Positions 1 to 64,000 of a DNA stretch of 64,000 nt are shown here, one piece after another (position 1 is the stretch's first letter; each line of letters opens with the position of its first letter). Below the pieces are notes generated by a model. The model was not told the DNA's origin, did not search any database, and saw only the letters and a list, made by a program, of their open reading frames with translations. The position numbers and the translations under genes are program-made. The DNA is from a virus, in IMG/VR virus record IMGVR_UViG_3300043436_002883, positions 1 to 64,000 of that record; one strand, 5' to 3'.

Positions 1-90
1 ATGGACTCTTTTAAAGAATATATATTATTCTGTAAAAGAGTCCATAGACAAATTGGTAGATGCGCTTAAATATGTTGTGAGGTACAACTC

Positions 91-540
91 GTGAAAAACA
101 AAATAATCATATCGTTATTTGTAGTAGTTTCTTTTGCATTTACGATACAAGCGTTCGGAGTAAAGCCTTCTTGCATAAATCTATATGTAGACTATGGATC
201 TCTTGCCAAACAAAATAAATTTAACGAATGCATAGAGCAAGACAATATAAATGCATTAGATTTTATAAAACAATCTGGATACAGTACAGAGGGAACCGTT
301 AAATACGGAGATGCAGTATTATGTAGGTTAAACAATCTTCCTTCAAGCAAAGAGGAATCTTGTAGTGAGATGCCTCCTGAAGATGCATACTGGGCAGTAA
401 TTATAAAAAAGAAACAGGTTCTTCTTTTCCCAAGAAATGAGTGGGGCTGGGCAGAAAAAGCAATTAATGAAACAACTTTGTACGCTGGTGACAGTATAGG
501 GTTGGTTTTTTCAAGTGATGGAGAATTGAGATGGCCTTAA
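91..540 (+). CDS. Secreted protein, possible DUF4430/transcobalamin-C-like (B12-binding) domain
   Basis: Signal-peptide-like N-terminus; CRLNNLP...YW...WGWA...GDSIGLVF pattern resembles actinobacterial beta-grasp proteins found near cobalamin uptake genes; lies just upstream of pduO. Confidence 0.4.
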   Translation: MKNKIIISLFVVVSFAFTIQAFGVKPSCINLYVDYGSLAKQNKFNECIEQDNINALDFIKQSGYSTEGTVKYGDAVLCRLNNLPSSKEESCSEMPPEDAYWAVIIKKKQVLLFPRNEWGWAEKAINETTLYAGDSIGLVFSSDGELRWP

Positions 541-677
541 ATTTATTGGATAAGCCAAATAAAACAAAAAACAAAATATCGATAGAGTATGCAATTCAGC
601 TAGCAGTTACGTTATTCATAATGTATATTGTTAATAAAATTGGAATTGATATTTGGAGAGCGATAAAGGGACACTGA
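531..677 (+). CDS. Small membrane protein (48 aa, not in ORF track)
   Basis: ATG 531 to TGA 677; one hydrophobic segment; TGATG overlap with the next gene. Confidence 0.55.
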   Translation: MALNLLDKPNKTKNKISIEYAIQLAVTLFIMYIVNKIGIDIWRAIKGH

Positions 678-1174
678 TGGTAATACTAAGTAAGATTTAT
701 ACCAAAACAGGTGATGATGGCCAAACGTCTAATGCCAACAACGATAGAGTTTCTAAGGCTAGCCCTATTATGGAAGCCATCGGCGCTGTAGATGAGGCTA
801 ACTCTGCTATTGGAATGGCAATCGATGAATATAATGACATTATCGAAAGAGTTCAAAGCGACCTATTTGACCTTGGCGCAGAGCTTGCAGGTGCCGAAAC
901 AATAAAAATATCTGAAAATAGGATTATATATTTAGAGAATGTAATTGATGACTATAATGAATACCTAGAGCCACTTAGATCTTTTGTTTTGCCTACTGGA
1001 GCATTGCATAATGCAAGAACTATCGTTAGAAGAGCAGAGCGTGAAGTTTGGAAAATAAAAAATATTAATCCAAACATTGCTAAATATTTAAATCGTCTAT
1101 CAGACCTACTGTTTGTTATGGCTAGATATCACAACAAAGGAAAAGAAAAAATGTGGGTGCCAAACAATGGGTAG
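677..1174 (+). CDS. pduO: ATP:cob(I)alamin adenosyltransferase, PduO type
   Basis: KIYTKTGDDGQT, GAVDEANSAIG, QSDLFDLGAEL, ARTIVRRAER and YLNRLSDLLFVMAR motifs; start moved to ATG 677. Confidence 0.93.
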   Translation: MVILSKIYTKTGDDGQTSNANNDRVSKASPIMEAIGAVDEANSAIGMAIDEYNDIIERVQSDLFDLGAELAGAETIKISENRIIYLENVIDDYNEYLEPLRSFVLPTGALHNARTIVRRAEREVWKIKNINPNIAKYLNRLSDLLFVMARYHNKGKEKMWVPNNG

Positions 1175-1958
1175 AGATATAGTAAAGAACCTTAAGTTTA
1201 AGAAGCATACTGGCAAGCACTTCGACCCAGAACTATTTGCACAGTTGCTTGATGAGTCGTATCGAAATACTAAACGTGCAGATGGCGAGATGACAAAGAA
1301 GTCATTTAGCCCAAGTTCGCTGGGATACGGTCATGGAACCTGCCCAAGATATTGGTATATGGCTTTCTCTGGAGCAATGTTTATTGATGATAACGATGCA
1401 GTTGCAGTTGCTAATATGGCACAAGGCACACAGGCACACGAAAGACTACAAAAACTTATTTCATCTATGCCACAGTTTAAGGCAGAAGAAGAAGAGATTC
1501 TTAACGAGTATCCACCAATTAGAGGATTTATAGACCTTATTATGGAGTACGATGGTGAAACCGTAATCGGTGAAATCAAGACGGCTAAGCAAGAAGTGTG
1601 GGATACAAGACAGTCTGAGATGAAACCTACAGCTAACCATATGCTTCAATTGCTAACATACATGAAGCTAAAGAATGCTAAAGAAGGTTTCTTTCTATAT
1701 GAGAATAAAAACACACAGGAGATCCTTGTCATTCCAATTTCAATGAATGAAAAGAATACTAAAATAATTGAAGATACCTTTACTTGGATGTGTGAGGTTT
1801 GGGATAACTTTAAAGATGGTGACCTTCCAATGCGCCCTGCAGGTGCTTCAAAATCAAAGATGCCTTGCACATACTGCCCAGTTAAAAAAGAATGCTATTC
1901 AAAAGAAACACCTTTAGGCACTGTTCAAATTGAAAAGTTTGAGGTTCCTCTTGTATGA
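1167..1958 (+). CDS. Cas4-like PD-(D/E)XK exonuclease (stand-alone)
   Basis: CPRYW, GFIDLI..EIKT, QLLTYM and C-terminal CTYCPVKKEC Fe-S cysteines. Confidence 0.85.
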   Translation: MGRDIVKNLKFKKHTGKHFDPELFAQLLDESYRNTKRADGEMTKKSFSPSSLGYGHGTCPRYWYMAFSGAMFIDDNDAVAVANMAQGTQAHERLQKLISSMPQFKAEEEEILNEYPPIRGFIDLIMEYDGETVIGEIKTAKQEVWDTRQSEMKPTANHMLQLLTYMKLKNAKEGFFLYENKNTQEILVIPISMNEKNTKIIEDTFTWMCEVWDNFKDGDLPMRPAGASKSKMPCTYCPVKKECYSKETPLGTVQIEKFEVPLV

Positions 1959-2233
1959 TTTGCGAAAATAAGGAGTGTAAGAAAAAGTTTACACCCAAGA
2001 CACATAATCAAAAGTATTGCAAGGATGAGTGCTGTAGAATTGCAACTAATAAAAGAATTATGGAAAAGTACTATGAGAAAAAAGCAATTAAAAATGGGGC
2101 TGAGAGGCTTTGCAAAAAATGCAACATACAATTAAGCAGGTATAATAAGAATAACATATGCTCATCTTGTGAAAAGAATATAAATACAGGGAATGTTAAT
2201 TCTATTTTAAAGAGGATAAATGACGTTAGCTAG
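1955..2233 (+). CDS. Cys-rich zinc-finger hypothetical protein
   Basis: Several CxxC/CxxxxC pairs; overlapping start and stop codons with neighbours. Confidence 0.65.
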   Translation: MICENKECKKKFTPKTHNQKYCKDECCRIATNKRIMEKYYEKKAIKNGAERLCKKCNIQLSRYNKNNICSSCEKNINTGNVNSILKRINDVS

Positions 2234-2786
2234 CTTAAAAAAGATACAGGCCAATAGAGTCTTGGGGATAGATGCATCCACCAACTCTATTGCCTTTTGC
2301 CTTATGGAAAATGACATTCCTTTGAAGTGGGGAAAGATAGACCTAGTTGGGCAAGATATTTATGAGAAAATATATAACGCTAAATTAAGAATGAATATGA
2401 TGCTTAAAGAATTAAAAAGTGATTATATTGCAGTAGAAGGTGCCATACTTGTCAGATCACCCGATGCTGTGATAAAATTGTCTTATGTCTATGGAGTTGT
2501 TATTGCTGAGCTTATGTCTACTGGTTCTAAGGTTATTACTATTAGCCCATCCTCGTGGCAGGCGCACATTGGCAACAAAAATCCTACGAAAGATGAAAAG
2601 TCTGCAATAAGATTAGCCAACCCAGGATATGCAGATTCCTGGTATAAGAATCAGTTACGCAATATGAGAAAGCAGAGAACTGCTGACTACTTTAATAGAA
2701 AGTATAATTTAAATGTGGTGGATTTTGATGTTGCAGATAGCTTTGGTATTGCACATTATGCTAACAAAGTACTAACTGAAAGATGA
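2220..2786 (+). CDS. RuvC-like Holliday junction resolvase
   Basis: VLGIDAST, IAVEG and DVADSFGIA RNase H-fold acidic motifs. Confidence 0.85.
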   Translation: MTLASLKKIQANRVLGIDASTNSIAFCLMENDIPLKWGKIDLVGQDIYEKIYNAKLRMNMMLKELKSDYIAVEGAILVRSPDAVIKLSYVYGVVIAELMSTGSKVITISPSSWQAHIGNKNPTKDEKSAIRLANPGYADSWYKNQLRNMRKQRTADYFNRKYNLNVVDFDVADSFGIAHYANKVLTER

Positions 2787-2929
2787 AGTATTATCAAAGC
2801 AAAGACTGGCTATATAGAAGATATATAATTCAAAAGAAAACTGTTACAGAAATAGGAAAAGAATGCGGAGTTTCTGCAATGACTATACAAAGGTACCTAG
2901 ACCAGTTTGGATTAATTAAAAAGCGATGA
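2783..2929 (+). CDS. Small HTH DNA-binding protein (48 aa, not in ORF track)
   Basis: MKYYQSKDWLYRRYIIQKKTVTEIGKECGVSAMTIQRYLDQFGLIKKR; ATGA overlaps at both ends. Confidence 0.75.
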   Translation: MKYYQSKDWLYRRYIIQKKTVTEIGKECGVSAMTIQRYLDQFGLIKKR

Positions 2930-3675
2930 ATACTATTAACCCATCATCACAATCGATTACATTTTCTAAAGCATTAGATTCGTTCTACGTTTATACTGGA
3001 GACTCCACAGATAGGTATGTTCAAGCAACATGCAGGAACAGCGGGCATTGGGATATAGAGCTTACGCAATGGATGATAACCAATATACAGCCAGGGTGGA
3101 CTTGTCTTGATGTAGGCGCAAACATATTTTACTTTACAGAAGTGATGGCAAGAACTGTGGGCAATCTTGGGTCGGTGTTGGCTTTTGAACCAATCACTAG
3201 ACTTTGTAGATCATACGAAACATCTAGAACCTTTAATGAATACTCAGATGCTGGAAAAATAGAGGTATTTAATATTGCCTTGTCTAACAAAAAAGATAAT
3301 TTAGTTCTAAATATATGGGAAGAAAACATAGGCGGATCGGGAATTGTAAATCAACACCAGTCTGGTAATCATGGTCAACATGGTAATTTTCATACAGAAG
3401 AAATTTTTGCTGATAGATTAGATTCAATATATAATGGCAAAATTGATTTTATTAAGATGGATGTAGAAGGACATGAGCGGTTTGTATTTGAAGGCTTTTC
3501 TGAAGAAGCGTGGAAATGTCCATTACTTGTTGTTGAGCTAGGGGCTGGACAACCAGATGAATTTTTAGTAGAATTAAATGATAAATATACAATGGAATTT
3601 TTAAATGGGGAAGCGGCCACATTTGAAAGAATTAAACAGCATGATGTCGTAAACGTCTTGCTTAGGAGAAAATAA
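2926..3675 (+). CDS. FkbM-family SAM methyltransferase
   Basis: LDVGANI, VLAFEP and FIKMDVEGHE motifs. Confidence 0.9.
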   Translation: MNTINPSSQSITFSKALDSFYVYTGDSTDRYVQATCRNSGHWDIELTQWMITNIQPGWTCLDVGANIFYFTEVMARTVGNLGSVLAFEPITRLCRSYETSRTFNEYSDAGKIEVFNIALSNKKDNLVLNIWEENIGGSGIVNQHQSGNHGQHGNFHTEEIFADRLDSIYNGKIDFIKMDVEGHERFVFEGFSEEAWKCPLLVVELGAGQPDEFLVELNDKYTMEFLNGEAATFERIKQHDVVNVLLRRK

Positions 3676-4007
3676 TGGCGGGATATCCAGAAAAAGATAA
3701 TGGCTATCAGATGTGGATTACAGATCTACAGCTTATGGCAACAGATGCTCCTTCAGGGCATAAAATTATTAGACAGTGTCTTGAGATTGCACAGATGCTA
3801 ATTGAAAAGAATATATCATATGGAGACTCAGCACTTAGTCCAATTCGTATATTTTCCCAGGCGGACAATCAAGAGCAGATTAAAATCCGCATTGATGATA
3901 AGATAAATAGAATTAAGAATGGATCTGGCTTCGCTGGAGATAATGATATTGATGACATGATTGGATACTTAATCCTTTTAAAGATTGCAAAGGCTAATTC
4001 CAATTGA
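3675..4007 (+). CDS. Hypothetical protein, DUF1599-like (nucleotide-modification-associated)
   Basis: KNISYGDS...IRIDDKINRI...DMIGYLIL pattern. Confidence 0.6.
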   Translation: MAGYPEKDNGYQMWITDLQLMATDAPSGHKIIRQCLEIAQMLIEKNISYGDSALSPIRIFSQADNQEQIKIRIDDKINRIKNGSGFAGDNDIDDMIGYLILLKIAKANSN

Positions 4008-4032
4008 CATTTTAGTCGACTAGAAGTATACT
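4004..4032 (+). promoter_or_regulatory. SigA-type promoter giving a leaderless transcript
   Basis: TTGACA-N17-TATACT with ATG 6 nt downstream; TAGTCGACTA palindrome in the spacer. Confidence 0.7.
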
Positions 4033-4038
4033 GTATTA

Positions 4039-4575
4039 ATGAGCGAAATAGAATTATCACAGCATTTTGACAGAATGAATAGGGTAGTTGAAGAACTCCT
4101 TAAAGGAAGTACGCCTACTCAGATCGCTACAATTACAGGTATCCAGCGCAAAGAAGTTATTGAATTAATTGACGACTGGAAAGACGTTGTGCATAACGAT
4201 AGCAACATCAGAGATCGTGCTAGAGAAGCTATTTCAGGGGCGGATCAACATTATGCAATGCTTATCAAAGAAGCTTGGAAAACGGTAGAAGATGCAGATC
4301 AATCTGGCCAGCTAGGAATTAAGTCTGGCGCATTAAAGCTTATTGCTGATATAGAAACTAAAAGAATTGCAATGCTGCAGTCTATTGGCGTATTAGAAAA
4401 TAATGAAATTGCCGCACAAATTGCAGAGACAGAAAGAAAACAAGATATCCTTGTTAGGATTTTAAAAGAGACCACTTCAACATGCCCTAAGTGTAAGATG
4501 GAAGTTGCAAAAAGATTGTCTCAAATAACTGGAGTGGTTGAATCAGTTCCAGTAGAGGAAGCCAATGTCGTTTGA
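4039..4575 (+). CDS. Probable terminase small subunit
   Basis: N-terminal HTH-like segment followed by helical region; overlaps the start of the large terminase. Confidence 0.55.
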   Translation: MSEIELSQHFDRMNRVVEELLKGSTPTQIATITGIQRKEVIELIDDWKDVVHNDSNIRDRAREAISGADQHYAMLIKEAWKTVEDADQSGQLGIKSGALKLIADIETKRIAMLQSIGVLENNEIAAQIAETERKQDILVRILKETTSTCPKCKMEVAKRLSQITGVVESVPVEEANVV

Positions 4576-6367
4576 GTTTACCGATCTTATCGATATGCTC
4601 GATGGAGAGGAGTTTGATGAAAAACCAGTCGATCTTAAAACGTTTGTTAGAAGTCCAGAATACCTTGGGCTTCCAGAACTTTCAGACTATCAATACACGC
4701 TTATCGAAAAAAGCTCCCAGATTTATAAAGAGTCAACGCTCATCAAGCTTTTTGGAGAAGAAGAGGGAAGAATAAGGTTTAAGCAAACTGCTAATGAAGT
4801 TGTTGCTCAGTTAGGAAAAGGATCTGGAAAAGACTACTGTTCAACTATTGCGGTATCATATATAGTATATTTACTATTGTGCCTTAAAGATCCAGCAACA
4901 TATTATGGAAAGCCCCCAGGCGATAGCATTGATATTATTAACATTGCTATCAACTCTCAACAGGCAAGCAACGTTTTTTTTAAAGGATTTAAAACACGCA
5001 TTGACAAATCCCCTTGGTTTGCTGGAAAATATAATGACAAAGCTTCGGAAGTTAAATTTGATAAAGCTATTACAGTACACTCAGGTCACTCAGAACGTGA
5101 GGCATGGGAAGGATATAACGTAATCGTAGTTATCCTTGATGAGATTTCAGGATTTGCAATTGACAATACAACAGGCCATGAGCAGGCAAAGACAGGCGCA
5201 GCTATATACGATATGTACCGTGCATCCGTAGATTCTCGTTTTCCAGACTTTGGCAAAGTAATTTTGCTTTCATTCCCTAGATATAAGAACGACTATATAC
5301 AGCAAAGATATGATGCCGTAGTAGCACAAAAAGAAACCATTGTTCGTGATCATAAATTTAAAATGGATGAAGACCTTCCAGATAATACACAGGGAAATGA
5401 ATTTAGTGTTGAGTGGGAAGAAGACCACATATTGTCTTATAAAATTCCAAAAGTCTACGCACTTAAGAGACCGACCTGGGAAATAAATCCAGTAAGAAAA
5501 ATTGATGATTTTAAGGTTGCATTTTTTACTAACCCTCTTGATGCTCTATCACGTTTTGCATGCATGCCACCAGATGCAGTTGATGCATTTTTTAAATCAA
5601 GAGAAAAGGTTGAGAAAGCTTTTAATAAAGCACACCTTGCAGTAGATAATTTTGGCAGACTTGAAGAGTGGTTTATTCCAGATCCAGATAAAGAATATTT
5701 TATTCACGTAGACTTAGCGCAAAAGCATGACCATTGTGCAGTAGCAATGGGCCATGTAAACAAGTGGGTAAACGTTAAAGTCACCGATAGCTATTCACAA
5801 CCAGCCCCTGTTGTTGAAATAGATGCAGTCAGGTTTTGGACACCAACAAAAGACAAGTCTGTAGATTTTACTGAAGTAAAAGATTACATTCTTTCTTTAA
5901 AGACACGAGGATTTAAAATTCGTGTATGTACTTTTGACAGATGGAACTCTCATGATATGATGCAACAACTAAAACAATACGGCATCAATACAGAGATTCT
6001 ATCTGTCGCTAAAAAGCATTATGATGATATGGCAATGATTGTGGCAGAAGAAAGACTTTCTGGGCCTCACATACAGTTACTTATAGACGAGTTGCTTCAG
6101 CTTAAAATAATGAGAGACAGGGTTGACCACCCAAGAAAAGGCTCAAAAGACTTGGCGGATGCAGTTTGTGGTGCTATTTACAATGCAATTAGCAGAAGTA
6201 AATTTGATACAAATCAAGAAATAGATATACATACTTATGAATCTATGAGCTACGACAATGATTTTGGAACAGAAAATGATGGCGAAACAAACTCATATAA
6301 TCTAATAAGGGCACCAAGAATGCCAGGAAATTTACGAGACGCAATGGATAGGATGCAAATAATATGA
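4565..6367 (+). CDS. terL: Terminase large subunit
   Basis: Walker A GKGSGKD, Walker B VVILDE, nuclease motifs HVDLA, TFDRWNS and KDLADA. Confidence 0.9.
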   Translation: MSFEFTDLIDMLDGEEFDEKPVDLKTFVRSPEYLGLPELSDYQYTLIEKSSQIYKESTLIKLFGEEEGRIRFKQTANEVVAQLGKGSGKDYCSTIAVSYIVYLLLCLKDPATYYGKPPGDSIDIINIAINSQQASNVFFKGFKTRIDKSPWFAGKYNDKASEVKFDKAITVHSGHSEREAWEGYNVIVVILDEISGFAIDNTTGHEQAKTGAAIYDMYRASVDSRFPDFGKVILLSFPRYKNDYIQQRYDAVVAQKETIVRDHKFKMDEDLPDNTQGNEFSVEWEEDHILSYKIPKVYALKRPTWEINPVRKIDDFKVAFFTNPLDALSRFACMPPDAVDAFFKSREKVEKAFNKAHLAVDNFGRLEEWFIPDPDKEYFIHVDLAQKHDHCAVAMGHVNKWVNVKVTDSYSQPAPVVEIDAVRFWTPTKDKSVDFTEVKDYILSLKTRGFKIRVCTFDRWNSHDMMQQLKQYGINTEILSVAKKHYDDMAMIVAEERLSGPHIQLLIDELLQLKIMRDRVDHPRKGSKDLADAVCGAIYNAISRSKFDTNQEIDIHTYESMSYDNDFGTENDGETNSYNLIRAPRMPGNLRDAMDRMQII

Positions 6368-6594
6368 GTACGTATCAAGAAAAAGCAAAAGAATGTAAAT
6401 GCTGTGGCAAGCATGTTCCGCTTCCTACAGTATTAAAAGAATACAACGGGGTGACCTTGTGCCCGACTACATTTGCCAATGTTGTTGAATATAAAAGAAT
6501 TTGGAACCTGGCGGGCTCAAGACCAATGGGCAACGTTAGAAAGCATTTTTCTGAGTACGTTCAGCAGATAGTAGAGTCCACAATAAATGATTAA
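6364..6594 (+). CDS. Hypothetical protein
   Basis: Overlaps terL stop; CKCC motif. Confidence 0.6.
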   Translation: MSTYQEKAKECKCCGKHVPLPTVLKEYNGVTLCPTTFANVVEYKRIWNLAGSRPMGNVRKHFSEYVQQIVESTIND

Positions 6595-6678
6595 AACAAT
6601 TTTTTATAATGTTTATATATATTTTTATAGAAAAAAAAGCAAAAGAAATATTAAAAAAAGAGGGGACTATATTTACTG

Positions 6679-7695
6679 ATGTCTGAAGAAAGCAGATTCT
6701 TTAACTCATTACTTGGTAATGATAAATTTGTTTATAATAGCAATCAAAAAAATAATTTTTTATATCCTACTTTGCAAAACTTGTCTGTCCCTCATTCTGG
6801 TAGACCACGTCTTTGGGGCCCAGATCAAGGAGAGCATTACATAGAAAATTCAAAAAAATGTTTTTATAAAGATCACCCAGACTATAGCTTGTTTAATCAA
6901 GAAAAGTATACATTTAACAGACAATGGTATAGGGGAGAAGATTTTATTAGCGGTAGCCCAGCCGAAGTTGTTGTTGCGGGATGTTCGCAAACTTGGGGTA
7001 CTGGGTTACCAGATAGTTTAATCTGGCCTAATTTATTAAAAGAAAAGTTAAATGCAAAAAGTTTAAACAATTTAGGGCAACCAGGCAAATCTTTAAGAGG
7101 TGTTGTAGAAATAATTTTTGCTTATTTTAAAGAAGTTGGTCACCCAAAAAACTTATTTATTCTTTTGCCTCCACTACATAGATTTAGGACGGCAAGGACT
7201 CCTAATTTTATGCATTCAAATCAAGTTCACAGCCATAACGATATATTAGTTGATGCAAATGTTTATAGAAATAACAACAGCAAATTTTTTAAGATTCCAT
7301 TAAATTTGCAAGAGGTTTTAACAGAAGAAATTGCATATGATCAATCACTTTCTTATTTAAGAGTTTTAGAACAATATTGTAAAAACTTTGATATTAATTT
7401 AAAGTACACAGTTTGGTACCCAGATGACAAAGACCTATTTGATGATATTAGTAATAAAAATGGTTATTATGAAAACTATGTTTCAATTGATTGTGCATGG
7501 TTTAATGAAAGATTTTTTGAAGGGGAGCACCCCAGCTGCCATGAAGATATGGCAAATGATGTAAGGTATAGAATGTTTTGGAAAATAGCAAATGATTATC
7601 TTTTTCATGAAAATGCCCACATAGGTGCTCACGCAAGCATTCACATTGCAGAAAAGTTTTATGAGGAGGTTTTTAATGGATCAACACGGAACTAA
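6679..7695 (+). CDS. SGNH/GDSL-like hypothetical protein (paralog 1)
   Basis: GCSQTWG block I, NNLGQPG block II and C-terminal HIG. Confidence 0.6.
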   Translation: MSEESRFFNSLLGNDKFVYNSNQKNNFLYPTLQNLSVPHSGRPRLWGPDQGEHYIENSKKCFYKDHPDYSLFNQEKYTFNRQWYRGEDFISGSPAEVVVAGCSQTWGTGLPDSLIWPNLLKEKLNAKSLNNLGQPGKSLRGVVEIIFAYFKEVGHPKNLFILLPPLHRFRTARTPNFMHSNQVHSHNDILVDANVYRNNNSKFFKIPLNLQEVLTEEIAYDQSLSYLRVLEQYCKNFDINLKYTVWYPDDKDLFDDISNKNGYYENYVSIDCAWFNERFFEGEHPSCHEDMANDVRYRMFWKIANDYLFHENAHIGAHASIHIAEKFYEEVFNGSTRN

Positions 7696-8674
7696 AAAAT
7701 ATTTTGATTGGTACATGGGTTTAAACGAAAAGACATCAAGAGTTATTTGCTCTAACAAAATAGAAGATCAAATATATGTAAATAGATTTCCGAGGGAATC
7801 AAAGATTTTAAATAATTGGAGTCATTTGGGAGTTGATACCTCTATAAATAAATATGGTTTTAGAGATAAAGATTTTTTTGAAAAGGCAGATTTATTAATT
7901 AATGGGTGCTCTCAAACATGGGGTACAGCATTGCCAGAAAAGTATAGATTTTCTAACATAATACAGGAAAGCTTTTCAGGGACTGTTCATAATATTGGTT
8001 ATGAGGGTAATTCGGTAGGCTCAGTTATTAGATCAACATTTGCTTACATTAAAAAATTTGGAAACCCTAAATACATATATTTAATGTTGCCTCCATTTGA
8101 AAGAATAGAGTTTATACCTGACAAAAATACTTTTACTAAGTCAGACTGGCTCGCATCCTATAAAGAGTTTCAAAAAGAAGGTGTAGAGGATATTGATTTT
8201 TCTCCAATACAAATTACTACTGTTGATATACATACCCCTATTTATGCAAAAGCTCCATTTTATATAGAAGATGTTATGAATCCACAATCAGCATTTTTTT
8301 TAAATATGCAAATGCTTTTAATGCTAGAGCAATATTGCGATGTTGCAGGTATTAAGTTTATGTGGTCAGCCTGGAATAACTCATACAGAATATCTGATTA
8401 TATATTTAATATGCAAAATAATTTAAATGAGCACAAAAATTATTTTCATATACCAGTATGGGACTGGGAACTTAATGATGAAAAAATAGACATACTAGAC
8501 ACAGCAGATTGTCATAAAGATTTAGAGAGAGAAGACCAAATATTTTTTAATCATGCAATGGATATTGGAAAAAGAAAAACAGAAACACCGCATTGGGGAT
8601 CTCATAGAAATAGACATATAGCAGAAAAGATTTTGCATGAAATGAAAAATAGATCATATGAAGGGCTACTATGA
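7676..8674 (+). CDS. SGNH/GDSL-like hypothetical protein (paralog 2)
   Basis: GCSQTWG, NIGYEG, LEQYC and PHWG; GAGGAGG RBS before ATG 7676. Confidence 0.6.
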   Translation: MDQHGTKKYFDWYMGLNEKTSRVICSNKIEDQIYVNRFPRESKILNNWSHLGVDTSINKYGFRDKDFFEKADLLINGCSQTWGTALPEKYRFSNIIQESFSGTVHNIGYEGNSVGSVIRSTFAYIKKFGNPKYIYLMLPPFERIEFIPDKNTFTKSDWLASYKEFQKEGVEDIDFSPIQITTVDIHTPIYAKAPFYIEDVMNPQSAFFLNMQMLLMLEQYCDVAGIKFMWSAWNNSYRISDYIFNMQNNLNEHKNYFHIPVWDWELNDEKIDILDTADCHKDLEREDQIFFNHAMDIGKRKTETPHWGSHRNRHIAEKILHEMKNRSYEGLL

Positions 8675-10164
8675 TTATTCTGGGTGTTAATGAAACTTCT
8701 CATGATGCCTCATTATCTTTAATTAAAGATGGAGAAATACTTTTTGCAGGTCATTCAGAAAGATATAGCAAACAAAAAAATGATTGGTATATTAATGATA
8801 GTTTAGTTAAGGACGCTTTGTCATACGGGGTACCAGATAGTATAGCTTACTATGAGAAACCGCTTCTAAAAGCCTCTAGGCTATTTATAAAGGGTGGTGC
8901 AGGAGACTGGAGGCCAAGGTTTGATTTGCCAGGAGTACCCAGAAAATCTTTCAGCCATCATTACTCACACGCATGTGCTGGATATTATACTAGCAAGTTT
9001 ACAGACGCAGTTATTGTAGTTTTAGATGCTATTGGTGAATACAATACCTCAACAATTTGGGTTGGCGAGGGAGAAAAGATTAGCCTAGTTCATAAGAATA
9101 ATTACCCATTTAGCTTTGGGCTATTCTATTCTGCATTTACAAAATTTTTGGGCCTAATGCCAAATCAAGAAGAATATATTATGATGGGCATGGCGGCTTA
9201 TGGAAACCCAGATAGATATTTTGATCAAGTAAATGAATACTTTCCTAGATATAATAGACAAAAGTATAATTTTCATACAGGCATAACAGATTTTAATTGG
9301 GGAACAACCCCTTGTTTTGCAGGATCTGAAGGCACTGGTTATATATCAGAGTGGTTTAAGCAAAGAGAATTTGATTTGGCTGCAGCCGTTCAAAAGGTAT
9401 ATGAAAAAAGACTTATTGAGTATATGCGTTATGCTAAGTTAATTACAAAGAAAACTAATTTAGTTTTTATGGGAGGTTGTGCTTTAAACAGTAAAGCAAA
9501 CACATCCCTATGGAATATATTTAAAGATGTGTGGATTATGCCAAACCCAGGTGACGCTGGTAGTTCCCTTGGTGCGGCAGCAGCACTGTATGGAAAGCAT
9601 TTAGAGTGGAAGACCCCTTACTTGGGTTATGACATGGGCGGGGTTTATCCAGTTCAAGAAATAGTTGATAGCATATTGAAGGACGGTATAGTTGCAGTTG
9701 CTTCAGGAAGAGCGGAATACGGCCCAAGAGCTTTAGGAAATAGAAGTATCTTGGCAGATCCAAGAGATCCAAATGTTAAAGATAAAGTAAATCTAATTAA
9801 ACAAAGAGAGTTATTTCGCCCATTCGCACCAGTGGTTATGGAAGAGTGTGCTTCTAAATGGTTTGACATGGACTTCGCTTCTCCATATATGCAGTATACT
9901 GTTAAGTGTTTAAAGCCAGATTTAATTCCTTCAGTTGTTCATGAAGATGGAACATCTAGAGTTCAAACAGTAAATAAAGAGCAGCACAGAGGTTTGTGGA
10001 GAGTTTTAAATAAATTTTATTTGCAAACGGGTGTACCTGTTTTATTAAATACTAGTTTAAATATAAAAGGTCAGCCATTATTAAACGACCATCAGGACGC
10101 TATTGACTGGCAGGCACATTATGGATATAATATACTAACGGGCAACAATAGCTTAGTTGGTTAA
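8671..10164 (+). CDS. Carbamoyltransferase (NodU/CmcH family)
   Basis: HDAS, HHYSHA, GGCALN, GPRALGNRS, FRPFAP and LLNTSLN motifs. Confidence 0.93.
   Translation: MIILGVNETSHDASLSLIKDGEILFAGHSERYSKQKNDWYINDSLVKDALSYGVPDSIAYYEKPLLKASRLFIKGGAGDWRPRFDLPGVPRKSFSHHYSHACAGYYTSKFTDAVIVVLDAIGEYNTSTIWVGEGEKISLVHKNNYPFSFGLFYSAFTKFLGLMPNQEEYIMMGMAAYGNPDRYFDQVNEYFPRYNRQKYNFHTGITDFNWGTTPCFAGSEGTGYISEWFKQREFDLAAAVQKVYEKRLIEYMRYAKLITKKTNLVFMGGCALNSKANTSLWNIFKDVWIMPNPGDAGSSLGAAAALYGKHLEWKTPYLGYDMGGVYPVQEIVDSILKDGIVAVASGRAEYGPRALGNRSILADPRDPNVKDKVNLIKQRELFRPFAPVVMEECASKWFDMDFASPYMQYTVKCLKPDLIPSVVHEDGTSRVQTVNKEQHRGLWRVLNKFYLQTGVPVLLNTSLNIKGQPLLNDHQDAIDWQAHYGYNILTGNNSLVG
10103..10131 (+). promoter_or_regulatory. 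SigA-type promoter for the tRNA cluster, inside the carbamoyltransferase CDS
   Basis: TTGACT-N17-TATAAT ending 10 nt before the tRNA. Confidence 0.7.
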
Positions 10165-10215
10165 AGCCCCGAACTCATAATTCGGTAATCGTAGGTTCAA
10201 GTCCTACTTGTTGCA
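10142..10215 (+). tRNA. tRNA with CAT anticodon (Met or Ile2)
   Basis: Acceptor GCAACAA/TTGTTGC; anticodon arm CCGAA-CTCATAA-TTCGG; T arm GTAGG-TTCAAGT-CCTAC; no encoded CCA. Confidence 0.9.
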
Positions 10216-10229
10216 CATAAGGAGAAACA

Positions 10230-10517
10230 ATGGAAGATGAGAATCTAGATTATTATATTGAAATAGGTGCAGTAGATATTAGCGGGGTTGACGAAAACGG
10301 AGAAATTCTATTTTCTATTACTGAAAAAGCAAAAGACGTTGCTCCAGATTTGTGGAAAGCCCATGTAAAATTTATAGATGAAGCTTTAGTAGAATTATTT
10401 AATAAAAATTTAATAACTGTTGAGTATAATGAAAATCTAGAAGCCCTTATTTCTTATACTCCAGAGGGAAAATCTTTGCTAAAAGATATTGGATTAAGTC
10501 ACAACGATGGGGATTAG
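10230..10517 (+). CDS. Hypothetical protein
   Basis: AAGGAG RBS; 95 aa ORF. Confidence 0.7.
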   Translation: MEDENLDYYIEIGAVDISGVDENGEILFSITEKAKDVAPDLWKAHVKFIDEALVELFNKNLITVEYNENLEALISYTPEGKSLLKDIGLSHNDGD

Positions 10518-10583
10518 CTCAGATGGTAGAGCGTCGAACTGTTAATTCGAATGTCGCAGGATCGATGCCTGCATCCCCAGCCA
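10508..10583 (+). tRNA. tRNA-Asn(GTT)
   Basis: Acceptor TGGGGAT/ATCCCCA; TCGAA-CTGTTAA-TTCGA; encoded CCA; atypical T loop ATCGATG. Confidence 0.88.
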
Positions 10584-10584
10584 T

Positions 10585-10659
10585 ACCCTTGTAGCTCAGC
10601 GGAAGAGCAACAGACTTCTAATCTGTTGGCCGCAGGTTCGATTCCTGCCAGGGGTACCA
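10585..10659 (+). tRNA. tRNA-Arg(TCT)
   Basis: Acceptor ACCCTTG/CAGGGGT; ACAGA-CTTCTAA-TCTGT; GGTTCGATTCC; encoded CCA. Confidence 0.93.
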
Positions 10660-10755
10660 TTAAAAGTAGACAATCTAAAAATATTTTGATATAATAATAT
10701 ATAGATCGCTCAATGGAGGATCTATATTAATTTATTCGCTTGAAAGGGGAATAAT

Positions 10756-11181
10756 ATGGTAACACAATTTATGGATCTATTTAATGATCCTTTTTTTATT
10801 GGCTTTAATAGGGATCTAGCCCGTCTCAATAATATACACCGTGAAGCAATCAATGAATCTTATCCGCCGTATGATGTCTTACAGCATGATAACGATGAGT
10901 ATGTCGTTACTTTAGCTGTAGCTGGCTTTAGTAAAGAGGACATTTCGGTACAGGTTGATAATGGCACACTTGTAGTTAAGGGTGAAAGAAAAGATATTAC
11001 GGAAAGCGTTCCAAAGCAGGTAGTTCACAAAGGAATTGCTGCTAGAAAGTTTACACGTACATTTGCATTAAGTGAATATATGGAAGTTACAAATGCCTCA
11101 TTAGAGAATGGACTACTTAATATATTCTTGGAAAGAATTGTTCCAGAAGAAAAAAAGCCTAGAACAATTAAAATTAAGTAG
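10756..11181 (+). CDS. Small heat-shock protein (Hsp20/IbpA family)
   Basis: YPPYD, LAVAGFSKEDI, GIAARKFTRTF and LENGLLNI motifs. Confidence 0.93.
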   Translation: MVTQFMDLFNDPFFIGFNRDLARLNNIHREAINESYPPYDVLQHDNDEYVVTLAVAGFSKEDISVQVDNGTLVVKGERKDITESVPKQVVHKGIAARKFTRTFALSEYMEVTNASLENGLLNIFLERIVPEEKKPRTIKIK

Positions 11182-11193
11182 GGTATAATATAA

Positions 11194-11274
11194 ATCTGCA
11201 CCCCTTCATCGGGGGAGTCGCAGGTAGCGGGCCGTTACCCGCAGGATGGACCTGAGCAAGTCCTCAAACTGCTC
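11194..11274 (+). ncRNA. Candidate structured RNA or 5' leader: two hairpins plus an H-type pseudoknot
   Basis: GC-rich island after TATAAT (11184); stems ATCTGC/GCAGGT, CCCCT/GGGGG and GCGGG/CCCGC, then GGAC-CTGAGCAA-GTCC-TCAAAC-TGCTC. Confidence 0.55.
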
Positions 11275-11296
11275 TCTATTATTAGTTAGGGAAAAT

Positions 11297-12079
11297 ATGG
11301 ACCTGCATTGGATGTCTGTAAGAGATGATAGTGATTTAATTTCACTTAAACGGCTTTCTAATACTGTCAATGATGCAGGATATAAATCCGTTTTGCTTGT
11401 ATATCACTCCTTGCTCCCAGACTATATGATTAAGGTTGCCAATATTATGGACCCTAAGCATTCGTTTAAATATATGTTTGCAATTAGAACCTATGCTGTT
11501 AGCCCTGAACTTTGTGCAATGATGATGCATTCTTTTCACGAAATAGATAAAGACAGAGTTATGCTGAATGTTGCAGCTGGAGATATGAAAGAAGAAGAAG
11601 ATAGCGTAAACAATATGGTTTTTATATCTGATCAAATGCAAACTAAAGAGCAACGAGTTTTGTATACAACAGAGTGGATAGAAAAGTTTTTAAGGCACCC
11701 AATGTTAGTAAAAAAACCAGATATTGTTATTAGTGGTACATCTGACAAAACAATTGAGAATTCAGAAAAATATGCAGATATTCATTTAGCAATGCTATCA
11801 ACTTATAAAGATGGGTTTAAGGTAAAAACAAAAAGAAAGATGGCATCAACTATAGTTATAATACGTGATACAGATGAAGAGGCTAAGGCGGTAGCCGATC
11901 AAGAAAAAAATGACATGATGCGTAGGTCTATGGTGCATGGAACAGAAGAAACAGTTATACAAAAATTAAAACAACTAAAGCTTTTAGGTCTAACAGACAT
12001 ACTTGTGTCTGATAGCATGTGGGACAATCAGCTATATAGGCTGCATGAAATGGTAAAGAAAGTGCAAGGTGTTCTATAG
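11297..12079 (+). CDS. Luciferase-like (LLM) flavin-dependent oxidoreductase
   Basis: GYKSVLL, YMFAIRT..SP, RVMLNVAAG and GTEETVIQKL patterns; start moved to ATG 11297. Confidence 0.7.
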   Translation: MDLHWMSVRDDSDLISLKRLSNTVNDAGYKSVLLVYHSLLPDYMIKVANIMDPKHSFKYMFAIRTYAVSPELCAMMMHSFHEIDKDRVMLNVAAGDMKEEEDSVNNMVFISDQMQTKEQRVLYTTEWIEKFLRHPMLVKKPDIVISGTSDKTIENSEKYADIHLAMLSTYKDGFKVKTKRKMASTIVIIRDTDEEAKAVADQEKNDMMRRSMVHGTEETVIQKLKQLKLLGLTDILVSDSMWDNQLYRLHEMVKKVQGVL

Positions 12080-12267
12080 TGCCAGTATATGAATACAAAT
12101 GCAGTCAAGATGATGCACACGCAACACTTGCAGTAACACGCTCAATCTCAGAAGATGATCCAGGATACATCTGTGAAGAATGTGAGGCGGGAATGATTAG
12201 ACACTTCACCCCATTCGGTATACAGTTTAAGGGTAATGGCTTTTATAAAACAGATAATCCTAAATAG
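12079..12267 (+). CDS. FmdB-family zinc-ribbon protein
   Basis: MPVYEYKC...CEEC...FKGNGFYKTD. Confidence 0.85.
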   Translation: MPVYEYKCSQDDAHATLAVTRSISEDDPGYICEECEAGMIRHFTPFGIQFKGNGFYKTDNPK

Positions 12268-12324
12268 TTCAATGGTATAATTACTAAGTAAGCAAATATA
12301 TTGCATTACTTAGGAGATACCTAG

Positions 12325-14922
12325 TTGACTAGAAAGATTAAGTACTTTTTAACCAGCCTTTTTGTAATCGGCTGGCTTTTCCTTTTTAGTCCTAATTTTG
12401 CTAATGCTAATGAGCCTCCTGCTCCTGCGGAACAAGTTGTAGTAAGCCCTGCACAACAAGCAGTAAACACAGCAATTGCAACAGCAACAACAGAAGTAGC
12501 ACAGGCAGCGCAAGCCTCAGATACAGCAACAGTAACAATAGCCACAGCGGTCCAAGCAGTAACAGCATCTAATACAGCCGTAGCTGCAGCAAATACTGCG
12601 GTGACTGCAGCAACTACTGCGGTAGCGGAAGTGTCAAATGTATTACCAGCAGTAGAAACTGCAACAACAGTTGTCCAAACAATTACTTCAACAGTAGCGG
12701 CAGTCACACAAGCTGTAGCCGCAATACCAGTAACAGCCACAACCCAAACACCAGAGGTTGTAGCGGCGCAAACAGTAGTAACGCAAGCCGTTGCTACAAT
12801 AGATTCTGCAGTAGCCACGGTAATAGCAACAGCAACTCCATTAATGACGGAGACTCCAACCACGGTTGCACAAGTAGCCACAGCAATTGCAACAGAAGTT
12901 GCCCAATCAGAGACAGCCACAGTTTTAGTTCAATCAGCACAGACAGCAATAGATACGGCTACTGCAACAGTTGCTACAGCAACTACAGCGGTGGCAGCAG
13001 TAACACCTGCACGGACAGAGGCTCAAACACAGTTAACTCAAGCAAACGTAGCAATTAATAACGCCCAAGATGCAGTAAATGCACTTGCCGCAACCATTGG
13101 CACCACAACAAATGTTTTATCTGGTGTAGATGACGCTGGCGTCCGCATGAATCTACCATTTAATTTACAAATGGGTGGGGTTACATACAACAATGTTTAT
13201 GTTGGATCTAACGCAACAATAACTTTTGGAGTAAATGAAGGTGCAAATTACTACACTACGCCAAATGCTCCCTCTATTTCTATAGCTGGATACGACTGGA
13301 CTACTTGGAGTAATGGATCTGGAATCACATATTCAACAACCACAAACACCCTTAGCGTTGCTTGGGATCTTAGAGTTTATCCTTTACAAACAGCCGAGAC
13401 ACAAATGACTCAGGTTAGATTTAACGCAGATGTAAACCCATCAAATGGAGCATGGCAAGCCGATGTAAGTGTTACTGGCCCTATCCCAAATGGGGCTAGA
13501 TTCAACGTAAGAGAGACAACGGGCGGCGCTGTAACAGATATTAATAATACAAGCACTACTACAGGCTTTACTGGAACAATCAGTCAAGGCCCCGCATTTA
13601 CACCTACACCTGATCCAAGCAATGCATCAGTTCAGGCAGCAATAGAAACAGCTAATGCACAAATTGCTACATTAAACTCAGCGGTTACAACAATTGTTGC
13701 AGCAAATACAGCAAACACAAATACAGTTATTGCGCCAATTGCAGCAGTTTCACAAAATACAATTACATCATTAAATAATGCAAGCACAGATTTAACAAAT
13801 AAAGTAACAGCAATTGCAAATGTTTCAGTAGCTGTAGAAAAAGTAACCACTGCACCTACAATAGTAGCAGCAGCACAAACAGTAATTGATGCAGTTCCTG
13901 CACCCGCACCTACTCCTCCACCTGCGCCAGCCCCAGAACCTGTACAGCCTGAGCCAGTTGCTCCACCAGTTGTTGAGCCGCCAGTAGTTGTTCCTCCCGT
14001 TGTTGAGCCACCCGCAGAAGAGCCACCTGCAGAAGAGCCACCCGCAGAAGAGCCACCCGCAGAAGAGCCACCTGCAGAAGAGCCACCCGCAGAAGAGCCA
14101 CCTGCAGAAGAGCCACCCGCAGAAGAGCCACCTGCAGAAGAGCCACCTGCAGAAGAGCCACCTGCAGAAGAGCCCCCTGCAGAAGAGCCACCCGCAGAAG
14201 AGCCACCTGCAGAAGAGCCCCCTGCAGAAGAGCCACCCGCAGAAGAGCCACCCGCAGAAGAGCCACCCGCAGAAGAGCCAGAGGCGGGATCAGAAGAAGC
14301 AGTAGAAGAATCTGTTGATGATGCATTGTCTGATGGGAAAATAGACGAATCAGAAGCAGAAGATATTTTAAATGAATTAGCAAGTGATGGTGAAGTAACT
14401 GTAGAAGAAGTTCAGAACCTTGCAGATGCTTTATCTGAAGATGGAAAATTAACTAATGCAGAAAAGGAATTAGTTGCAGATGCCCTTGTAGAATCCCTTG
14501 AAGATGGAGGGTCTTTAACTAAAGAACAAATACAAGAAGCTGGAATTGAATATAAAGATTTACCACCTTCAACACCAGTAGATGTGAGAACAGATGAAAA
14601 CGGAAATTCTGTTGTAATTACTGCAGCGGTTGCAGCACAGGTAGAATTGCTTCAAGATACAGGAGCACTGATAGAAGAATTATTTACAAATCCAGCAGCA
14701 GCATTGGCTGCATTTGGAAGCATAGGCGCAGATATGTCTGACGAAGAAAGAGAAGAGGCAACAGATATGGTTGTTGCTACAGTAGTTGCAGCAGGTGCTG
14801 CAATTAACGCTGCAGCAGTTGCCACAGGGGGAGCCACAGGAAGTGGCACAGGGGGCGGAGGAAGTTCTGGTGGAGGCTCAGGAGCCAATTCACCAGGTTC
14901 ACGAGGAGGAAGAAAATGGTAA
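12325..14922 (+). CDS. Large secreted/surface protein with Ala/Thr-rich helices, a globular core and EEPPA repeats
   Basis: Signal peptide, low-complexity segments and a hydrophobic C-terminal segment. Confidence 0.75.
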   Translation: MTRKIKYFLTSLFVIGWLFLFSPNFANANEPPAPAEQVVVSPAQQAVNTAIATATTEVAQAAQASDTATVTIATAVQAVTASNTAVAAANTAVTAATTAVAEVSNVLPAVETATTVVQTITSTVAAVTQAVAAIPVTATTQTPEVVAAQTVVTQAVATIDSAVATVIATATPLMTETPTTVAQVATAIATEVAQSETATVLVQSAQTAIDTATATVATATTAVAAVTPARTEAQTQLTQANVAINNAQDAVNALAATIGTTTNVLSGVDDAGVRMNLPFNLQMGGVTYNNVYVGSNATITFGVNEGANYYTTPNAPSISIAGYDWTTWSNGSGITYSTTTNTLSVAWDLRVYPLQTAETQMTQVRFNADVNPSNGAWQADVSVTGPIPNGARFNVRETTGGAVTDINNTSTTTGFTGTISQGPAFTPTPDPSNASVQAAIETANAQIATLNSAVTTIVAANTANTNTVIAPIAAVSQNTITSLNNASTDLTNKVTAIANVSVAVEKVTTAPTIVAAAQTVIDAVPAPAPTPPPAPAPEPVQPEPVAPPVVEPPVVVPPVVEPPAEEPPAEEPPAEEPPAEEPPAEEPPAEEPPAEEPPAEEPPAEEPPAEEPPAEEPPAEEPPAEEPPAEEPPAEEPPAEEPPAEEPPAEEPEAGSEEAVEESVDDALSDGKIDESEAEDILNELASDGEVTVEEVQNLADALSEDGKLTNAEKELVADALVESLEDGGSLTKEQIQEAGIEYKDLPPSTPVDVRTDENGNSVVITAAVAAQVELLQDTGALIEELFTNPAAALAAFGSIGADMSDEEREEATDMVVATVVAAGAAINAAAVATGGATGSGTGGGGSSGGGSGANSPGSRGGRKW
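14005..14280 (+). repeat. 15-bp tandem repeat, about 18 copies, encoding EPPAE
   Basis: GAGCCACC(C/T)GCAGAA units. Confidence 0.97.
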
Positions 14923-15095
14923 GAATAGTAAAAAATATCCTAAAAGATATGGTAGACCAAGCATGGACCCTTCTTGGTATGTTTATAGCTTGGGTAGTTT
15001 TGGATGGAAGTGCAAAGACTATTGTTGGTTATGGAATCATGGCAACAACTGCTCTTTGGATAATTACAAGCCCAATAAGAAATAAGGAGGAATAA
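14916..15095 (+). CDS. Small two-TM membrane protein (59 aa, not in ORF track)
   Basis: GAGGAGG RBS; AWTLLGMFIAWVVL and IVGYGIMATTALWII segments. Confidence 0.7.
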   Translation: MVRIVKNILKDMVDQAWTLLGMFIAWVVLDGSAKTIVGYGIMATTALWIITSPIRNKEE

Positions 15096-15097
15096 AA

Positions 15098-15385
15098 ATG
15101 GCAAAAGCATATATAGAAGAACCAACACAGGTGGGATCAGGAGCAATTGCAAGCATTAATAATATTATCATGCGTATAATTGCTGTATTTGCAGCATCAG
15201 GATTGTCCGTAATTGGAGCAGGTGCAGTGGTAGGAATTGAAACCTACAAGGCAGTAATATTGGCTGGAACTTTAGGGGTAGCAACTGTAGTTGAAAGACT
15301 AGCAAGAGGCTTCCTGGATGATGGAAAGCTAACTGTATCAGAAATTAATGCAGCATTTTCAGCAGTAGACAAAAAAGCAAAATAA
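15098..15385 (+). CDS. Holin-like membrane protein
   Basis: Two TM segments; immediately upstream of the CHAP enzyme. Confidence 0.55.
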   Translation: MAKAYIEEPTQVGSGAIASINNIIMRIIAVFAASGLSVIGAGAVVGIETYKAVILAGTLGVATVVERLARGFLDDGKLTVSEINAAFSAVDKKAK

Positions 15386-15420
15386 ATGCTATACTACTTG
15401 TAGTCTTAAAGGAGGCAAAA

Positions 15421-15966
15421 ATGTCAAATAACACACACCCAAATGCAGCAAAAGTTGTTGCCGCAGCAAAAAAGTATGCTGACGAAGGATACTCAGAAGG
15501 ACCAAACAACGATACAGTTTTTGGAAAAAGATACGGAATGAATCACCAACCTTGGTGTGCAATGTTCGTTTCAGGATGCTTTGATGACGCAGGACTAGTT
15601 CACCTAGTTGCCGCTTCAACAAAGAAAGGTTTTGCATCATGCGATGCTGGAGCACAATGGTTTGCAAAGAACAAGAGAATTGTTCCAATTGGTCAAGCAC
15701 AAGCAGGCGATGTAGTATTTTTTAACTTTGACAAGACACCAACAGATACAGAGCATGTTGGAATTGTTGTAAAGAATGACGGAAAAAATTTACACTGCTA
15801 CGAAGGAAACACTTCAGGTAATGCAAAGGGATCACAGGCAAACGGAGATGGCGTATTCCTTAAGAAGAGAGCCTACAGCCTAGTAATGTCAGTTGCTCGT
15901 CCAGATTGGGATGCACCAGCACCAAAAGCTGCACCTGCAAAGAAGGCGGCAGTAAAGAAGAAGTAA
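15421..15966 (+). CDS. CHAP-domain peptidoglycan hydrolase (endolysin candidate)
   Basis: PWCAMFVS, GDVVFF, HVGIV and EGNT motifs. Confidence 0.88.
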   Translation: MSNNTHPNAAKVVAAAKKYADEGYSEGPNNDTVFGKRYGMNHQPWCAMFVSGCFDDAGLVHLVAASTKKGFASCDAGAQWFAKNKRIVPIGQAQAGDVVFFNFDKTPTDTEHVGIVVKNDGKNLHCYEGNTSGNAKGSQANGDGVFLKKRAYSLVMSVARPDWDAPAPKAAPAKKAAVKKK

Positions 15967-16370
15967 TGTACGAATATCATGTTAAGAAAGTAAACAATGT
16001 GGTAGACGGGGACACAATAGATGTAGATATCGATCTAGGCTTTGACATATCCTTTAGCTCAAGAGTTAGGCTTGCTGGAATAGACACACCAGAAAGCAGA
16101 ACAAAAGATAAAGCTGAAAAGGTTCTCGGGCTTGAAGCTAAAGAATATGTTAAGTCTAAGATTAAAGATGCTAAAGATATTGTAATCAAGACAGAAAAAA
16201 TGGATTCATCAGAAAAATATGGCCGAATACTTGGCTGGTTATATCTAGATGGATCAACAACTTCTGTTAATGAGCAAATGATTGCAGAGGGCTATGCCTG
16301 GGGATACTTGGGCGAAACAAAAGTAAAAGACTTTGAAGCCCTTGCAAAACTAAGAAATAAAAAGAAGTAG
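15966..16370 (+). CDS. Thermonuclease (SNase-like)
   Basis: VVDGDTID, VRLAGIDTPE and KYGRILG; start moved to ATG 15966. Confidence 0.9.
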   Translation: MYEYHVKKVNNVVDGDTIDVDIDLGFDISFSSRVRLAGIDTPESRTKDKAEKVLGLEAKEYVKSKIKDAKDIVIKTEKMDSSEKYGRILGWLYLDGSTTSVNEQMIAEGYAWGYLGETKVKDFEALAKLRNKKK

Positions 16371-16371
16371 T

Positions 16372-17091
16372 CTATCTGTTTTTATGTTTTTCTAAAAACT
16401 CAAGAGTTGTTTTAACTTCTTGATGGATTCCATTTCTTGCATTAGTGTATCTTTGTGTTTTGTAAAAATCATCTGCATTTCTAGAAGAAGGCCAGAAGAA
16501 TGAAATAAAATTATTTCTTTCACCAGATGTAACGGGAGTAACTTCGTGTGGCACTTCTTCATCTCCAGTAAAGAATATAAAAGTTCCAGGTTTAGGCTTA
16601 ATTTTAAAATTTTGTAATGGAAAGTTTAATTCTCCGCCTTCGCAGTCTGAATAAAAGTATAAAAGTCCAGATCGGTCTAAATCGGCTCCAGGTCTTTCCA
16701 ACAATTCATCTTTTGATGATACAAACCTATTGTCCATGTGTAAAACATTTTGTCCGCCAGTAAGCATCTTGCTGTAAAAAGCTGTCTTTAACTCGTAATC
16801 TTCTTTATAAAAATCAGATATTACACGAGACATAACTGGGCATAACATTGAAAGCAAATCAATTGCAACATTGTGCCAAGGATCGCTATTATATGGAGAA
16901 ATTGTTTTTGTTAAGCCAATCTGCTCTGCATCCGCACCAGCGTTGGGCCCAGAGAATACGGAAGGGCCAGCTTTTTGATGACTCATGTCAACATGAGGAT
17001 TAATAGCATTGTATATAAACATTGCTGTATCTGGAGAAATAAAATCTTCAATAATGTGAATTTTTCCGTCTATGCTTTTGATGTTTTTCAT
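16372..17091 (-). CDS. 2OG-Fe(II) oxygenase, prolyl-4-hydroxylase-like
   Basis: LHMD...EGGELNF...HEVTPVTSGER. Confidence 0.85.
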   Translation of the reverse strand: MKNIKSIDGKIHIIEDFISPDTAMFIYNAINPHVDMSHQKAGPSVFSGPNAGADAEQIGLTKTISPYNSDPWHNVAIDLLSMLCPVMSRVISDFYKEDYELKTAFYSKMLTGGQNVLHMDNRFVSSKDELLERPGADLDRSGLLYFYSDCEGGELNFPLQNFKIKPKPGTFIFFTGDEEVPHEVTPVTSGERNNFISFFWPSSRNADDFYKTQRYTNARNGIHQEVKTTLEFLEKHKNR

Positions 17092-17342
17092 ATATATACT
17101 ATACCATATTTGTGCTATAATTGATACATGGAAAAATATTTAATTAAAGTCAATATTGATATAGAGGTTGAAGCCTTCAATGAATCTGATGCAAAAGAAT
17201 ATGCCCTTGACGTATTAAATATAGATAACGAAATTAAACATATAGATATTTTAAAGATAAAAAAAGTCAAATAGTCTATTGACAATATAGGCTCAGATAT
17301 TATATAATAGGATATAGGCGGAACTAACAGACAGGAAAATAA

Positions 17343-17576
17343 GTGCTAGTTTTGACGCCTAAAGGAGTTGATGTCTTTATTAAAAGATTTAGCTCTAAAG
17401 ACAGACAGTCCTATTGGGACAACTATAATCTCATTATATGGAAAAGGAACCCTACTGGATTCTCTAATAAAAATGGATTATTTAAAAATAATTCTTGGGG
17501 AATTGCAGAAAACTTTCCTATAAATACAGACGGAACATGGAAGATGTCGGACAAATATGTCAAATATTTTAAATGA
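17343..17576 (+). CDS. Hypothetical protein
   Basis: RBS; overlaps whiB. Confidence 0.6.
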   Translation: MLVLTPKGVDVFIKRFSSKDRQSYWDNYNLIIWKRNPTGFSNKNGLFKNNSWGIAENFPINTDGTWKMSDKYVKYFK

Positions 17577-17868
17577 TCTAGGTGTAGAAGAGAACGATTT
17601 TAAGTGGTTTGATATTGCTGTATGTAGAGGTATGGATACAAATTTATTCTTTGATAAATATGAATCAGACCCAGTTATAGCGGCAAGCATTGATGAGGCC
17701 TGCTTAAGTTGTCCAGTTTCCAAAGACTGTTTTGAGTCAGGCTCCATAAACAATGATCACGGAGTATGGGGCGGAATCTATCTAAACTCTGGCGAGATAG
17801 ATAAGGTAAAAAATATTCACAAGACAAAAGACTTGTGGCAAAAAATTAGAACAAAAAATGGTATTTAA
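17557..17868 (+). CDS. whiB: WhiB-family Fe-S transcription factor
   Basis: Four Cys (AVC...ACLSCPVSKDC) and GVWGG turn. Confidence 0.92.
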   Translation: MSNILNDLGVEENDFKWFDIAVCRGMDTNLFFDKYESDPVIAASIDEACLSCPVSKDCFESGSINNDHGVWGGIYLNSGEIDKVKNIHKTKDLWQKIRTKNGI

Positions 17869-17870
17869 CG

Positions 17871-18200
17871 GTGGAGTTTATCAATAAAGATAAAGATCAC
17901 TTTAAGTATGGTGTTAATGAATGGACAGGTGAACCAAATAAGCCTGTATTTTATACCGCAGAAATGGCAAAAAGAATCAGGGAAATTAAAAAGCCTGATA
18001 TGGGTTTGCAGATGGACATAGTGAAGTATCCACAGTTTTTAGCAATAAGACTATATGAAGACAATTTTTTAAAATACGAAGGTGTTAAAAAAGAAATGGT
18101 AATTGATTATGTTGGAAAGGTTAAAAAGGTAATCGAGTCTTACGGAGTAAGATGCGAACTAGAGGGGGTACCAAGTGCGAGAATACTACGAAGTAATTAA
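17871..18200 (+). CDS. Hypothetical protein
   Basis: Tightly packed ORF in operon. Confidence 0.65.
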   Translation: MEFINKDKDHFKYGVNEWTGEPNKPVFYTAEMAKRIREIKKPDMGLQMDIVKYPQFLAIRLYEDNFLKYEGVKKEMVIDYVGKVKKVIESYGVRCELEGVPSARILRSN

Positions 18201-18372
18201 GATCGTATTCATTCATTCTGAAAGAGTATACGGCTCAGTAGAAAGCTTGGGCCTATATGCATCAAAAGTTAGATACCAAAAAGATGGTATTGAAATAGAA
18301 GAGGTGTTGGAAAATGATGAGTTTACTGTAATGGATGAAATTATTTTTGAGCACGAAGAGGAATCTAATTAA
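18175..18372 (+). CDS. Hypothetical protein
   Basis: GAGGGGG RBS; coupled to next ORF. Confidence 0.55.
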   Translation: MREYYEVIKIVFIHSERVYGSVESLGLYASKVRYQKDGIEIEEVLENDEFTVMDEIIFEHEEESN

Positions 18373-18608
18373 TGGAAAAAATATTGTGTTACTGCTGTAA
18401 CAAGACAAAAAATAAGCTAAATGTAAGAAAATCAATCTTGATGCCAATTAACCTATTAATGTGCGAAACATGCATAGCGTCTAAATTTGAGCCAAGATGG
18501 GTAGTAATTCTTGCGGGCAGGCAACTGGGATCTGAAGCTGTTAAAGAATTCATTATTAAAAAAAGATACGCAGGCAATGACATTATTGCCTCTGAACTTT
18601 TGGTTTAA
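18372..18608 (+). CDS. Hypothetical zinc-binding protein
   Basis: CYCC...CETC. Confidence 0.6.
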   Translation: MEKILCYCCNKTKNKLNVRKSILMPINLLMCETCIASKFEPRWVVILAGRQLGSEAVKEFIIKKRYAGNDIIASELLV

Positions 18609-18679
18609 GTCAACTAAAAATAATTTAATAAATTTAGATTAGTTTTGAATTATAACTATTAGTCAAGTATAATTTACAC

Positions 18680-18961
18680 ATGAGCTTATTAGAATGGATT
18701 GTGCTGTCGGCTGCTGCAAGCGCTGGACTAGGATACTTTGTAGGCAAATTCATTAAACTATTTAAGACTTGGTTTGATTTTATTGATGAGTGGTATGGAA
18801 CGGAAGATACTCCAGGAATAACCGCTAGGCTAAATGACGGACAAGAGCATTTTAATAAAATAGACATTGAGCTGGCAACAATTAAAGCTGAGCTATTTAA
18901 TAATGGCGGGTCTTCCTTGCGTGATGCAATTGACCGCATTGAAAAAAATACCTCAAAATAG
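18680..18961 (+). CDS. Membrane-anchored coiled-coil protein
   Basis: N-terminal TM; NNGGSSLRDAIDRIE motif; leaderless start after TATAAT. Confidence 0.65.
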   Translation: MSLLEWIVLSAAASAGLGYFVGKFIKLFKTWFDFIDEWYGTEDTPGITARLNDGQEHFNKIDIELATIKAELFNNGGSSLRDAIDRIEKNTSK

Positions 18962-18998
18962 ACTATACCTTCGAATTTATATTTAGTATACTAGATGT

Positions 18999-19556
18999 AT
19001 GACCTGTATAGTAGCTATTGCCCAAAATGGTGTTGTTTATATGGCATCCGACCATGCCGCATCGGATGACAAAACTGGCTGGATCCTTGCAAGAAAAGAA
19101 CCTAAAGTATTTAAAGTAGGTCAGTATGGGATTGCATTTACAGATTCATTTCGCATGGGACAAATTTTGCAGTATTCGTGGGCTCCACCAAAGTATACAC
19201 CAACAAAAACTAATTCAGGTTTAGATAAGTTTATGAGAACTAAATTTATTGATTCAGTAAAACAAGCATTTAAAGACAATGGTTATGGAAGCATTGGATC
19301 TTCTTCAGAAGAAGATACGGGTGGAATTTTTATAGTCGGTGTGTGTGGTCGCATATTTACAATAGATGAAGATTTTCATGTTGGAGAAAATGTTGTTAAC
19401 TATATGGCGGAGGGAAGCGGAGGAATGATAGCACTAGGGGCTCTGTATGCTACAAAGAATCAGAAGAATCCACGCTTGCGCTTAAAGGCTGCATTAGAAG
19501 CTGCTTCAGAGTTCAATATGAGCGTATCTGCTCCCTATACATACATTCAGGTTTAA
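18999..19556 (+). CDS. HslV/proteasome-beta-like Ntn peptidase
   Basis: N-terminal (M)TCIVA...ASD, conserved K (EPKVF) and GSGG motif. Confidence 0.75.
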   Translation: MTCIVAIAQNGVVYMASDHAASDDKTGWILARKEPKVFKVGQYGIAFTDSFRMGQILQYSWAPPKYTPTKTNSGLDKFMRTKFIDSVKQAFKDNGYGSIGSSSEEDTGGIFIVGVCGRIFTIDEDFHVGENVVNYMAEGSGGMIALGALYATKNQKNPRLRLKAALEAASEFNMSVSAPYTYIQV

Positions 19557-19570
19557 GGTATAATAGAACT

Positions 19571-19924
19571 ATGAAATGGCTCATAGTAATTGCAGTTACT
19601 CTTGCAGTATACATCTGGGCATCAAAAGTTAAAGCCAGGATTAAGCTATTCTTTGATAACTATGAGGTTTTGCTGGTAGACAAAGAAGATGTAGAACGAG
19701 AAGGATCACACACTGACGATATTTTAAATCTTCGTCCAGAAACTTACGAAAACTCTATTGATTTAAGAGGCACTCCAACTCACATTTGTCCCTGTGGATC
19801 ACAAATATGGAGCCTTAAGGTTATATTTGAAGATTTTGAAATTGCTACATATTTCTTAGACATGGAATGTGTTAGTTGTGGTAGTGTTGCTACAGCACCT
19901 ACTCCCGTAGACAGAAAGGAATAA
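19571..19924 (+). CDS. Membrane-anchored protein with C-terminal zinc ribbon
   Basis: N-terminal TM; CPCG...CVSCG. Confidence 0.65.
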   Translation: MKWLIVIAVTLAVYIWASKVKARIKLFFDNYEVLLVDKEDVEREGSHTDDILNLRPETYENSIDLRGTPTHICPCGSQIWSLKVIFEDFEIATYFLDMECVSCGSVATAPTPVDRKE

Positions 19925-20145
19925 TGATGAGAAAGTCAGAAAGACTAAGACTGCTCGAAATGCAGGTAGTCAGACTTGAAATGATGGTGGAGCTATACAC
20001 ACAAAGCTTAACTAATCTATTACAATCTCAGGGCCTACAGTCACCAACCAACCTAGACGCTGGTAAATGGTATAAGGCTAAATTAGATACACTAGACAAA
20101 GAATAGGCTATTGACAATCTGTCATTATTTAGTAGAATAGATAGT

Positions 20146-21087
20146 ATGAATAAAAAAATAATCACGGCTCTAGTAGCCCTAGCACTGGTTTTACCTACAA
20201 CTGCAACTGCTGCTGTTAAAAACAACATCAGCAATAAGTCAGCACAAGTTCCAACAATAGCAATCCTTGATACAGCGATTGACACATCTCTACCAATGTT
20301 TAAAGACAAAATTATTTATGAGGCATGCGTTGTTCAATGGAGCTCATGTCCTAATGGACTATCTGTTATGGAAGGCCCAGGATCTGCTACATTAAAGACA
20401 GAATGGCTTTCAAAGAACGGATTTGACCACGGAACACAAATGTCATCTCTTGCGGTTAGGACAAACCCAAACATCAATATTGTTTTTGTTAAAATTATCG
20501 GTACAAATATTAATGGACTAAGACAGGCTGCTGGAGAAGCAACTGTATTCAATGCATTAGATTGGGTAATTCAAAACAAAAATAGGTTTAACATTCAAGC
20601 AGTTTCTATGTCCCAGGGGCACCACAACCTTGCGACTGGTTCAGATTATTGCCCTAAGACGCCAATAACTGAATCAAAAATTGAAACATTAAAGTCAATG
20701 GACGTTGGAGTATTTTTCCCAACAGGGAACGCTAGAGACTATTCAAGAATTGATTGGCCTGCATGTATTCCTTCTGCGATAGCAATTGGTGCTACAATGC
20801 CAACAAAAACAGTTGCGGTCTATAGCAACTATGACCCTAAGCTTACAGATTTTTTTGCACAGGGAACAACTCAAGCAATAACTGTAGGCGGAAAAACTAT
20901 CAACGTTGCGGGAACTTCTAATGCAACTGTAATTGCAGCAACCTCTTGGGCAACAATCAAAGCCTCAAAGCCAAACCTTACATATGCACAGATATATGAC
21001 TTAATTGCTAGAACATCAATCAATACATCTAGTTCTAAAGTACTTTCGGGTAAGTTAATTGATCTAACTGGCGCTCTTAATGGCTGA
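20146..21087 (+). CDS. Secreted subtilisin-like serine protease (S8)
   Basis: Signal peptide; triad motifs ILDT, HGT and GTS. Confidence 0.85.
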   Translation: MNKKIITALVALALVLPTTATAAVKNNISNKSAQVPTIAILDTAIDTSLPMFKDKIIYEACVVQWSSCPNGLSVMEGPGSATLKTEWLSKNGFDHGTQMSSLAVRTNPNINIVFVKIIGTNINGLRQAAGEATVFNALDWVIQNKNRFNIQAVSMSQGHHNLATGSDYCPKTPITESKIETLKSMDVGVFFPTGNARDYSRIDWPACIPSAIAIGATMPTKTVAVYSNYDPKLTDFFAQGTTQAITVGGKTINVAGTSNATVIAATSWATIKASKPNLTYAQIYDLIARTSINTSSSKVLSGKLIDLTGALNG

Positions 21088-21290
21088 TCAGTTAACCGTA
21101 CTTGAAGAAATTATTAAAGAAATCGGTGAGGAGTTGTACCAGAAATGGTACAACGCCCTTGCGATGGAAGATAGAAACGAAGAAGCTTCAAAAGCAATGT
21201 CTGTAAATGCAGGCGAAACTGCGTTTTGGGTTGTTCAAACATTTATGAATAAATTTAATAATGCAGCAGAGGAACTAAAAGGAGAGTAAG

Positions 21291-21593
21291 TTGATAGTTA
21301 CAGATGAAAGCTTTGATGGAGTGCTTAAGTCTCACGATTTAGTTCTCATTGATTTCTGGGCTCCATGGTGTGGTCCTTGCAAAAAGATCTCTCCAATCCT
21401 AGATGAAATATCAAATGAGCGTGGATTGTGGGTCGGAAAGTTAAATGTTGATGAGAATCCTATCAAAACAGCAGAATACTCTGTAACTTCTATCCCTTAT
21501 ATGGTATTATTTAAATCGGGAAAGCCAGTAAAAACAATTGCTGGCGCTAAGCCTAAGCATCTAATGCTGGAAGAGATTTCAGAATGGATTTAG
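21291..21593 (+). CDS. trxA: Thioredoxin
   Basis: DFWAPWCGPC and SIP motifs. Confidence 0.95.
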   Translation: MIVTDESFDGVLKSHDLVLIDFWAPWCGPCKKISPILDEISNERGLWVGKLNVDENPIKTAEYSVTSIPYMVLFKSGKPVKTIAGAKPKHLMLEEISEWI

Positions 21594-21832
21594 AATTTGA
21601 TTCCGAAGACTCTAATCACTTAGAGTTTGAAATCTGGCTTAAGAATGGCTATGACCGTGGATGGGTATCGGATGTATTTTGCGATACTCATGATGGTCCA
21701 CCAATGTCAGATGAAGAAATGCAAGAATGGGATGAAGGTGGAGATCCCTGCTCGTTTCATGTAAAGATACATGAATTACACTAACTTTCTGTGCTCACAT
21801 AAGACACAGAAGAAATAAGGAGAATAAATTAA

Positions 21833-22864
21833 ATGAACTCATTTAAGAAAGTATCGCTAATCATCGCTGCAGCCCTGACTAGCACAATGCTAGTATCGCC
21901 AGCAGCTAACGCTAACGCTGGAACTGTCACCCTAACGGTGGCGGGTTCTGCAGCAACAGGTGGAACAGTAGTAACAACTCCTGTAGCACTGCCAGTACCA
22001 GCAGATAACAGTATCGATGCAGCAGATGCATTGAAGATTGCCGTAACATCAGTAGACACAGGCACAGTAGTAACAGCAGTTGCAGTTAATGCAACAATTG
22101 TTCCTGCCCTAACTGGAACTACAGTAGTCACAGCATCATCTGGAACATCAACACTTTCAGTTTCAACAGGAACTGGAAACTCAGCAGACTTTTATGTATA
22201 TACTAAAAGTACAGCAGTAGGATCAGTATCGATTACTCGTGCTGGAACTACAACAGTTTACTATGTACAAGGTACCGCAGGTGCTTTGAACTCAATTACA
22301 CTAACCGCTCCTGCATCAGCAGCAGCAGGTACATCACAGGTGCTTAAGGTATCTGGATTTGACGTGTTCGGTAATCCAAAGAGTGGGGCCACTATCAATA
22401 CATTGGTTTCAAGCTCAGGTGCAGCATTGTCAACAGCGCTAACAACTGACACAGCAACAGCAACTATTGGAACAAAAGAGCAGACAATTACAATTCCTGC
22501 AACTGGTTCAGTAACAGTAGTTGCATACGCAACAGTTGCTACAGCAGTAACAGGACTTGCAACTCCAATTGGATCAGCAAGTGCTACTATTGCAGTGCGT
22601 GATGTAGTAGGAGAGCTTGCAGCAGCAAACTCAACAATTGCAACACTTCGTGCAGAACTAGCAGCAGCTAATTCAGCACTAACAGCAGAAAAGGCTGGAC
22701 GTGCAGCAGACAAGGCTGCATCAGATTCAGCAACAGTTACCGCCAAGGCAGCATCTGATCTAGCGGCAGCAACAGCAGCAGCAAAGTACAAGGCGGAATA
22801 CAATGCACTTGCTACAAAGTGGAACAAGAAGTTCCCTAAGCTAAAGGTAGCACTAAAGAAGTAA
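21833..22864 (+). CDS. Secreted Ig-like/S-layer-like protein with C-terminal coiled coil
   Basis: Signal peptide; Thr/Ala/Val-rich beta segments; DVFGNP motif; strong RBS. Confidence 0.65.
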   Translation: MNSFKKVSLIIAAALTSTMLVSPAANANAGTVTLTVAGSAATGGTVVTTPVALPVPADNSIDAADALKIAVTSVDTGTVVTAVAVNATIVPALTGTTVVTASSGTSTLSVSTGTGNSADFYVYTKSTAVGSVSITRAGTTTVYYVQGTAGALNSITLTAPASAAAGTSQVLKVSGFDVFGNPKSGATINTLVSSSGAALSTALTTDTATATIGTKEQTITIPATGSVTVVAYATVATAVTGLATPIGSASATIAVRDVVGELAAANSTIATLRAELAAANSALTAEKAGRAADKAASDSATVTAKAASDLAAATAAAKYKAEYNALATKWNKKFPKLKVALKK

Positions 22865-22875
22865 TTCTTTAAATT

Positions 22876-22906
22876 AAAGGGGCAGGACTTAGGTCTTGCC
22901 CCTTTA
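22876..22906 (+). terminator. Intrinsic terminator-like hairpin
   Basis: TAAAGGGGCAGGAC-TTAG-GTCTTGCCCCTTTA. Confidence 0.75.
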
Positions 22907-23342
22907 TACTATAAATGATAGAATAGGGCTATGGATAAACTCATAGAGTACCTAGATGAAAATCATAGAAAAAAAATTGCGGACGAGATAAAATATTTAG
23001 AATTGCCTCCAGAGTGGAGACCACATGAAGTTATACGATATATAGTAAGGATTATAGAAAAGCAAAATGGGCAAACACCACGATAAGATTAAAAAAGCAC
23101 TAGAGCAAAGAATTGCTGCAACACCAAACGGTGCAGGATTTAAAAAGCCTGGTTCTATGAATAAAAAGAAGACAGGTTACCGTGGTCAAACGGCCAAAGG
23201 ATCTAAATAGTGTTTGGTGAAATATGTGAGTGGCCTGGATGTAGCAACAAATCCACTAGGATAGCTGCTAAACCAGAAGGCGGAATTATAGATATCTGTG
23301 ACAAATGCTGGCACAATAGCTACAAAAGTTAAGAGGAATGAA

Positions 23343-23561
23343 ATGGAATCAAATAAAAGAAGTCTGTACAAGTCATTGTCTTGGCCTGCAGTTCATATCC
23401 TTTTTGTAGGAACATTAGTTTATTGTTTTGAACTGCTTATTACTGGAGAAGCACACTGGGAATATGCTGGTACATTTGCAATAATTTATACTATGTGTGA
23501 AGCCCTAGGCTTTTTCCTACACGAAAGAGCATGGAACAAGTATGGGAATAAAATTAAGTAA
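23343..23561 (+). CDS. DUF2061-like small membrane protein
   Basis: ESNKRSLYKSLSW...FFLHERAW. Confidence 0.7.
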   Translation: MESNKRSLYKSLSWPAVHILFVGTLVYCFELLITGEAHWEYAGTFAIIYTMCEALGFFLHERAWNKYGNKIK

Positions 23562-24178
23562 TGAAAATATTATCAGACAGAATTTTCATAATTGAAGATT
23601 TTTTATCTGAAGATACTTGTAATTTTTTAATAAAAAGCTTTTCTAATAATCTAATAAAAGCACCAGAGTGGACACTTGGATCAGGAGATTATTCTGGCGG
23701 AGCGAGTAAAGGGTTCTGGAAAGAAGGAGTTTTTGCAGGACCATCTTACGGATACAAGCATAGGCAAGTAGAGCTTTCTGCTACCAACAAAATAATACCT
23801 TATAATGGGGATAACGATTTATCAAAAGATTTATTAACTGGCGTAGGTATTTTACAAGAAAAAGCAGTTGCAAATATATTTAAAAAAGATATATATTTAG
23901 ATCATATGCTTTACTGCCATATGATACCAGGTGCAAAAAATGAATTGCATTGGGACAATTGGCTAGACATTCAGACAGAAGATCACTCTGGATTATTATA
24001 TTTAACTGATGATTATGAAGGCGGACTTCTTCAGTTTCCAGATCAGGGTATTTCTTTAAAGCCTAAAAGAGGAACTTTTATATGCTTTAAGGGAGATGAT
24101 GATTTGCCGCATGAGGTTACAGAAGTGACCTCTGGAAATCGTATAAATCTAATAACATTCTACTCAATTAGATCTTAG
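23561..24178 (+). CDS. 2OG-Fe(II) oxygenase, prolyl-4-hydroxylase-like
   Basis: LHWD...YLTDDYEGGLLQF...HEVTEVTSGNR. Confidence 0.88.
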   Translation: MKILSDRIFIIEDFLSEDTCNFLIKSFSNNLIKAPEWTLGSGDYSGGASKGFWKEGVFAGPSYGYKHRQVELSATNKIIPYNGDNDLSKDLLTGVGILQEKAVANIFKKDIYLDHMLYCHMIPGAKNELHWDNWLDIQTEDHSGLLYLTDDYEGGLLQFPDQGISLKPKRGTFICFKGDDDLPHEVTEVTSGNRINLITFYSIRS

Positions 24179-25482
24179 TCTATTAAAAAATAAATGCTAT
24201 AATAGAGGTATAGATGGACCTCTAGACCCATCTAAATACAACCTATAGGAGTAATACAATGACAAACGGAAATGATCTAACAGGATTCAATGAAGTAAAA
24301 GCACCAACAACAACAGCTTGGAATGGCGAGCAATATGCAGCAGATCCTGCAGCAGCGTTCCCATCAACAGATAAGTCGTCACAAGATGGTTCAGGCCTAG
24401 GCAACGGCGGTAAGTAATAATGTGTACAGAATGCGGATGCAACATCTTTGGAATGGCTTATATGGAGCCAGTAACCATCGTTGATGTGTCAACAGATGGA
24501 GAGTCAGGTCTAACATTAGAAATGACTGCAACACCAGAGCAGACAAGACAATTTATTAATGAGTAATTTTCAAAAAGAAGACGGTACTGGAATGACTCCA
24601 CCAGTTGGAGCAGGTTCTCCTTCTGGAGCGGTAACAAGTCGTGATGCTACAAGAAAATATCCAAAGCAAGGCATTAAGCCAAGAATGAAGATAGATGTTA
24701 ATAGTCACGGAATACGCAGAGAGACATCATTAGATCCAAAGCCTAAGAAGACAAGACCAAAGAAGGTCTAACTATATATTAGATATGGCCCCGTAACTGG
24801 GGCTATATTTATTTAAGGATAACAATGTGCAAGAAATGTGGTAACTGTTCAGCAGAGCATAATGGAAGAACTATAGATGATGCTATAGATGAGATCCTTG
24901 ACTCCCCTATTTAAATATTATATAATGTTATATAGTCACAATTAGTGCAAAAAGTGCGGCGAAAAGAGAAGGCATGTTAAGAATTAAAAGTATTTTGTGT
25001 AAGATTAAAGGACACACATTAGTAATGGCGGGATCATGCCCTTTTACTGGATCAACTTATGAATATTGTGAAAGATGCACTGCAATGATTCCTGTTCAGG
25101 TGGCAGTATGAGAGAGCCAAAGATTATGAAGATGGACTGGCGTTCATTAGGCTATTGGCCTGTATATAAAGATGGAAAGCTTACATGGGAAAAGGATCCA
25201 GATGAAAATGTTAATTGAGTTTGTAGAAAAATATCTAATGCGTCCTAAGCGCCTGCGACATGCAATTGAGGCGGTTGTTCATGAGAATGATGAATTGCTA
25301 CGTAGACTATCAGAGTATAAAGAAGATGGACCAACCAATCTGACATGGGCTGAAGGCGATAAATGGTATGGCTGGACATATAATAAGTCTAAGGGTAGAT
25401 ACTACTTTGATGACATTGGCAACGAATCACTGATGGGTCTATGGGAAGATCAATGGGCTAGGGAAGAAACAGAATCTAAATA

Positions 25483-25695
25483 ATGTGGTCATATGTATTA
25501 GCAGCCATTGGCGTAACAGGCATATTTTTTGTTGGTCGTAAGACTATATGGGGATGGCCTGTATTGCTTCTAAATGAATGTCTATGGATTATATATGCGG
25601 TAACAACTGAGCAGTATGGATTTATATTTGCAGCAATTGCTTATGGAGTTGTTTATATTAAGTCTTATTTACTTTGGCGACGTGAAGCAATATGA
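25483..25695 (+). CDS. Small membrane protein, PnuC-like repeat
   Basis: Three short TM segments; WGW motif. Confidence 0.45.
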   Translation: MWSYVLAAIGVTGIFFVGRKTIWGWPVLLLNECLWIIYAVTTEQYGFIFAAIAYGVVYIKSYLLWRREAI

Positions 25696-26088
25696 GAAAG
25701 CTTTTAGATGGGTCGGAAGTTCCAGAGACAGATAAAGCAATAGATCTAACAATACATACAAAGGCTCCAGGCAAATGGCTCTTAATTGATTTAGAGACGG
25801 GCCAAGAGTATATTGGATCAGAGCAACCTAACCTATATGGTAAATGGAAACGCATTAAGGACAGGTCTGAGTTTTCTCAAGACGAATTATGGTAGCAGGA
25901 GATTATACTTATTCCTTTATATGTAAATGTAAAGCTGAAACATATATCGAATTGTCTAAAGAAATAGATTACAATCCTAAATGTCTTAAATGTAATTCTA
26001 GTCAACTAAGATTAAGATACACAATAATTAATGGTGAGCTTTGGATGGATCCAAGACTACACGAATAAAGAAATGGTATAATTGGAAT

Positions 26089-26853
26089 ATGAGCAAAGAG
26101 GGATATAAGCCAACTTCAGGAATGCAATCTGCTGCACGTAGAGCAATTAAGCTTAAAGAGCAGGGCAAGGCAAATGGTGCAGGAACAGCCGTAGGCTGGA
26201 CAAGAGCTGGACAATTAGCAAGAGGCGAAGCGTTGAGCTTGTCTACAGTTAAGCGTATGTATTCTTATTTTTCACGTCACGAAGTAGATAAAAAGGGTAA
26301 GGATTGGGATAACGCAGAGAGCCCATCAAATGGCAAGATTATGTGGCTTGCTTGGGGCGGGGATGCAGGATTCTCCTGGTCTAGAAAAATTGTTGAAAGA
26401 GAGAAGAATATGAAAAAAGACTGGCACGGGCACGAAGAAGAAATCATAGAAGAGATTAAAGATATGTTGGATGATGTAGTCAACCCTATTACTAAAGCAA
26501 TTGAAATTGAGATTGAAGAAGAAGACGAAGAAGAAATGGAAGACACAGAGGGCTGTGAGTGTGAAGGATGCACTGAATGTAAGGCAAAGGGCGGATGCGT
26601 TAATAAGATGTGCTCTGGACACAAAAAGGTAAAGAAGTTAGAAACCCTTACTGATGAAGAGATTTCCAAGTCATATGAGTCAGACAACGAAGAAGAAGAC
26701 AACTGGGATAACATCCAGAAAGCTTGCTGGGCGGGATACAAGCAAGTAGGAATGAAGGATAAAGGCGGAAGAAAAGTTCCTAATTGTGTTCCTATCAAGA
26801 AGTCAATCTTTGGTACCGAAGGGCCTCAATCAATCATACCTAGGAATAAGTAA
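26089..26853 (+). CDS. Phage protein with WLAWGGDAG domain and CWxGYxQxG..KVPNCVP motif
   Basis: Motifs recur in large-phage proteins; leaderless ATG 6 nt after TGGTATAAT. Confidence 0.65.
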   Translation: MSKEGYKPTSGMQSAARRAIKLKEQGKANGAGTAVGWTRAGQLARGEALSLSTVKRMYSYFSRHEVDKKGKDWDNAESPSNGKIMWLAWGGDAGFSWSRKIVEREKNMKKDWHGHEEEIIEEIKDMLDDVVNPITKAIEIEIEEEDEEEMEDTEGCECEGCTECKAKGGCVNKMCSGHKKVKKLETLTDEEISKSYESDNEEEDNWDNIQKACWAGYKQVGMKDKGGRKVPNCVPIKKSIFGTEGPQSIIPRNK

Positions 26854-27111
26854 TATGGGTATTCTAGATAACCTTGAATCTTATTTAGAGCAATCTGAAG
26901 ATAAAGATAAGTGCCATTATTGTACAAATAAAGCTAAATATACAGACGTTGCTGAGATAGCCAAGCAAGGCTATGCGGTTATAGGTGTATGTCAATGTCA
27001 TTATATACAAGATGTAAGTAGTTAAATATTATTATATAGGTCCGAATAGTGAAAAAGTTCGGCGGTAGAGACCCCCTTGACGGTACCCGTCAGATATACT
27101 ATAATATAAAT

Positions 27112-27321
27112 ATGATTCAAGATATGGAAATCCCTGATCCATTTGCTAAATTTGTGGCGCACAAGTATGCCAACTTTAAAGGTATGCAATATGACTTCTT
27201 TGGCAAGGAATGGCATTTAAAGACTGCCTGCTGTGGGGAAGAGCTTTATGCCCCTAATAAGAAGATCATGAATAAGATTAGGCTATATCACACTCGTAAC
27301 GAGTGTTTGGGCGGGTACTAG
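27112..27321 (+). CDS. Hypothetical protein
   Basis: TTGACG-N17-TATAAT-N6-ATG leaderless start. Confidence 0.6.
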   Translation: MIQDMEIPDPFAKFVAHKYANFKGMQYDFFGKEWHLKTACCGEELYAPNKKIMNKIRLYHTRNECLGGY

Positions 27322-27337
27322 AAAAGGCGGGGAACCA

Positions 27338-27664
27338 ATGGCATATAGCAGATTCACCAATAGCGATATATACATATATCCCAATGTAGCAGGACATATC
27401 GAATGTGCAGCCTGTTATTTAAATGAACCACAAGATGAATATTCCTTATTTTCAATGTCTGAGAATATAACCAATGATGATCAATTAAGAGCTCATCTGG
27501 AAGAACATGCCAGAGCTGGTCATGATATGCCAGAGAACTTGCTTCAAGATATCCTGGCTGATCCAGACAGATATGGCAGAATGATAGGATATTCTACAGG
27601 CAAATGGTCAGATGATGATGATATGCATCCTACAATCACTCCTATATTTGGACCAAATAGGTAG
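27338..27664 (+). CDS. Hypothetical protein
   Basis: MAYSRF..SDIYIY...CAAC; last gene of the + block. Confidence 0.65.
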   Translation: MAYSRFTNSDIYIYPNVAGHIECAACYLNEPQDEYSLFSMSENITNDDQLRAHLEEHARAGHDMPENLLQDILADPDRYGRMIGYSTGKWSDDDDMHPTITPIFGPNR

Positions 27665-28403
27665 CTAACTCCTATATCCCCCCGCCCATAAACATGGCTC
27701 ATATGGCCTCCTAGACCCCTTATAAATGGAGTAAAGTGGAGCATAGTGGAGAATTTATACTATAGATACAGTTAGATTAGTTATAGCTTTATCGACAAAT
27801 ATATGTATGTGTAATTGTGCCCTTTCATATGATGCGCCGTAATGTCAAATTTGATCTGGAGACATATGGACACATCTACCAAATTTCAGGGATTTTGTCA
27901 ATGCCCTCGTAAATGGCATATTTTGCCCACATTGTCAATAGATTTTATGTAGAAAATTCTGACAAATTCTGGGTATATTATGCTTAATTCATTATATGTT
28001 TTAAATGATTTTATATAGATTTGTCGACATTTCCTACAAATTTCAGGGATTTTTAATATGCTGTCGTAAAGGAGAAATTTTGCCCACATGACCACAACAA
28101 AAAATCCACAGGATGTGGATAACCCTGTGGATAATTTGGGCTCATATACTAACCAACTAAGTATATGTTTGCCTTAGATAAATTTAATCTATTGCCATCT
28201 ATGTCTAGGTTTTTCTAGATTGATTAATATAGGTGATAGATCTATATTAGGTGAAGATGTTACTACCAGTCCCACCCGCCTTGGTTTAATGCTTGGCTTA
28301 GGGTTGTTAACAGCTTTGTGTGCGTTCCTGATGTGATCAGGTAGTGATCTTTCCCATCGAGCAAGCTCTTGGGTGGTTGGATATTTTCTTTTTTCTTTCA
28401 TGA

Positions 28404-28829
28404 TTAGATAAAGGGATGGTCTATCGTTACATGTGTTCTGGTATCTGTGTCGTGCAACCAGGAATGTCGGTAGCTTTGGGTTTCAACCTTCGGCATCTTT
28501 TTAATAAACTTAGCAGGGTCCACTGGAAGCTTTATATTTTCCCATTTGTAAGTCTTAATTAATCTATTAAGAGTTTCATTTAACTCATTTGCTAGGAACA
28601 ATCCTTCAGATGATTGTCCTGAATTATATATACCGTCTTCTGTATTTAATTCATCATTATGTCTGTTGGCCTGCCACCTAATAATTTGGGCGACTAGTTC
28701 CATAATGCGGTCAACTGTATAAAATGGTTGGTCTGTTAGATATCTCGCCAATATGGCAGGATTAAACCAATGGTCTTCCGTTAGGTTGACTAGGTCTTCT
28801 GCTACTTTGATTTCTCTTGTCTTACTCAT
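28404..28829 (-). CDS. Hypothetical protein
   Basis: 141 aa ORF with RBS. Confidence 0.65.
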   Translation of the reverse strand: MSKTREIKVAEDLVNLTEDHWFNPAILARYLTDQPFYTVDRIMELVAQIIRWQANRHNDELNTEDGIYNSGQSSEGLFLANELNETLNRLIKTYKWENIKLPVDPAKFIKKMPKVETQSYRHSWLHDTDTRTHVTIDHPFI

Positions 28830-28913
28830 ACTTCCGCCTTCCGCCTTGGTAACTACTCATTATATCAAAATTAGGGAGGGGTGGCAACTCTCGTCCACCA
28901 CCCCTCGTTCTAT

Positions 28914-29066
28914 TTACTTAGCCTTGTTGGTAACTGGCTGTGGGTCTGTAAAGGTAACGCCTTTGTTCATAGCTTCCTGGATTGCAACCTTAGCTGCGCC
29001 TGAGAAACGTCCACGTACACCTACTGTGATGCCTTGTGACTTGAGATATTCTCGCTTTGTTGTCAT
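28914..29066 (-). CDS. Lsr2-like DNA-binding mini-protein (50 aa, not in ORF track)
   Basis: REYLKSQGITVGVRGRFS resembles the Lsr2 C-terminal RGR AT-hook motif; AGAAAGGA RBS; TTTACA-N17-TATAAT promoter. Confidence 0.6.
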   Translation of the reverse strand: MTTKREYLKSQGITVGVRGRFSGAAKVAIQEAMNKGVTFTDPQPVTNKAK

Positions 29067-29430
29067 TATGATCCTTTCTAGATCTTTTATTAATTATAAC
29101 AGATTTTCACGGGATTGTAAATACCTGTCGTAAAGCGGACAATTTGCCCCTACTTTAAAATTTTTGCTGCCAACTTATCTTTAATTAGTTTTTGTTCTTC
29201 ACGCCAGCGCTGCCAATGATTAACTTGTTTAATCTCAACATCAACTTCGGGCGGGCATTCGAGAATGTATGGGACTCCCCCAACTATCTCTATCTTTACT
29301 TTATACTGACTCATCGACTAACCTATCTTTAATCAGTTTAGCAATTAGATTATGTGCTTCGATGTTCTCTGTTTCAGATCCGCCCCACAAAAGCTTTTGG
29401 GCCTCTGCAAGGACGGAGTCTACATATTGA

Positions 29431-29748
29431 TCACTCATCTTCATCTTCTTCCTCCTCTTCATCCTCGAACATTGTGTCGACAATGTAATCTCTATTCATC
29501 ATCCATTCAAGGACGTCCTCTTGATGTTGTTCCGCCCCATATTCCAGAGAGAACCCGTGGCCAGCCTCCACAGCCTCGCACAGGTGTCCCCACATATCAT
29601 CCTGAGTAACTTTAGCCCTGTAGGTCTCGTCGTCTAGGATGTTATTGATTGTGCTCCACGTCCACAGCCAAACTAGTGATAGGCCTAGGTCCGTAGTATC
29701 TAGAATCTTTAAACATTCGTTTAGTTTATCTTTATCTGCTGGCTTCAT
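29431..29748 (-). CDS. Acidic hypothetical protein
   Basis: Poly-Glu/Asp tail; packed operon. Confidence 0.65.
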   Translation of the reverse strand: MKPADKDKLNECLKILDTTDLGLSLVWLWTWSTINNILDDETYRAKVTQDDMWGHLCEAVEAGHGFSLEYGAEQHQEDVLEWMMNRDYIVDTMFEDEEEEEDEDE

Positions 29749-29960
29749 ATGCTAATTCCTTTTCTTCCCATTGTGCGAGTGTTCTGACTGTAAAGTCTTT
29801 TCCGAGATTGTAGCAGAATCGAACGGATTCCTCAAGTGTGGTAGCACTAAAAATCGGAGGATTAGAATGGTCACGTTCATCAAGACTATAGACTTCAAAC
29901 TCATCAATACCTCCAGGACTAATAGAATAGTTTACTTCTAAAATTTCTAAACTAGGTTTA

Positions 29961-30236
29961 TCATACATCTCGTGCTCCAATCGCAAATGATAGTTGATAT
30001 GTTAGATTATATAGTTCTACTAGCATATCTAGGCGCCCTTCACATTCTGTGCGGACCATAGAATCCATTGCCTCTTCTGACAATGCCTCCTGTTCTAATG
30101 CGGTTGCTAGGTCTTGCTCAGCAATTAGCATTAGGTTCTTTAGTTCCCCGTGCATTATATCTAATCCACTAACACCTGCATTGACCATTCGTTGCAAGTG
30201 GGGCGGGAGCCCAATATCTTCTGCAGTCATATTCAT
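29961..30236 (-). CDS. Hypothetical protein
   Basis: AACGAAAGGG leader; promoter at 30261. Confidence 0.65.
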   Translation of the reverse strand: MNMTAEDIGLPPHLQRMVNAGVSGLDIMHGELKNLMLIAEQDLATALEQEALSEEAMDSMVRTECEGRLDMLVELYNLTYQLSFAIGARDV

Positions 30237-30762
30237 TAATATACCCTTTCGTTGTCATTCATTATATCAGTTGCCACTGACAATATATGCCTGGTATTCG
30301 CAATTTCTGCTTCTTTAACTCTATAGAAATGATGACCATTTACATAATCAATCTGTTCTAAGTCTTGTTCTAAACTAATTAGATGTATCTTTAGATACTC
30401 CATAAATCTAGATGATTTAGTCGGTGTGGTCAAAGTAACCCTCCGCCCATAAGCCCTGCATAAAACTAACAGCCATTTCTAAATCATTCCTTAGTTCTGT
30501 CTTATCCATTAAATCGGACGGGGTTCTAAGATAGAAAAGCTTAGCATCGTGTATAGCATTAATCATTCTATTTAGATCGGATTCAGTATAACCTAGCATA
30601 ATTCATACTCCAAATCCCAAGACACATCAGGCCAATTTAAATCAAATTTAGCACTCTCAACTTGGCCAAGGTCGTCAAGATGTAAGTTAATCTTTTCATT
30701 TGCCTCTTCTTCATTTCTAGCATAGACACTGCCTGCTAATTTGATTACAAAATTATAGTATT

Positions 30763-30978
30763 TCATAGTAAGTATTCATCTCCCTCAATATATCCGTAGT
30801 ATTCGTTGTATTGCTGCTTTAATTCATCTGAGGCATATTGCATAAATTGCCATTCGGCATAATCGCTGCCCTCATCTAAATTCTTATTGGACCAATCATC
30901 AAACAATTGCTCCGCTATTTCTTGTTGCATTGCACCTGTAATGTGCTCTGCTACCGTATCTATAAATTGTTCAGCCAT
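30763..30978 (-). CDS. Acidic hypothetical protein
   Basis: 17 D/E versus 2 K in 71 aa; GGAGG RBS. Confidence 0.65.
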   Translation of the reverse strand: MAEQFIDTVAEHITGAMQQEIAEQLFDDWSNKNLDEGSDYAEWQFMQYASDELKQQYNEYYGYIEGDEYLL

Positions 30979-31759
30979 TTATTGCCTCCTCCATTGTGTA
31001 TGTCTTCAAAGGTAATAATACCTTATGGGTCTGACATTCTGCCATAGCCTTTTCATCCTGCCAAGAACCCTCATTGCATTCTGAGCAGAATTCACCACAG
31101 TCATCTTCACAATAACTCATTGTGTCAAAAGACTGGCAAGCATAGCAACGGTTTTCATATTCTAATAGTTCTTTTACTTCTCCACGGACAATCTCATACT
31201 CTCCACCCCAGCCTGTTTCTTCTTCATACTCTAATGTGAGCAGGCAGTTAGGAACAAGATTACTTAGTTTAGTTAAGATAGTTACAGCAGGTGACCAAGC
31301 AGTTTCATACTTATATACAACCCAGTTGTCTTCACCCTCTGATTTATATTCAAGCAATTCTGTATTTGAATACTCTTCACCGTCACGAACTGCAACATCC
31401 CATTTAGTTCCCCAGTTAGAGTTATTCCACGAATACCAGTCCTTCTGAGTTTTAGCAAACTCAATAGACTTGCGGAACCAATCAGGGTCATTTGTATCTA
31501 TGCCACCACGAGAAGGCTGGCAGGCATATTCCTCATCAGTAATACCGTCATCCTTATATGAATGGATATTGAAGAATGCAAAGACAGGATTAGAATAAGT
31601 AACCTGTTGAATTTTGGTGGGGAAACCAGAAGAACTAATATCACCCATACCATAAGTCTCTTGTGCTAATGTAAAAGGCTTATTCAATCTATCTTTAATC
31701 ATATCTACCTCAGACTTAGGTCCTTGAATAGTTAATGTGTTATAACACCAGTTTGGCAT
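30971..31759 (-). CDS. DUF1281/YubB ferredoxin-like-domain protein
   Basis: MPNWCYNTL...WNNSNWGTKWD...YETAWSP; start moved to ATG 31759. Confidence 0.75.
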   Translation of the reverse strand: MPNWCYNTLTIQGPKSEVDMIKDRLNKPFTLAQETYGMGDISSSGFPTKIQQVTYSNPVFAFFNIHSYKDDGITDEEYACQPSRGGIDTNDPDWFRKSIEFAKTQKDWYSWNNSNWGTKWDVAVRDGEEYSNTELLEYKSEGEDNWVVYKYETAWSPAVTILTKLSNLVPNCLLTLEYEEETGWGGEYEIVRGEVKELLEYENRCYACQSFDTMSYCEDDCGEFCSECNEGSWQDEKAMAECQTHKVLLPLKTYTMEEAING

Positions 31760-31936
31760 TTTATATCCTTTCGTTGATATGTGATTATTATACATTGGAC
31801 CACTGACAAATGGAATAGCAAATGGGTGTGTTCCACACCACATTTTTGATCATTGTGGTCAACATCACAAAATTTCAGGGCATTTTAAATTGACCTCGTA
31901 AACAAATTATGATACCCTCTGCTTTTGCGGGCAAGT

Positions 31937-31963
31937 AAAAAACCCCAGCTTGCGCTGAGGTTT
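31937..31963 (-). terminator. Intrinsic terminator
   Basis: AAACCTCAGC-GCAA-GCTGGGGTTT-TTT. Confidence 0.8.
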
Positions 31964-32078
31964 AAGAAAGTAAAGGCCGCTAGGATCTACCAACGAAAGT
32001 AAAAAGTCCTGCATTGCTTAGCGACTTGGGGATCCCCTGGTAGCCGCACCTGTACTCATGAAGAAGGTCCCTGGACCT
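31937..32078 (-). ncRNA. Candidate sRNA (about 140 nt) antisense to the leaders of neighbouring genes
   Basis: Extended -10 TGGTATAAT at 32085-32093; structured body; intrinsic terminator at 31937-31963; contains CUUUCGUUGGU and CUUUCUU. Confidence 0.55.
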
Positions 32079-32085
32079 ACCTCAA

Positions 32086-32451
32086 TTATACCATAACTAG
32101 TTGACTGTATTTACTACAGAATTTATCTAAAGATAAACTAAACACTTCTGTAGTTAGGTCCTCTTCAAACAAAGTAAACGTTTGAGTGGACCAATCAATT
32201 ACAGGAATCTTGTGCTCATTATCTAGAATTCTATTAACACTTAAGCCCCAGCCTGTCTCGGACTTCCAGTCTTCGTTAATCATTTGTGATACACAAATAC
32301 GTGTAGCATATGATTCATCCGTCCACCTTGGCCGTGCTGCCTCGACAGCATTGGCTAAGCGCTCCAACATACCGTGGCCTGCCCAGTGTCCGTATAGAAA
32401 GATTGTATCCCCCTTGGAATCTTTAAATCCAAAGTTTGCTCTGTCTCCCAT
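32086..32451 (-). CDS. Hypothetical phage protein
   Basis: MGDRANF...LYGHWAG...RWTDESYATRI. Confidence 0.7.
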   Translation of the reverse strand: MGDRANFGFKDSKGDTIFLYGHWAGHGMLERLANAVEAARPRWTDESYATRICVSQMINEDWKSETGWGLSVNRILDNEHKIPVIDWSTQTFTLFEEDLTTEVFSLSLDKFCSKYSQLVMV

Positions 32452-32452
32452 T

Positions 32453-32662
32453 TTATTCCGCCGTTTCTAGTTGAGGTACTGCTTCTTCTATTTTGTTTAA
32501 TTCTATCACTTCGTATGAGACCTTGTCAAGGCCTGCTTTGTTTTTATTGTAGTGGTGGCCACAAAAGAACAGTTCACCATCTACTAGTTTAATTAAATAC
32601 ATAGCCTGAGCTGTGCCACATTGGTCGCAGCCGATCCATCTTGTTAGGTCTTCAGTTGTCAT
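32453..32662 (-). CDS. Small zinc-finger protein
   Basis: CDQC...FCGHH. Confidence 0.7.
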   Translation of the reverse strand: MTTEDLTRWIGCDQCGTAQAMYLIKLVDGELFFCGHHYNKNKAGLDKVSYEVIELNKIEEAVPQLETAE

Positions 32663-33016
32663 AGTTTCCCGCCTTCTATCATTTCACAAAGACGGTCAAG
32701 AATCCAAGTATCGATATCATTAATATCAATCTCTGATAGTCTTTCCATCATTTCTTCACGAGCAAATTTATACCCGTCATCAAAACCATCTTTGTAATCT
32801 GACATTATTTCTCCTTGTATCCTGTCGCTTCTCTGTCTGACCAGTAACTCTCAGTTAGATTATACTTGTCACGAATGCGACTTACTTTCTCAATACTACC
32901 AGTTCCAATGTTGAATGTCAACGGTGACATTGCTTCGGGGTCGAGCCCTGTGATTTGTGCATCCCAATAGGCCATCTCCATAGATAGCCTATCGGGAGCA
33001 GTCAACTCAAAATACA

Positions 33017-33676
33017 TTATGCTTCTCTAACGTGGCAAACTTCGGTGTCATCAATTTGAATGTTACCGTTATTTGATTCAGCATAAAGAGCATCTGTAAC
33101 TTCTGAATCAAGGTCTAATTCATAGTCGGAGTCAAGAATGTTGTATGTATATGTTCCGCTAACTTCAAGAGTTGCGGTGAATAGAACTTCTCTTACGAGT
33201 TCAATTGAAAGCGCTTCAGCAATTGCACGAAGTGTATCTTTATCCTCTGAGTCTTCATATGCCTCAGTGATAATATCTTTGACTTTGTTAATCTTGTCTT
33301 CAAATACTCCGACACGCTTCTGTGATTGACGTGCATTGTGTAGGTCCCACTCAATTGATGTAACCTTATCAGTTGCATATTCCGCATCTGAGTATCCCTT
33401 GATTACTTTATAGGTAACCAAAAGATTAGGATTATATGTATCGGGAATTGTTGTAGTTGTTGGTTCTTCCATTTTTTCCTCTTTCGTTTGGGTTGTTGGA
33501 GCAATTGTAGCATTGACCACTGACAATAAGACTGGCTTACGGCCACACGGGCAAGTGATTTCCATCACACCCGACGGGAATCCAAAACCGTCAGATGATG
33601 TTAGTTCTATTAGTACATCACAATTGTCTGGGTCACAGGCAAATGTATATTTAGTTGATACTAGTTCGTTGGTCAT
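33017..33676 (-). CDS. Hypothetical protein with two in-frame starts (33676 leaderless; 33472 with RBS)
   Basis: Each start has its own TGTCAG-N10-TACAAT promoter. Confidence 0.6.
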   Translation of the reverse strand: MTNELVSTKYTFACDPDNCDVLIELTSSDGFGFPSGVMEITCPCGRKPVLLSVVNATIAPTTQTKEEKMEEPTTTTIPDTYNPNLLVTYKVIKGYSDAEYATDKVTSIEWDLHNARQSQKRVGVFEDKINKVKDIITEAYEDSEDKDTLRAIAEALSIELVREVLFTATLEVSGTYTYNILDSDYELDLDSEVTDALYAESNNGNIQIDDTEVCHVREA

Positions 33677-33792
33677 GGAAGAATTGTACCAGGGCCCACT
33701 GACATATACAAGCTTTTCCAGGGAATTTTTTATCATTCCCGTATGATCAATATCACACCCGCAATACTGCGGGCATTGTCGACAAATCTATT

Positions 33793-33869
33793 TGGCGACC
33801 CCTACGGGACTTGAACCCGTGACCTCTACCGTGACAGGGTAGCGCTCTAACCAACTGAGCTAAGAGATC
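33793..33869 (-). tRNA. tRNA-Asp(GTC)
   Basis: Acceptor GATCTCT/AGGGGTC; CTACC-CTGTCAC-GGTAG; GGTTCAAGTCC; encoded CCA. Confidence 0.93.
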
Positions 33870-33908
33870 TTGCAGGCAGTTTTAAATCTTGCCTAGGATT
33901 TTTATTAT

Positions 33909-34916
33909 TTAGAAAGTTGCAACCATTCGATACAACTTATTTTTTTCTGCGGTAAGAATTGGGTCAAAACCTGATGCACCCGCCATAAGTGTTTCAGAAT
34001 TGCCACGACCTGAACGATAGTAATCAAGGCGCTCAGTTAGTGCATTGAACGCACCCCACTTAGTTCCCTTGATTGTAGCGTTAGTTGGTGAGTTATGATA
34101 AAGGTCATCAAGTAGAACAACCTTATTCTCCCACTTAGTTAGCGCAACTTTAGCAGCATCTTTATCTGGCTTAGGATAAATTGTCTGAATCAACTTAGAG
34201 AATTCAGCATCAGTAATTGCCTGAGAGTAAAGTGCTTTTGCTTGAACTTCGAATTCATCAAAGTATCCAAGAGCAAGCCCAAGAGTTTCACGAGCAACTT
34301 GAATGCGACCTTCAACAGATTGCGTGTGGCGAATCTTGAAAGATTGCTTAGCATTCTTCATTGCAAGGTTTAGCGTGTTTTGGCATACAACACGAACAGG
34401 AGTAACGGCTGCTTGAACAGCAACAGAACCATCGTGTGATGTCCATACGATAAGATAAAGTTTAGTTTCATCATTAGCGCCTTGTGGGTCAAGAACCATT
34501 GTGCGGGGAATATCTACAGTTCCGAACACAACTTTGCCCTTCTTCAATGAGCCAGCAGATTCCCAACGGCAATCGGCATTAGCATCGTGAATTGCATCAG
34601 CGAATGCAAATAGTTCTTCATTCTGAACTGGCTTGTAACGCTTACCAACAGTTGCAAGAACATCAGTTCCGCCATTGAATGGATTTGTGCGAACAACTAG
34701 AGATGAATCTGAAACATCATTCCAAGATTCGTCAATGTGATTTGTGATTGGAGATAAGCGAACATTCCAATTTGCTAACTTTGCTTCGCTAAGCATTGAG
34801 GCAGTTGTAACTTCCTCATCTTTTGCAAAGATACGATTTGCTAGGTTGTGCCAAGCAGGTGCGCCACGGAGAGCGAAAGCAACTTCGCCATTTTCCATTT
34901 CGAGATTATGAGCCAT
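33909..34916 (-). CDS. DUF932 / TIGR03299-family phage-plasmid protein
   Basis: MAHNLE...PAWH..., YKPVQN, ESAGSL, SHDGS and TPVRVVCQNTL motifs. Confidence 0.88.
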   Translation of the reverse strand: MAHNLEMENGEVAFALRGAPAWHNLANRIFAKDEEVTTASMLSEAKLANWNVRLSPITNHIDESWNDVSDSSLVVRTNPFNGGTDVLATVGKRYKPVQNEELFAFADAIHDANADCRWESAGSLKKGKVVFGTVDIPRTMVLDPQGANDETKLYLIVWTSHDGSVAVQAAVTPVRVVCQNTLNLAMKNAKQSFKIRHTQSVEGRIQVARETLGLALGYFDEFEVQAKALYSQAITDAEFSKLIQTIYPKPDKDAAKVALTKWENKVVLLDDLYHNSPTNATIKGTKWGAFNALTERLDYYRSGRGNSETLMAGASGFDPILTAEKNKLYRMVATF

Positions 34917-35432
34917 ATTTATTTCCTTTCGGTTGGTTGATTAGTTTATTATAACAGGTGGCACTGACATTGTATAGAGTTAGTTACAATATGTCCGAAT
35001 TGATCCGTGTGAGTAATCTCACAAATTTCCAGGGCTTTTCCACAGGAAGCCGTAAGCCTGTGGATAACCCCGCAGCTTTGGGGGCATTGTCGACAAATAG
35101 ATAGGGCGGGATTTTAAATTGATCCCGCCCCAGCTTTTAATTTGTTTGGAATTTATTAGTTATACTTTCATCAAGGAACATTGCTGTAACCTTTTTCTTT
35201 TTTACATTGTCATACACGTAAGCATTTACTCTTCCGCTAAACTTACGCAAATTAGAAAAAACTAATTCAGTTAGGTATTCTCTATCAACACCTTGCTCTG
35301 AATAAATAGTTACATCATTTGCTTTGTTTGCGTCATAGATTTCTACACGATAACGATTTTTCATTTTATTCTTTCTTTAGTAGGGATAAGAATTATAACA
35401 TTGGGGCTAGGTTCTGTCTAGCCCCCATAAGA

Positions 35433-35615
35433 TTATGCGCCGATTTTTACCATAGCCCAACGCAAACCATTTTCTGTATTCAATCCAAGTTTAGTTAGAG
35501 TTGGACGAATAGAAACGATTTCCGTGATAGTGCCAGTAATTCCTGATTTGCCAGTTGTGAATACATCGCCCTTGCGATAGAAGCGACCCTTAGCGGTATC
35601 TAGAATTGGTGACAT
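35433..35615 (-). CDS. Small beta-rich protein (paralog of 36263..36436)
   Basis: GDVFTTGKSGITGTITEI...TENGLRW. Confidence 0.7.
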   Translation of the reverse strand: MSPILDTAKGRFYRKGDVFTTGKSGITGTITEIVSIRPTLTKLGLNTENGLRWAMVKIGA

Positions 35616-35708
35616 TTTATTTCCTTTCGTTAGTTGGTTGGTTGAGCAGTTTAGCAACTTGCTCAGGTTGTTAGGGTTCAGGACTTTAGGTTGCCCCCCT
35701 AAGTTTAG

Positions 35709-36125
35709 TTAGAGATACTTAGCAATCTGCTTCATTGTGGAAGCATTTACTGTTTCCTCATCTGTCATTTTGAGAATTGTGAGAGCATTTGTGATGTCCT
35801 CTTTGATTTCACGATACTGATGTGTATGAACTACCTCAAAATCCTTTTCAGGTTCTTTAGGAAAAGTTCCCTCTTTAGTGATAATGTCAAAATCAACATT
35901 GAGAGTGTTGTTCCATTGGCGATAGTTTGTGCGAAGGTTCTCAGCCTTTGAGAAGTTAGCAATAGCCCACTTGCCTACTTCCTTTTTCCAAGCCTCATAA
36001 GCCTTAGTGTGCTTTGCTTCATTTGCTGTTTGGTCTGCGTAGTCCTTTTCCAATTTAGCAAGGCGAGTTTCTAGTGCCTTGATTACTTTGGTCGTTGCTA
36101 CCTTTACTGTGATTTGTCTGCTCAT
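35709..36125 (-). CDS. Hypothetical protein
   Basis: 138 aa ORF; promoter at 36161; CCAACGAAAGG leader. Confidence 0.75.
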   Translation of the reverse strand: MSRQITVKVATTKVIKALETRLAKLEKDYADQTANEAKHTKAYEAWKKEVGKWAIANFSKAENLRTNYRQWNNTLNVDFDIITKEGTFPKEPEKDFEVVHTHQYREIKEDITNALTILKMTDEETVNASTMKQIAKYL

Positions 36126-36262
36126 TTATTTATTGCCTTTCGTTGGTTGGTTGTTTGAGTAGTATAACATAGGGGTCTGACATTTACCCCGAAGGGTGAG
36201 AGTTCTTACTTAGGACATTGGGCGAGAACACTCTCTAAACTGCCCCTGTTTCCTTTATTTAG

Positions 36263-36436
36263 TTATGCTAGACTATCGGCAAGAACTGTTGTCCAGCGTT
36301 CTCCGTTGTCTGTTTCCAGACGAACTCTCACCGAGCCAGATGAGTTAGGAATAATCTCTTTGATTACGCCTGTTTCTTTAGACTTCAGGGTAGTGAATAA
36401 ATCACCGACCTGATAGACTTTGTTATCTATTGTCAT
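36263..36436 (-). CDS. Small beta-rich protein (57 aa, not in ORF track)
   Basis: GDLFTTLKSKETGVIKEI...TDNGERW; promoter at 36463. Confidence 0.7.
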   Translation of the reverse strand: MTIDNKVYQVGDLFTTLKSKETGVIKEIIPNSSGSVRVRLETDNGERWTTVLADSLA

Positions 36437-36552
36437 TTTGCTTCCTTTCTTGTTAGTGTCCTATTATAGCAAAGGGGTCTGACATTTTCTACCCCAATCT
36501 CATTATGCGAGATACCAAGCGTGTGAGATAACTCACACGCCTAGTTTTGATC

Positions 36553-36834
36553 TCAGTATTCGCTTTCAGGTAGCCAAGCGTCTAAGTGGTGTTGTTCAAT
36601 AATAGCGGAGGCAGGTGCAAACTTTTCTCCACGATACAATACGCCTTCAGGCATTTCGATTAGTTTATTATAGTCCTCGTCATAGTATGCATCGATAGCA
36701 TCTATGCAAGGTTGCACCATAGAAAGTGGAACGGGTGGGTAATGATTACCTTGTAGGTGATAACCGATAGCGGTTTCTAAATCTAAATCGAATAAATCAT
36801 TATCCGCTAATTCTGTTGCAAAGTTACTTCCCAT
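36553..36834 (-). CDS. Hypothetical protein
   Basis: HLQGNHYPPVP...HHLDAW; AAGGAAGG RBS. Confidence 0.7.
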   Translation of the reverse strand: MGSNFATELADNDLFDLDLETAIGYHLQGNHYPPVPLSMVQPCIDAIDAYYDEDYNKLIEMPEGVLYRGEKFAPASAIIEQHHLDAWLPESEY

Positions 36835-37345
36835 TATTAGTTACCTTCCTTGATAGTTACTTCAGCCCAAGTGTTATTTTCATTTGCAATTTGCAATACC
36901 TTAGCCTCAGCAAGTGCGTGTAGTGTTGCACCCTTGCACATCGTTAGTAAATCTGTTTCAGTTAGTTTTAGTAATGCAGGTAATAGGTTAGCAGGTATTT
37001 TATCAAGGTCAATAATAGCCTCGAATACTATGGAGTGTGGAACTTTTATTTGATTAGACATTTGTTACCTTTCGTTGTTGGAATAAGAGTATTTTAGCAT
37101 AGGCCACTGACATTACCTAATCCATTATGGGCGTGTCGCAGCTTTTGTGATAATACTCACATTTTTGGGGGGTTGTGGATAACTGCCGTAAACCTGTGGA
37201 TAAGCCGCCACCTTTGCGGGCCAGCTTGATCTTGTCAAGTCGACACGCCGTTAGCCTTTAAGTACGGCCCATATAGCAATTGGAATCGGAAGTACAATAG
37301 CGCTAATAAATATAATTGCAAGAATTGATCCGAGAGTATCTGCCA

Positions 37346-38065
37346 TTATTTTTTACTCGCAGAAAATCTAATATCCGCTTTACCGTAGACACATAAGCCA
37401 CAAGATACACAAGCGGACCCAGCATTGCTAATAAGCGGAATGCTTTTCATATTCTCTGGACACTTAGCACCAGGCTTGCCAGTCAATTCTTTCATTGTGC
37501 TCTCAGTTACGGCGAATGTCTTTCCTAGATAAGCAAGGCGGATACCAGAATTAACTTTCAAATCATGGCCCGTTTCTTTATTCTCATCATCGGTAGAATA
37601 ATAAAGAGATAGATTAGATACATCCTTAAGAATAAGCGCTGCAGACTTTACTCGTGTATAAACCCAAAATTGAACATCGGGGTGGTTAGAAATAATAGTC
37701 TTCCAGGCATAGGTATAAGTATCATTGAAGAAATCTCCGTCCCAGTGGATACGGAATAACTTAGGAGCGTCTTTCTTTTCACAATCTGCAACAAATTCTA
37801 CAATCATCTCATCTAATAGAATAAGCATAGTATCGGTATCTGCATTGCGTAGCAATTCCCAGTTGTGCAGAAGATTAGCCTTTACTCCCTTGAAGAGCTT
37901 TTCGAGTTTTCCTGCGTAGCAAACACTCTCACAAATACTAGTGGCACCAGGGCATGAGTAAGCCTTTCCAGCGGGGAGACCGAACGTGTTAGCAATTGCG
38001 GCTTGCTTTCCATTTTTTGTGACAAGGTTAGCCACCTTTCTATCATTAGAACGTTTTAGTTTCAT
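37346..38065 (-). CDS. Gp88-like Cys-cluster (radical-SAM-related) protein
   Basis: SCPGATSICESVCYA, FRIHWDGDF and FWVYTR; start moved to ATG 38065, just after a promoter. Confidence 0.7.
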   Translation of the reverse strand: MKLKRSNDRKVANLVTKNGKQAAIANTFGLPAGKAYSCPGATSICESVCYAGKLEKLFKGVKANLLHNWELLRNADTDTMLILLDEMIVEFVADCEKKDAPKLFRIHWDGDFFNDTYTYAWKTIISNHPDVQFWVYTRVKSAALILKDVSNLSLYYSTDDENKETGHDLKVNSGIRLAYLGKTFAVTESTMKELTGKPGAKCPENMKSIPLISNAGSACVSCGLCVYGKADIRFSASKK

Positions 38066-38096
38066 AGGGGTAATTATAGCGGTTAGATCTGACATA

Positions 38097-38306
38097 TTAG
38101 TAATCCTCATCCATTCCGTGTCCTGCAGACGCAAGAGCGTCGGAATCGGACCAGCCCGTTAGTTCATAGAATTCCATTTCTTCAGAATCATAGCATTCTG
38201 CACACATATAGTCATCACCGAATACTTCATAATCAGACTCAGAATCAAAAGTCATAGTTGTGCCACAAATTTCAGAGTTTAGGCAAGCGACGGTAAATAG
38301 TTCCAT
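38097..38306 (-). CDS. Very acidic small Cys-containing protein
   Basis: 19 D/E and no K/R in 69 aa; promoter at 38337. Confidence 0.7.
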   Translation of the reverse strand: MELFTVACLNSEICGTTMTFDSESDYEVFGDDYMCAECYDSEEMEFYELTGWSDSDALASAGHGMDEDY

Positions 38307-38752
38307 AATGGACCTCTTTCGTTAGTAGATATTGGAATTATAGCAGGTTAGACTGACATTTGCTAATCGACACGCAAATTTCCAGGGTGTTTTAGATCAC
38401 ACCCTTAACGACACGCCCGACCCCGTAGCTATGTGGGCGCTTTGTCGACAAATTAATTTTATTGATCGAATTTATTTTTATGTTTGATCTTGCGTGTGTA
38501 TTTTTTTTTATTGCGAACAGGTTGCGCCGCATTACTGCGACGCAATTCCTGAATGCGTTTTACTTTATCTTGAAGTGAAGTTAGGAACATTATACCCACT
38601 CGCTTCGTGAAATCGTTTTACATCAAATCGCTCATTGTCAATCGCAAACATTTCCGCAAAATCATTTACGATTTTAGAAAATACAGCGGGGTGAGTTTTA
38701 TTGCTCGCATACTTTAGAATTTCTGCGGTTGCGATGTAATCTTTTCGTGTCA

Positions 38753-38956
38753 TCATTTTACTACGACCTCTCCTGAACGATAAAATAATTTAGTATACAT
38801 TTTGCCAGTTGGCGTTGATAGATTTACAGTTGAGTATTCGTTAGCCATTCCCCAATCGGTAAAACGGAAAAAGTTTTCCCACGCACCAAATTCGTTTTCG
38901 TATTCGGCAGACCAATGCGGAGCGTTGCTATCATAAGCGCAAGTTAGTTTATACAT
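38753..38956 (-). CDS. Hypothetical protein
   Basis: Coupled to neighbours; overlaps 38565..38756. Confidence 0.6.
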   Translation of the reverse strand: MYKLTCAYDSNAPHWSAEYENEFGAWENFFRFTDWGMANEYSTVNLSTPTGKMYTKLFYRSGEVVVK

Positions 38957-39941
38957 TATTCATTCACCCAATCTACAGTTAGTTCATCAGAAATTTCATC
39001 TACGCAAGCGCAAGGCTCTACATCATAATTATTTTCATTTCCAAAGAATAAAAATCCTGCGCCACCGCATTCATCACATTCAGCAGAAATAATTTCTATG
39101 TATTCTTTTACTTTAGCCATTTAGGTTTTCCCTTTCGTTTGTTTGAGTTGTAATTGTAGCAGATAGCACTGACAAGGCTTGCGCCTTGCTTGCTTCACGT
39201 TGTGCGATAACGTGCTTCTTGAATTCGTCTAAGTTCATTCGAACGCTCCTTCTTCTAGTAATCCTAATTCGATGTTGAATAATTCATCTGGAGTGGCTTC
39301 GGCTAAATCAACCCAGCCCGCACCATCTTCATTCATTCTGAAAATTTCGATGTATCCCATTATTATTCACCAACCTTTACTGCGATTGTTGCGAATTTAT
39401 TTCGCAGACCGCCCGTGCGAATTTCGATTAGATACGCTTCGGTTTTTTCGCCGTAGTAAATTTCAGGGCGAGCCTCAGCAGAAACGATTTCGCCTGAAAA
39501 GTGGCGAGAGTTTGAGCGATAGTTTTTTCCTACAAGTAGGCTTTCGATTGTGTAGAGTTTAGTAGCCATTAGTGGCACCTTCTTTCGTTGTTGTTATAGT
39601 AGAGATTATACACGAACGGACTGACATTTTCCAATTTGGCAAGGGTTTGTCTCATTATTTGGAGCGTGGGCTTTGTGATAAGCATCACACAAGTTATGTG
39701 ATAAGCATCACACAAAATGTCCGATTTGTCTGTCAAGTCGACACGCCGTAGAATCCAGGGAATTTTATAACGACTTCATAACGACACGCCCGACGCCGCA
39801 CCCTTGTGGGCGCAGCTGTCAATTTGTCAAGTCGACACGCCGTTAGTTATTCAAAATCTTCAAATATTTTTTCTAGTTGAAGAATTTGCTCATCGGTAAG
39901 ATGATCTAATTCAATTGCGTGTTCAAATCCATAAAATTCCA

Positions 39942-40136
39942 TTATTCGTTTTCCATTTCTGCTAAATAATCTTCGTGTTCAACTAGGCCAATCGCAAATG
40001 CTACTGGGTCGCAACATTCTAGAATTTCGGCGGGAGTAAAAGTAGAGTAACCAATTTTTACAGTAGGATAAACATCATTTAGTAAGTCAATAAAACTTTC
40101 TTTGATTTCTAAATCTTTTTCTAATTGTGATTTCAT
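39942..40136 (-). CDS. Acidic hypothetical protein
   Basis: AAAGGAG RBS. Confidence 0.65.
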   Translation of the reverse strand: MKSQLEKDLEIKESFIDLLNDVYPTVKIGYSTFTPAEILECCDPVAFAIGLVEHEDYLAEMENE

Positions 40137-40934
40137 TTATATTCTCCTTTTGAGATAAGTTCGTCTAGCATTTTTGCTAAATCGGGGTGAATGCCAATTG
40201 GGGCATCTTTCCAATAATTTTCTAATTCTAAGTTAGTAACGAAATCTCTCATTAGATACACGCTACGCATTCGCATTTAGGATTTTCACGAATAAGAACT
40301 TTTAGCAAAACCTTGCGTTGATAAACGCTAAGACCATAAGTGCTTTTAGCACCACCATTATTCCAATCGTGGAGAATACGATTTTCAAGAGCACCAGATA
40401 TTCCTAGTGCTAAGCCGATATTTGTTTTTTCTAGTGTAGTCATTTGAGACCACCTTTCTTTTTGTTTGTATGTCGCTAGTATAGCAGGGGGGTCTGACAT
40501 TTTGACCCCTTTTTCGGGCGTGTCGGAAAACTATTTTTGTGATAAACCTCACAAATTCTAGGGTGTTTATCCACAGACCCTTAATCACCCTGTGGATAAC
40601 TCCCTCAAGTACTTGCGGGCGGATCAGCTTTTGTCAAGCCGACACGCCGTTAGGTTAGTGTGATTTATCCCACTCTCTAAAGTCTGCGACGATCTCCCGC
40701 CACATTAGGCGCATCATTAGCAGGGTAGGTATTCCGATACCTATTTGGACGGCGGTAGTTAGTAGGCGATTAGTAGTCATTACTTATTCTTCTTTCTCTT
40801 GTAAATCTTATAGGCGGTTATTACTAGGGCGGTGATAATGATAGTGTGCCAAGGTAGATAGATAGCCCCTAAGAAACTATCTAATTCTAATCCGTAGTCG
40901 CTTGTTATGTATAACTCTAATCCGTCCGCTATCA

Positions 40935-41102
40935 TTAGTCATTCCAATCTAGTGTTAGTGATTTGTGTAATTCATCATCATCAAAATCATCAGCGCCAAA
41001 ATCTACGCCTTCTGCTAGTGCCTTGTTATAGGCTTCTTCTTCATCTATGTAGACATAAGCATCTGCTACATCTGCCTGAATAGTATCCCATTTAGTCATC
41101 AT
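40935..41102 (-). CDS. Very acidic small protein (55 aa, not in ORF track)
   Basis: MMTKWDTIQADVADAYVYIDEEEAYNKALAEGVDFGADDFDDDELHKSLTLDWND; AGAAAGG RBS. Confidence 0.65.
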   Translation of the reverse strand: MMTKWDTIQADVADAYVYIDEEEAYNKALAEGVDFGADDFDDDELHKSLTLDWND

Positions 41103-41292
41103 TACATTGACACCTTTCTCATATGTGCCACTACATTAGTGGAAACCTTTTGTAAGTCTGCTACGACTTTATTCATTTCATCTGCGCTATTAGCGGTAAA
41201 GTCAACGCCTAGTAATTGTGCGCCGTCCCATAGTGAGTATGTTATTGTCATTTTATTTTCTATCCTTTGTTAGTAGTTGTTAGTTAGTTGTT

Positions 41293-41344
41293 GAGCGGTT
41301 ATTTGCTAGGCTCACCTTTCGGATTATTTGCTAGGCTCACGCTC
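41293..41344 (-). repeat. 17-nt direct repeat forming a pseudo-symmetric 5' leader element
   Basis: GTGAGCCTAGCAAATAA twice (41299-41315 and 41324-41340). Confidence 0.8.
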
Positions 41345-41515
41345 TAATTCTTATTTAGTTGTTATGCTGTAATTGTAGCCGATAGGGCTGACATTTACAA
41401 GCGACACGCCGTTAGGCGTTAGTGTGATTATGCTCACACTTGGACTCTATCTCGTGTCCATATTCCTCTACGAGTTCCTCGTAGATTTCATCCATATAGT
41501 CTAGATAATCGTTCA

Positions 41516-41683
41516 TTAGTTATTCTCCTTTCCAAGAGTGTTGTGTGTAGCGTAGTTACCGCCACACATTACGCAGAGTGTCCAAGCGGTTACTCTACCG
41601 CACCCTGCTGAGCAAGATACATAGCCTAGACGCTGAGCGTCATTCTGATAGTCGTTACGACTTTCCCAAATTCTATTTGTCAT
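41516..41683 (-). CDS. Small zinc-finger protein (55 aa, not in ORF track)
   Basis: CSAGC...CVMC; AAGAAAGG RBS; promoter at 41737. Confidence 0.65.
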   Translation of the reverse strand: MTNRIWESRNDYQNDAQRLGYVSCSAGCGRVTAWTLCVMCGGNYATHNTLGKENN

Positions 41684-42219
41684 TTTATTGACCTTTCTTT
41701 ATTAAGGTTAACTCCTTGTTAACTTCTTATACTATAAGCCTAACAGGGGGGACTGACATTTAGGGGGGTTACTGATGAGTATTCTCAAACTATTTTTGTG
41801 AGTTACACCACACTCACGCTCAAAATTATAGGGTTATGGGCGCACTATCGGACAAATCGGACATTAAAAATAGTGTGTATCATACATATTAAAAATATAT
41901 TAACATTTTCTCAAAAGTGACTTTGATCTATTGACTTACGAAAATATCAAATGTTATACTTGGAAAGGTTTCGGGGGGTTACACTAAGACTCAATATACC
42001 AAGTAATGCTTGGATTAGAATCTAGTAAAGCTCTCCCCTATCTTTCCAAAAAGATTTTTTAAATTTGGGGGGTAGGGGGGGTTTGCTAAAATCTAATTCC
42101 CAAGTATCCACTATACAATAAATGATAAAGATAAACAATATAGAAAAAATATTTTATTAACATTATGTAAAATCTTAAATCCTAGTCGACTGATAATTAT
42201 ACTGCTATATAATTAAGCT

Positions 42220-42501
42220 ATGTCTCCAGAGAAGATGTCGATCAAGAAACAAAAAGACTATCTGGCACGTTATTTAAAAGAGATAAAAGAAAAGAACCCT
42301 TGTATGGATTGCAAGATATCCTATCCGTATTATATGATGGACTTTGATCATGTTCGTGGAACCAAACATGCAAATGTGGCGGAACTAATCAATACGTTAT
42401 CTAAGAAACGAATAGATGCAGAAATAGCCAAGTGTGAGATAGTATGTTCTAATTGCCATAGAATAAGAACACATATGAGAAAAAAGCGGAAGGCAGGATA
42501 A
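42220..42501 (+). CDS. HNH endonuclease
   Basis: CMDC...DFDH...CSNCHRIRT. Confidence 0.85.
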   Translation: MSPEKMSIKKQKDYLARYLKEIKEKNPCMDCKISYPYYMMDFDHVRGTKHANVAELINTLSKKRIDAEIAKCEIVCSNCHRIRTHMRKKRKAG

Positions 42502-43127
42502 ATGAAATTTTGTAGTTATTGCGATAAGCTATCATATACATCTAAGATGTTAACAGATGGATCTATGAGATATTACTGCTCAGATCATGCATTAAATATT
42601 GCAGTTGACTAGGATTATGGTATAATATAAAAATGAACTGGATACAAGCAACAGTCATATTTGGACCAATAGTGGTTCTACTAATAGCATTTTGGAAAGA
42701 TATCAAATGAAAAAGATCTATGCGTTAATTGCGTTAACTGCGACAGCAGTCTTATCAGGTGTAGCTTTGTCTAAATTTTTAAATTGGGCGGGACAGATAG
42801 AAATCTTTGATTTTGACCTAGATGAAGATATTGATCTTGAAGACTTCTAAACTATATAGGTCAATACTCTGGCTATCTTGGCTTCTTATGGGTATGTATA
42901 TTATATCCTGGCTATTGTAGAAAATTGCTAGCTTTTTTTCTCCCGCCCTTTTAAGGGCTTTTGTATCGGAGATACCAATTATGACCCTTTAAGGGCTTAG
43001 AACCCTCGTAGAGGGCTTATATGGGATATTCTAGAAAATAGCATAGATGACAAATGTGGTCTTCTCTCGCCGAAGCACTTTTTTCGCACTTTTTGCACTA
43101 TATGTCTAATATGTCTGTATTGTTACT

Positions 43128-43403
43128 TTATTTTTCAATAATCATAACTGCACAAGTTACAGTATTATCTTCGCCAAGAGCCCAAAGTCTGTCATCCTTA
43201 TACACATCTATAGACAAAGGCATTGAATCGTGTTCTAGTCTAATCCCGTAATTTGTAGTGCTTACATCGCTATTTCCAATAATGAGATGCTTATTGGAGC
43301 TTGTATTAGATATTATCAGTGTTGACTTTGCATTGATCTCATCTTCAATTGTTAGTTCAACAGGCGTTGTGTTATCTAGCGTATAGTTTCTAGTTCTTAT
43401 CAT
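43128..43403 (-). CDS. Hypothetical protein
   Basis: Packed behind the oxygenase genes. Confidence 0.6.
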   Translation of the reverse strand: MIRTRNYTLDNTTPVELTIEDEINAKSTLIISNTSSNKHLIIGNSDVSTTNYGIRLEHDSMPLSIDVYKDDRLWALGEDNTVTCAVMIIEK

Positions 43404-43407
43404 TTGA

Positions 43408-44055
43408 TTAACCCATTACCCAATCGCTGTGCTTATAGACCCAGTCAACAAAAGTATATTTAATTCCAGATGTAACATCTTTTGACTTATATACCTGTCC
43501 TCCATCTATAGGAAAGCAATACAAAGTGTTTGTTTCAGGAAGAATTTCAGATCCATCTGATAATGTTATAATTTCTCCGCCAGTCCATTCACCAAGGTAA
43601 TAGCATGCTACATAGTCTGCTGATTTCCAGGTGTCTGCTCCGCCCCATATTCTATCTACATTGTCACTAGGTCTTGTTCTGTTAATTGTGTTATGTTCGT
43701 TAGTCCAGTATTCGTTAATTATACATTCAATAATTGAAGAGTTTAAAGTTTGAATGGAAAGAGGTGTAGAAATTCTACCGTGAATTTCAGAGTCTGTTGG
43801 GTGAGTAGACCAAGACTCTTCATCAAGAGCATCACATTGAAATAGTATATAGTTGTAGTCATCCAGGTTTAACAAGTCTGGGTATTTAAGAATTCCATTG
43901 CCCATATCAACAAACCCTAGCTTTTTACTAAGATGAACTTGTTCAATTGGACGGTCACCTTTAGATTCAGAAATAGATATTTCATTAGATATTTCTTCAA
44001 CAGGTTCTTCGTTATTGTTTTCAGGTAGATTTGTTTCCCAAATAATTTCAGCCAT
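43408..44055 (-). CDS. 2OG-Fe(II) oxygenase-like protein (metal ligands look degenerate)
   Basis: YLGEWTGGEI...DVTSGIKY but no clear HxD...H. Confidence 0.55.
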   Translation of the reverse strand: MAEIIWETNLPENNNEEPVEEISNEISISESKGDRPIEQVHLSKKLGFVDMGNGILKYPDLLNLDDYNYILFQCDALDEESWSTHPTDSEIHGRISTPLSIQTLNSSIIECIINEYWTNEHNTINRTRPSDNVDRIWGGADTWKSADYVACYYLGEWTGGEIITLSDGSEILPETNTLYCFPIDGGQVYKSKDVTSGIKYTFVDWVYKHSDWVMG

Positions 44056-44057
44056 TT

Positions 44058-44615
44058 TTATTTCTTTTCCGTTAAAAAAGTAGAGTAAGCATATCTTATT
44101 CCACTTGTAACTTCTGCAACACCGTGTCTAATTAAAGCACCATGTATTAACAGATCACCAGATTTTGGTTTAATTTTTAATCCCAATAATGGGTAGTATA
44201 TTTCTCCACCTTCAAACTTATCTGTAAAGTATGCTACAACTCCATATTTTGTAATAGCACATGTGTTGAAGTCATCATTTGAAGTTGCTTCTCCATCTTC
44301 CCCGCAAGTATCTTCGTGCTCGTGCATACTATCTCCAACAAACATTCTGTGGAAAGAAGAGTTTGCAGTAGCTACATAGCCAGGAGATACGAGATCATTT
44401 ACTCTGCTATTTATATCAAGAAGTTCTGGGATAGCAATGCTTACCTTTCCGTTGTACCAATCTAGTGGGCTATTTGCTTCATTCCATTGTGGCTCAGTAA
44501 GTCCGTTAGCAATGTTCTCTAAAGAAACGCACTCCTCTTCATTTAAAAAGTTTTCATACACCCAGATATCGTCATATATTTTTTTAACGTTAGGATTGTT
44601 GTCAAAATTAAGCAT
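44058..44615 (-). CDS. 2OG-Fe(II) oxygenase, prolyl-4-hydroxylase-like
   Basis: HED...FEGGEIYY...HGVAEVTSGIRY. Confidence 0.88.
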   Translation of the reverse strand: MLNFDNNPNVKKIYDDIWVYENFLNEEECVSLENIANGLTEPQWNEANSPLDWYNGKVSIAIPELLDINSRVNDLVSPGYVATANSSFHRMFVGDSMHEHEDTCGEDGEATSNDDFNTCAITKYGVVAYFTDKFEGGEIYYPLLGLKIKPKSGDLLIHGALIRHGVAEVTSGIRYAYSTFLTEKK

Positions 44616-45503
44616 TTTTTTTCTTTCTCCAAAAAAATATTTTAGATAGAATTTTTTCTATCCGTAATTCTATTCTAGTTTCCATTTTGCCTGCATTAGT
44701 TTCTTCCTTATAATACTTTGTTCCAAAATAAGGGTTTTTCATTTGTTTAGAAAACTCATGAGGGGTCATATATCTATTATACACCCCAATAAACAAAAAA
44801 CCCAATCAGAGGCGGATCCGATTGGGCTTTGCTGCCATTTAAGGCAATTATAGGGAACAATAAATTGCTCGACCTATAACATTATTGTATTGGATACAAT
44901 ATTTTAAGTCAATACTAATCTACAGAAATCATTCCTCTTGCGATTAGTGCATCAACAATTCCACTGCACATATGATTATAAGCAGGTTGTGCTTGTAATA
45001 GAGCCTTTTCCAGCTCAACCAAGTCTCCCTTATTTTGCACAGTTGCTTGTCTAGATTGAATATTAATTTGTTCAACCATTGTGTCTACAACAGATTCTTT
45101 ACTCGCCATTTTCTTCCCTTTCGTCTATTGAATAAGATGGACTAGGACCCAGAAGGAATCCCTCTTTATGATATTGTATCATTTTTCCTACTTCTTCTCC
45201 ACCTACTGCTCCTTTTGCCACCAAGGTCAGCATATCGTAAATTCGGTGAAGCATTATATAATTTACCATAGGTAAATTGTCTTCCAGAGATTGAGGCTCT
45301 TTTTCTTCCATTATGGTCTCCCCATATCTTCCCAAAATTTTTCTCTCCCCATAGAATCTGTTTCCGTAAGGGTGTTTGACTCAAATTCATATGAAGAAAA
45401 TGTCTCTTCATCCGCCGCACTGAAATTCGCACTATTTTGCGGAATCACTTTAATGTGAAAAAAATTCTCTTCTTGTTCACAGGCACATTGCCCGTTTTTA
45501 CAT

Positions 45504-45713
45504 TTATCCAACATTTTCCACCGCTTTCACGATATTGTCGTAATCTTTAGATCCAAGGACTTTTTTATAATTACAGGATAAGCAGTAAACAAATACCCTG
45601 TCTTCGCCGTCTTGATTAGGATAAAGAGAGCCTTGATCCATTGGGCATAAAAGCTCTGGAACAAGGCCCTCTTGTGATAAAGAGAGATACTTCGATACAT
45701 ACTGTACCTTCAT
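45504..45713 (-). CDS. Small zinc-ribbon protein
   Basis: CPMD...CLSC. Confidence 0.6.
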   Translation of the reverse strand: MKVQYVSKYLSLSQEGLVPELLCPMDQGSLYPNQDGEDRVFVYCLSCNYKKVLGSKDYDNIVKAVENVG

Positions 45714-45718
45714 TTATC

Positions 45719-46276
45719 CTACTTCTTTTCAGTTGTTGGGAATCGCAATAGCCATTCCTGCGCTTTTGGGGTCATACCCTTCCAGCTTGACCAATCTAAA
45801 CCGCCGTTGGTCATATAGTACGTTATCTCTGCGTTTGTTACTGGGTCGAATAACTCTTTGTTACTCTTTAGGTTGAATTTCTCTAGTCTGTCTGGACCGA
45901 GATCTCCAATCATGTTTATCTGGAATACTCCGTAAGAACTATCTCCAGTTTTCCTATCCCCGTTATATGCAAGCGGTCTTCCGTTAGATTCACGCTTTGC
46001 TATTGACCAAGCTTTCTTAAGGCCTGCTCCTTCGAATCCTACAGTCTTGAGTAGCAATACTAGCTCTTCGTCTGTAAGCATCTCAGATGGTTTGTAAACT
46101 TGATTACTGAACTTATCTAAGACTTCTTGCTTTAGTTGGGCTTCAGTTTTCACTAAAGGTTTTACTACTAAGGCTTGTGCGGGCTGGACTGGAAACATAA
46201 ATAATGTTATCATTACTATTGTAACCAGATTATGAGCCAAATCACTAACCTGTTGTTTTATTTTCTCCATTGGCAT
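45719..46276 (-). CDS. Lytic transglycosylase (lysozyme-like fold) with N-terminal TM/signal
   Basis: AKRESNG...SYGVFQIN...WSSW; GAGGAGG RBS. Confidence 0.8.
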   Translation of the reverse strand: MPMEKIKQQVSDLAHNLVTIVMITLFMFPVQPAQALVVKPLVKTEAQLKQEVLDKFSNQVYKPSEMLTDEELVLLLKTVGFEGAGLKKAWSIAKRESNGRPLAYNGDRKTGDSSYGVFQINMIGDLGPDRLEKFNLKSNKELFDPVTNAEITYYMTNGGLDWSSWKGMTPKAQEWLLRFPTTEKK

Positions 46277-46355
46277 TTCCTCCTCTAGAGATAACGAACT
46301 ACAATCATAACATTGATAGGATAAGCCTGTCAAGCCAGTCAACCAGAAAGAAAAC

Positions 46356-47357
46356 ATGGATATATCTTATTATACTATTCAAGCAGGACTAAATCCTGCG
46401 GTTGGCTTTGGCTATGCGGGAAAAAATATTGTTAAATCATTAAATAATCTAGGACACTCTGTATCTTTTGCAAATCCTAAATCTACTATTCAATTAAATT
46501 TTACTCAGCCTCATCATTATAAGCTTCACAGAAATCAGTATCAAATTGGATATACTCCGTGGGAGTCAACATCTATGAGATCAGACTGGGTTGAAAGATT
46601 TAACGCTTGTGATGAAGTGTGGGCAACATCTGATTGGTGTGCACAAGTTTTTAAAGAAAACGGAATAACAAAACCAATATATGTTTATCCACACGGTATT
46701 GAAGATTTTTGGAAACCAAAGCGCAGGGTTGTTAAAGAAGGACAACCGTTAAAGTTTTTACACATTGGAGAACCATCTCCAAGAAAAGACGGGCAGCTAG
46801 CAGTAGACACTTTTATCAAGCTATATGGCAATAACCCAAACTATCATTTAACTATTAAAGCACACAATTTTAACACTGTTAGAGTTTATGATAAAGATAA
46901 TCAGTTTATGAGTCCAGAGATGGCATATAATAATATTACTTTAATAACAGATGAGATTAAAGAAGCAGATCTTGTTGCTTTGTATCACAGCCATCATGTT
47001 TTGTTGTATCCCACATGGGGAGAAGGTTTTGGGTTTATTCCGCTTCAAGGTTTAGCAACAGGCATGCCAGTTATATCAACATATGATTGGTCTCACTATG
47101 TGGACTATATGGGACCACTTAAATTAAAATCTAAACTTACAGATGAGACTTTGCCAAAAGCAGTTGGAGACGGACACATTGGAAAAATGTTTAAACCAGA
47201 TGCAAAACATTTAGAGCAACTAATGCGTGAAGTTTCTCTTGATTATAAAGCATACTCTGGTTATTATTTTGCTCAGTCAATTAAAATACATGAAGATTAT
47301 AATTGGGATCAGTTGACCAAGAAAGCATTTGATCATTTAGTAGAAAAATTTTCCTAG
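46356..47357 (+). CDS. GT-B (family 4) glycosyltransferase
   Basis: YTPWES, YPHGI, RKDG and GEGFGFIPLQGLATGMPVI. Confidence 0.9.
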   Translation: MDISYYTIQAGLNPAVGFGYAGKNIVKSLNNLGHSVSFANPKSTIQLNFTQPHHYKLHRNQYQIGYTPWESTSMRSDWVERFNACDEVWATSDWCAQVFKENGITKPIYVYPHGIEDFWKPKRRVVKEGQPLKFLHIGEPSPRKDGQLAVDTFIKLYGNNPNYHLTIKAHNFNTVRVYDKDNQFMSPEMAYNNITLITDEIKEADLVALYHSHHVLLYPTWGEGFGFIPLQGLATGMPVISTYDWSHYVDYMGPLKLKSKLTDETLPKAVGDGHIGKMFKPDAKHLEQLMREVSLDYKAYSGYYFAQSIKIHEDYNWDQLTKKAFDHLVEKFS

Positions 47358-47444
47358 CGCTTCCACTTTTAATTATTCTTTGGTAGAATAGGATCTTCAC
47401 ACTAAATCAAATTAACCGCTAGGCGGAGAAACAGGTAATTTTAA

Positions 47445-49379
47445 ATGTCTAAGACTATTGCAAACCCATACGAAAATTTTATTGCGTTATCACGTTACGC
47501 TAGATGGATTCCAGAAGAGAATAGACGTGAGACATGGGGAGAAACAGTAGATCGATATTTTTCTTTTATGTTAAATCATTTAAAAGAAAATCATAATTAT
47601 ATTCCAACTGAGAAGCTTGTAGCGGAATTAAAAGACGGTGTATTTAACAGAAATGTGATGCCGTCTATGCGCTCCGTGATGACATCAGGAGCAGCATTAG
47701 AAAGAGACAATGTGGCTGGATACAATTGTTCATTTGTTCCAGTAGATTCTCCACGTTCATTTGATGAAACAATGTATATTCTTATGTGCGGAACAGGTGT
47801 AGGATTTTCTGTTGAATACAAGTACGTTAATAAACTTCCTGCCGTCCCAGATTCGTTTGAAAAGTCAGATACAGTAATTGTTGTAGAAGATTCAAAACAG
47901 GGTTGGGCAAAAGCATATCGTGAGCTACTAGCATTGCTCTGGACTGGACACATTCCAGCAATTGACGTTTCTAAAGTACGTCCCGCAGGTGCACGTCTTA
48001 AGACAATGGGTGGACGCTCATCGGGACCACAACCACTTGTAAATCTTTTTGATTTTACTATTGCAAAGTTTAAAAATGCAGCAGGTCGTCAACTTAAGCC
48101 TATTGAGGCGCATGACATTATGTGTAAGATTGGAGAAGTTGTTGTCGTTGGCGGAGTACGTAGATCAGCAATGATTTCTCTTTCCAACATTAATGATATT
48201 GAGATGGCTGCAGCAAAGTCAGGCAACTGGTGGGAAAATAATACACAACGTGCACTTTCAAATAACTCTGTTGCTTATTCACGCAAGCCAGAGATGGAGC
48301 AGTTTATAGCAGAATGGAAAAACCTTTATGATTCAAAATCAGGAGAACGAGGTATATACAATGTGGCCGCAGCTCAAGCCCAAGCAGCCAAGTATGGAAG
48401 AAGAGATCCAGATATTCACTACGGAACTAACCCATGCTCAGAGATTATCTTACGTCCTTACCAGTTTTGTAATCTTTCAGAAGTCGTACTTCGTGAAAAA
48501 GATACAGTTGAAGATGTTGCAAACAAAGTTCGCCTTGCTACAATTTTGGGAACATGGCAATCAACGCTAACAGATTTTAAGTATTTACGTAAAATATGGA
48601 AAGATAATACAGAAGAAGAACGCCTGCTTGGTGTATCCTTAACTGGACAATTTGGACATAAGTTCTTTTCTGGAAAGCAGGGCTTGGATAAGTTGGAAAC
48701 AACTCTATCGGGTCTTCGTGAATATGCAAGAGAAACGAATAAAGAAGAGGCTGGGAAAATTGGGATTCCTGAGTCTGCAGCTATTACATGTGTAAAGCCT
48801 TCTGGCACAGTATCTCAATTGGTCGGGGTATCTTCAGGAATGCATCCTTGGCATTCACCATATTACATTCGTACAGTTCGTGGCTCAAAGGGAGATCCAA
48901 TTTCTACATTCTTAAAGGAAGTCGGAATTCCAGTAGAAGATGATGTTATGAAGCCAAATGATACATACGTATTTTCATTTCCAGTTAAGGCACCAGAGGG
49001 TGCAATTGTTAGAAATGATTTAACAGCATTAGACCACCTAAATACATGGTTAGTTTATCAACGTGCATGGTGTGAGCACAAGCCTTCAATTACAGTTTCT
49101 GTAAAAGAAGATGAGTGGATGGAGGTTGGGGCATGGGTATATAAGCATTTTGATGAGGTATCTGGAATTTCATTCCTGCCTCATTCAGATCACTCATACA
49201 AGCAGGCTCCCTACCAAGAAGTAGATAAAGCAGAATATGATGCACTTGTTGCAAAGATGCCTAAAGAAATTCGCTGGGAAGATTTATCTTTTTATGAGAC
49301 AGAAGATGGCACTTCTACTAATGCCACTCTTGCCTGCAGCTCAGATGGAAACTGTGAGCTTGTAGATATTTCCGCTTAA
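47445..49379 (+). CDS. nrdJ: Class II (adenosylcobalamin-dependent) ribonucleotide reductase
   Basis: YNCS, GGVRRSA, TNPCSEI and TCVKPSGT motifs; C-terminal Cys pair; no beta subunit adjacent. Confidence 0.92.
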   Translation: MSKTIANPYENFIALSRYARWIPEENRRETWGETVDRYFSFMLNHLKENHNYIPTEKLVAELKDGVFNRNVMPSMRSVMTSGAALERDNVAGYNCSFVPVDSPRSFDETMYILMCGTGVGFSVEYKYVNKLPAVPDSFEKSDTVIVVEDSKQGWAKAYRELLALLWTGHIPAIDVSKVRPAGARLKTMGGRSSGPQPLVNLFDFTIAKFKNAAGRQLKPIEAHDIMCKIGEVVVVGGVRRSAMISLSNINDIEMAAAKSGNWWENNTQRALSNNSVAYSRKPEMEQFIAEWKNLYDSKSGERGIYNVAAAQAQAAKYGRRDPDIHYGTNPCSEIILRPYQFCNLSEVVLREKDTVEDVANKVRLATILGTWQSTLTDFKYLRKIWKDNTEEERLLGVSLTGQFGHKFFSGKQGLDKLETTLSGLREYARETNKEEAGKIGIPESAAITCVKPSGTVSQLVGVSSGMHPWHSPYYIRTVRGSKGDPISTFLKEVGIPVEDDVMKPNDTYVFSFPVKAPEGAIVRNDLTALDHLNTWLVYQRAWCEHKPSITVSVKEDEWMEVGAWVYKHFDEVSGISFLPHSDHSYKQAPYQEVDKAEYDALVAKMPKEIRWEDLSFYETEDGTSTNATLACSSDGNCELVDISA

Positions 49380-49447
49380 TGGTAGAATATGAGTATTGGG
49401 TATTAACCCAAAATTCTGGGCACCCCGCCCAAAATGGAGATGATAAA

Positions 49448-49690
49448 ATGGCTATCAAAAAATTTGATAAGGCTGACTTGAACAAAGATGGGAAAGTAAC
49501 AATGCAAGAACAAATTTTAGCAGCAATTGGAACATACGGAAGAGCATTTTTGGCAGCAGCCACAGCTCTATACATGACTGGAAATACAAATCCAAAGGAT
49601 TTGATTGCAGCTGGCGTAGCAGCAATTGCTCCAGTAATTCTAAAGGCATTAAGCCCAAGCAACAAAGAATTTGGATTTACAAGCAAGTAA
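49448..49690 (+). CDS. Holin-like two-TM protein with an N-terminal EF-hand loop
   Basis: DLNKDGKVTMQE followed by hydrophobic helices and a basic tail. Confidence 0.55.
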   Translation: MAIKKFDKADLNKDGKVTMQEQILAAIGTYGRAFLAAATALYMTGNTNPKDLIAAGVAAIAPVILKALSPSNKEFGFTSK

Positions 49691-49764
49691 TTTAATTATT
49701 ACTGTTAGGATAGCTCCTGTGCTAAAATAAGCATAGGAGTTTTCCTATTTAGGAGTACTATAAA

Positions 49765-50112
49765 ATGGCAGGGCAAAAGAATTTCGAAGTGGATCAAAAT
49801 GCCACATTTTCATTTATTGTTGAATACAAAGACGATAATGGGCTACCTATTGACCTAACAGGCTCAACAGCAAAAATGCAGGTAAGAGATACAAAAGGTG
49901 GAACTAAATTAGCTTTTAGTTTAACTTCACCATCAGGCGGAATCACAATAACCCCACTACTTGGCAAGTTAACTATTAAAATGACTCCAACACAAACCAA
50001 TAAACTATTCTATCCAAAATCATCATATGACATTATGCTGACAGATTCAAACGCAAATAAAATTAAATTGCTAGAGGGCTTTATGACACTTAGCAGATCG
50101 GTGACAATATAA
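49765..50112 (+). CDS. Tail-associated Ig-like protein
   Basis: PIDLTGSTAKMQVR...YDI...LLEG pattern; heads the tail-fibre operon. Confidence 0.65.
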   Translation: MAGQKNFEVDQNATFSFIVEYKDDNGLPIDLTGSTAKMQVRDTKGGTKLAFSLTSPSGGITITPLLGKLTIKMTPTQTNKLFYPKSSYDIMLTDSNANKIKLLEGFMTLSRSVTI

Positions 50113-50549
50113 TGGTAGAGACAATTGTTGTAACAGTTCCAAGCAACGAAGTTGTAGTTTCTACTCCTGGCCCCCAAGGCCCAAGAGGAAAAAGCATACT
50201 TAATGGAGTAGGTGCTCCTGCAGAAAATTTTGGTCTTGAAGGAGATTTTTACTATGATAAAAATACAACAAGATTCTATGGGCCAAAGCCAACAGATCTA
50301 ACTTGGGCAGGAGCAACAAATTACCTTTTAAACATGACTTTAGAGTACTCTTGGGAACTTACACAAGTTACTGGACCAGTATCTGGAGTATATTCTGTAG
50401 AAATTAATCATAATTTAGGCATGAAGCCAAACGTTACAATTAAATCAAGCGCAGGCGACGTTTTAGAAACAGGAATAGATTATAATAGTAGTAACAAAAT
50501 AACACTGACAATGGCTCAACCATTCTCAGGGACAGCGTACCTGTCTTAA
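50112..50549 (+). CDS. Minor tail protein
   Basis: GPQGPRG; G.EGDFY.D; HNLG..P.VT motif. Confidence 0.65.
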   Translation: MVETIVVTVPSNEVVVSTPGPQGPRGKSILNGVGAPAENFGLEGDFYYDKNTTRFYGPKPTDLTWAGATNYLLNMTLEYSWELTQVTGPVSGVYSVEINHNLGMKPNVTIKSSAGDVLETGIDYNSSNKITLTMAQPFSGTAYLS

Positions 50550-50561
50550 GGGAGTTAGCAA

Positions 50562-51983
50562 ATGGCAAGAAAATTTTTAGTTAGCGTTGATCTCAATAAG
50601 AATGAGCTTCTCAATGCCAGAATCCAAAACCTCGGAGCTGCACCATCTAGCCCAGTAACTGGACAAATTTACTATGACAGCGGCAACAATGTCATGTACT
50701 ACTACAATGGATTACCTTCACCAAATGGTCCATGGATGCCAATGTCTGGCTCTACAGAAGTTATCCAAGATGTTATTGGGTCTTCAGTATTAGGTGGAAA
50801 TGTTTTAACAGCGACATACGATGACACCGCTGGAACAACAACAATTGATTTAGACAATACAGCAGTAACAGCTGGATCTTATGGTTCAACAACAGCAATT
50901 CCAACATTTACAGTAGACGCACAAGGTCGTTTAACTGCTGCAAGTACAGTAAGCGTAGCAACAGCTCTTTCAATTGCTGCAGAATCTGGAACAGCAGACA
51001 CAGTAGACCTTCTAACAGATACACTAACCTTTGCCGCAGGCGAAGGAATTAATACAGATGTTACAAACAACACAATTACAATTTCTGGAGAAGATGCCTC
51101 TACAAGCAATAAGGGTATTGCGTCATTTAATTCAGATGATTTTAATACAACAGATGGACATGTAGAGCTAGAGGATACAGTTGTTAAAACAGTTACAACA
51201 GACTCTGGAGCTCTTACTCCATCATCACACGGCCTCTCTATTCTTGGCGGAGAAGGAATTGATGTAACGCATTCTGGAACATCAATTACAGTGGCTGGAG
51301 AAGATGCAAGTACAACTAATAAGGGTGTGGCTTCATTCTCAACAGATGACTTTACAGTAACATCTGGTGCAGTAACAATCAAGAATGTGAATCTTGCTAC
51401 ACAGACAACTGGAAATTATATTGCAACAATTGCTGGAACAGAAAATGAAGTTACAGTTTCAGGATCTGGAACAGAAAATTCAGCAGTAACAATTGGACTT
51501 CCAGACGATGTATCAATTACTAACAACTTAACAGTTGGCGGAAACCTAACAGTTAATGGTACAGTAACTGCGGTAAATACAGAAACAACAACATTAAATG
51601 ATAATATTATTGTTTTAAATAACAATGAAACAGGTACTCCGTCCCAAAACGCAGGACTTGAAGTAGAACGTGGAACATCTGCTAATGTTTCAATAGTATG
51701 GAATGAATCTTCAGATCAATGGACACTTACAAATGATGGTACAAACTATCATGAAGTAGTACGTAAGTGGAAATCTAATATTACTACAACCACTGAAGCC
51801 CCTTACACATTTGCGGCAGAGCATAATCTTGGAACACGTGATGTAACGGTTGCAGTTTATTCAAACTCTACTCCATATTCCGAGGTTGAGGTAGATGTTG
51901 ATCATACATCAGATACTACAGTTACACTAACATTTGCAATCGCACCAACAGCTGGAGCATATAGAGTAGTAATTACAGGATAA
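50562..51983 (+). CDS. Tail fibre protein
   Basis: [11 protein letters not shown]; duplicated GEDASTxNKGxASF unit; HNLGTRDV. Confidence 0.75.
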
Positions 51984-51986
51984 AGT

Positions 51987-52403
51987 ATGACAAAAAAATT
52001 CTTAACGCCTATAGCACCACCAGCGCTTACTGAAGATCCATCTGTAGGAATAACTGGAGCTATTTACTATAATAGTTTAACTGGAAAGTTAAAGATTTAT
52101 TCTGGTACGGCTTGGGAAAATGTTTCTACAGGAGTTTCAGTATTATCGGGACCACCATCTAATCCAGATTTAGGGCAACTTTATTTTGATACATCAGAAA
52201 GTACATTTAAAGGCTACAATGGACAAGTTTGGTATGACGTTGCGGGACCAAAAGAAATTTTGGAGCATACACACAACGCATCAAGTGGTATAGTAGAAGA
52301 AGTAAATTATGGAGAGTATGTTGATGACTCTAGAATTTTTGCAAGTTCAGGCAGTGCTAGTTCAAATTTTATAGGTGATTATATTGACGGAGGTGGTGCA
52401 TAA
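51987..52403 (+). CDS. Tail fibre-associated protein
   Basis: Two GxxYxxT...Y.G..W units. Confidence 0.65.
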   Translation: MTKKFLTPIAPPALTEDPSVGITGAIYYNSLTGKLKIYSGTAWENVSTGVSVLSGPPSNPDLGQLYFDTSESTFKGYNGQVWYDVAGPKEILEHTHNASSGIVEEVNYGEYVDDSRIFASSGSASSNFIGDYIDGGGA

Positions 52404-55400
52404 TGGCAATTAGAATTCAATTACGCAGAGACACAGCAGCAAATTGGACTTCAGCAAATCCTGTTTTAAGAGCAGGAGAATTTGGTGTTGAAACAGATAC
52501 ACTTAAGGTAAAGGTAGGTAATGGCACCAGTACATGGACACAAATATCTAGCTACCTAAATATTACACCCGCACAACTAGCAACAACAGTTACAGCAGTA
52601 AATGCTTATACAGATGCAGCAGTAGCATCTTTAGGAAATACTGCATCAACCACTTATGTTCCTCTTTCAGATGTTGGAAATATAGATGGCGTTGCCTCAC
52701 TTGATGCCACTGGTAAAATCCCAGATTCACAAATTCCAGCAGGAATAACTAGAGACACAGAGCTATCTTCTGCTATTTCAACAGCAATTAATAATCTTAT
52801 TGATGGTGCGCCAGGCGCATTAGACACACTTAACGAGCTTGCAGCAGCAATTAATGACGATGCATCATATGCATCAACTATAACAACAGCCCTTGGTTTA
52901 AAAGCACCACTGGCCTCACCAGCACTTACTGGAACACCTACTGCACCAACAGCAGCGGCAGACACAAGTACAACTCAAATTGCAACCACAGCTTTTGCTA
53001 AATCCGAAGCAGATGCAGCACAAGCAGCCGCAATCTCTGAAGCAGCAACAGATGCTACAACAAAAGCAAACGCAGCAAAGTCTGGCGCAGAAGCAACAGC
53101 AGCATCTGCACTTTCTTTGCACGAATCAGATACAACAAATATACATGGTATTGCAGATACAGCAGAACTGGCAACCAAAGCATTTGCAGCAGAGCTGCTT
53201 ACAAATGCTACAAAGTCTAATATATCAATTACAGGAGATAAAAACGGACTTACTATTAATGCTGAAAATGGAGTGGCGGACTCTACAACAGACGCCTTAG
53301 CTGAAGGTGGTACAAATAAATACTTTACAGATGATAGAGCACAGGATGCTGTAGCAACCGCTTTAGCAGCTGGTACACATACAAATATTTCAGTATCTTA
53401 TGATGATGTAGCAAATTCAATTTCTTTAACTGGAGCGGTAACATATACAGATGAAAATGCTCAAGATGCAATAGGAAATGCAGTTGGAACAGGCCTTTCT
53501 TATAACGATACAACTGGAGCAATTTCTGTAGACCCTTCAGAATTTGCACTAAATACAGTCGGTGCACCAACTGGCAACGTATCTCTTGCTACCTATAAAA
53601 TCACAAGCCTTGGAACACCAACTGATTCAACAGATGCTGCTACAAAGGCTTACGTTGACTCAGTAACAGAAGGTCTTCATATTCACGAGTCCGTAATTGC
53701 AGCAACAACTACAAATGTTAATCTCGCAAATGCTCTTGAAAACGGTGACACTCTTGACGGAGTAACCCTTGCAACTGGCAACCGAATTCTTGTTAAAAAT
53801 CAGACAACTACATCTGAAAACGGTATTTACGTAGTTCAGGCTTCAGGACAACCAGTACGTGCAGCCGATTTTGATACAGCAGCAGAAGTTGATTCTGGTG
53901 ATTTTGTATTCGTATATTCAGGAACAGCAAATGCTAGCACTGGATGGGTACAAACAAATAAACCAGCAACAATTGGAACGGACCCAATAGTATTTACACA
54001 GTTCTCAGGTGCTGGTACATATCTTGCGGGTAATGGATTAAGCCTTAATGGAAATACATTTAGTATTAATACAGGAACAACTGTAGATTTAAATACAGCT
54101 CAAACTCTTTCAAACAAAACACTGACATCTCCAGTTATAAATGGTGCAACAATTGGTGGAAGCTTAATTCCATCAGCAAATGCCTCATATGACCTTGGAT
54201 CTGCAGCTAACAAGTTTAAAGATCTATATTTGTCTGGAACAACACTTTACCTAGATACAGCATCTATGCAGTTGGATTCTGGAAATATTCAATTTAGTCA
54301 TAGCGGAAATACAACAACAATTCCAGTTGCAAATGGTGCACATACAGTAACAACTCGTGCTGGTATTGAAACTTTAACAAATAAAACTTTAACTGCTCCA
54401 GTTATTAATAATCCAACTGGAATCACAAAATCTGATGTAGGTCTTGCAAATGTTGATAATACTTCAGATGCAAATAAGCCAGTTTCAACTGCTACACAAA
54501 CAGCACTTGACCTTAAGGCACCACTTGCGTCACCAGCACTTAGTGGTGTACCAACTGCCCCAACAGCAGCAGCCAACACAAATACAACTCAAATTGCAAC
54601 AACTGCTTACGTGCAAACAGAGATTGCTGACTTGATTGCAGCTGCTCCTGGAGCACTAGATACTCTTGATGAGTTGGCAGCAGCTCTTGGTGATGACGCA
54701 AACTATGCAGCTACAATAACAACAGCACTTGGTACCAAGGCTCCAATAGCATCACCTACATTTACAGGGACAGTAGTACTTCCAAATAATACAATTACCA
54801 ACGCAATGTTAGCTGGATCAATTGAAAACAACAAGCTTGTAAATTCCTCTATTACAATTAATGGGAACGCAGTATCTTTGGGTGGAACGGTTACGCTGGC
54901 CACTTCTGCAGCAACTGAAAATACTCTTGGAACTGTATACGGAAAGGTAACAACATCTGGTGTTGACAACACATCACTAGGAAGCCTAACTTTACAGAAT
55001 ATAGAAACTGGAACTGAAAATACAGCACTCGGAAATGAATCTTTAAGATCATTAACAGAAGGAAGCAGAAACGCAGTGCTAGGATTCCAGGCTGGTACTT
55101 TAATAACAAGTGGAATAGGAAACGTCCTATTAGGAACTAGCGCAGGAAGCAATTTGGTCGGCGGAAGTAATAACATTATTATCGGTGATGTTGTACAGTC
55201 CACTACAAGTAATACCAGCAACGAAATTATTATTGGAAATAATGCAAGCAACGCATTTAAAATTCCAGGAATAGGTCTTTCAGCATCAGTAGCTAACTAT
55301 ATTATAACAGCAACAGATACACAAAATTTAACCAATAAAACAATAACAGCACCAACAATTAGCAACCCTAACTTTACTGGGCCAATATCTGTTGCAGACC

Positions 55401-55807
55401 CAGTATCTGCAAGTCACGCAGTAAATAAAGCTTACCTTGAAGCAGAAATTGCCGATTCGGTAGGAAGCGATATATATCCTTTAGACTCATTGTCTCAATT
55501 GTTTGATGGATATACTTCAAGATTTAAGCTAAAATTTGATGGAGTAGATTTTATTCCATCAAACCCATATAAGCTTTTTATAACAATTAATGGTATAATT
55601 CAAATATTGGGAAACCAAGATCAGCACTGGCTCAGCGCATTGCCGTCCGAGGGGTACTTTTTAGATAATGATGGATATATTCAGTTCGGGGAACCAATTC
55701 CAGCTGGGTCATCATTTGAGGCAAAGTATATCTCAGGACCAAATACGCAAACAGTTAAAAAATCTAGATATCCGTTCAGAGCAACAGATATATTATTAGG
55801 AGATTAA
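52403..55807 (+). CDS. Long tail fibre protein with Mtd-like N-terminus
   Basis: IQLRRDTAANW...GEFGVETDT; repeated APGALDTLxELAAA and KAPLASPALxGxPTAPT modules. Confidence 0.85.
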   Translation: MAIRIQLRRDTAANWTSANPVLRAGEFGVETDTLKVKVGNGTSTWTQISSYLNITPAQLATTVTAVNAYTDAAVASLGNTASTTYVPLSDVGNIDGVASLDATGKIPDSQIPAGITRDTELSSAISTAINNLIDGAPGALDTLNELAAAINDDASYASTITTALGLKAPLASPALTGTPTAPTAAADTSTTQIATTAFAKSEADAAQAAAISEAATDATTKANAAKSGAEATAASALSLHESDTTNIHGIADTAELATKAFAAELLTNATKSNISITGDKNGLTINAENGVADSTTDALAEGGTNKYFTDDRAQDAVATALAAGTHTNISVSYDDVANSISLTGAVTYTDENAQDAIGNAVGTGLSYNDTTGAISVDPSEFALNTVGAPTGNVSLATYKITSLGTPTDSTDAATKAYVDSVTEGLHIHESVIAATTTNVNLANALENGDTLDGVTLATGNRILVKNQTTTSENGIYVVQASGQPVRAADFDTAAEVDSGDFVFVYSGTANASTGWVQTNKPATIGTDPIVFTQFSGAGTYLAGNGLSLNGNTFSINTGTTVDLNTAQTLSNKTLTSPVINGATIGGSLIPSANASYDLGSAANKFKDLYLSGTTLYLDTASMQLDSGNIQFSHSGNTTTIPVANGAHTVTTRAGIETLTNKTLTAPVINNPTGITKSDVGLANVDNTSDANKPVSTATQTALDLKAPLASPALSGVPTAPTAAANTNTTQIATTAYVQTEIADLIAAAPGALDTLDELAAALGDDANYAATITTALGTKAPIASPTFTGTVVLPNNTITNAMLAGSIENNKLVNSSITINGNAVSLGGTVTLATSAATENTLGTVYGKVTTSGVDNTSLGSLTLQNIETGTENTALGNESLRSLTEGSRNAVLGFQAGTLITSGIGNVLLGTSAGSNLVGGSNNIIIGDVVQSTTSNTSNEIIIGNNASNAFKIPGIGLSASVANYIITATDTQNLTNKTITAPTISNPNFTGPISVADPVSASHAVNKAYLEAEIADSVGSDIYPLDSLSQLFDGYTSRFKLKFDGVDFIPSNPYKLFITINGIIQILGNQDQHWLSALPSEGYFLDNDGYIQFGEPIPAGSSFEAKYISGPNTQTVKKSRYPFRATDILLGD

Positions 55808-55811
55808 GAAA

Positions 55812-58800
55812 ATGGCAAGAAAAGTATTACTAGAAACGTCTTATACGTTTACCCCATCAACAAGAACTATTTCGATTCCAAAAACAATCTTGAAAGAAAG
55901 ATTGCTTTTGATCACGAACGTAACAACAAATCAGGTTATTTATAATTTTTCAGATCCAAGCTTGGGTTCAACATCATACTCAGCTACTACAAACTCTGCG
56001 ATGGTAGAAAATACAACAATTGTTCTATCATATAACACTGCATCTATGACATCAACAGATAAACTTATGTTTACAATTGATACATTTGATGAAAGCTTTA
56101 CTCCAGCAGAGTCACAGCTAGACCCAGCTAACAAGTTTAGAGTTTCACAACCAAGAGCTCTTATCGACACTGATTTTGAATACGGAACACAGACTTCTAA
56201 GTGGGAAAACCTAGGATTAATTAACAATAGACCATTTTCTTATGCAAGACCAACACCTATTGCTAATATCTCTTCTATTAATCTCCCAACAGGCTCAAAA
56301 ACAGTAACAGTTACACTCAGCTCTGGAACAGCTCCAGCAAACGGAACTCCAGTTACAATCCAAGATTCATTTTTGGCAATTGCAGATGGTAACTTTATTA
56401 TCGAAAACGGCGGTGGAGGATCTAGCTTCACATATACAGCCTCTGCTATTAACAGAACAAGCATTACAGAAATCCTTGATCCAAACAAGACAATAGTTAA
56501 TCAGGGAGTTCTTTTTAGCGGTGCTCAAATTGGCGGAAGTGCATCATTAACTTATTCAGGAAGAAAGATTACAGCAGTAACATCAGTTCCTCACGGACTT
56601 GCCCTAGGAAATGAAATTGTTGTACTTGGAGCTACAGCAACAACTAATCCTCCAAATGGCAATCAAGAAGTTGCTCAGATAATTAACACAACAACATTTG
56701 CATTCTATGTAGATGCAGCACCAACAGGAACAATTGCTGGTGGAATTGCAATTTTTGTAAGACCACAGTCTACATTTGCACATAGACCACATGATGGTGG
56801 TGTTTTGTTTAGTGCTAACTCAGGCTCTAACTATGCACAATGCGTTCGTCAAACACGTCGCTACTTTAGATATCAATCAGGTAAGGGAATTCAGATTTCT
56901 TCAGGAACAGTTCTAAAGCCTTACGCAGGAATTGAAAATATAACATCAAATAACACAGTAGCAGTAACAGTTCAAACAAAAGAAAAGCACAATCTACAAC
57001 CAGGAACAGTTATTAAAATTGGTGGATGTAATGAAGTTGCATACAATGGAACATTTACAATTACGAATGTATTAAGTGCTACAGCTTTCCAATATCAAGC
57101 ACTATCAATTCCTTCAGCCACAGTTGCAACAGGACCATTCTACGCATCAGTAGAATCTTGGTATGGTTGCCAAAATAGACTAGGTGCTTTTGATGAGCAG
57201 AATGGTTTGTTCTGGGAGTACGACGGAACTACACTTTATGCAGTTCGCAGAAGCTCAACTTTCCAGCTATCTGGTAAGGTAACAGTTTCACAAAACTCTG
57301 CAACAATTCTACAATCTAGCGCAGAATTCCCAACATATTTCTCTAAGCAGCTAATCCCAGGAGATAAGATTGTAATCAGAGGACAATCATATAAGGTTGT
57401 TTCAATTGCATCAGATACATCTCTAACAATTAGCCCAGCATACCGTGGAGCAAGTGCTTCAATGTGTATTGTTTCTAGAACAGATGATACAAAAATTGCT
57501 CAAAGCGATTTTAATCTAGATAAGATTGACGGTACAGGGCCTTCTCAGTACAACATTGATCTTGGAAAGATGCAAATGTTCTACATCGACTATACATGGT
57601 ATGGTGCAGGATTCGTAAGATGGGGAGTTAGAGGGCCAAAGGGTAACGTTATTTACGTACACAAGATGCCTAATAACAACGTTAATACAGAAGCCTACAT
57701 GCGCTCTGGTAACCTTCCAGGTAGATATGAAAGCTCAACAAATCCACCTTACACAAAGGCAACTACAGAAATTTTAACAACAGATGCAGCGCTAACAGTT
57801 GCTTCTACAGCTGGATTCCCACCTTCAGGAACACTAGTTATAAGAAACGAAAATACTTATGAGTATGTTAACTACACAGGAAAGTCAGCAACAACATTTA
57901 CTGGACTTACAAGAGGAAAAGCTGGTGTAGAAGCAGGACTAACTGTTACTATAGCAACTGGAACAAGCACTGGAACAGTAGCAAGCGCAACTGGAATTCA
58001 GGTAGGACAAAGAGTTATATCTAATGCCTTCCCTGAAGGAACATTTATTTCTTCAATTACTGGTACATCAGTTCAGTTTAGCAAAGCAGCTTTAACAGAT
58101 AACCCTACTGGAGTAATTATTGCTCCAATGGGAGCCACATCCGCTCAAGCCTTTACATTTGCAGCAACTTCACCAACAATGGTTGAGTTAGCATTCCCAT
58201 CATTCTCAGCATCCATATCACACTGGGGAACATCGGTAATCATGGACGGTAACTTTGATGAAGATAAGTCTCTCGTGTTTACATACGGACAGAGAACTGG
58301 AAACTCTATTCCAGCAGGACAATCAAGAGCACTATTTGCAATCCGTGTAGCACCTTCAGTAGATAATGGTATTGCTGCAGCATTCGGACAAAGAGAACTA
58401 ATTAACCGTATGCAGCTTACACTTAAAGCACTAGATGTTACAACGTCTCTAGCTAACGCTAACCTTCTTGTAACTGCAGTTCTAAATGGAGTTCCATCAA
58501 CAACAAATGCATGGACTAATGCGGTAGGAAACGTAGCAGGAGTAGCAAACTCATCACTAGCACAGATTGTAGATTATCAAGGTAGCTCAACCACTTTATC
58601 TGGTGGAGAAACTACTGCAGGTTTCTTCGTAGGAACTGGAGCTAACTCAATCGATCTGTCAAACGTTAGAGATCTTGGAAACTCAATTGTGGGTGGAGGA
58701 TCAGTAAACTCAAATACAAACATCTACCCAGATGGTCCAGACACACTAACAATTGTTGTTGCAAATCTTGGTTCAACAACAGCTCCAGTGTTCGCAAGAC

Positions 58801-58826
58801 TATCCTGGACTGAGGCACAGGCATAG
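55812..58826 (+). CDS. Large virion structural/tail protein
   Basis: LLLITNVTTNQVIYNFSDP and RQTRRYFRYQSGKG; within the structural operon. Confidence 0.7.
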   Translation: MARKVLLETSYTFTPSTRTISIPKTILKERLLLITNVTTNQVIYNFSDPSLGSTSYSATTNSAMVENTTIVLSYNTASMTSTDKLMFTIDTFDESFTPAESQLDPANKFRVSQPRALIDTDFEYGTQTSKWENLGLINNRPFSYARPTPIANISSINLPTGSKTVTVTLSSGTAPANGTPVTIQDSFLAIADGNFIIENGGGGSSFTYTASAINRTSITEILDPNKTIVNQGVLFSGAQIGGSASLTYSGRKITAVTSVPHGLALGNEIVVLGATATTNPPNGNQEVAQIINTTTFAFYVDAAPTGTIAGGIAIFVRPQSTFAHRPHDGGVLFSANSGSNYAQCVRQTRRYFRYQSGKGIQISSGTVLKPYAGIENITSNNTVAVTVQTKEKHNLQPGTVIKIGGCNEVAYNGTFTITNVLSATAFQYQALSIPSATVATGPFYASVESWYGCQNRLGAFDEQNGLFWEYDGTTLYAVRRSSTFQLSGKVTVSQNSATILQSSAEFPTYFSKQLIPGDKIVIRGQSYKVVSIASDTSLTISPAYRGASASMCIVSRTDDTKIAQSDFNLDKIDGTGPSQYNIDLGKMQMFYIDYTWYGAGFVRWGVRGPKGNVIYVHKMPNNNVNTEAYMRSGNLPGRYESSTNPPYTKATTEILTTDAALTVASTAGFPPSGTLVIRNENTYEYVNYTGKSATTFTGLTRGKAGVEAGLTVTIATGTSTGTVASATGIQVGQRVISNAFPEGTFISSITGTSVQFSKAALTDNPTGVIIAPMGATSAQAFTFAATSPTMVELAFPSFSASISHWGTSVIMDGNFDEDKSLVFTYGQRTGNSIPAGQSRALFAIRVAPSVDNGIAAAFGQRELINRMQLTLKALDVTTSLANANLLVTAVLNGVPSTTNAWTNAVGNVAGVANSSLAQIVDYQGSSTTLSGGETTAGFFVGTGANSIDLSNVRDLGNSIVGGGSVNSNTNIYPDGPDTLTIVVANLGSTTAPVFARLSWTEAQA

Positions 58827-58838
58827 GAAAACATAACA

Positions 58839-59339
58839 ATGTCTATTACTAAAGGAAAGTTTCCCTACGAAACAGATTTGCAGGTTAAATCATTATCAGT
58901 TTCTGATAACTGCGGTCTTTCTGGAATAACAACATTTTCTGGAGTAGTAAAGTTAAGTGGAACACTTGACAGCACATTGGGTAATATTCAGTTTATAGAT
59001 GGGGTACAGTCAAAACAAGGTACCCCGTCTATAACACCTATATATACTAAATTTTTTAATTACACATTAAGTAATTTAAATGAAAGAGATTCCATTATCG
59101 ATATGAGAATGACTGTTGCAAATACAGTAACCATTCCAGCAGATACGGTTATCAATTTCCCAGTTGGTACTACTCTTGATATTTTACAAACAGGAGCAGG
59201 ACAAACTACGGTTCAAGCAGGACCTGGTGTAGTATTAAACTTTACTCCAGGACAAAAGTTAAGATTTCAATGGTCAATTGCAACAATATTAAAAAGAGAT
59301 GCCAACACTTGGCTTTTGTTCGGAGACTTGACAGCGTAA
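58839..59339 (+). CDS. Tail fibre-associated protein
   Basis: FPVGT...QTGAGQ...WLLFGDL C-terminal module. Confidence 0.65.
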   Translation: MSITKGKFPYETDLQVKSLSVSDNCGLSGITTFSGVVKLSGTLDSTLGNIQFIDGVQSKQGTPSITPIYTKFFNYTLSNLNERDSIIDMRMTVANTVTIPADTVINFPVGTTLDILQTGAGQTTVQAGPGVVLNFTPGQKLRFQWSIATILKRDANTWLLFGDLTA

Positions 59340-59355
59340 GAAGGGTATTTAAAAA

Positions 59356-61020
59356 ATGGGTAAAAAGACGGGTAGAAAAGCGCAACTTTCTGGAGATTTT
59401 GAATATCCAGTACCACCAATAAATGTAGTTGCAACAGATGTAGGAACAAATAGACCATATAACAATGGGGCTATAAATATTACTTTTGAATACCCAACAG
59501 GCCAATTGCCTATTATAAATTACACTGCAAAGTTTACTCCTAATACTGGATCAGTAACTTATACAGATTTTTCTGCAACATCCCCAATTTTAATTACTGG
59601 AATACCTTCAGGACTAACTGGCTTTGTAACAGTAAATGCAACAAATGTAAATGGAACTTCTCAGGAGTCTACCGCAACCGCCCCTCTTTTAGTTACAACA
59701 GTTCCACAATCACCAAGAACAGTTACAGCAGTATCTAACACTACAGGTCCAGGCCATAGCACAGAAGGTACACAAACCACTACACCAGGACAACGTGGAC
59801 AAGATATTGTTTCATGGGGGCACCCAGCAACTGGTGGAAAAGATATATCAAAATATATAATTACATCTTCAGATTTAACTACACAGCCAGGCGGACTAGC
59901 ATCACCATATGAAGCTAATTTCCCAGCAACATCTATAGCAATTAGAGAGACTATGGCAAGTGCCCAGATATATACAGTAAAAGCAGTAAACGCAAATGGA
60001 ACTTCTTTAGGTTCTGCAACTGGTGAAGTTACAACATTCTTTTCACCACCAGCTTTTTTCTCCCCACCAAACTTCTTTGCGCCACCTAACTTTTTTGCGC
60101 CACCTAACTTTTTTGCGCCACCTAACTTTTTTGCTCCACCAAACTTCTTTGTGCCGCCAAACTTCTTTGCGCCACCACAATTCTTTGCGCCACCAAACTT
60201 CTTCGTGCCGCCACAGTTCTTTGCGCCACCACAGTTCTTTGTGCCACCACTATTTTTTACACCACCAAACTTCTTTACACCTCCACTATTCTTTAGCCCT
60301 CCAAGATTCTTTTCACCTCCAGGGTTCTTTAGCCCTCCAAGATTCTTTTCACCTCCAAGATTTTTTGCACCTCCAGGATTCTTTGGCCCTCCAAGATTCT
60401 TTGGCCCTCCAGGATTCTGTATACCAGCAGATACGGAGGTGCTTACTAAGGACGGATACAAAAAAGCAAAAGATATAAAGATAGATGATATTCTTTTAAC
60501 CGCTTATTTTGATAATTTGCCAGAACATTCTTCTAACTGTGCACAAGGATACATAAGCACAGACTGCATGATTCAAGTTGCTTCATGGAGAGATTCTAAT
60601 TTAATTAATCAAAAAACATTAGAGTCAAAGGTTACAAATATATTCAAGGAAACAAAATCATCAGTTGTAAGAATTAATAACAATCCTAAATATGATTTGT
60701 CATTAGTAGAACAACCTGTGATAAAAAGAGGCAATGAATATATGCTTCCAGAAGCAGCTAACCTAGAAATTGGCGATGAAATATTTAATTACGATAACCC
60801 TTCTGATCCAATAGTTGTTGAGTCCTTGGATCTTGTAGAAAAAGATACAGACGTATTTTTATTCTACAGAGAACCGTGGGGACTTCTTGTGGCAGGATCA
60901 ATGCTTGCATATAATGGATGCGAAACTTACAGCGAGATAGATCCAAATGATGTGGACCCTCATATTGCTGAAAATCCACACAATGAAGAAGAGTCGGACG
61001 CAGAATTTCAGGATAACTAA
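59356..61020 (+). CDS. FN3-like domains, (FFxPPx)21 repeat and C-terminal Hint (intein-like) domain
   Basis: TTVPQSP...YTVKAVNANGTS (FN3); CIPADTEVLT block-A-like start at 60418; ends LVAGSMLAYN at 60915. Confidence 0.8.
   Translation: MGKKTGRKAQLSGDFEYPVPPINVVATDVGTNRPYNNGAINITFEYPTGQLPIINYTAKFTPNTGSVTYTDFSATSPILITGIPSGLTGFVTVNATNVNGTSQESTATAPLLVTTVPQSPRTVTAVSNTTGPGHSTEGTQTTTPGQRGQDIVSWGHPATGGKDISKYIITSSDLTTQPGGLASPYEANFPATSIAIRETMASAQIYTVKAVNANGTSLGSATGEVTTFFSPPAFFSPPNFFAPPNFFAPPNFFAPPNFFAPPNFFVPPNFFAPPQFFAPPNFFVPPQFFAPPQFFVPPLFFTPPNFFTPPLFFSPPRFFSPPGFFSPPRFFSPPRFFAPPGFFGPPRFFGPPGFCIPADTEVLTKDGYKKAKDIKIDDILLTAYFDNLPEHSSNCAQGYISTDCMIQVASWRDSNLINQKTLESKVTNIFKETKSSVVRINNNPKYDLSLVEQPVIKRGNEYMLPEAANLEIGDEIFNYDNPSDPIVVESLDLVEKDTDVFLFYREPWGLLVAGSMLAYNGCETYSEIDPNDVDPHIAENPHNEEESDAEFQDN
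60037..60414 (+). repeat. 18-bp coding tandem repeat, 21 units of FFxPPx
   Basis: Counted from the translation; FF and PP invariant while codons have diverged. Confidence 0.97.
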
Positions 61021-61058
61021 TCCTTGACTATATTACGCAAAAATGCTATTCTTTAATA

Positions 61059-61682
61059 ATGATATACAACAAAAAACAGTTGTACCCTGGGATATGGGTA
61101 TATCCTAATTCTTTTCCAAAAGAACTTGATTTAATTAATCGTATTGAAGATTGCGTATCCAGCAAAGAAACTGACTGGAATAGTGCAACTGTTTGTTTAG
61201 AAGAGACAGATAAAACATACAGGGATGCATGGGACTTTAAGATCTCTGCTCTTGGAAAATCTCACCCACTTTACAAAGATATTTATAATTGCCAAAAAGA
61301 TGCAGTTGAAGATTTTTGCAATATGTATTCAATTAAAATGGATTTTTGGGAATGGACTAATGTAGTTAAATATTACCCTAATCAATTTTTTCAAGAGCAT
61401 GCAGATGACGGGTGGTCATATAAATGTGCCGTATCTTTAGTCGGATATCCAAATGATGGTTATACTGGCGGTGGGCTATATTTTCCTAAATTTAATTTAC
61501 ATATAACACCAGAGATAGGGGATTTAGTTATATTTCCTTCCTCTTTTATATATTCTCACGTAGCTCTTCCAGTTGAGTCAGGAGTCAAGTATTCTTTTGT
61601 TACCATGCTAGACTACAATGATGATGCCCATACCGAAGAATATGATAGAATGATAGATAACAAACACAAGGGGAAAAAATAA
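61059..61682 (+). CDS. 2OG-Fe(II) oxygenase, prolyl-4-hydroxylase-like
   Basis: HADD...GGGLYF...HVALPVESGVKY; TTGACT-N17-TATTCT-N6-ATG. Confidence 0.88.
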   Translation: MIYNKKQLYPGIWVYPNSFPKELDLINRIEDCVSSKETDWNSATVCLEETDKTYRDAWDFKISALGKSHPLYKDIYNCQKDAVEDFCNMYSIKMDFWEWTNVVKYYPNQFFQEHADDGWSYKCAVSLVGYPNDGYTGGGLYFPKFNLHITPEIGDLVIFPSSFIYSHVALPVESGVKYSFVTMLDYNDDAHTEEYDRMIDNKHKGKK

Positions 61683-61683
61683 T

Positions 61684-62424
61684 ATGCTTCCAAATGCAGA
61701 AACTATATATCCAGGAATTATTGTATACAGAGACGTCTTTAAAAAAGAGTACAATCTGGCAGAAAGACTAGAAAAGGTTTTAGAAAAACAAGAAAGCAAG
61801 AAGCACTGGAACCTGGCTCAAACAGGCTTTGATACACTAAATACAGATTATCGTGATGCCTGGGATTTTAAAATTAAAGAAAATGACGGCGGATCCCTAA
61901 TGTATGGCAATGGAAATCATGTTCAGCAAGAAGATCTTACAGAGGATGAAATAGAGCTAAGACAGATATGGAGAGACTCAAAAGGAGTACAGCTTAACGC
62001 TGTAGCAGATTACATGAAAATGTTTCAGCTTCCACCCTTAAACTATTGGGAATCTTTTAACTTTATTAAGTATGCAAAAAATCAACACTTTAATGTCCAT
62101 TCAGATCACGGATATTCATATGTGTGTGTGCTTTCATCAGTAGGTTATATTAACGACGACTACGAAGGCGGAGAGTTGTTTTTCGATAAGCTTGGCTTAA
62201 AGATTAAACCTAAAGCTGGAGATCTATATCTTTTTCCTTCTTCTTATATTTATTCTCATGCAGCAATGCCAGTAAAATCTGGAACTAAATATGCAATTGT
62301 TACAATGTTAGATTATCAAGAGGCTCCACACACACCTCTTTATAGAGAAATAGAGGCAGGCTATGAATATAACCATTTTACCGAAGGTAAAAAATTTATC
62401 CCAGCAGAACAAAGGGATAATTAA
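61684..62424 (+). CDS. 2OG-Fe(II) oxygenase, prolyl-4-hydroxylase-like
   Basis: HSD...YEGGELFF...HAAMPVKSGTKY. Confidence 0.88.
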   Translation: MLPNAETIYPGIIVYRDVFKKEYNLAERLEKVLEKQESKKHWNLAQTGFDTLNTDYRDAWDFKIKENDGGSLMYGNGNHVQQEDLTEDEIELRQIWRDSKGVQLNAVADYMKMFQLPPLNYWESFNFIKYAKNQHFNVHSDHGYSYVCVLSSVGYINDDYEGGELFFDKLGLKIKPKAGDLYLFPSSYIYSHAAMPVKSGTKYAIVTMLDYQEAPHTPLYREIEAGYEYNHFTEGKKFIPAEQRDN

Positions 62425-63138
62425 TTGATTAAGGTAACAGCATATGATAATTTGCAAGATACAGCTAACATAGAGCCACTCTCTGCAAAAAGAGATTGGA
62501 TGGACCAGACGGAGCATAATCATGCATACAGGTGCTTTCCACTAACTCTAGCAAATCAATTAGGCTGGGGAATATCTTTTCCAGAAGATATAACTTTTAT
62601 GTGGGATGGAGTAACAAGTACCTATCCACATAATGTTCAGGTTTTACAAGGACAAAAATACTGCGAAACTGGTAGAGGTCACTCAACAATTAATTTTAAA
62701 ACAAATCTAACTTTTGAAACAGAAAGTAATTACACATTGCTATCTTTCCCAGTTCCAAATATGTTTGTTGATGGAGCCCAGGCCGTAACAAGCTTACTAA
62801 CAACATCTTTTTTTGGTAGCCCATTGCCAGTTGCATGGAAGATTACAAAGCCATACGTTCCAATCACAATCAAAGCTGGACAACCAGTAATTGCAATTTT
62901 GCCAATATCTTTAACAGAGCTAAACAACTCTACTCTTGAAGTAAAGGATATAAGGCATATGCCACAGCCACACTTTGAGAATGTTCCAACTTATGAAGGA
63001 GCAGTTGCTGCAGCTAAAGAGGCGGCAGAAAAACAAATTTGGACAGACTACTATAGAGATGCCACAGACTATCTAGGAAATAAACTAGGATCTCATGAAG
63101 TAAAATCAATTAAGCTGAAAGTCAATAAATACAAATGA
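62425..63138 (+). CDS. DUF6065-like protein
   Basis: RDWMD...HAYRCFPLTLANQLGW. Confidence 0.65.
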   Translation: MIKVTAYDNLQDTANIEPLSAKRDWMDQTEHNHAYRCFPLTLANQLGWGISFPEDITFMWDGVTSTYPHNVQVLQGQKYCETGRGHSTINFKTNLTFETESNYTLLSFPVPNMFVDGAQAVTSLLTTSFFGSPLPVAWKITKPYVPITIKAGQPVIAILPISLTELNNSTLEVKDIRHMPQPHFENVPTYEGAVAAAKEAAEKQIWTDYYRDATDYLGNKLGSHEVKSIKLKVNKYK

Positions 63139-63845
63139 AAATTGTTTTTAATTCAAATAGACACTATAACAATAAAGATCTTGTTCCAAGCCCTACAAAA
63201 AATGTTATGCCAGGATGGTTTAAGAATGCTAGCAAGTACTGGAAAGATTTTGAAGGAAATGATGTAGTCGGTCCTCCAGACAATCAAAGAGGCCCAGGCT
63301 TTAAAGCCTGTCCAGCCTTACATGATATTTTTACGACAGGATATATGCTTACAACACCATGCGACATTAATGTTTTTATAAAAGACGGATACACATTAGT
63401 GCAAGCAGAGCCAGGATTTGATGACTTTGTTTCAATTCGTTCGCACATGGGAGAATTTCATTATCCAGAAGGATATTATAAATTTGTTTATCACTGGTAT
63501 CCAAATTGGGGATTTACCCTTCCAGAAGGGTATAGCGCTTTAGTTGTACAGCCTATTAATAATTTTGAGCTGCCTTTTTTAACGGTAGGCGGTATAATTG
63601 ATAGTGATAGGTATGCCCCGCCAGGGCTAATGCCATTTTTTATTAGAGATGGCTTTAAAGGAATTATTCCAAAAGGAACTCCCTATGCACAAATAATTCC
63701 AATCAAAAGAGAAGAATGGAAATCAGAGTTTAATTTGTATACGTATCAAGAAATGCAAAAAAGACACAATGACCATGTGGCCATATATAGAGCAAATACT
63801 GGAGTATATAAAAAAAATACCTGGGTACCCAAGAAATATGAATAG
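63135..63845 (+). CDS. Hypothetical protein typical of oxygenase clusters
   Basis: KACPA..D...GY; GIIDSD; KGTPYAQIIPIKRE. Confidence 0.6.
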   Translation: MKIVFNSNRHYNNKDLVPSPTKNVMPGWFKNASKYWKDFEGNDVVGPPDNQRGPGFKACPALHDIFTTGYMLTTPCDINVFIKDGYTLVQAEPGFDDFVSIRSHMGEFHYPEGYYKFVYHWYPNWGFTLPEGYSALVVQPINNFELPFLTVGGIIDSDRYAPPGLMPFFIRDGFKGIIPKGTPYAQIIPIKREEWKSEFNLYTYQEMQKRHNDHVAIYRANTGVYKKNTWVPKKYE

Positions 63846-63854
63846 GAAAAATAA

Positions 63855-64000
63855 ATGGAAAACACTGTAGAGAACCCTTCGGATATTAGAAAGCACAGAA
63901 CATCAATCACGCCTTCTGGTTATTTTGGCAATGGTAAAGAAAACATTGTTGAAATAGAGAACTTGTTAACGGAAGAAGAAAACGAATACCTTTTAAATTT
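63855..64000 (+). CDS. Truncated ORF, probably another oxygenase
   Basis: NIVEIENLLTEEE resembles the N-termini of the other oxygenases; runs off the window. Confidence 0.45.
   Translation, partial: MENTVENPSDIRKHRTSITPSGYFGNGKENIVEIENLLTEEENEYLLN

Follow-up and report, generated by a model that had tools for sequence, protein, structure and literature searches.

An uncultured 109-kb phage, which we identify as a lytic actinophage, carries a one-strand array of 16 sites of the form TGTCAG-N10-TANNNT in front of its small genes. We judge it probable, short of certain, that these sites are real promoters of the PafBC-dependent (RecA-NDp) class that are read by the PafBC of the host. The small-gene block is thus probably plugged into the host DNA-damage switch, for which there are no bench data. 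A PafBC-type reading had been proposed in a first-pass annotation of this DNA, and every sequence-level prediction that could be checked was borne out. PafBC binding and occupancy, dependence on PafBC, induction by damage or infection, and the early timing of the block remain inferences.

To count the motif we scanned the window, meaning the whole 64,000-nt stretch of DNA that was analysed, for exact matches. There were 18, every one of them on the minus strand, whereas 100 dinucleotide shuffles led us to expect 0.80 (sd 0.97, maximum 5); the full 109,282-bp genome holds 19 matches, 19/19 on the minus strand and none on the plus strand. Sixteen of the window matches fall between 30261 and 41758. 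They comprise the 15 sites that the first-pass annotation had listed, every coordinate of which was correct, and a further one at 31015 that it had overlooked, so that its total was one short. The minus-strand orientation and exact 10-nt spacer that it described hold for all 16. Its statement that the motif is absent elsewhere in the window was slightly off: matches also occur at 8102 and 50022, on the minus strand amid plus-strand genes, but neither has an extended -10, and their number is no more than chance predicts. Its counts of 11 listed sites with an extended -10 TGn and seven reading TGTCAGTG were accurate. Spacers differ from copy to copy, as it had also reported (749 distinct sequence contexts across 80 relatives), and the block promoters are therefore not recent duplications.

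All 16 sites lie in front of ORFs (Table 1). From the -10 hexamer to the start codon the distance is 24-36 nt at 11 sites, with a GAAAGG-type ribosome-binding site, and 53 nt at site 41737. Two sites, 38073 and 33683, have an in-frame leaderless ATG 6-7 nt past the -10, which lends indirect support, and no more, to the transcription start 6-8 nt downstream of the hexamer that is predicted for this class. At two sites the distance is ~115-120 nt: 41372, and 33683 if one counts to the first of its starts that has a ribosome-binding site. Directly upstream of six or seven of the 16 sites is a weak -35-like hexamer (at least 4/6 matches).

Table 1. PafBC-type promoter sites and the gene block behind them, in window coordinates.
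Feature	Position	Strand	Remarks
PafBC-type promoter, TGTCAGTCCC subclass	41737..41758	-	ATG 41683, 55-aa ORF
PafBC-type promoter without extended -10	41372..41393	-	120-nt leader with two GAGCCTAGCAAA repeats; ATG 41251
PafBC-type promoter, TGTCAGACCCC subclass	40478..40499	-	ATG 40443; subclass also in host genomes
PafBC-type promoter	39605..39626	-	ATG 39569
PafBC-type promoter, TGTCAGTG	39153..39174	-	ATG 39120
PafBC-type promoter	38337..38358	-	ATG 38306
PafBC-type promoter of GP88-family gene	38073..38094	-	leaderless in-frame ATG 38065, 7 nt past -10; Pfam GP88 domain starts at this ATG
PafBC-type promoter, TGTCAGTGGC	37091..37112	-	ATG 37061
PafBC-type promoter, TGTCAGACCCC	36463..36484	-	ATG 36436
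PafBC-type promoter, TGTCAGACCCC	36161..36182	-	ATG 36125, 138-aa ORF
PafBC-type promoter of DUF932 gene and downstream tRNA-Asp	34948..34969	-	DUF932 gene 33909-34916; tRNA-Asp 33793-33869
PafBC-type promoter, TGTCAGTGGG	33683..33704	-	leaderless in-frame ATG 33676, 6 nt past -10; 219-aa ORF
PafBC-type promoter nested in 219-aa ORF of 33676	33504..33525	-	ATG 33472, which would start an in-frame shorter 151-aa product
PafBC-type promoter, TGTCAGTGGT	31787..31808	-	ATG 31759, 262-aa DUF1281_C-like protein
16th PafBC-type site, TGTCAGACCCATAAGGTATTAT (TGTCAGACCC, -10 TATTAT)	31015..31036	-	within 3' end of upstream gene; ATG 30978, 36 nt downstream
PafBC-type promoter, TGTCAGTGGC	30261..30282	-	ATG 30236
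Leftward small-gene block	29961..41683	-	~35 ORFs behind the 16 promoters, including DUF932, GP88 and DUF1281_C-like proteins

Streptomyces BE phages carry a small-gene block in their terminal repeat that the block described here matches in position and orientation. The genes of the present block probably serve host takeover or anti-defence. Because the phage encodes a WhiB gene and shares with Streptomyces BE phages its terminase (64% identity), RNR, DUF932 protein and gene order, its host, as judged from these genes, is an actinobacterium, the species of which has not been identified. No integrase gene was detected in the phage genome.

PafBC-dependent promoters follow the consensus tGTCgg(N10)tA(N3)T, in which the GTC triplet is read by PafB R46/R50 (PMC8635444). 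Compared with this motif, the phage sites fit, with GTC invariant and no -35 consensus. Conservation among relatives agrees. All 80 of 80 close relatives carry the motif on the gene strand, at 8-17 copies per genome, and of 591 TGTCAG/-10 pairs, 579 are separated by 10 nt. In a profile of the 749 contexts the TGTCAG hexamer is fully conserved, whereas positions of the -35 hexamer carry at most 0.17 bits; likewise, TGTCAGTG and CTGTTATA do not vary across 35 distinct orthologous upstream regions that were aligned, but the -35 zone does. When sites in relatives were anchored solely on the extended -10, the hexamer read TGTCAG (367), TGTCGG (32), AGTCAA (21) or AGTCGA (8). This variation is a purine at position 5 with GTC kept, in agreement with the PafBC code. 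An extended -10 TGn together with a near-consensus TATAAT is found at ~80% of sites.

The arrays are not confined to close relatives. Contigs without nucleotide similarity to this phage have one-strand arrays of 9-25 copies, mostly TGTCAGTGG(T/C), and one divergent phage contig mixes TGTCGG and TGTCAG. With one gene, 289 related IMG/VR stretches were recovered; the phage family carrying the arrays is large and abundant, and its members are lake phages.

Both extended phage subclasses, TGTCAGTGGC and TGTCAGACCC, are also present at DNA-repair genes in actinobacterial chromosomes, among them those of streamlined 1.3-1.5 Mb genomes that have retained a PafB homologue. Upstream of recA, a TGTCAGTGGC-type promoter followed by a LexA box was found in all five of five complete 1.3-1.5 Mb Actinomycetia genomes, and phage site 34948 is identical at 19 of 22 bases to the recA promoter of a 1.4-Mb actinobacterial genome. 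The pattern TGTCAGWCCC-N6-TANNNT has 53 matches in 101 Actinomycetia genomes compared with none for the reversed control, and lies upstream of RmuC, RadA, DnaX, NrdR and DUF222/HNH genes, most of which are leaderless. In 1.2-1.5 Mb genomes the bare 22-nt pattern does not outnumber its reversed control, which implies a small regulon there. Lineages that could supply the host commonly have PafB: a homologue is encoded by 17 of 20 small Actinomycetia genomes (1.0-1.5 Mb), and an Aquiluna MAG has a pafB-pafC tandem whose PafB matches PDB 6SJ9 (E 7e-30). The actual phage host has not been identified, and the presence of PafBC in it is inferred from the class.

Could the sites be plain extended -10 promoters, used by the housekeeping sigma factor alone, with TGTCAG bound as an operator by some other protein (such as a phage repressor that turns the block off later) or serving as a family-specific element? 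We regard this as unlikely, although it survives better than the other alternatives. The TGn present at ~80% of sites along with a near-consensus -10 is in its favour; such a combination can act without an upstream element, so PafBC may be dispensable. In cultured Streptomyces relatives the homologous block is served by canonical -35/-10 promoters, and only 6/16, 5/13 and 7/15 of those in the terminal repeats (~40%) bear TGTC at the corresponding position. There TGTC precedes Y rather than RG (TGTCYY) and hence does not fit TGTCRG, so the element may have a role specific to the phage family. TGTC/GACA-containing elements (GACACG, CGTGTC) also recur upstream of the promoters. However, the TGTCAG element is asymmetric, which typical dimeric operators are not, and plain extended -10 promoters leave unexplained the missing -35 information, the A/G choice at hexamer position 5 and two 10-nt subclasses identical to chromosomal DNA-damage promoters.

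Alternatively, TGTCAG might be read with the same geometry by an activator that the phage encodes or brings in its virion and whose fold is not recognised; it would be a functional analogue of T4 MotA/AsiA that copies the PafBC site. Most proteins of this phage belong to no known family, and canonical promoters on the same strand (46333, 44912 and elsewhere) could express such a factor first. The first-pass annotation had suggested looking for WYL/HTH activators in the phage; no WYL, PafB/C-like, HTH_11 or sigma-70 region 2 gene was detected in the 109-kb genome, in a search that did not cover the MotA/AsiA families. That an unrelated protein should share the 10-nt specificity of PafBC, its tolerance of R and its spacing would be an improbable coincidence, and we give this alternative little credence. 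Since the phage has no detectable candidate gene of these kinds, the sites are most likely read by host PafBC. It is very improbable that the sites act mainly as a sink titrating PafBC-RNAP off host repair or defence genes, with small-gene transcription secondary: at least 16 high-quality sites per genome copy, multiplied through replication, and an influence of PafBC on mycobacteriophage resistance, reported in work cited by PMC12848934, would suit a sink, but all sites lie on the coding strand, spaced from a ribosome-binding site and start codon as promoters are, which a sink would not need.

If the sites are read by host PafBC, host RNA polymerase with the housekeeping sigma factor would recognise the -10 hexamer, while ssDNA-loaded PafBC would insert itself between the DNA and sigma region 4, where it would read the GTC within TGTCAG (positions -28 to -23) and so substitute for the -35 box ('sigma adaptation'). 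ssDNA in the cell would then switch on or strongly boost the ~35-gene block. Possible triggers would be linear phage DNA that is resected or nicked as it enters, attack by host-defence nucleases, phage replication or prior DNA damage. Since TGn and a near-consensus -10 are present at most sites, these probably fire to some extent even without PafBC, which would act as an amplifier. PafBC is activated by ssDNA (PMC11804915) and requires it; whether any is present in the opening minutes of infection is not known. CRP-like and DnaA boxes lie at fixed offsets upstream within the same promoter cassettes, showing that regulators other than PafBC are also involved. The actinobacterial LexA box TCGAAC-N4-GTTCGA, present beside host recA promoters, has no match in the 109-kb genome.

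We can offer a more far-reaching proposal only tentatively, and doubt that it holds in full. The ssDNA alarm of the host, which is constitutively present, would be the immediate-early switch: resected or cut entering DNA would load PafBC, and the 16 promoters before anti-defence and takeover genes would fire with no phage protein needed, so that attack by host defences triggers counter-defence. The CRP-like and DnaA boxes would provide a multi-input reading of host state, and the TGTC remnant would be a trait ancestral to Stanwilliamsviridae-like phages.

We found no paper describing phage arrays of PafBC-type promoters, and PafBC sigma adaptation is so far known solely as a chromosomal DNA-damage response. 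If our reading is true, this would be the first case that we could find of a virus borrowing a host activator of the WYL type to run its own programme, and a host-supplied counterpart to T4 MotA/AsiA. The phage arrays would offer a concrete explanation for the influence of PafBC on phage susceptibility, and they would supply hundreds of natural PafBC-site variants with which the specificity of PafBC can be studied. The reading also gives testable predictions in tractable systems.

Among known systems, the phage sites resemble the PafBC RecA-NDp promoters of Mycobacterium, Streptomyces and other Actinobacteria (PMC8635444), with TGTCRG, an invariant GTC at -28 to -23, a gap of exactly 10 nt before TANNNT and no -35; both also have TGTCAGTGGC and TGTCAGACCC as extended forms, and some leaderless downstream genes. 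Unlike chromosomal PafBC promoters, those of the phage form a one-strand array of 16 and precede not repair genes but small genes whose function is unknown, have a -10 near the TATAAT consensus, TGn at ~80% and CRP-like/DnaA boxes upstream, and depend on PafBC only by inference. LexA/SOS-controlled phage genes (lambdoid induction, CTX phage, GIL01) likewise tie phage transcription to a host DNA-damage signal. There the control is RecA-relieved repression, whereas this phage has an activator site, no LexA boxes and no detected integrase. In T4 middle promoters (MotA box at -30 plus AsiA, 'sigma appropriation'), an element near -30 similarly replaces the -35 and a factor bridges sigma region 4 and DNA; T4, however, supplies two proteins of its own and remodels sigma, whereas here there is a site for a host activator and no detectable phage factor. 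The terminal-repeat takeover modules of SPO1, T5 and Streptomyces BE (Stanwilliamsviridae) phages are also ~10-12 kb of one-strand small genes with a strong promoter for each unit. Their promoters are canonical -35/-10, by contrast, and Streptomyces relatives keep just a TGTC remnant at -26 in ~40% of them. In phage NootNoot, as in this phage, the block adjoins glycosyltransferase, RNR, lysin and portal genes.

Pattern search of the 64-kb window recovered 18 matches to TGTCAG-N10-TANNNT, all 18 on the minus strand, where 0.80 were expected and dinucleotide shuffles gave a maximum of 5; the whole 109,282-bp genome contains 19, again all on the minus strand. The first-pass annotation had listed 15 sites in the leftward small-gene block and none outside it. 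All 15 coordinates were correct, as were its counts of sites with an extended -10 TGn (11 of 15) and with TGTCAGTG (7 of 15), but a further copy in the block had been overlooked. Confinement to the block held for these 16 copies and failed for two others, which lie among plus-strand genes and whose number is at chance level.

On the coding strand each site resembles aaaTGTCAG-N10-TAtAAT. At 11 sites a leader of 24-36 nt with a cAACGAAAGG-type ribosome-binding site precedes the ATG. The leader measures 53 nt at site 41737 and is unusually long, at about 120 nt, at site 41372, where it holds two direct copies of GAGCCTAGCAAA. At sites 38073 and 33683 an in-frame ATG lies 6-7 nt past the -10; the GP88 domain begins at the former, and a 219-aa ORF opens at the latter. 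Going by sequence, messages from these two sites would be leaderless. Site 33504 is nested inside the 219-aa ORF and would give a shorter, in-frame 151-aa product. Canonical -35/-10 promoters on the same strand indicate that the phage uses two promoter classes. The intrinsic-terminator pattern was found 20 times against 11.4 expected, and transcription units were not clearly delimited by any of these.

Scanning IMG/VR with the DUF932 protein of the block returned 289 related stretches, and the best 80 of these (protein identity 90-96%) carried 8-17 motif copies each, on the gene strand with a single exception. The profile built from 749 distinct contexts in relatives reads aaaTGTCAG[T/A][G/C][C/G]Cnn[C/A]TGcTAtAAT, with TGn in 80% and no more than 0.17 bits at the -35 hexamer positions. 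When promoters were anchored solely on the extended -10, without requiring the hexamer, and the six bases 16 nt upstream were read (n=652), TGTCAG was found 367 times, TGTCGG 32, AGTCAA 21 and AGTCGA 8. The spacer from TGTCAG to the -10 hexamer was 10 nt in 579 of 591 cases. Alignment of 35 distinct orthologues of the region preceding the DUF932 gene showed TGTCAGTG and CTGTTATA to be invariant and the -35 stretch to be poorly conserved.

A second scan, with TGTCAGTGGCNNNTGNTANNNT, identified contigs without nucleotide similarity to the phage whose 9-25 copies lie on one strand and are mostly TGTCAGTGG(T/C); on one divergent contig TGTCGG and TGTCAG are mixed. Because arrays are kept on such contigs, the motif is, as judged from these comparisons, selected in its own right and not inherited with the surrounding sequence. 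Contigs G302-G306 (loci L208, L137, L179, L171, L161) hold 10-25 copies, often at a contig end. Array contigs of 51-68 kb have CheckV completeness of 55-64%, which suggests genomes of about 105-110 kb. No terminase was found on the divergent array contigs G302-G307, which are 10-64% complete fragments, and their kinship to the phage remains open.

The in vivo PafBC consensus is tGTCgg(N10)tA(N3)T, with the hexamer at -28 to -23 and no -35; PafB residues R46 and R50 contact the two guanines of the GTC triplet base-specifically, and this triplet hardly varies among actinobacteria (PMC8635444). Variation among the phage sites, with A or G at position 5 and GTC kept, fits this published readout, consistent with the initial assignment of the motif to the PafBC type. 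Upstream of recA, five of five complete Actinomycetia genomes of 1.3-1.5 Mb have TGTCAGTGGC... or TGTCGGTG..., spaced by 10 nt, and then a LexA box; one recA promoter reads TGTCAGTGGCACCTGTTACCTT, compared with TGTCAGTGCCACCTGTTATAAT at phage site 34948.

For the second phage subclass, TGTCAG[A/T]CCC, a search of 101 Actinomycetia genomes gave 53 hits, and its reversed control gave 0. Twelve of these sites were followed to their downstream genes, among which are those for RmuC, RadA, DnaX, NrdR and three DUF222/HNH proteins, and at many of the twelve the start codon follows the -10 by 6-7 nt. Genomes G030 and G036, both flagged as unpublished, account for two of the hits and for one downstream gene (glycosyltransferase, L131); the count excluding them is 51 versus 0. 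In a 301-genome pattern tally, most larger Actinomycetia genomes carried the motif 5-20 fold over control. For Actinomycetia genomes of 1.2-1.5 Mb the genome-wide count equalled the control and was uninformative, and recA upstream regions were examined instead. The tally includes eight unpublished-flagged genomes (G007, G015, G024, G030, G032, G036, G043, G263); no conclusion rests on these alone.

The phage genome is rated 100% complete by CheckV and has a GC content of about 38%. A low-GC, non-actinobacterial host, first assumed from this value, was dropped on the evidence of a WhiB gene and actinophage homologies. The terminase and class II ribonucleotide reductase are 64% and 66% identical, respectively, to those of Streptomyces BE-cluster phages (Stanwilliamsviridae), and the 335-aa DUF932 protein of the block shows 50% identity to a gene in the BE terminal repeat. 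With the BE phage NootNoot the phage shares a gene order of leftward small-gene block followed by rightward glycosyltransferase, reductase, lysin and portal genes, the NootNoot counterpart of the block being its ~10-kb terminal repeat. Megablast of the block against GenBank phages gave no match. A 1004-aa virion protein has 45% identity to cyanophage proteins, which fits an aquatic origin, and the phage looks lytic, given that its genome has no tyrosine or serine integrase. One scan of genome contigs with the phage WhiB returned a single match, to an Aquiluna MAG contig (58% identity), too weak a basis for naming the host. This match (L092, 46860-51108) sits within tightly packed small ORFs on a 57-kb contig, possibly a prophage or a phage contig binned in error.

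An Aquiluna MAG has an FKBP-pafB-pafC arrangement. In the PDB, this PafB matches M. smegmatis PafB (7P5X) and the Arthrobacter PafBC structure (6SJ9, E 7e-30). NCBIfam left both PafB and PafC unnamed, and the identification comes from PDB matches and gene order. Of 20 Actinomycetia genomes of 1.0-1.5 Mb, 17 had a PafB homologue. In the absence of binding data, the simplest reading is that host PafBC reads the phage promoters. Host RNAP-SigA would bind the -10 and ssDNA-loaded PafBC would provide the upstream contact at -26 (PMC8635444; PMC11804915). The block would then fire on single-stranded DNA arising from linear-genome entry or resection, nuclease attack or replication, or in damaged cells.

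The phage sites may also fire without PafBC, since in most of them an extended -10 is combined with a near-perfect hexamer; six or seven carry a weak -35-like hexamer. Unlike those of the phage block, homologous promoters in the cultured Streptomyces relatives are canonical TTGnnn-17-TAnnnT. Only a minority have TGTC in the -26 place, and there it is followed by Y and not RG: 6 of 16 promoters in Coruscant, 5 of 13 in Mandalore and 7 of 15 in NootNoot, far above chance for a fixed triplet. This TGTC may be what is left of the same device, or an early form of it, or it could point to a family-specific factor. It was seen only by promoter-anchored inspection: exact TGTCRG-N10-TANNNT is not enriched in NootNoot, and a loose NGTC-N12-TANNNT count showed no genome-wide enrichment in six cultured relatives. 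A phage-encoded activator, raised at the outset, found no support, as the phage genome yielded no WYL domain, HTH_11 or sigma-70 region 2 and nothing better than E 0.3 by tblastn against PafB/PafC.

Terminal-repeat promoters of the Streptomyces relatives (Coruscant 1-13000, Mandalore 52000-66000, NootNoot 1-11000) share a ctACATCTA-like element, which is conserved and lies immediately 5' of the -35, and TGTCSGG...CCGGACA palindromes lie upstream of NootNoot promoters.

The promoter cassettes of the phage contain further elements. All seven perfect CRP/GlxR-type palindromes, TGTGA-N6-TCACA, in the 109-kb genome (0.1 expected) fall in the block; in relatives, 311 of 855 promoter contexts contain such palindromes, whose offsets from the TGTCAG start are fixed (-65, -55, -50, -45). 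Consensus DnaA boxes are mostly in intergenic cassettes, 70-100 nt upstream of promoters; some pair with an inverted copy as hairpins, and the box is invariant in orthologous alignments. The presence of both in the same cassettes implies that other inputs exist. Several phage promoters are preceded, at a distance of 9-25 nt, by GACACG/CGTGTC elements of unknown function, and 13 of the 21 copies in the genome fall between 37.1 and 41.5 kb. The PafBC-type recA promoters of small Actinomycetia genomes are flanked by similar elements, GACAC(G)/CGTGTC (loci L116-L120).

Coordinates of promoter-associated and other features of the phage
Feature	Position	Strand
Overlooked motif copy in block	31015-31036	-
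Motif matches outside block	8102, 50022	-
Leader of site 41372	41251-41372	-
ATG after site 38073	38065	
ATG after site 33683	33676	
Nested promoters	33017-33704	
ATG after site 33504	33472	
Canonical -35/-10 promoters	46333, 44912, 35420, 32529, 29121, 28887	-
CRP/GlxR-type palindromes, 16 bp	35008, 36522, 37146, 39674, 39697, 40538, 41423	
Eight consensus DnaA boxes, TTATCCACA (1.2 expected)	28122, 28134, 35067, 37182, 37203, 40567, 40599, 46685	
Promoter-proximal GACACG/CGTGTC	37137-41458	
tRNA-Asp gene	33793-33869	-
Carbamoyltransferase gene	8671-10164	+
tRNA-Met, tRNA-Asn, tRNA-Arg genes	10142-10659	
WhiB gene	17557-17868	

The block encodes DUF932, GP88 and DUF1281_C-like proteins and many tiny ORFs. 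Within it a tRNA-Asp gene lies directly 3' of the DUF932 gene, and the two are probably transcribed together from promoter 34948. Elsewhere, tRNA-Met, tRNA-Asn and tRNA-Arg genes come after a carbamoyltransferase gene (Pfam N- and C-terminal domains, E 1e-41 to 1e-54).

A full-text literature search (PafBC with phage or mycobacteriophage, RecA-NDp, and sigma adaptation with bacteriophage) found no description of phage-borne PafBC-type promoters. A 2025 paper in ACS Infect Dis reportedly links PafBC to mycobacteriophage resistance. On sequence grounds we assign the phage sites to an already described class of host promoters, here encountered for the first time as arrays that would drive a block of phage genes. 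By position and content, this block resembles the terminal-repeat host-takeover modules of SPO1, T5 and the BE phages.
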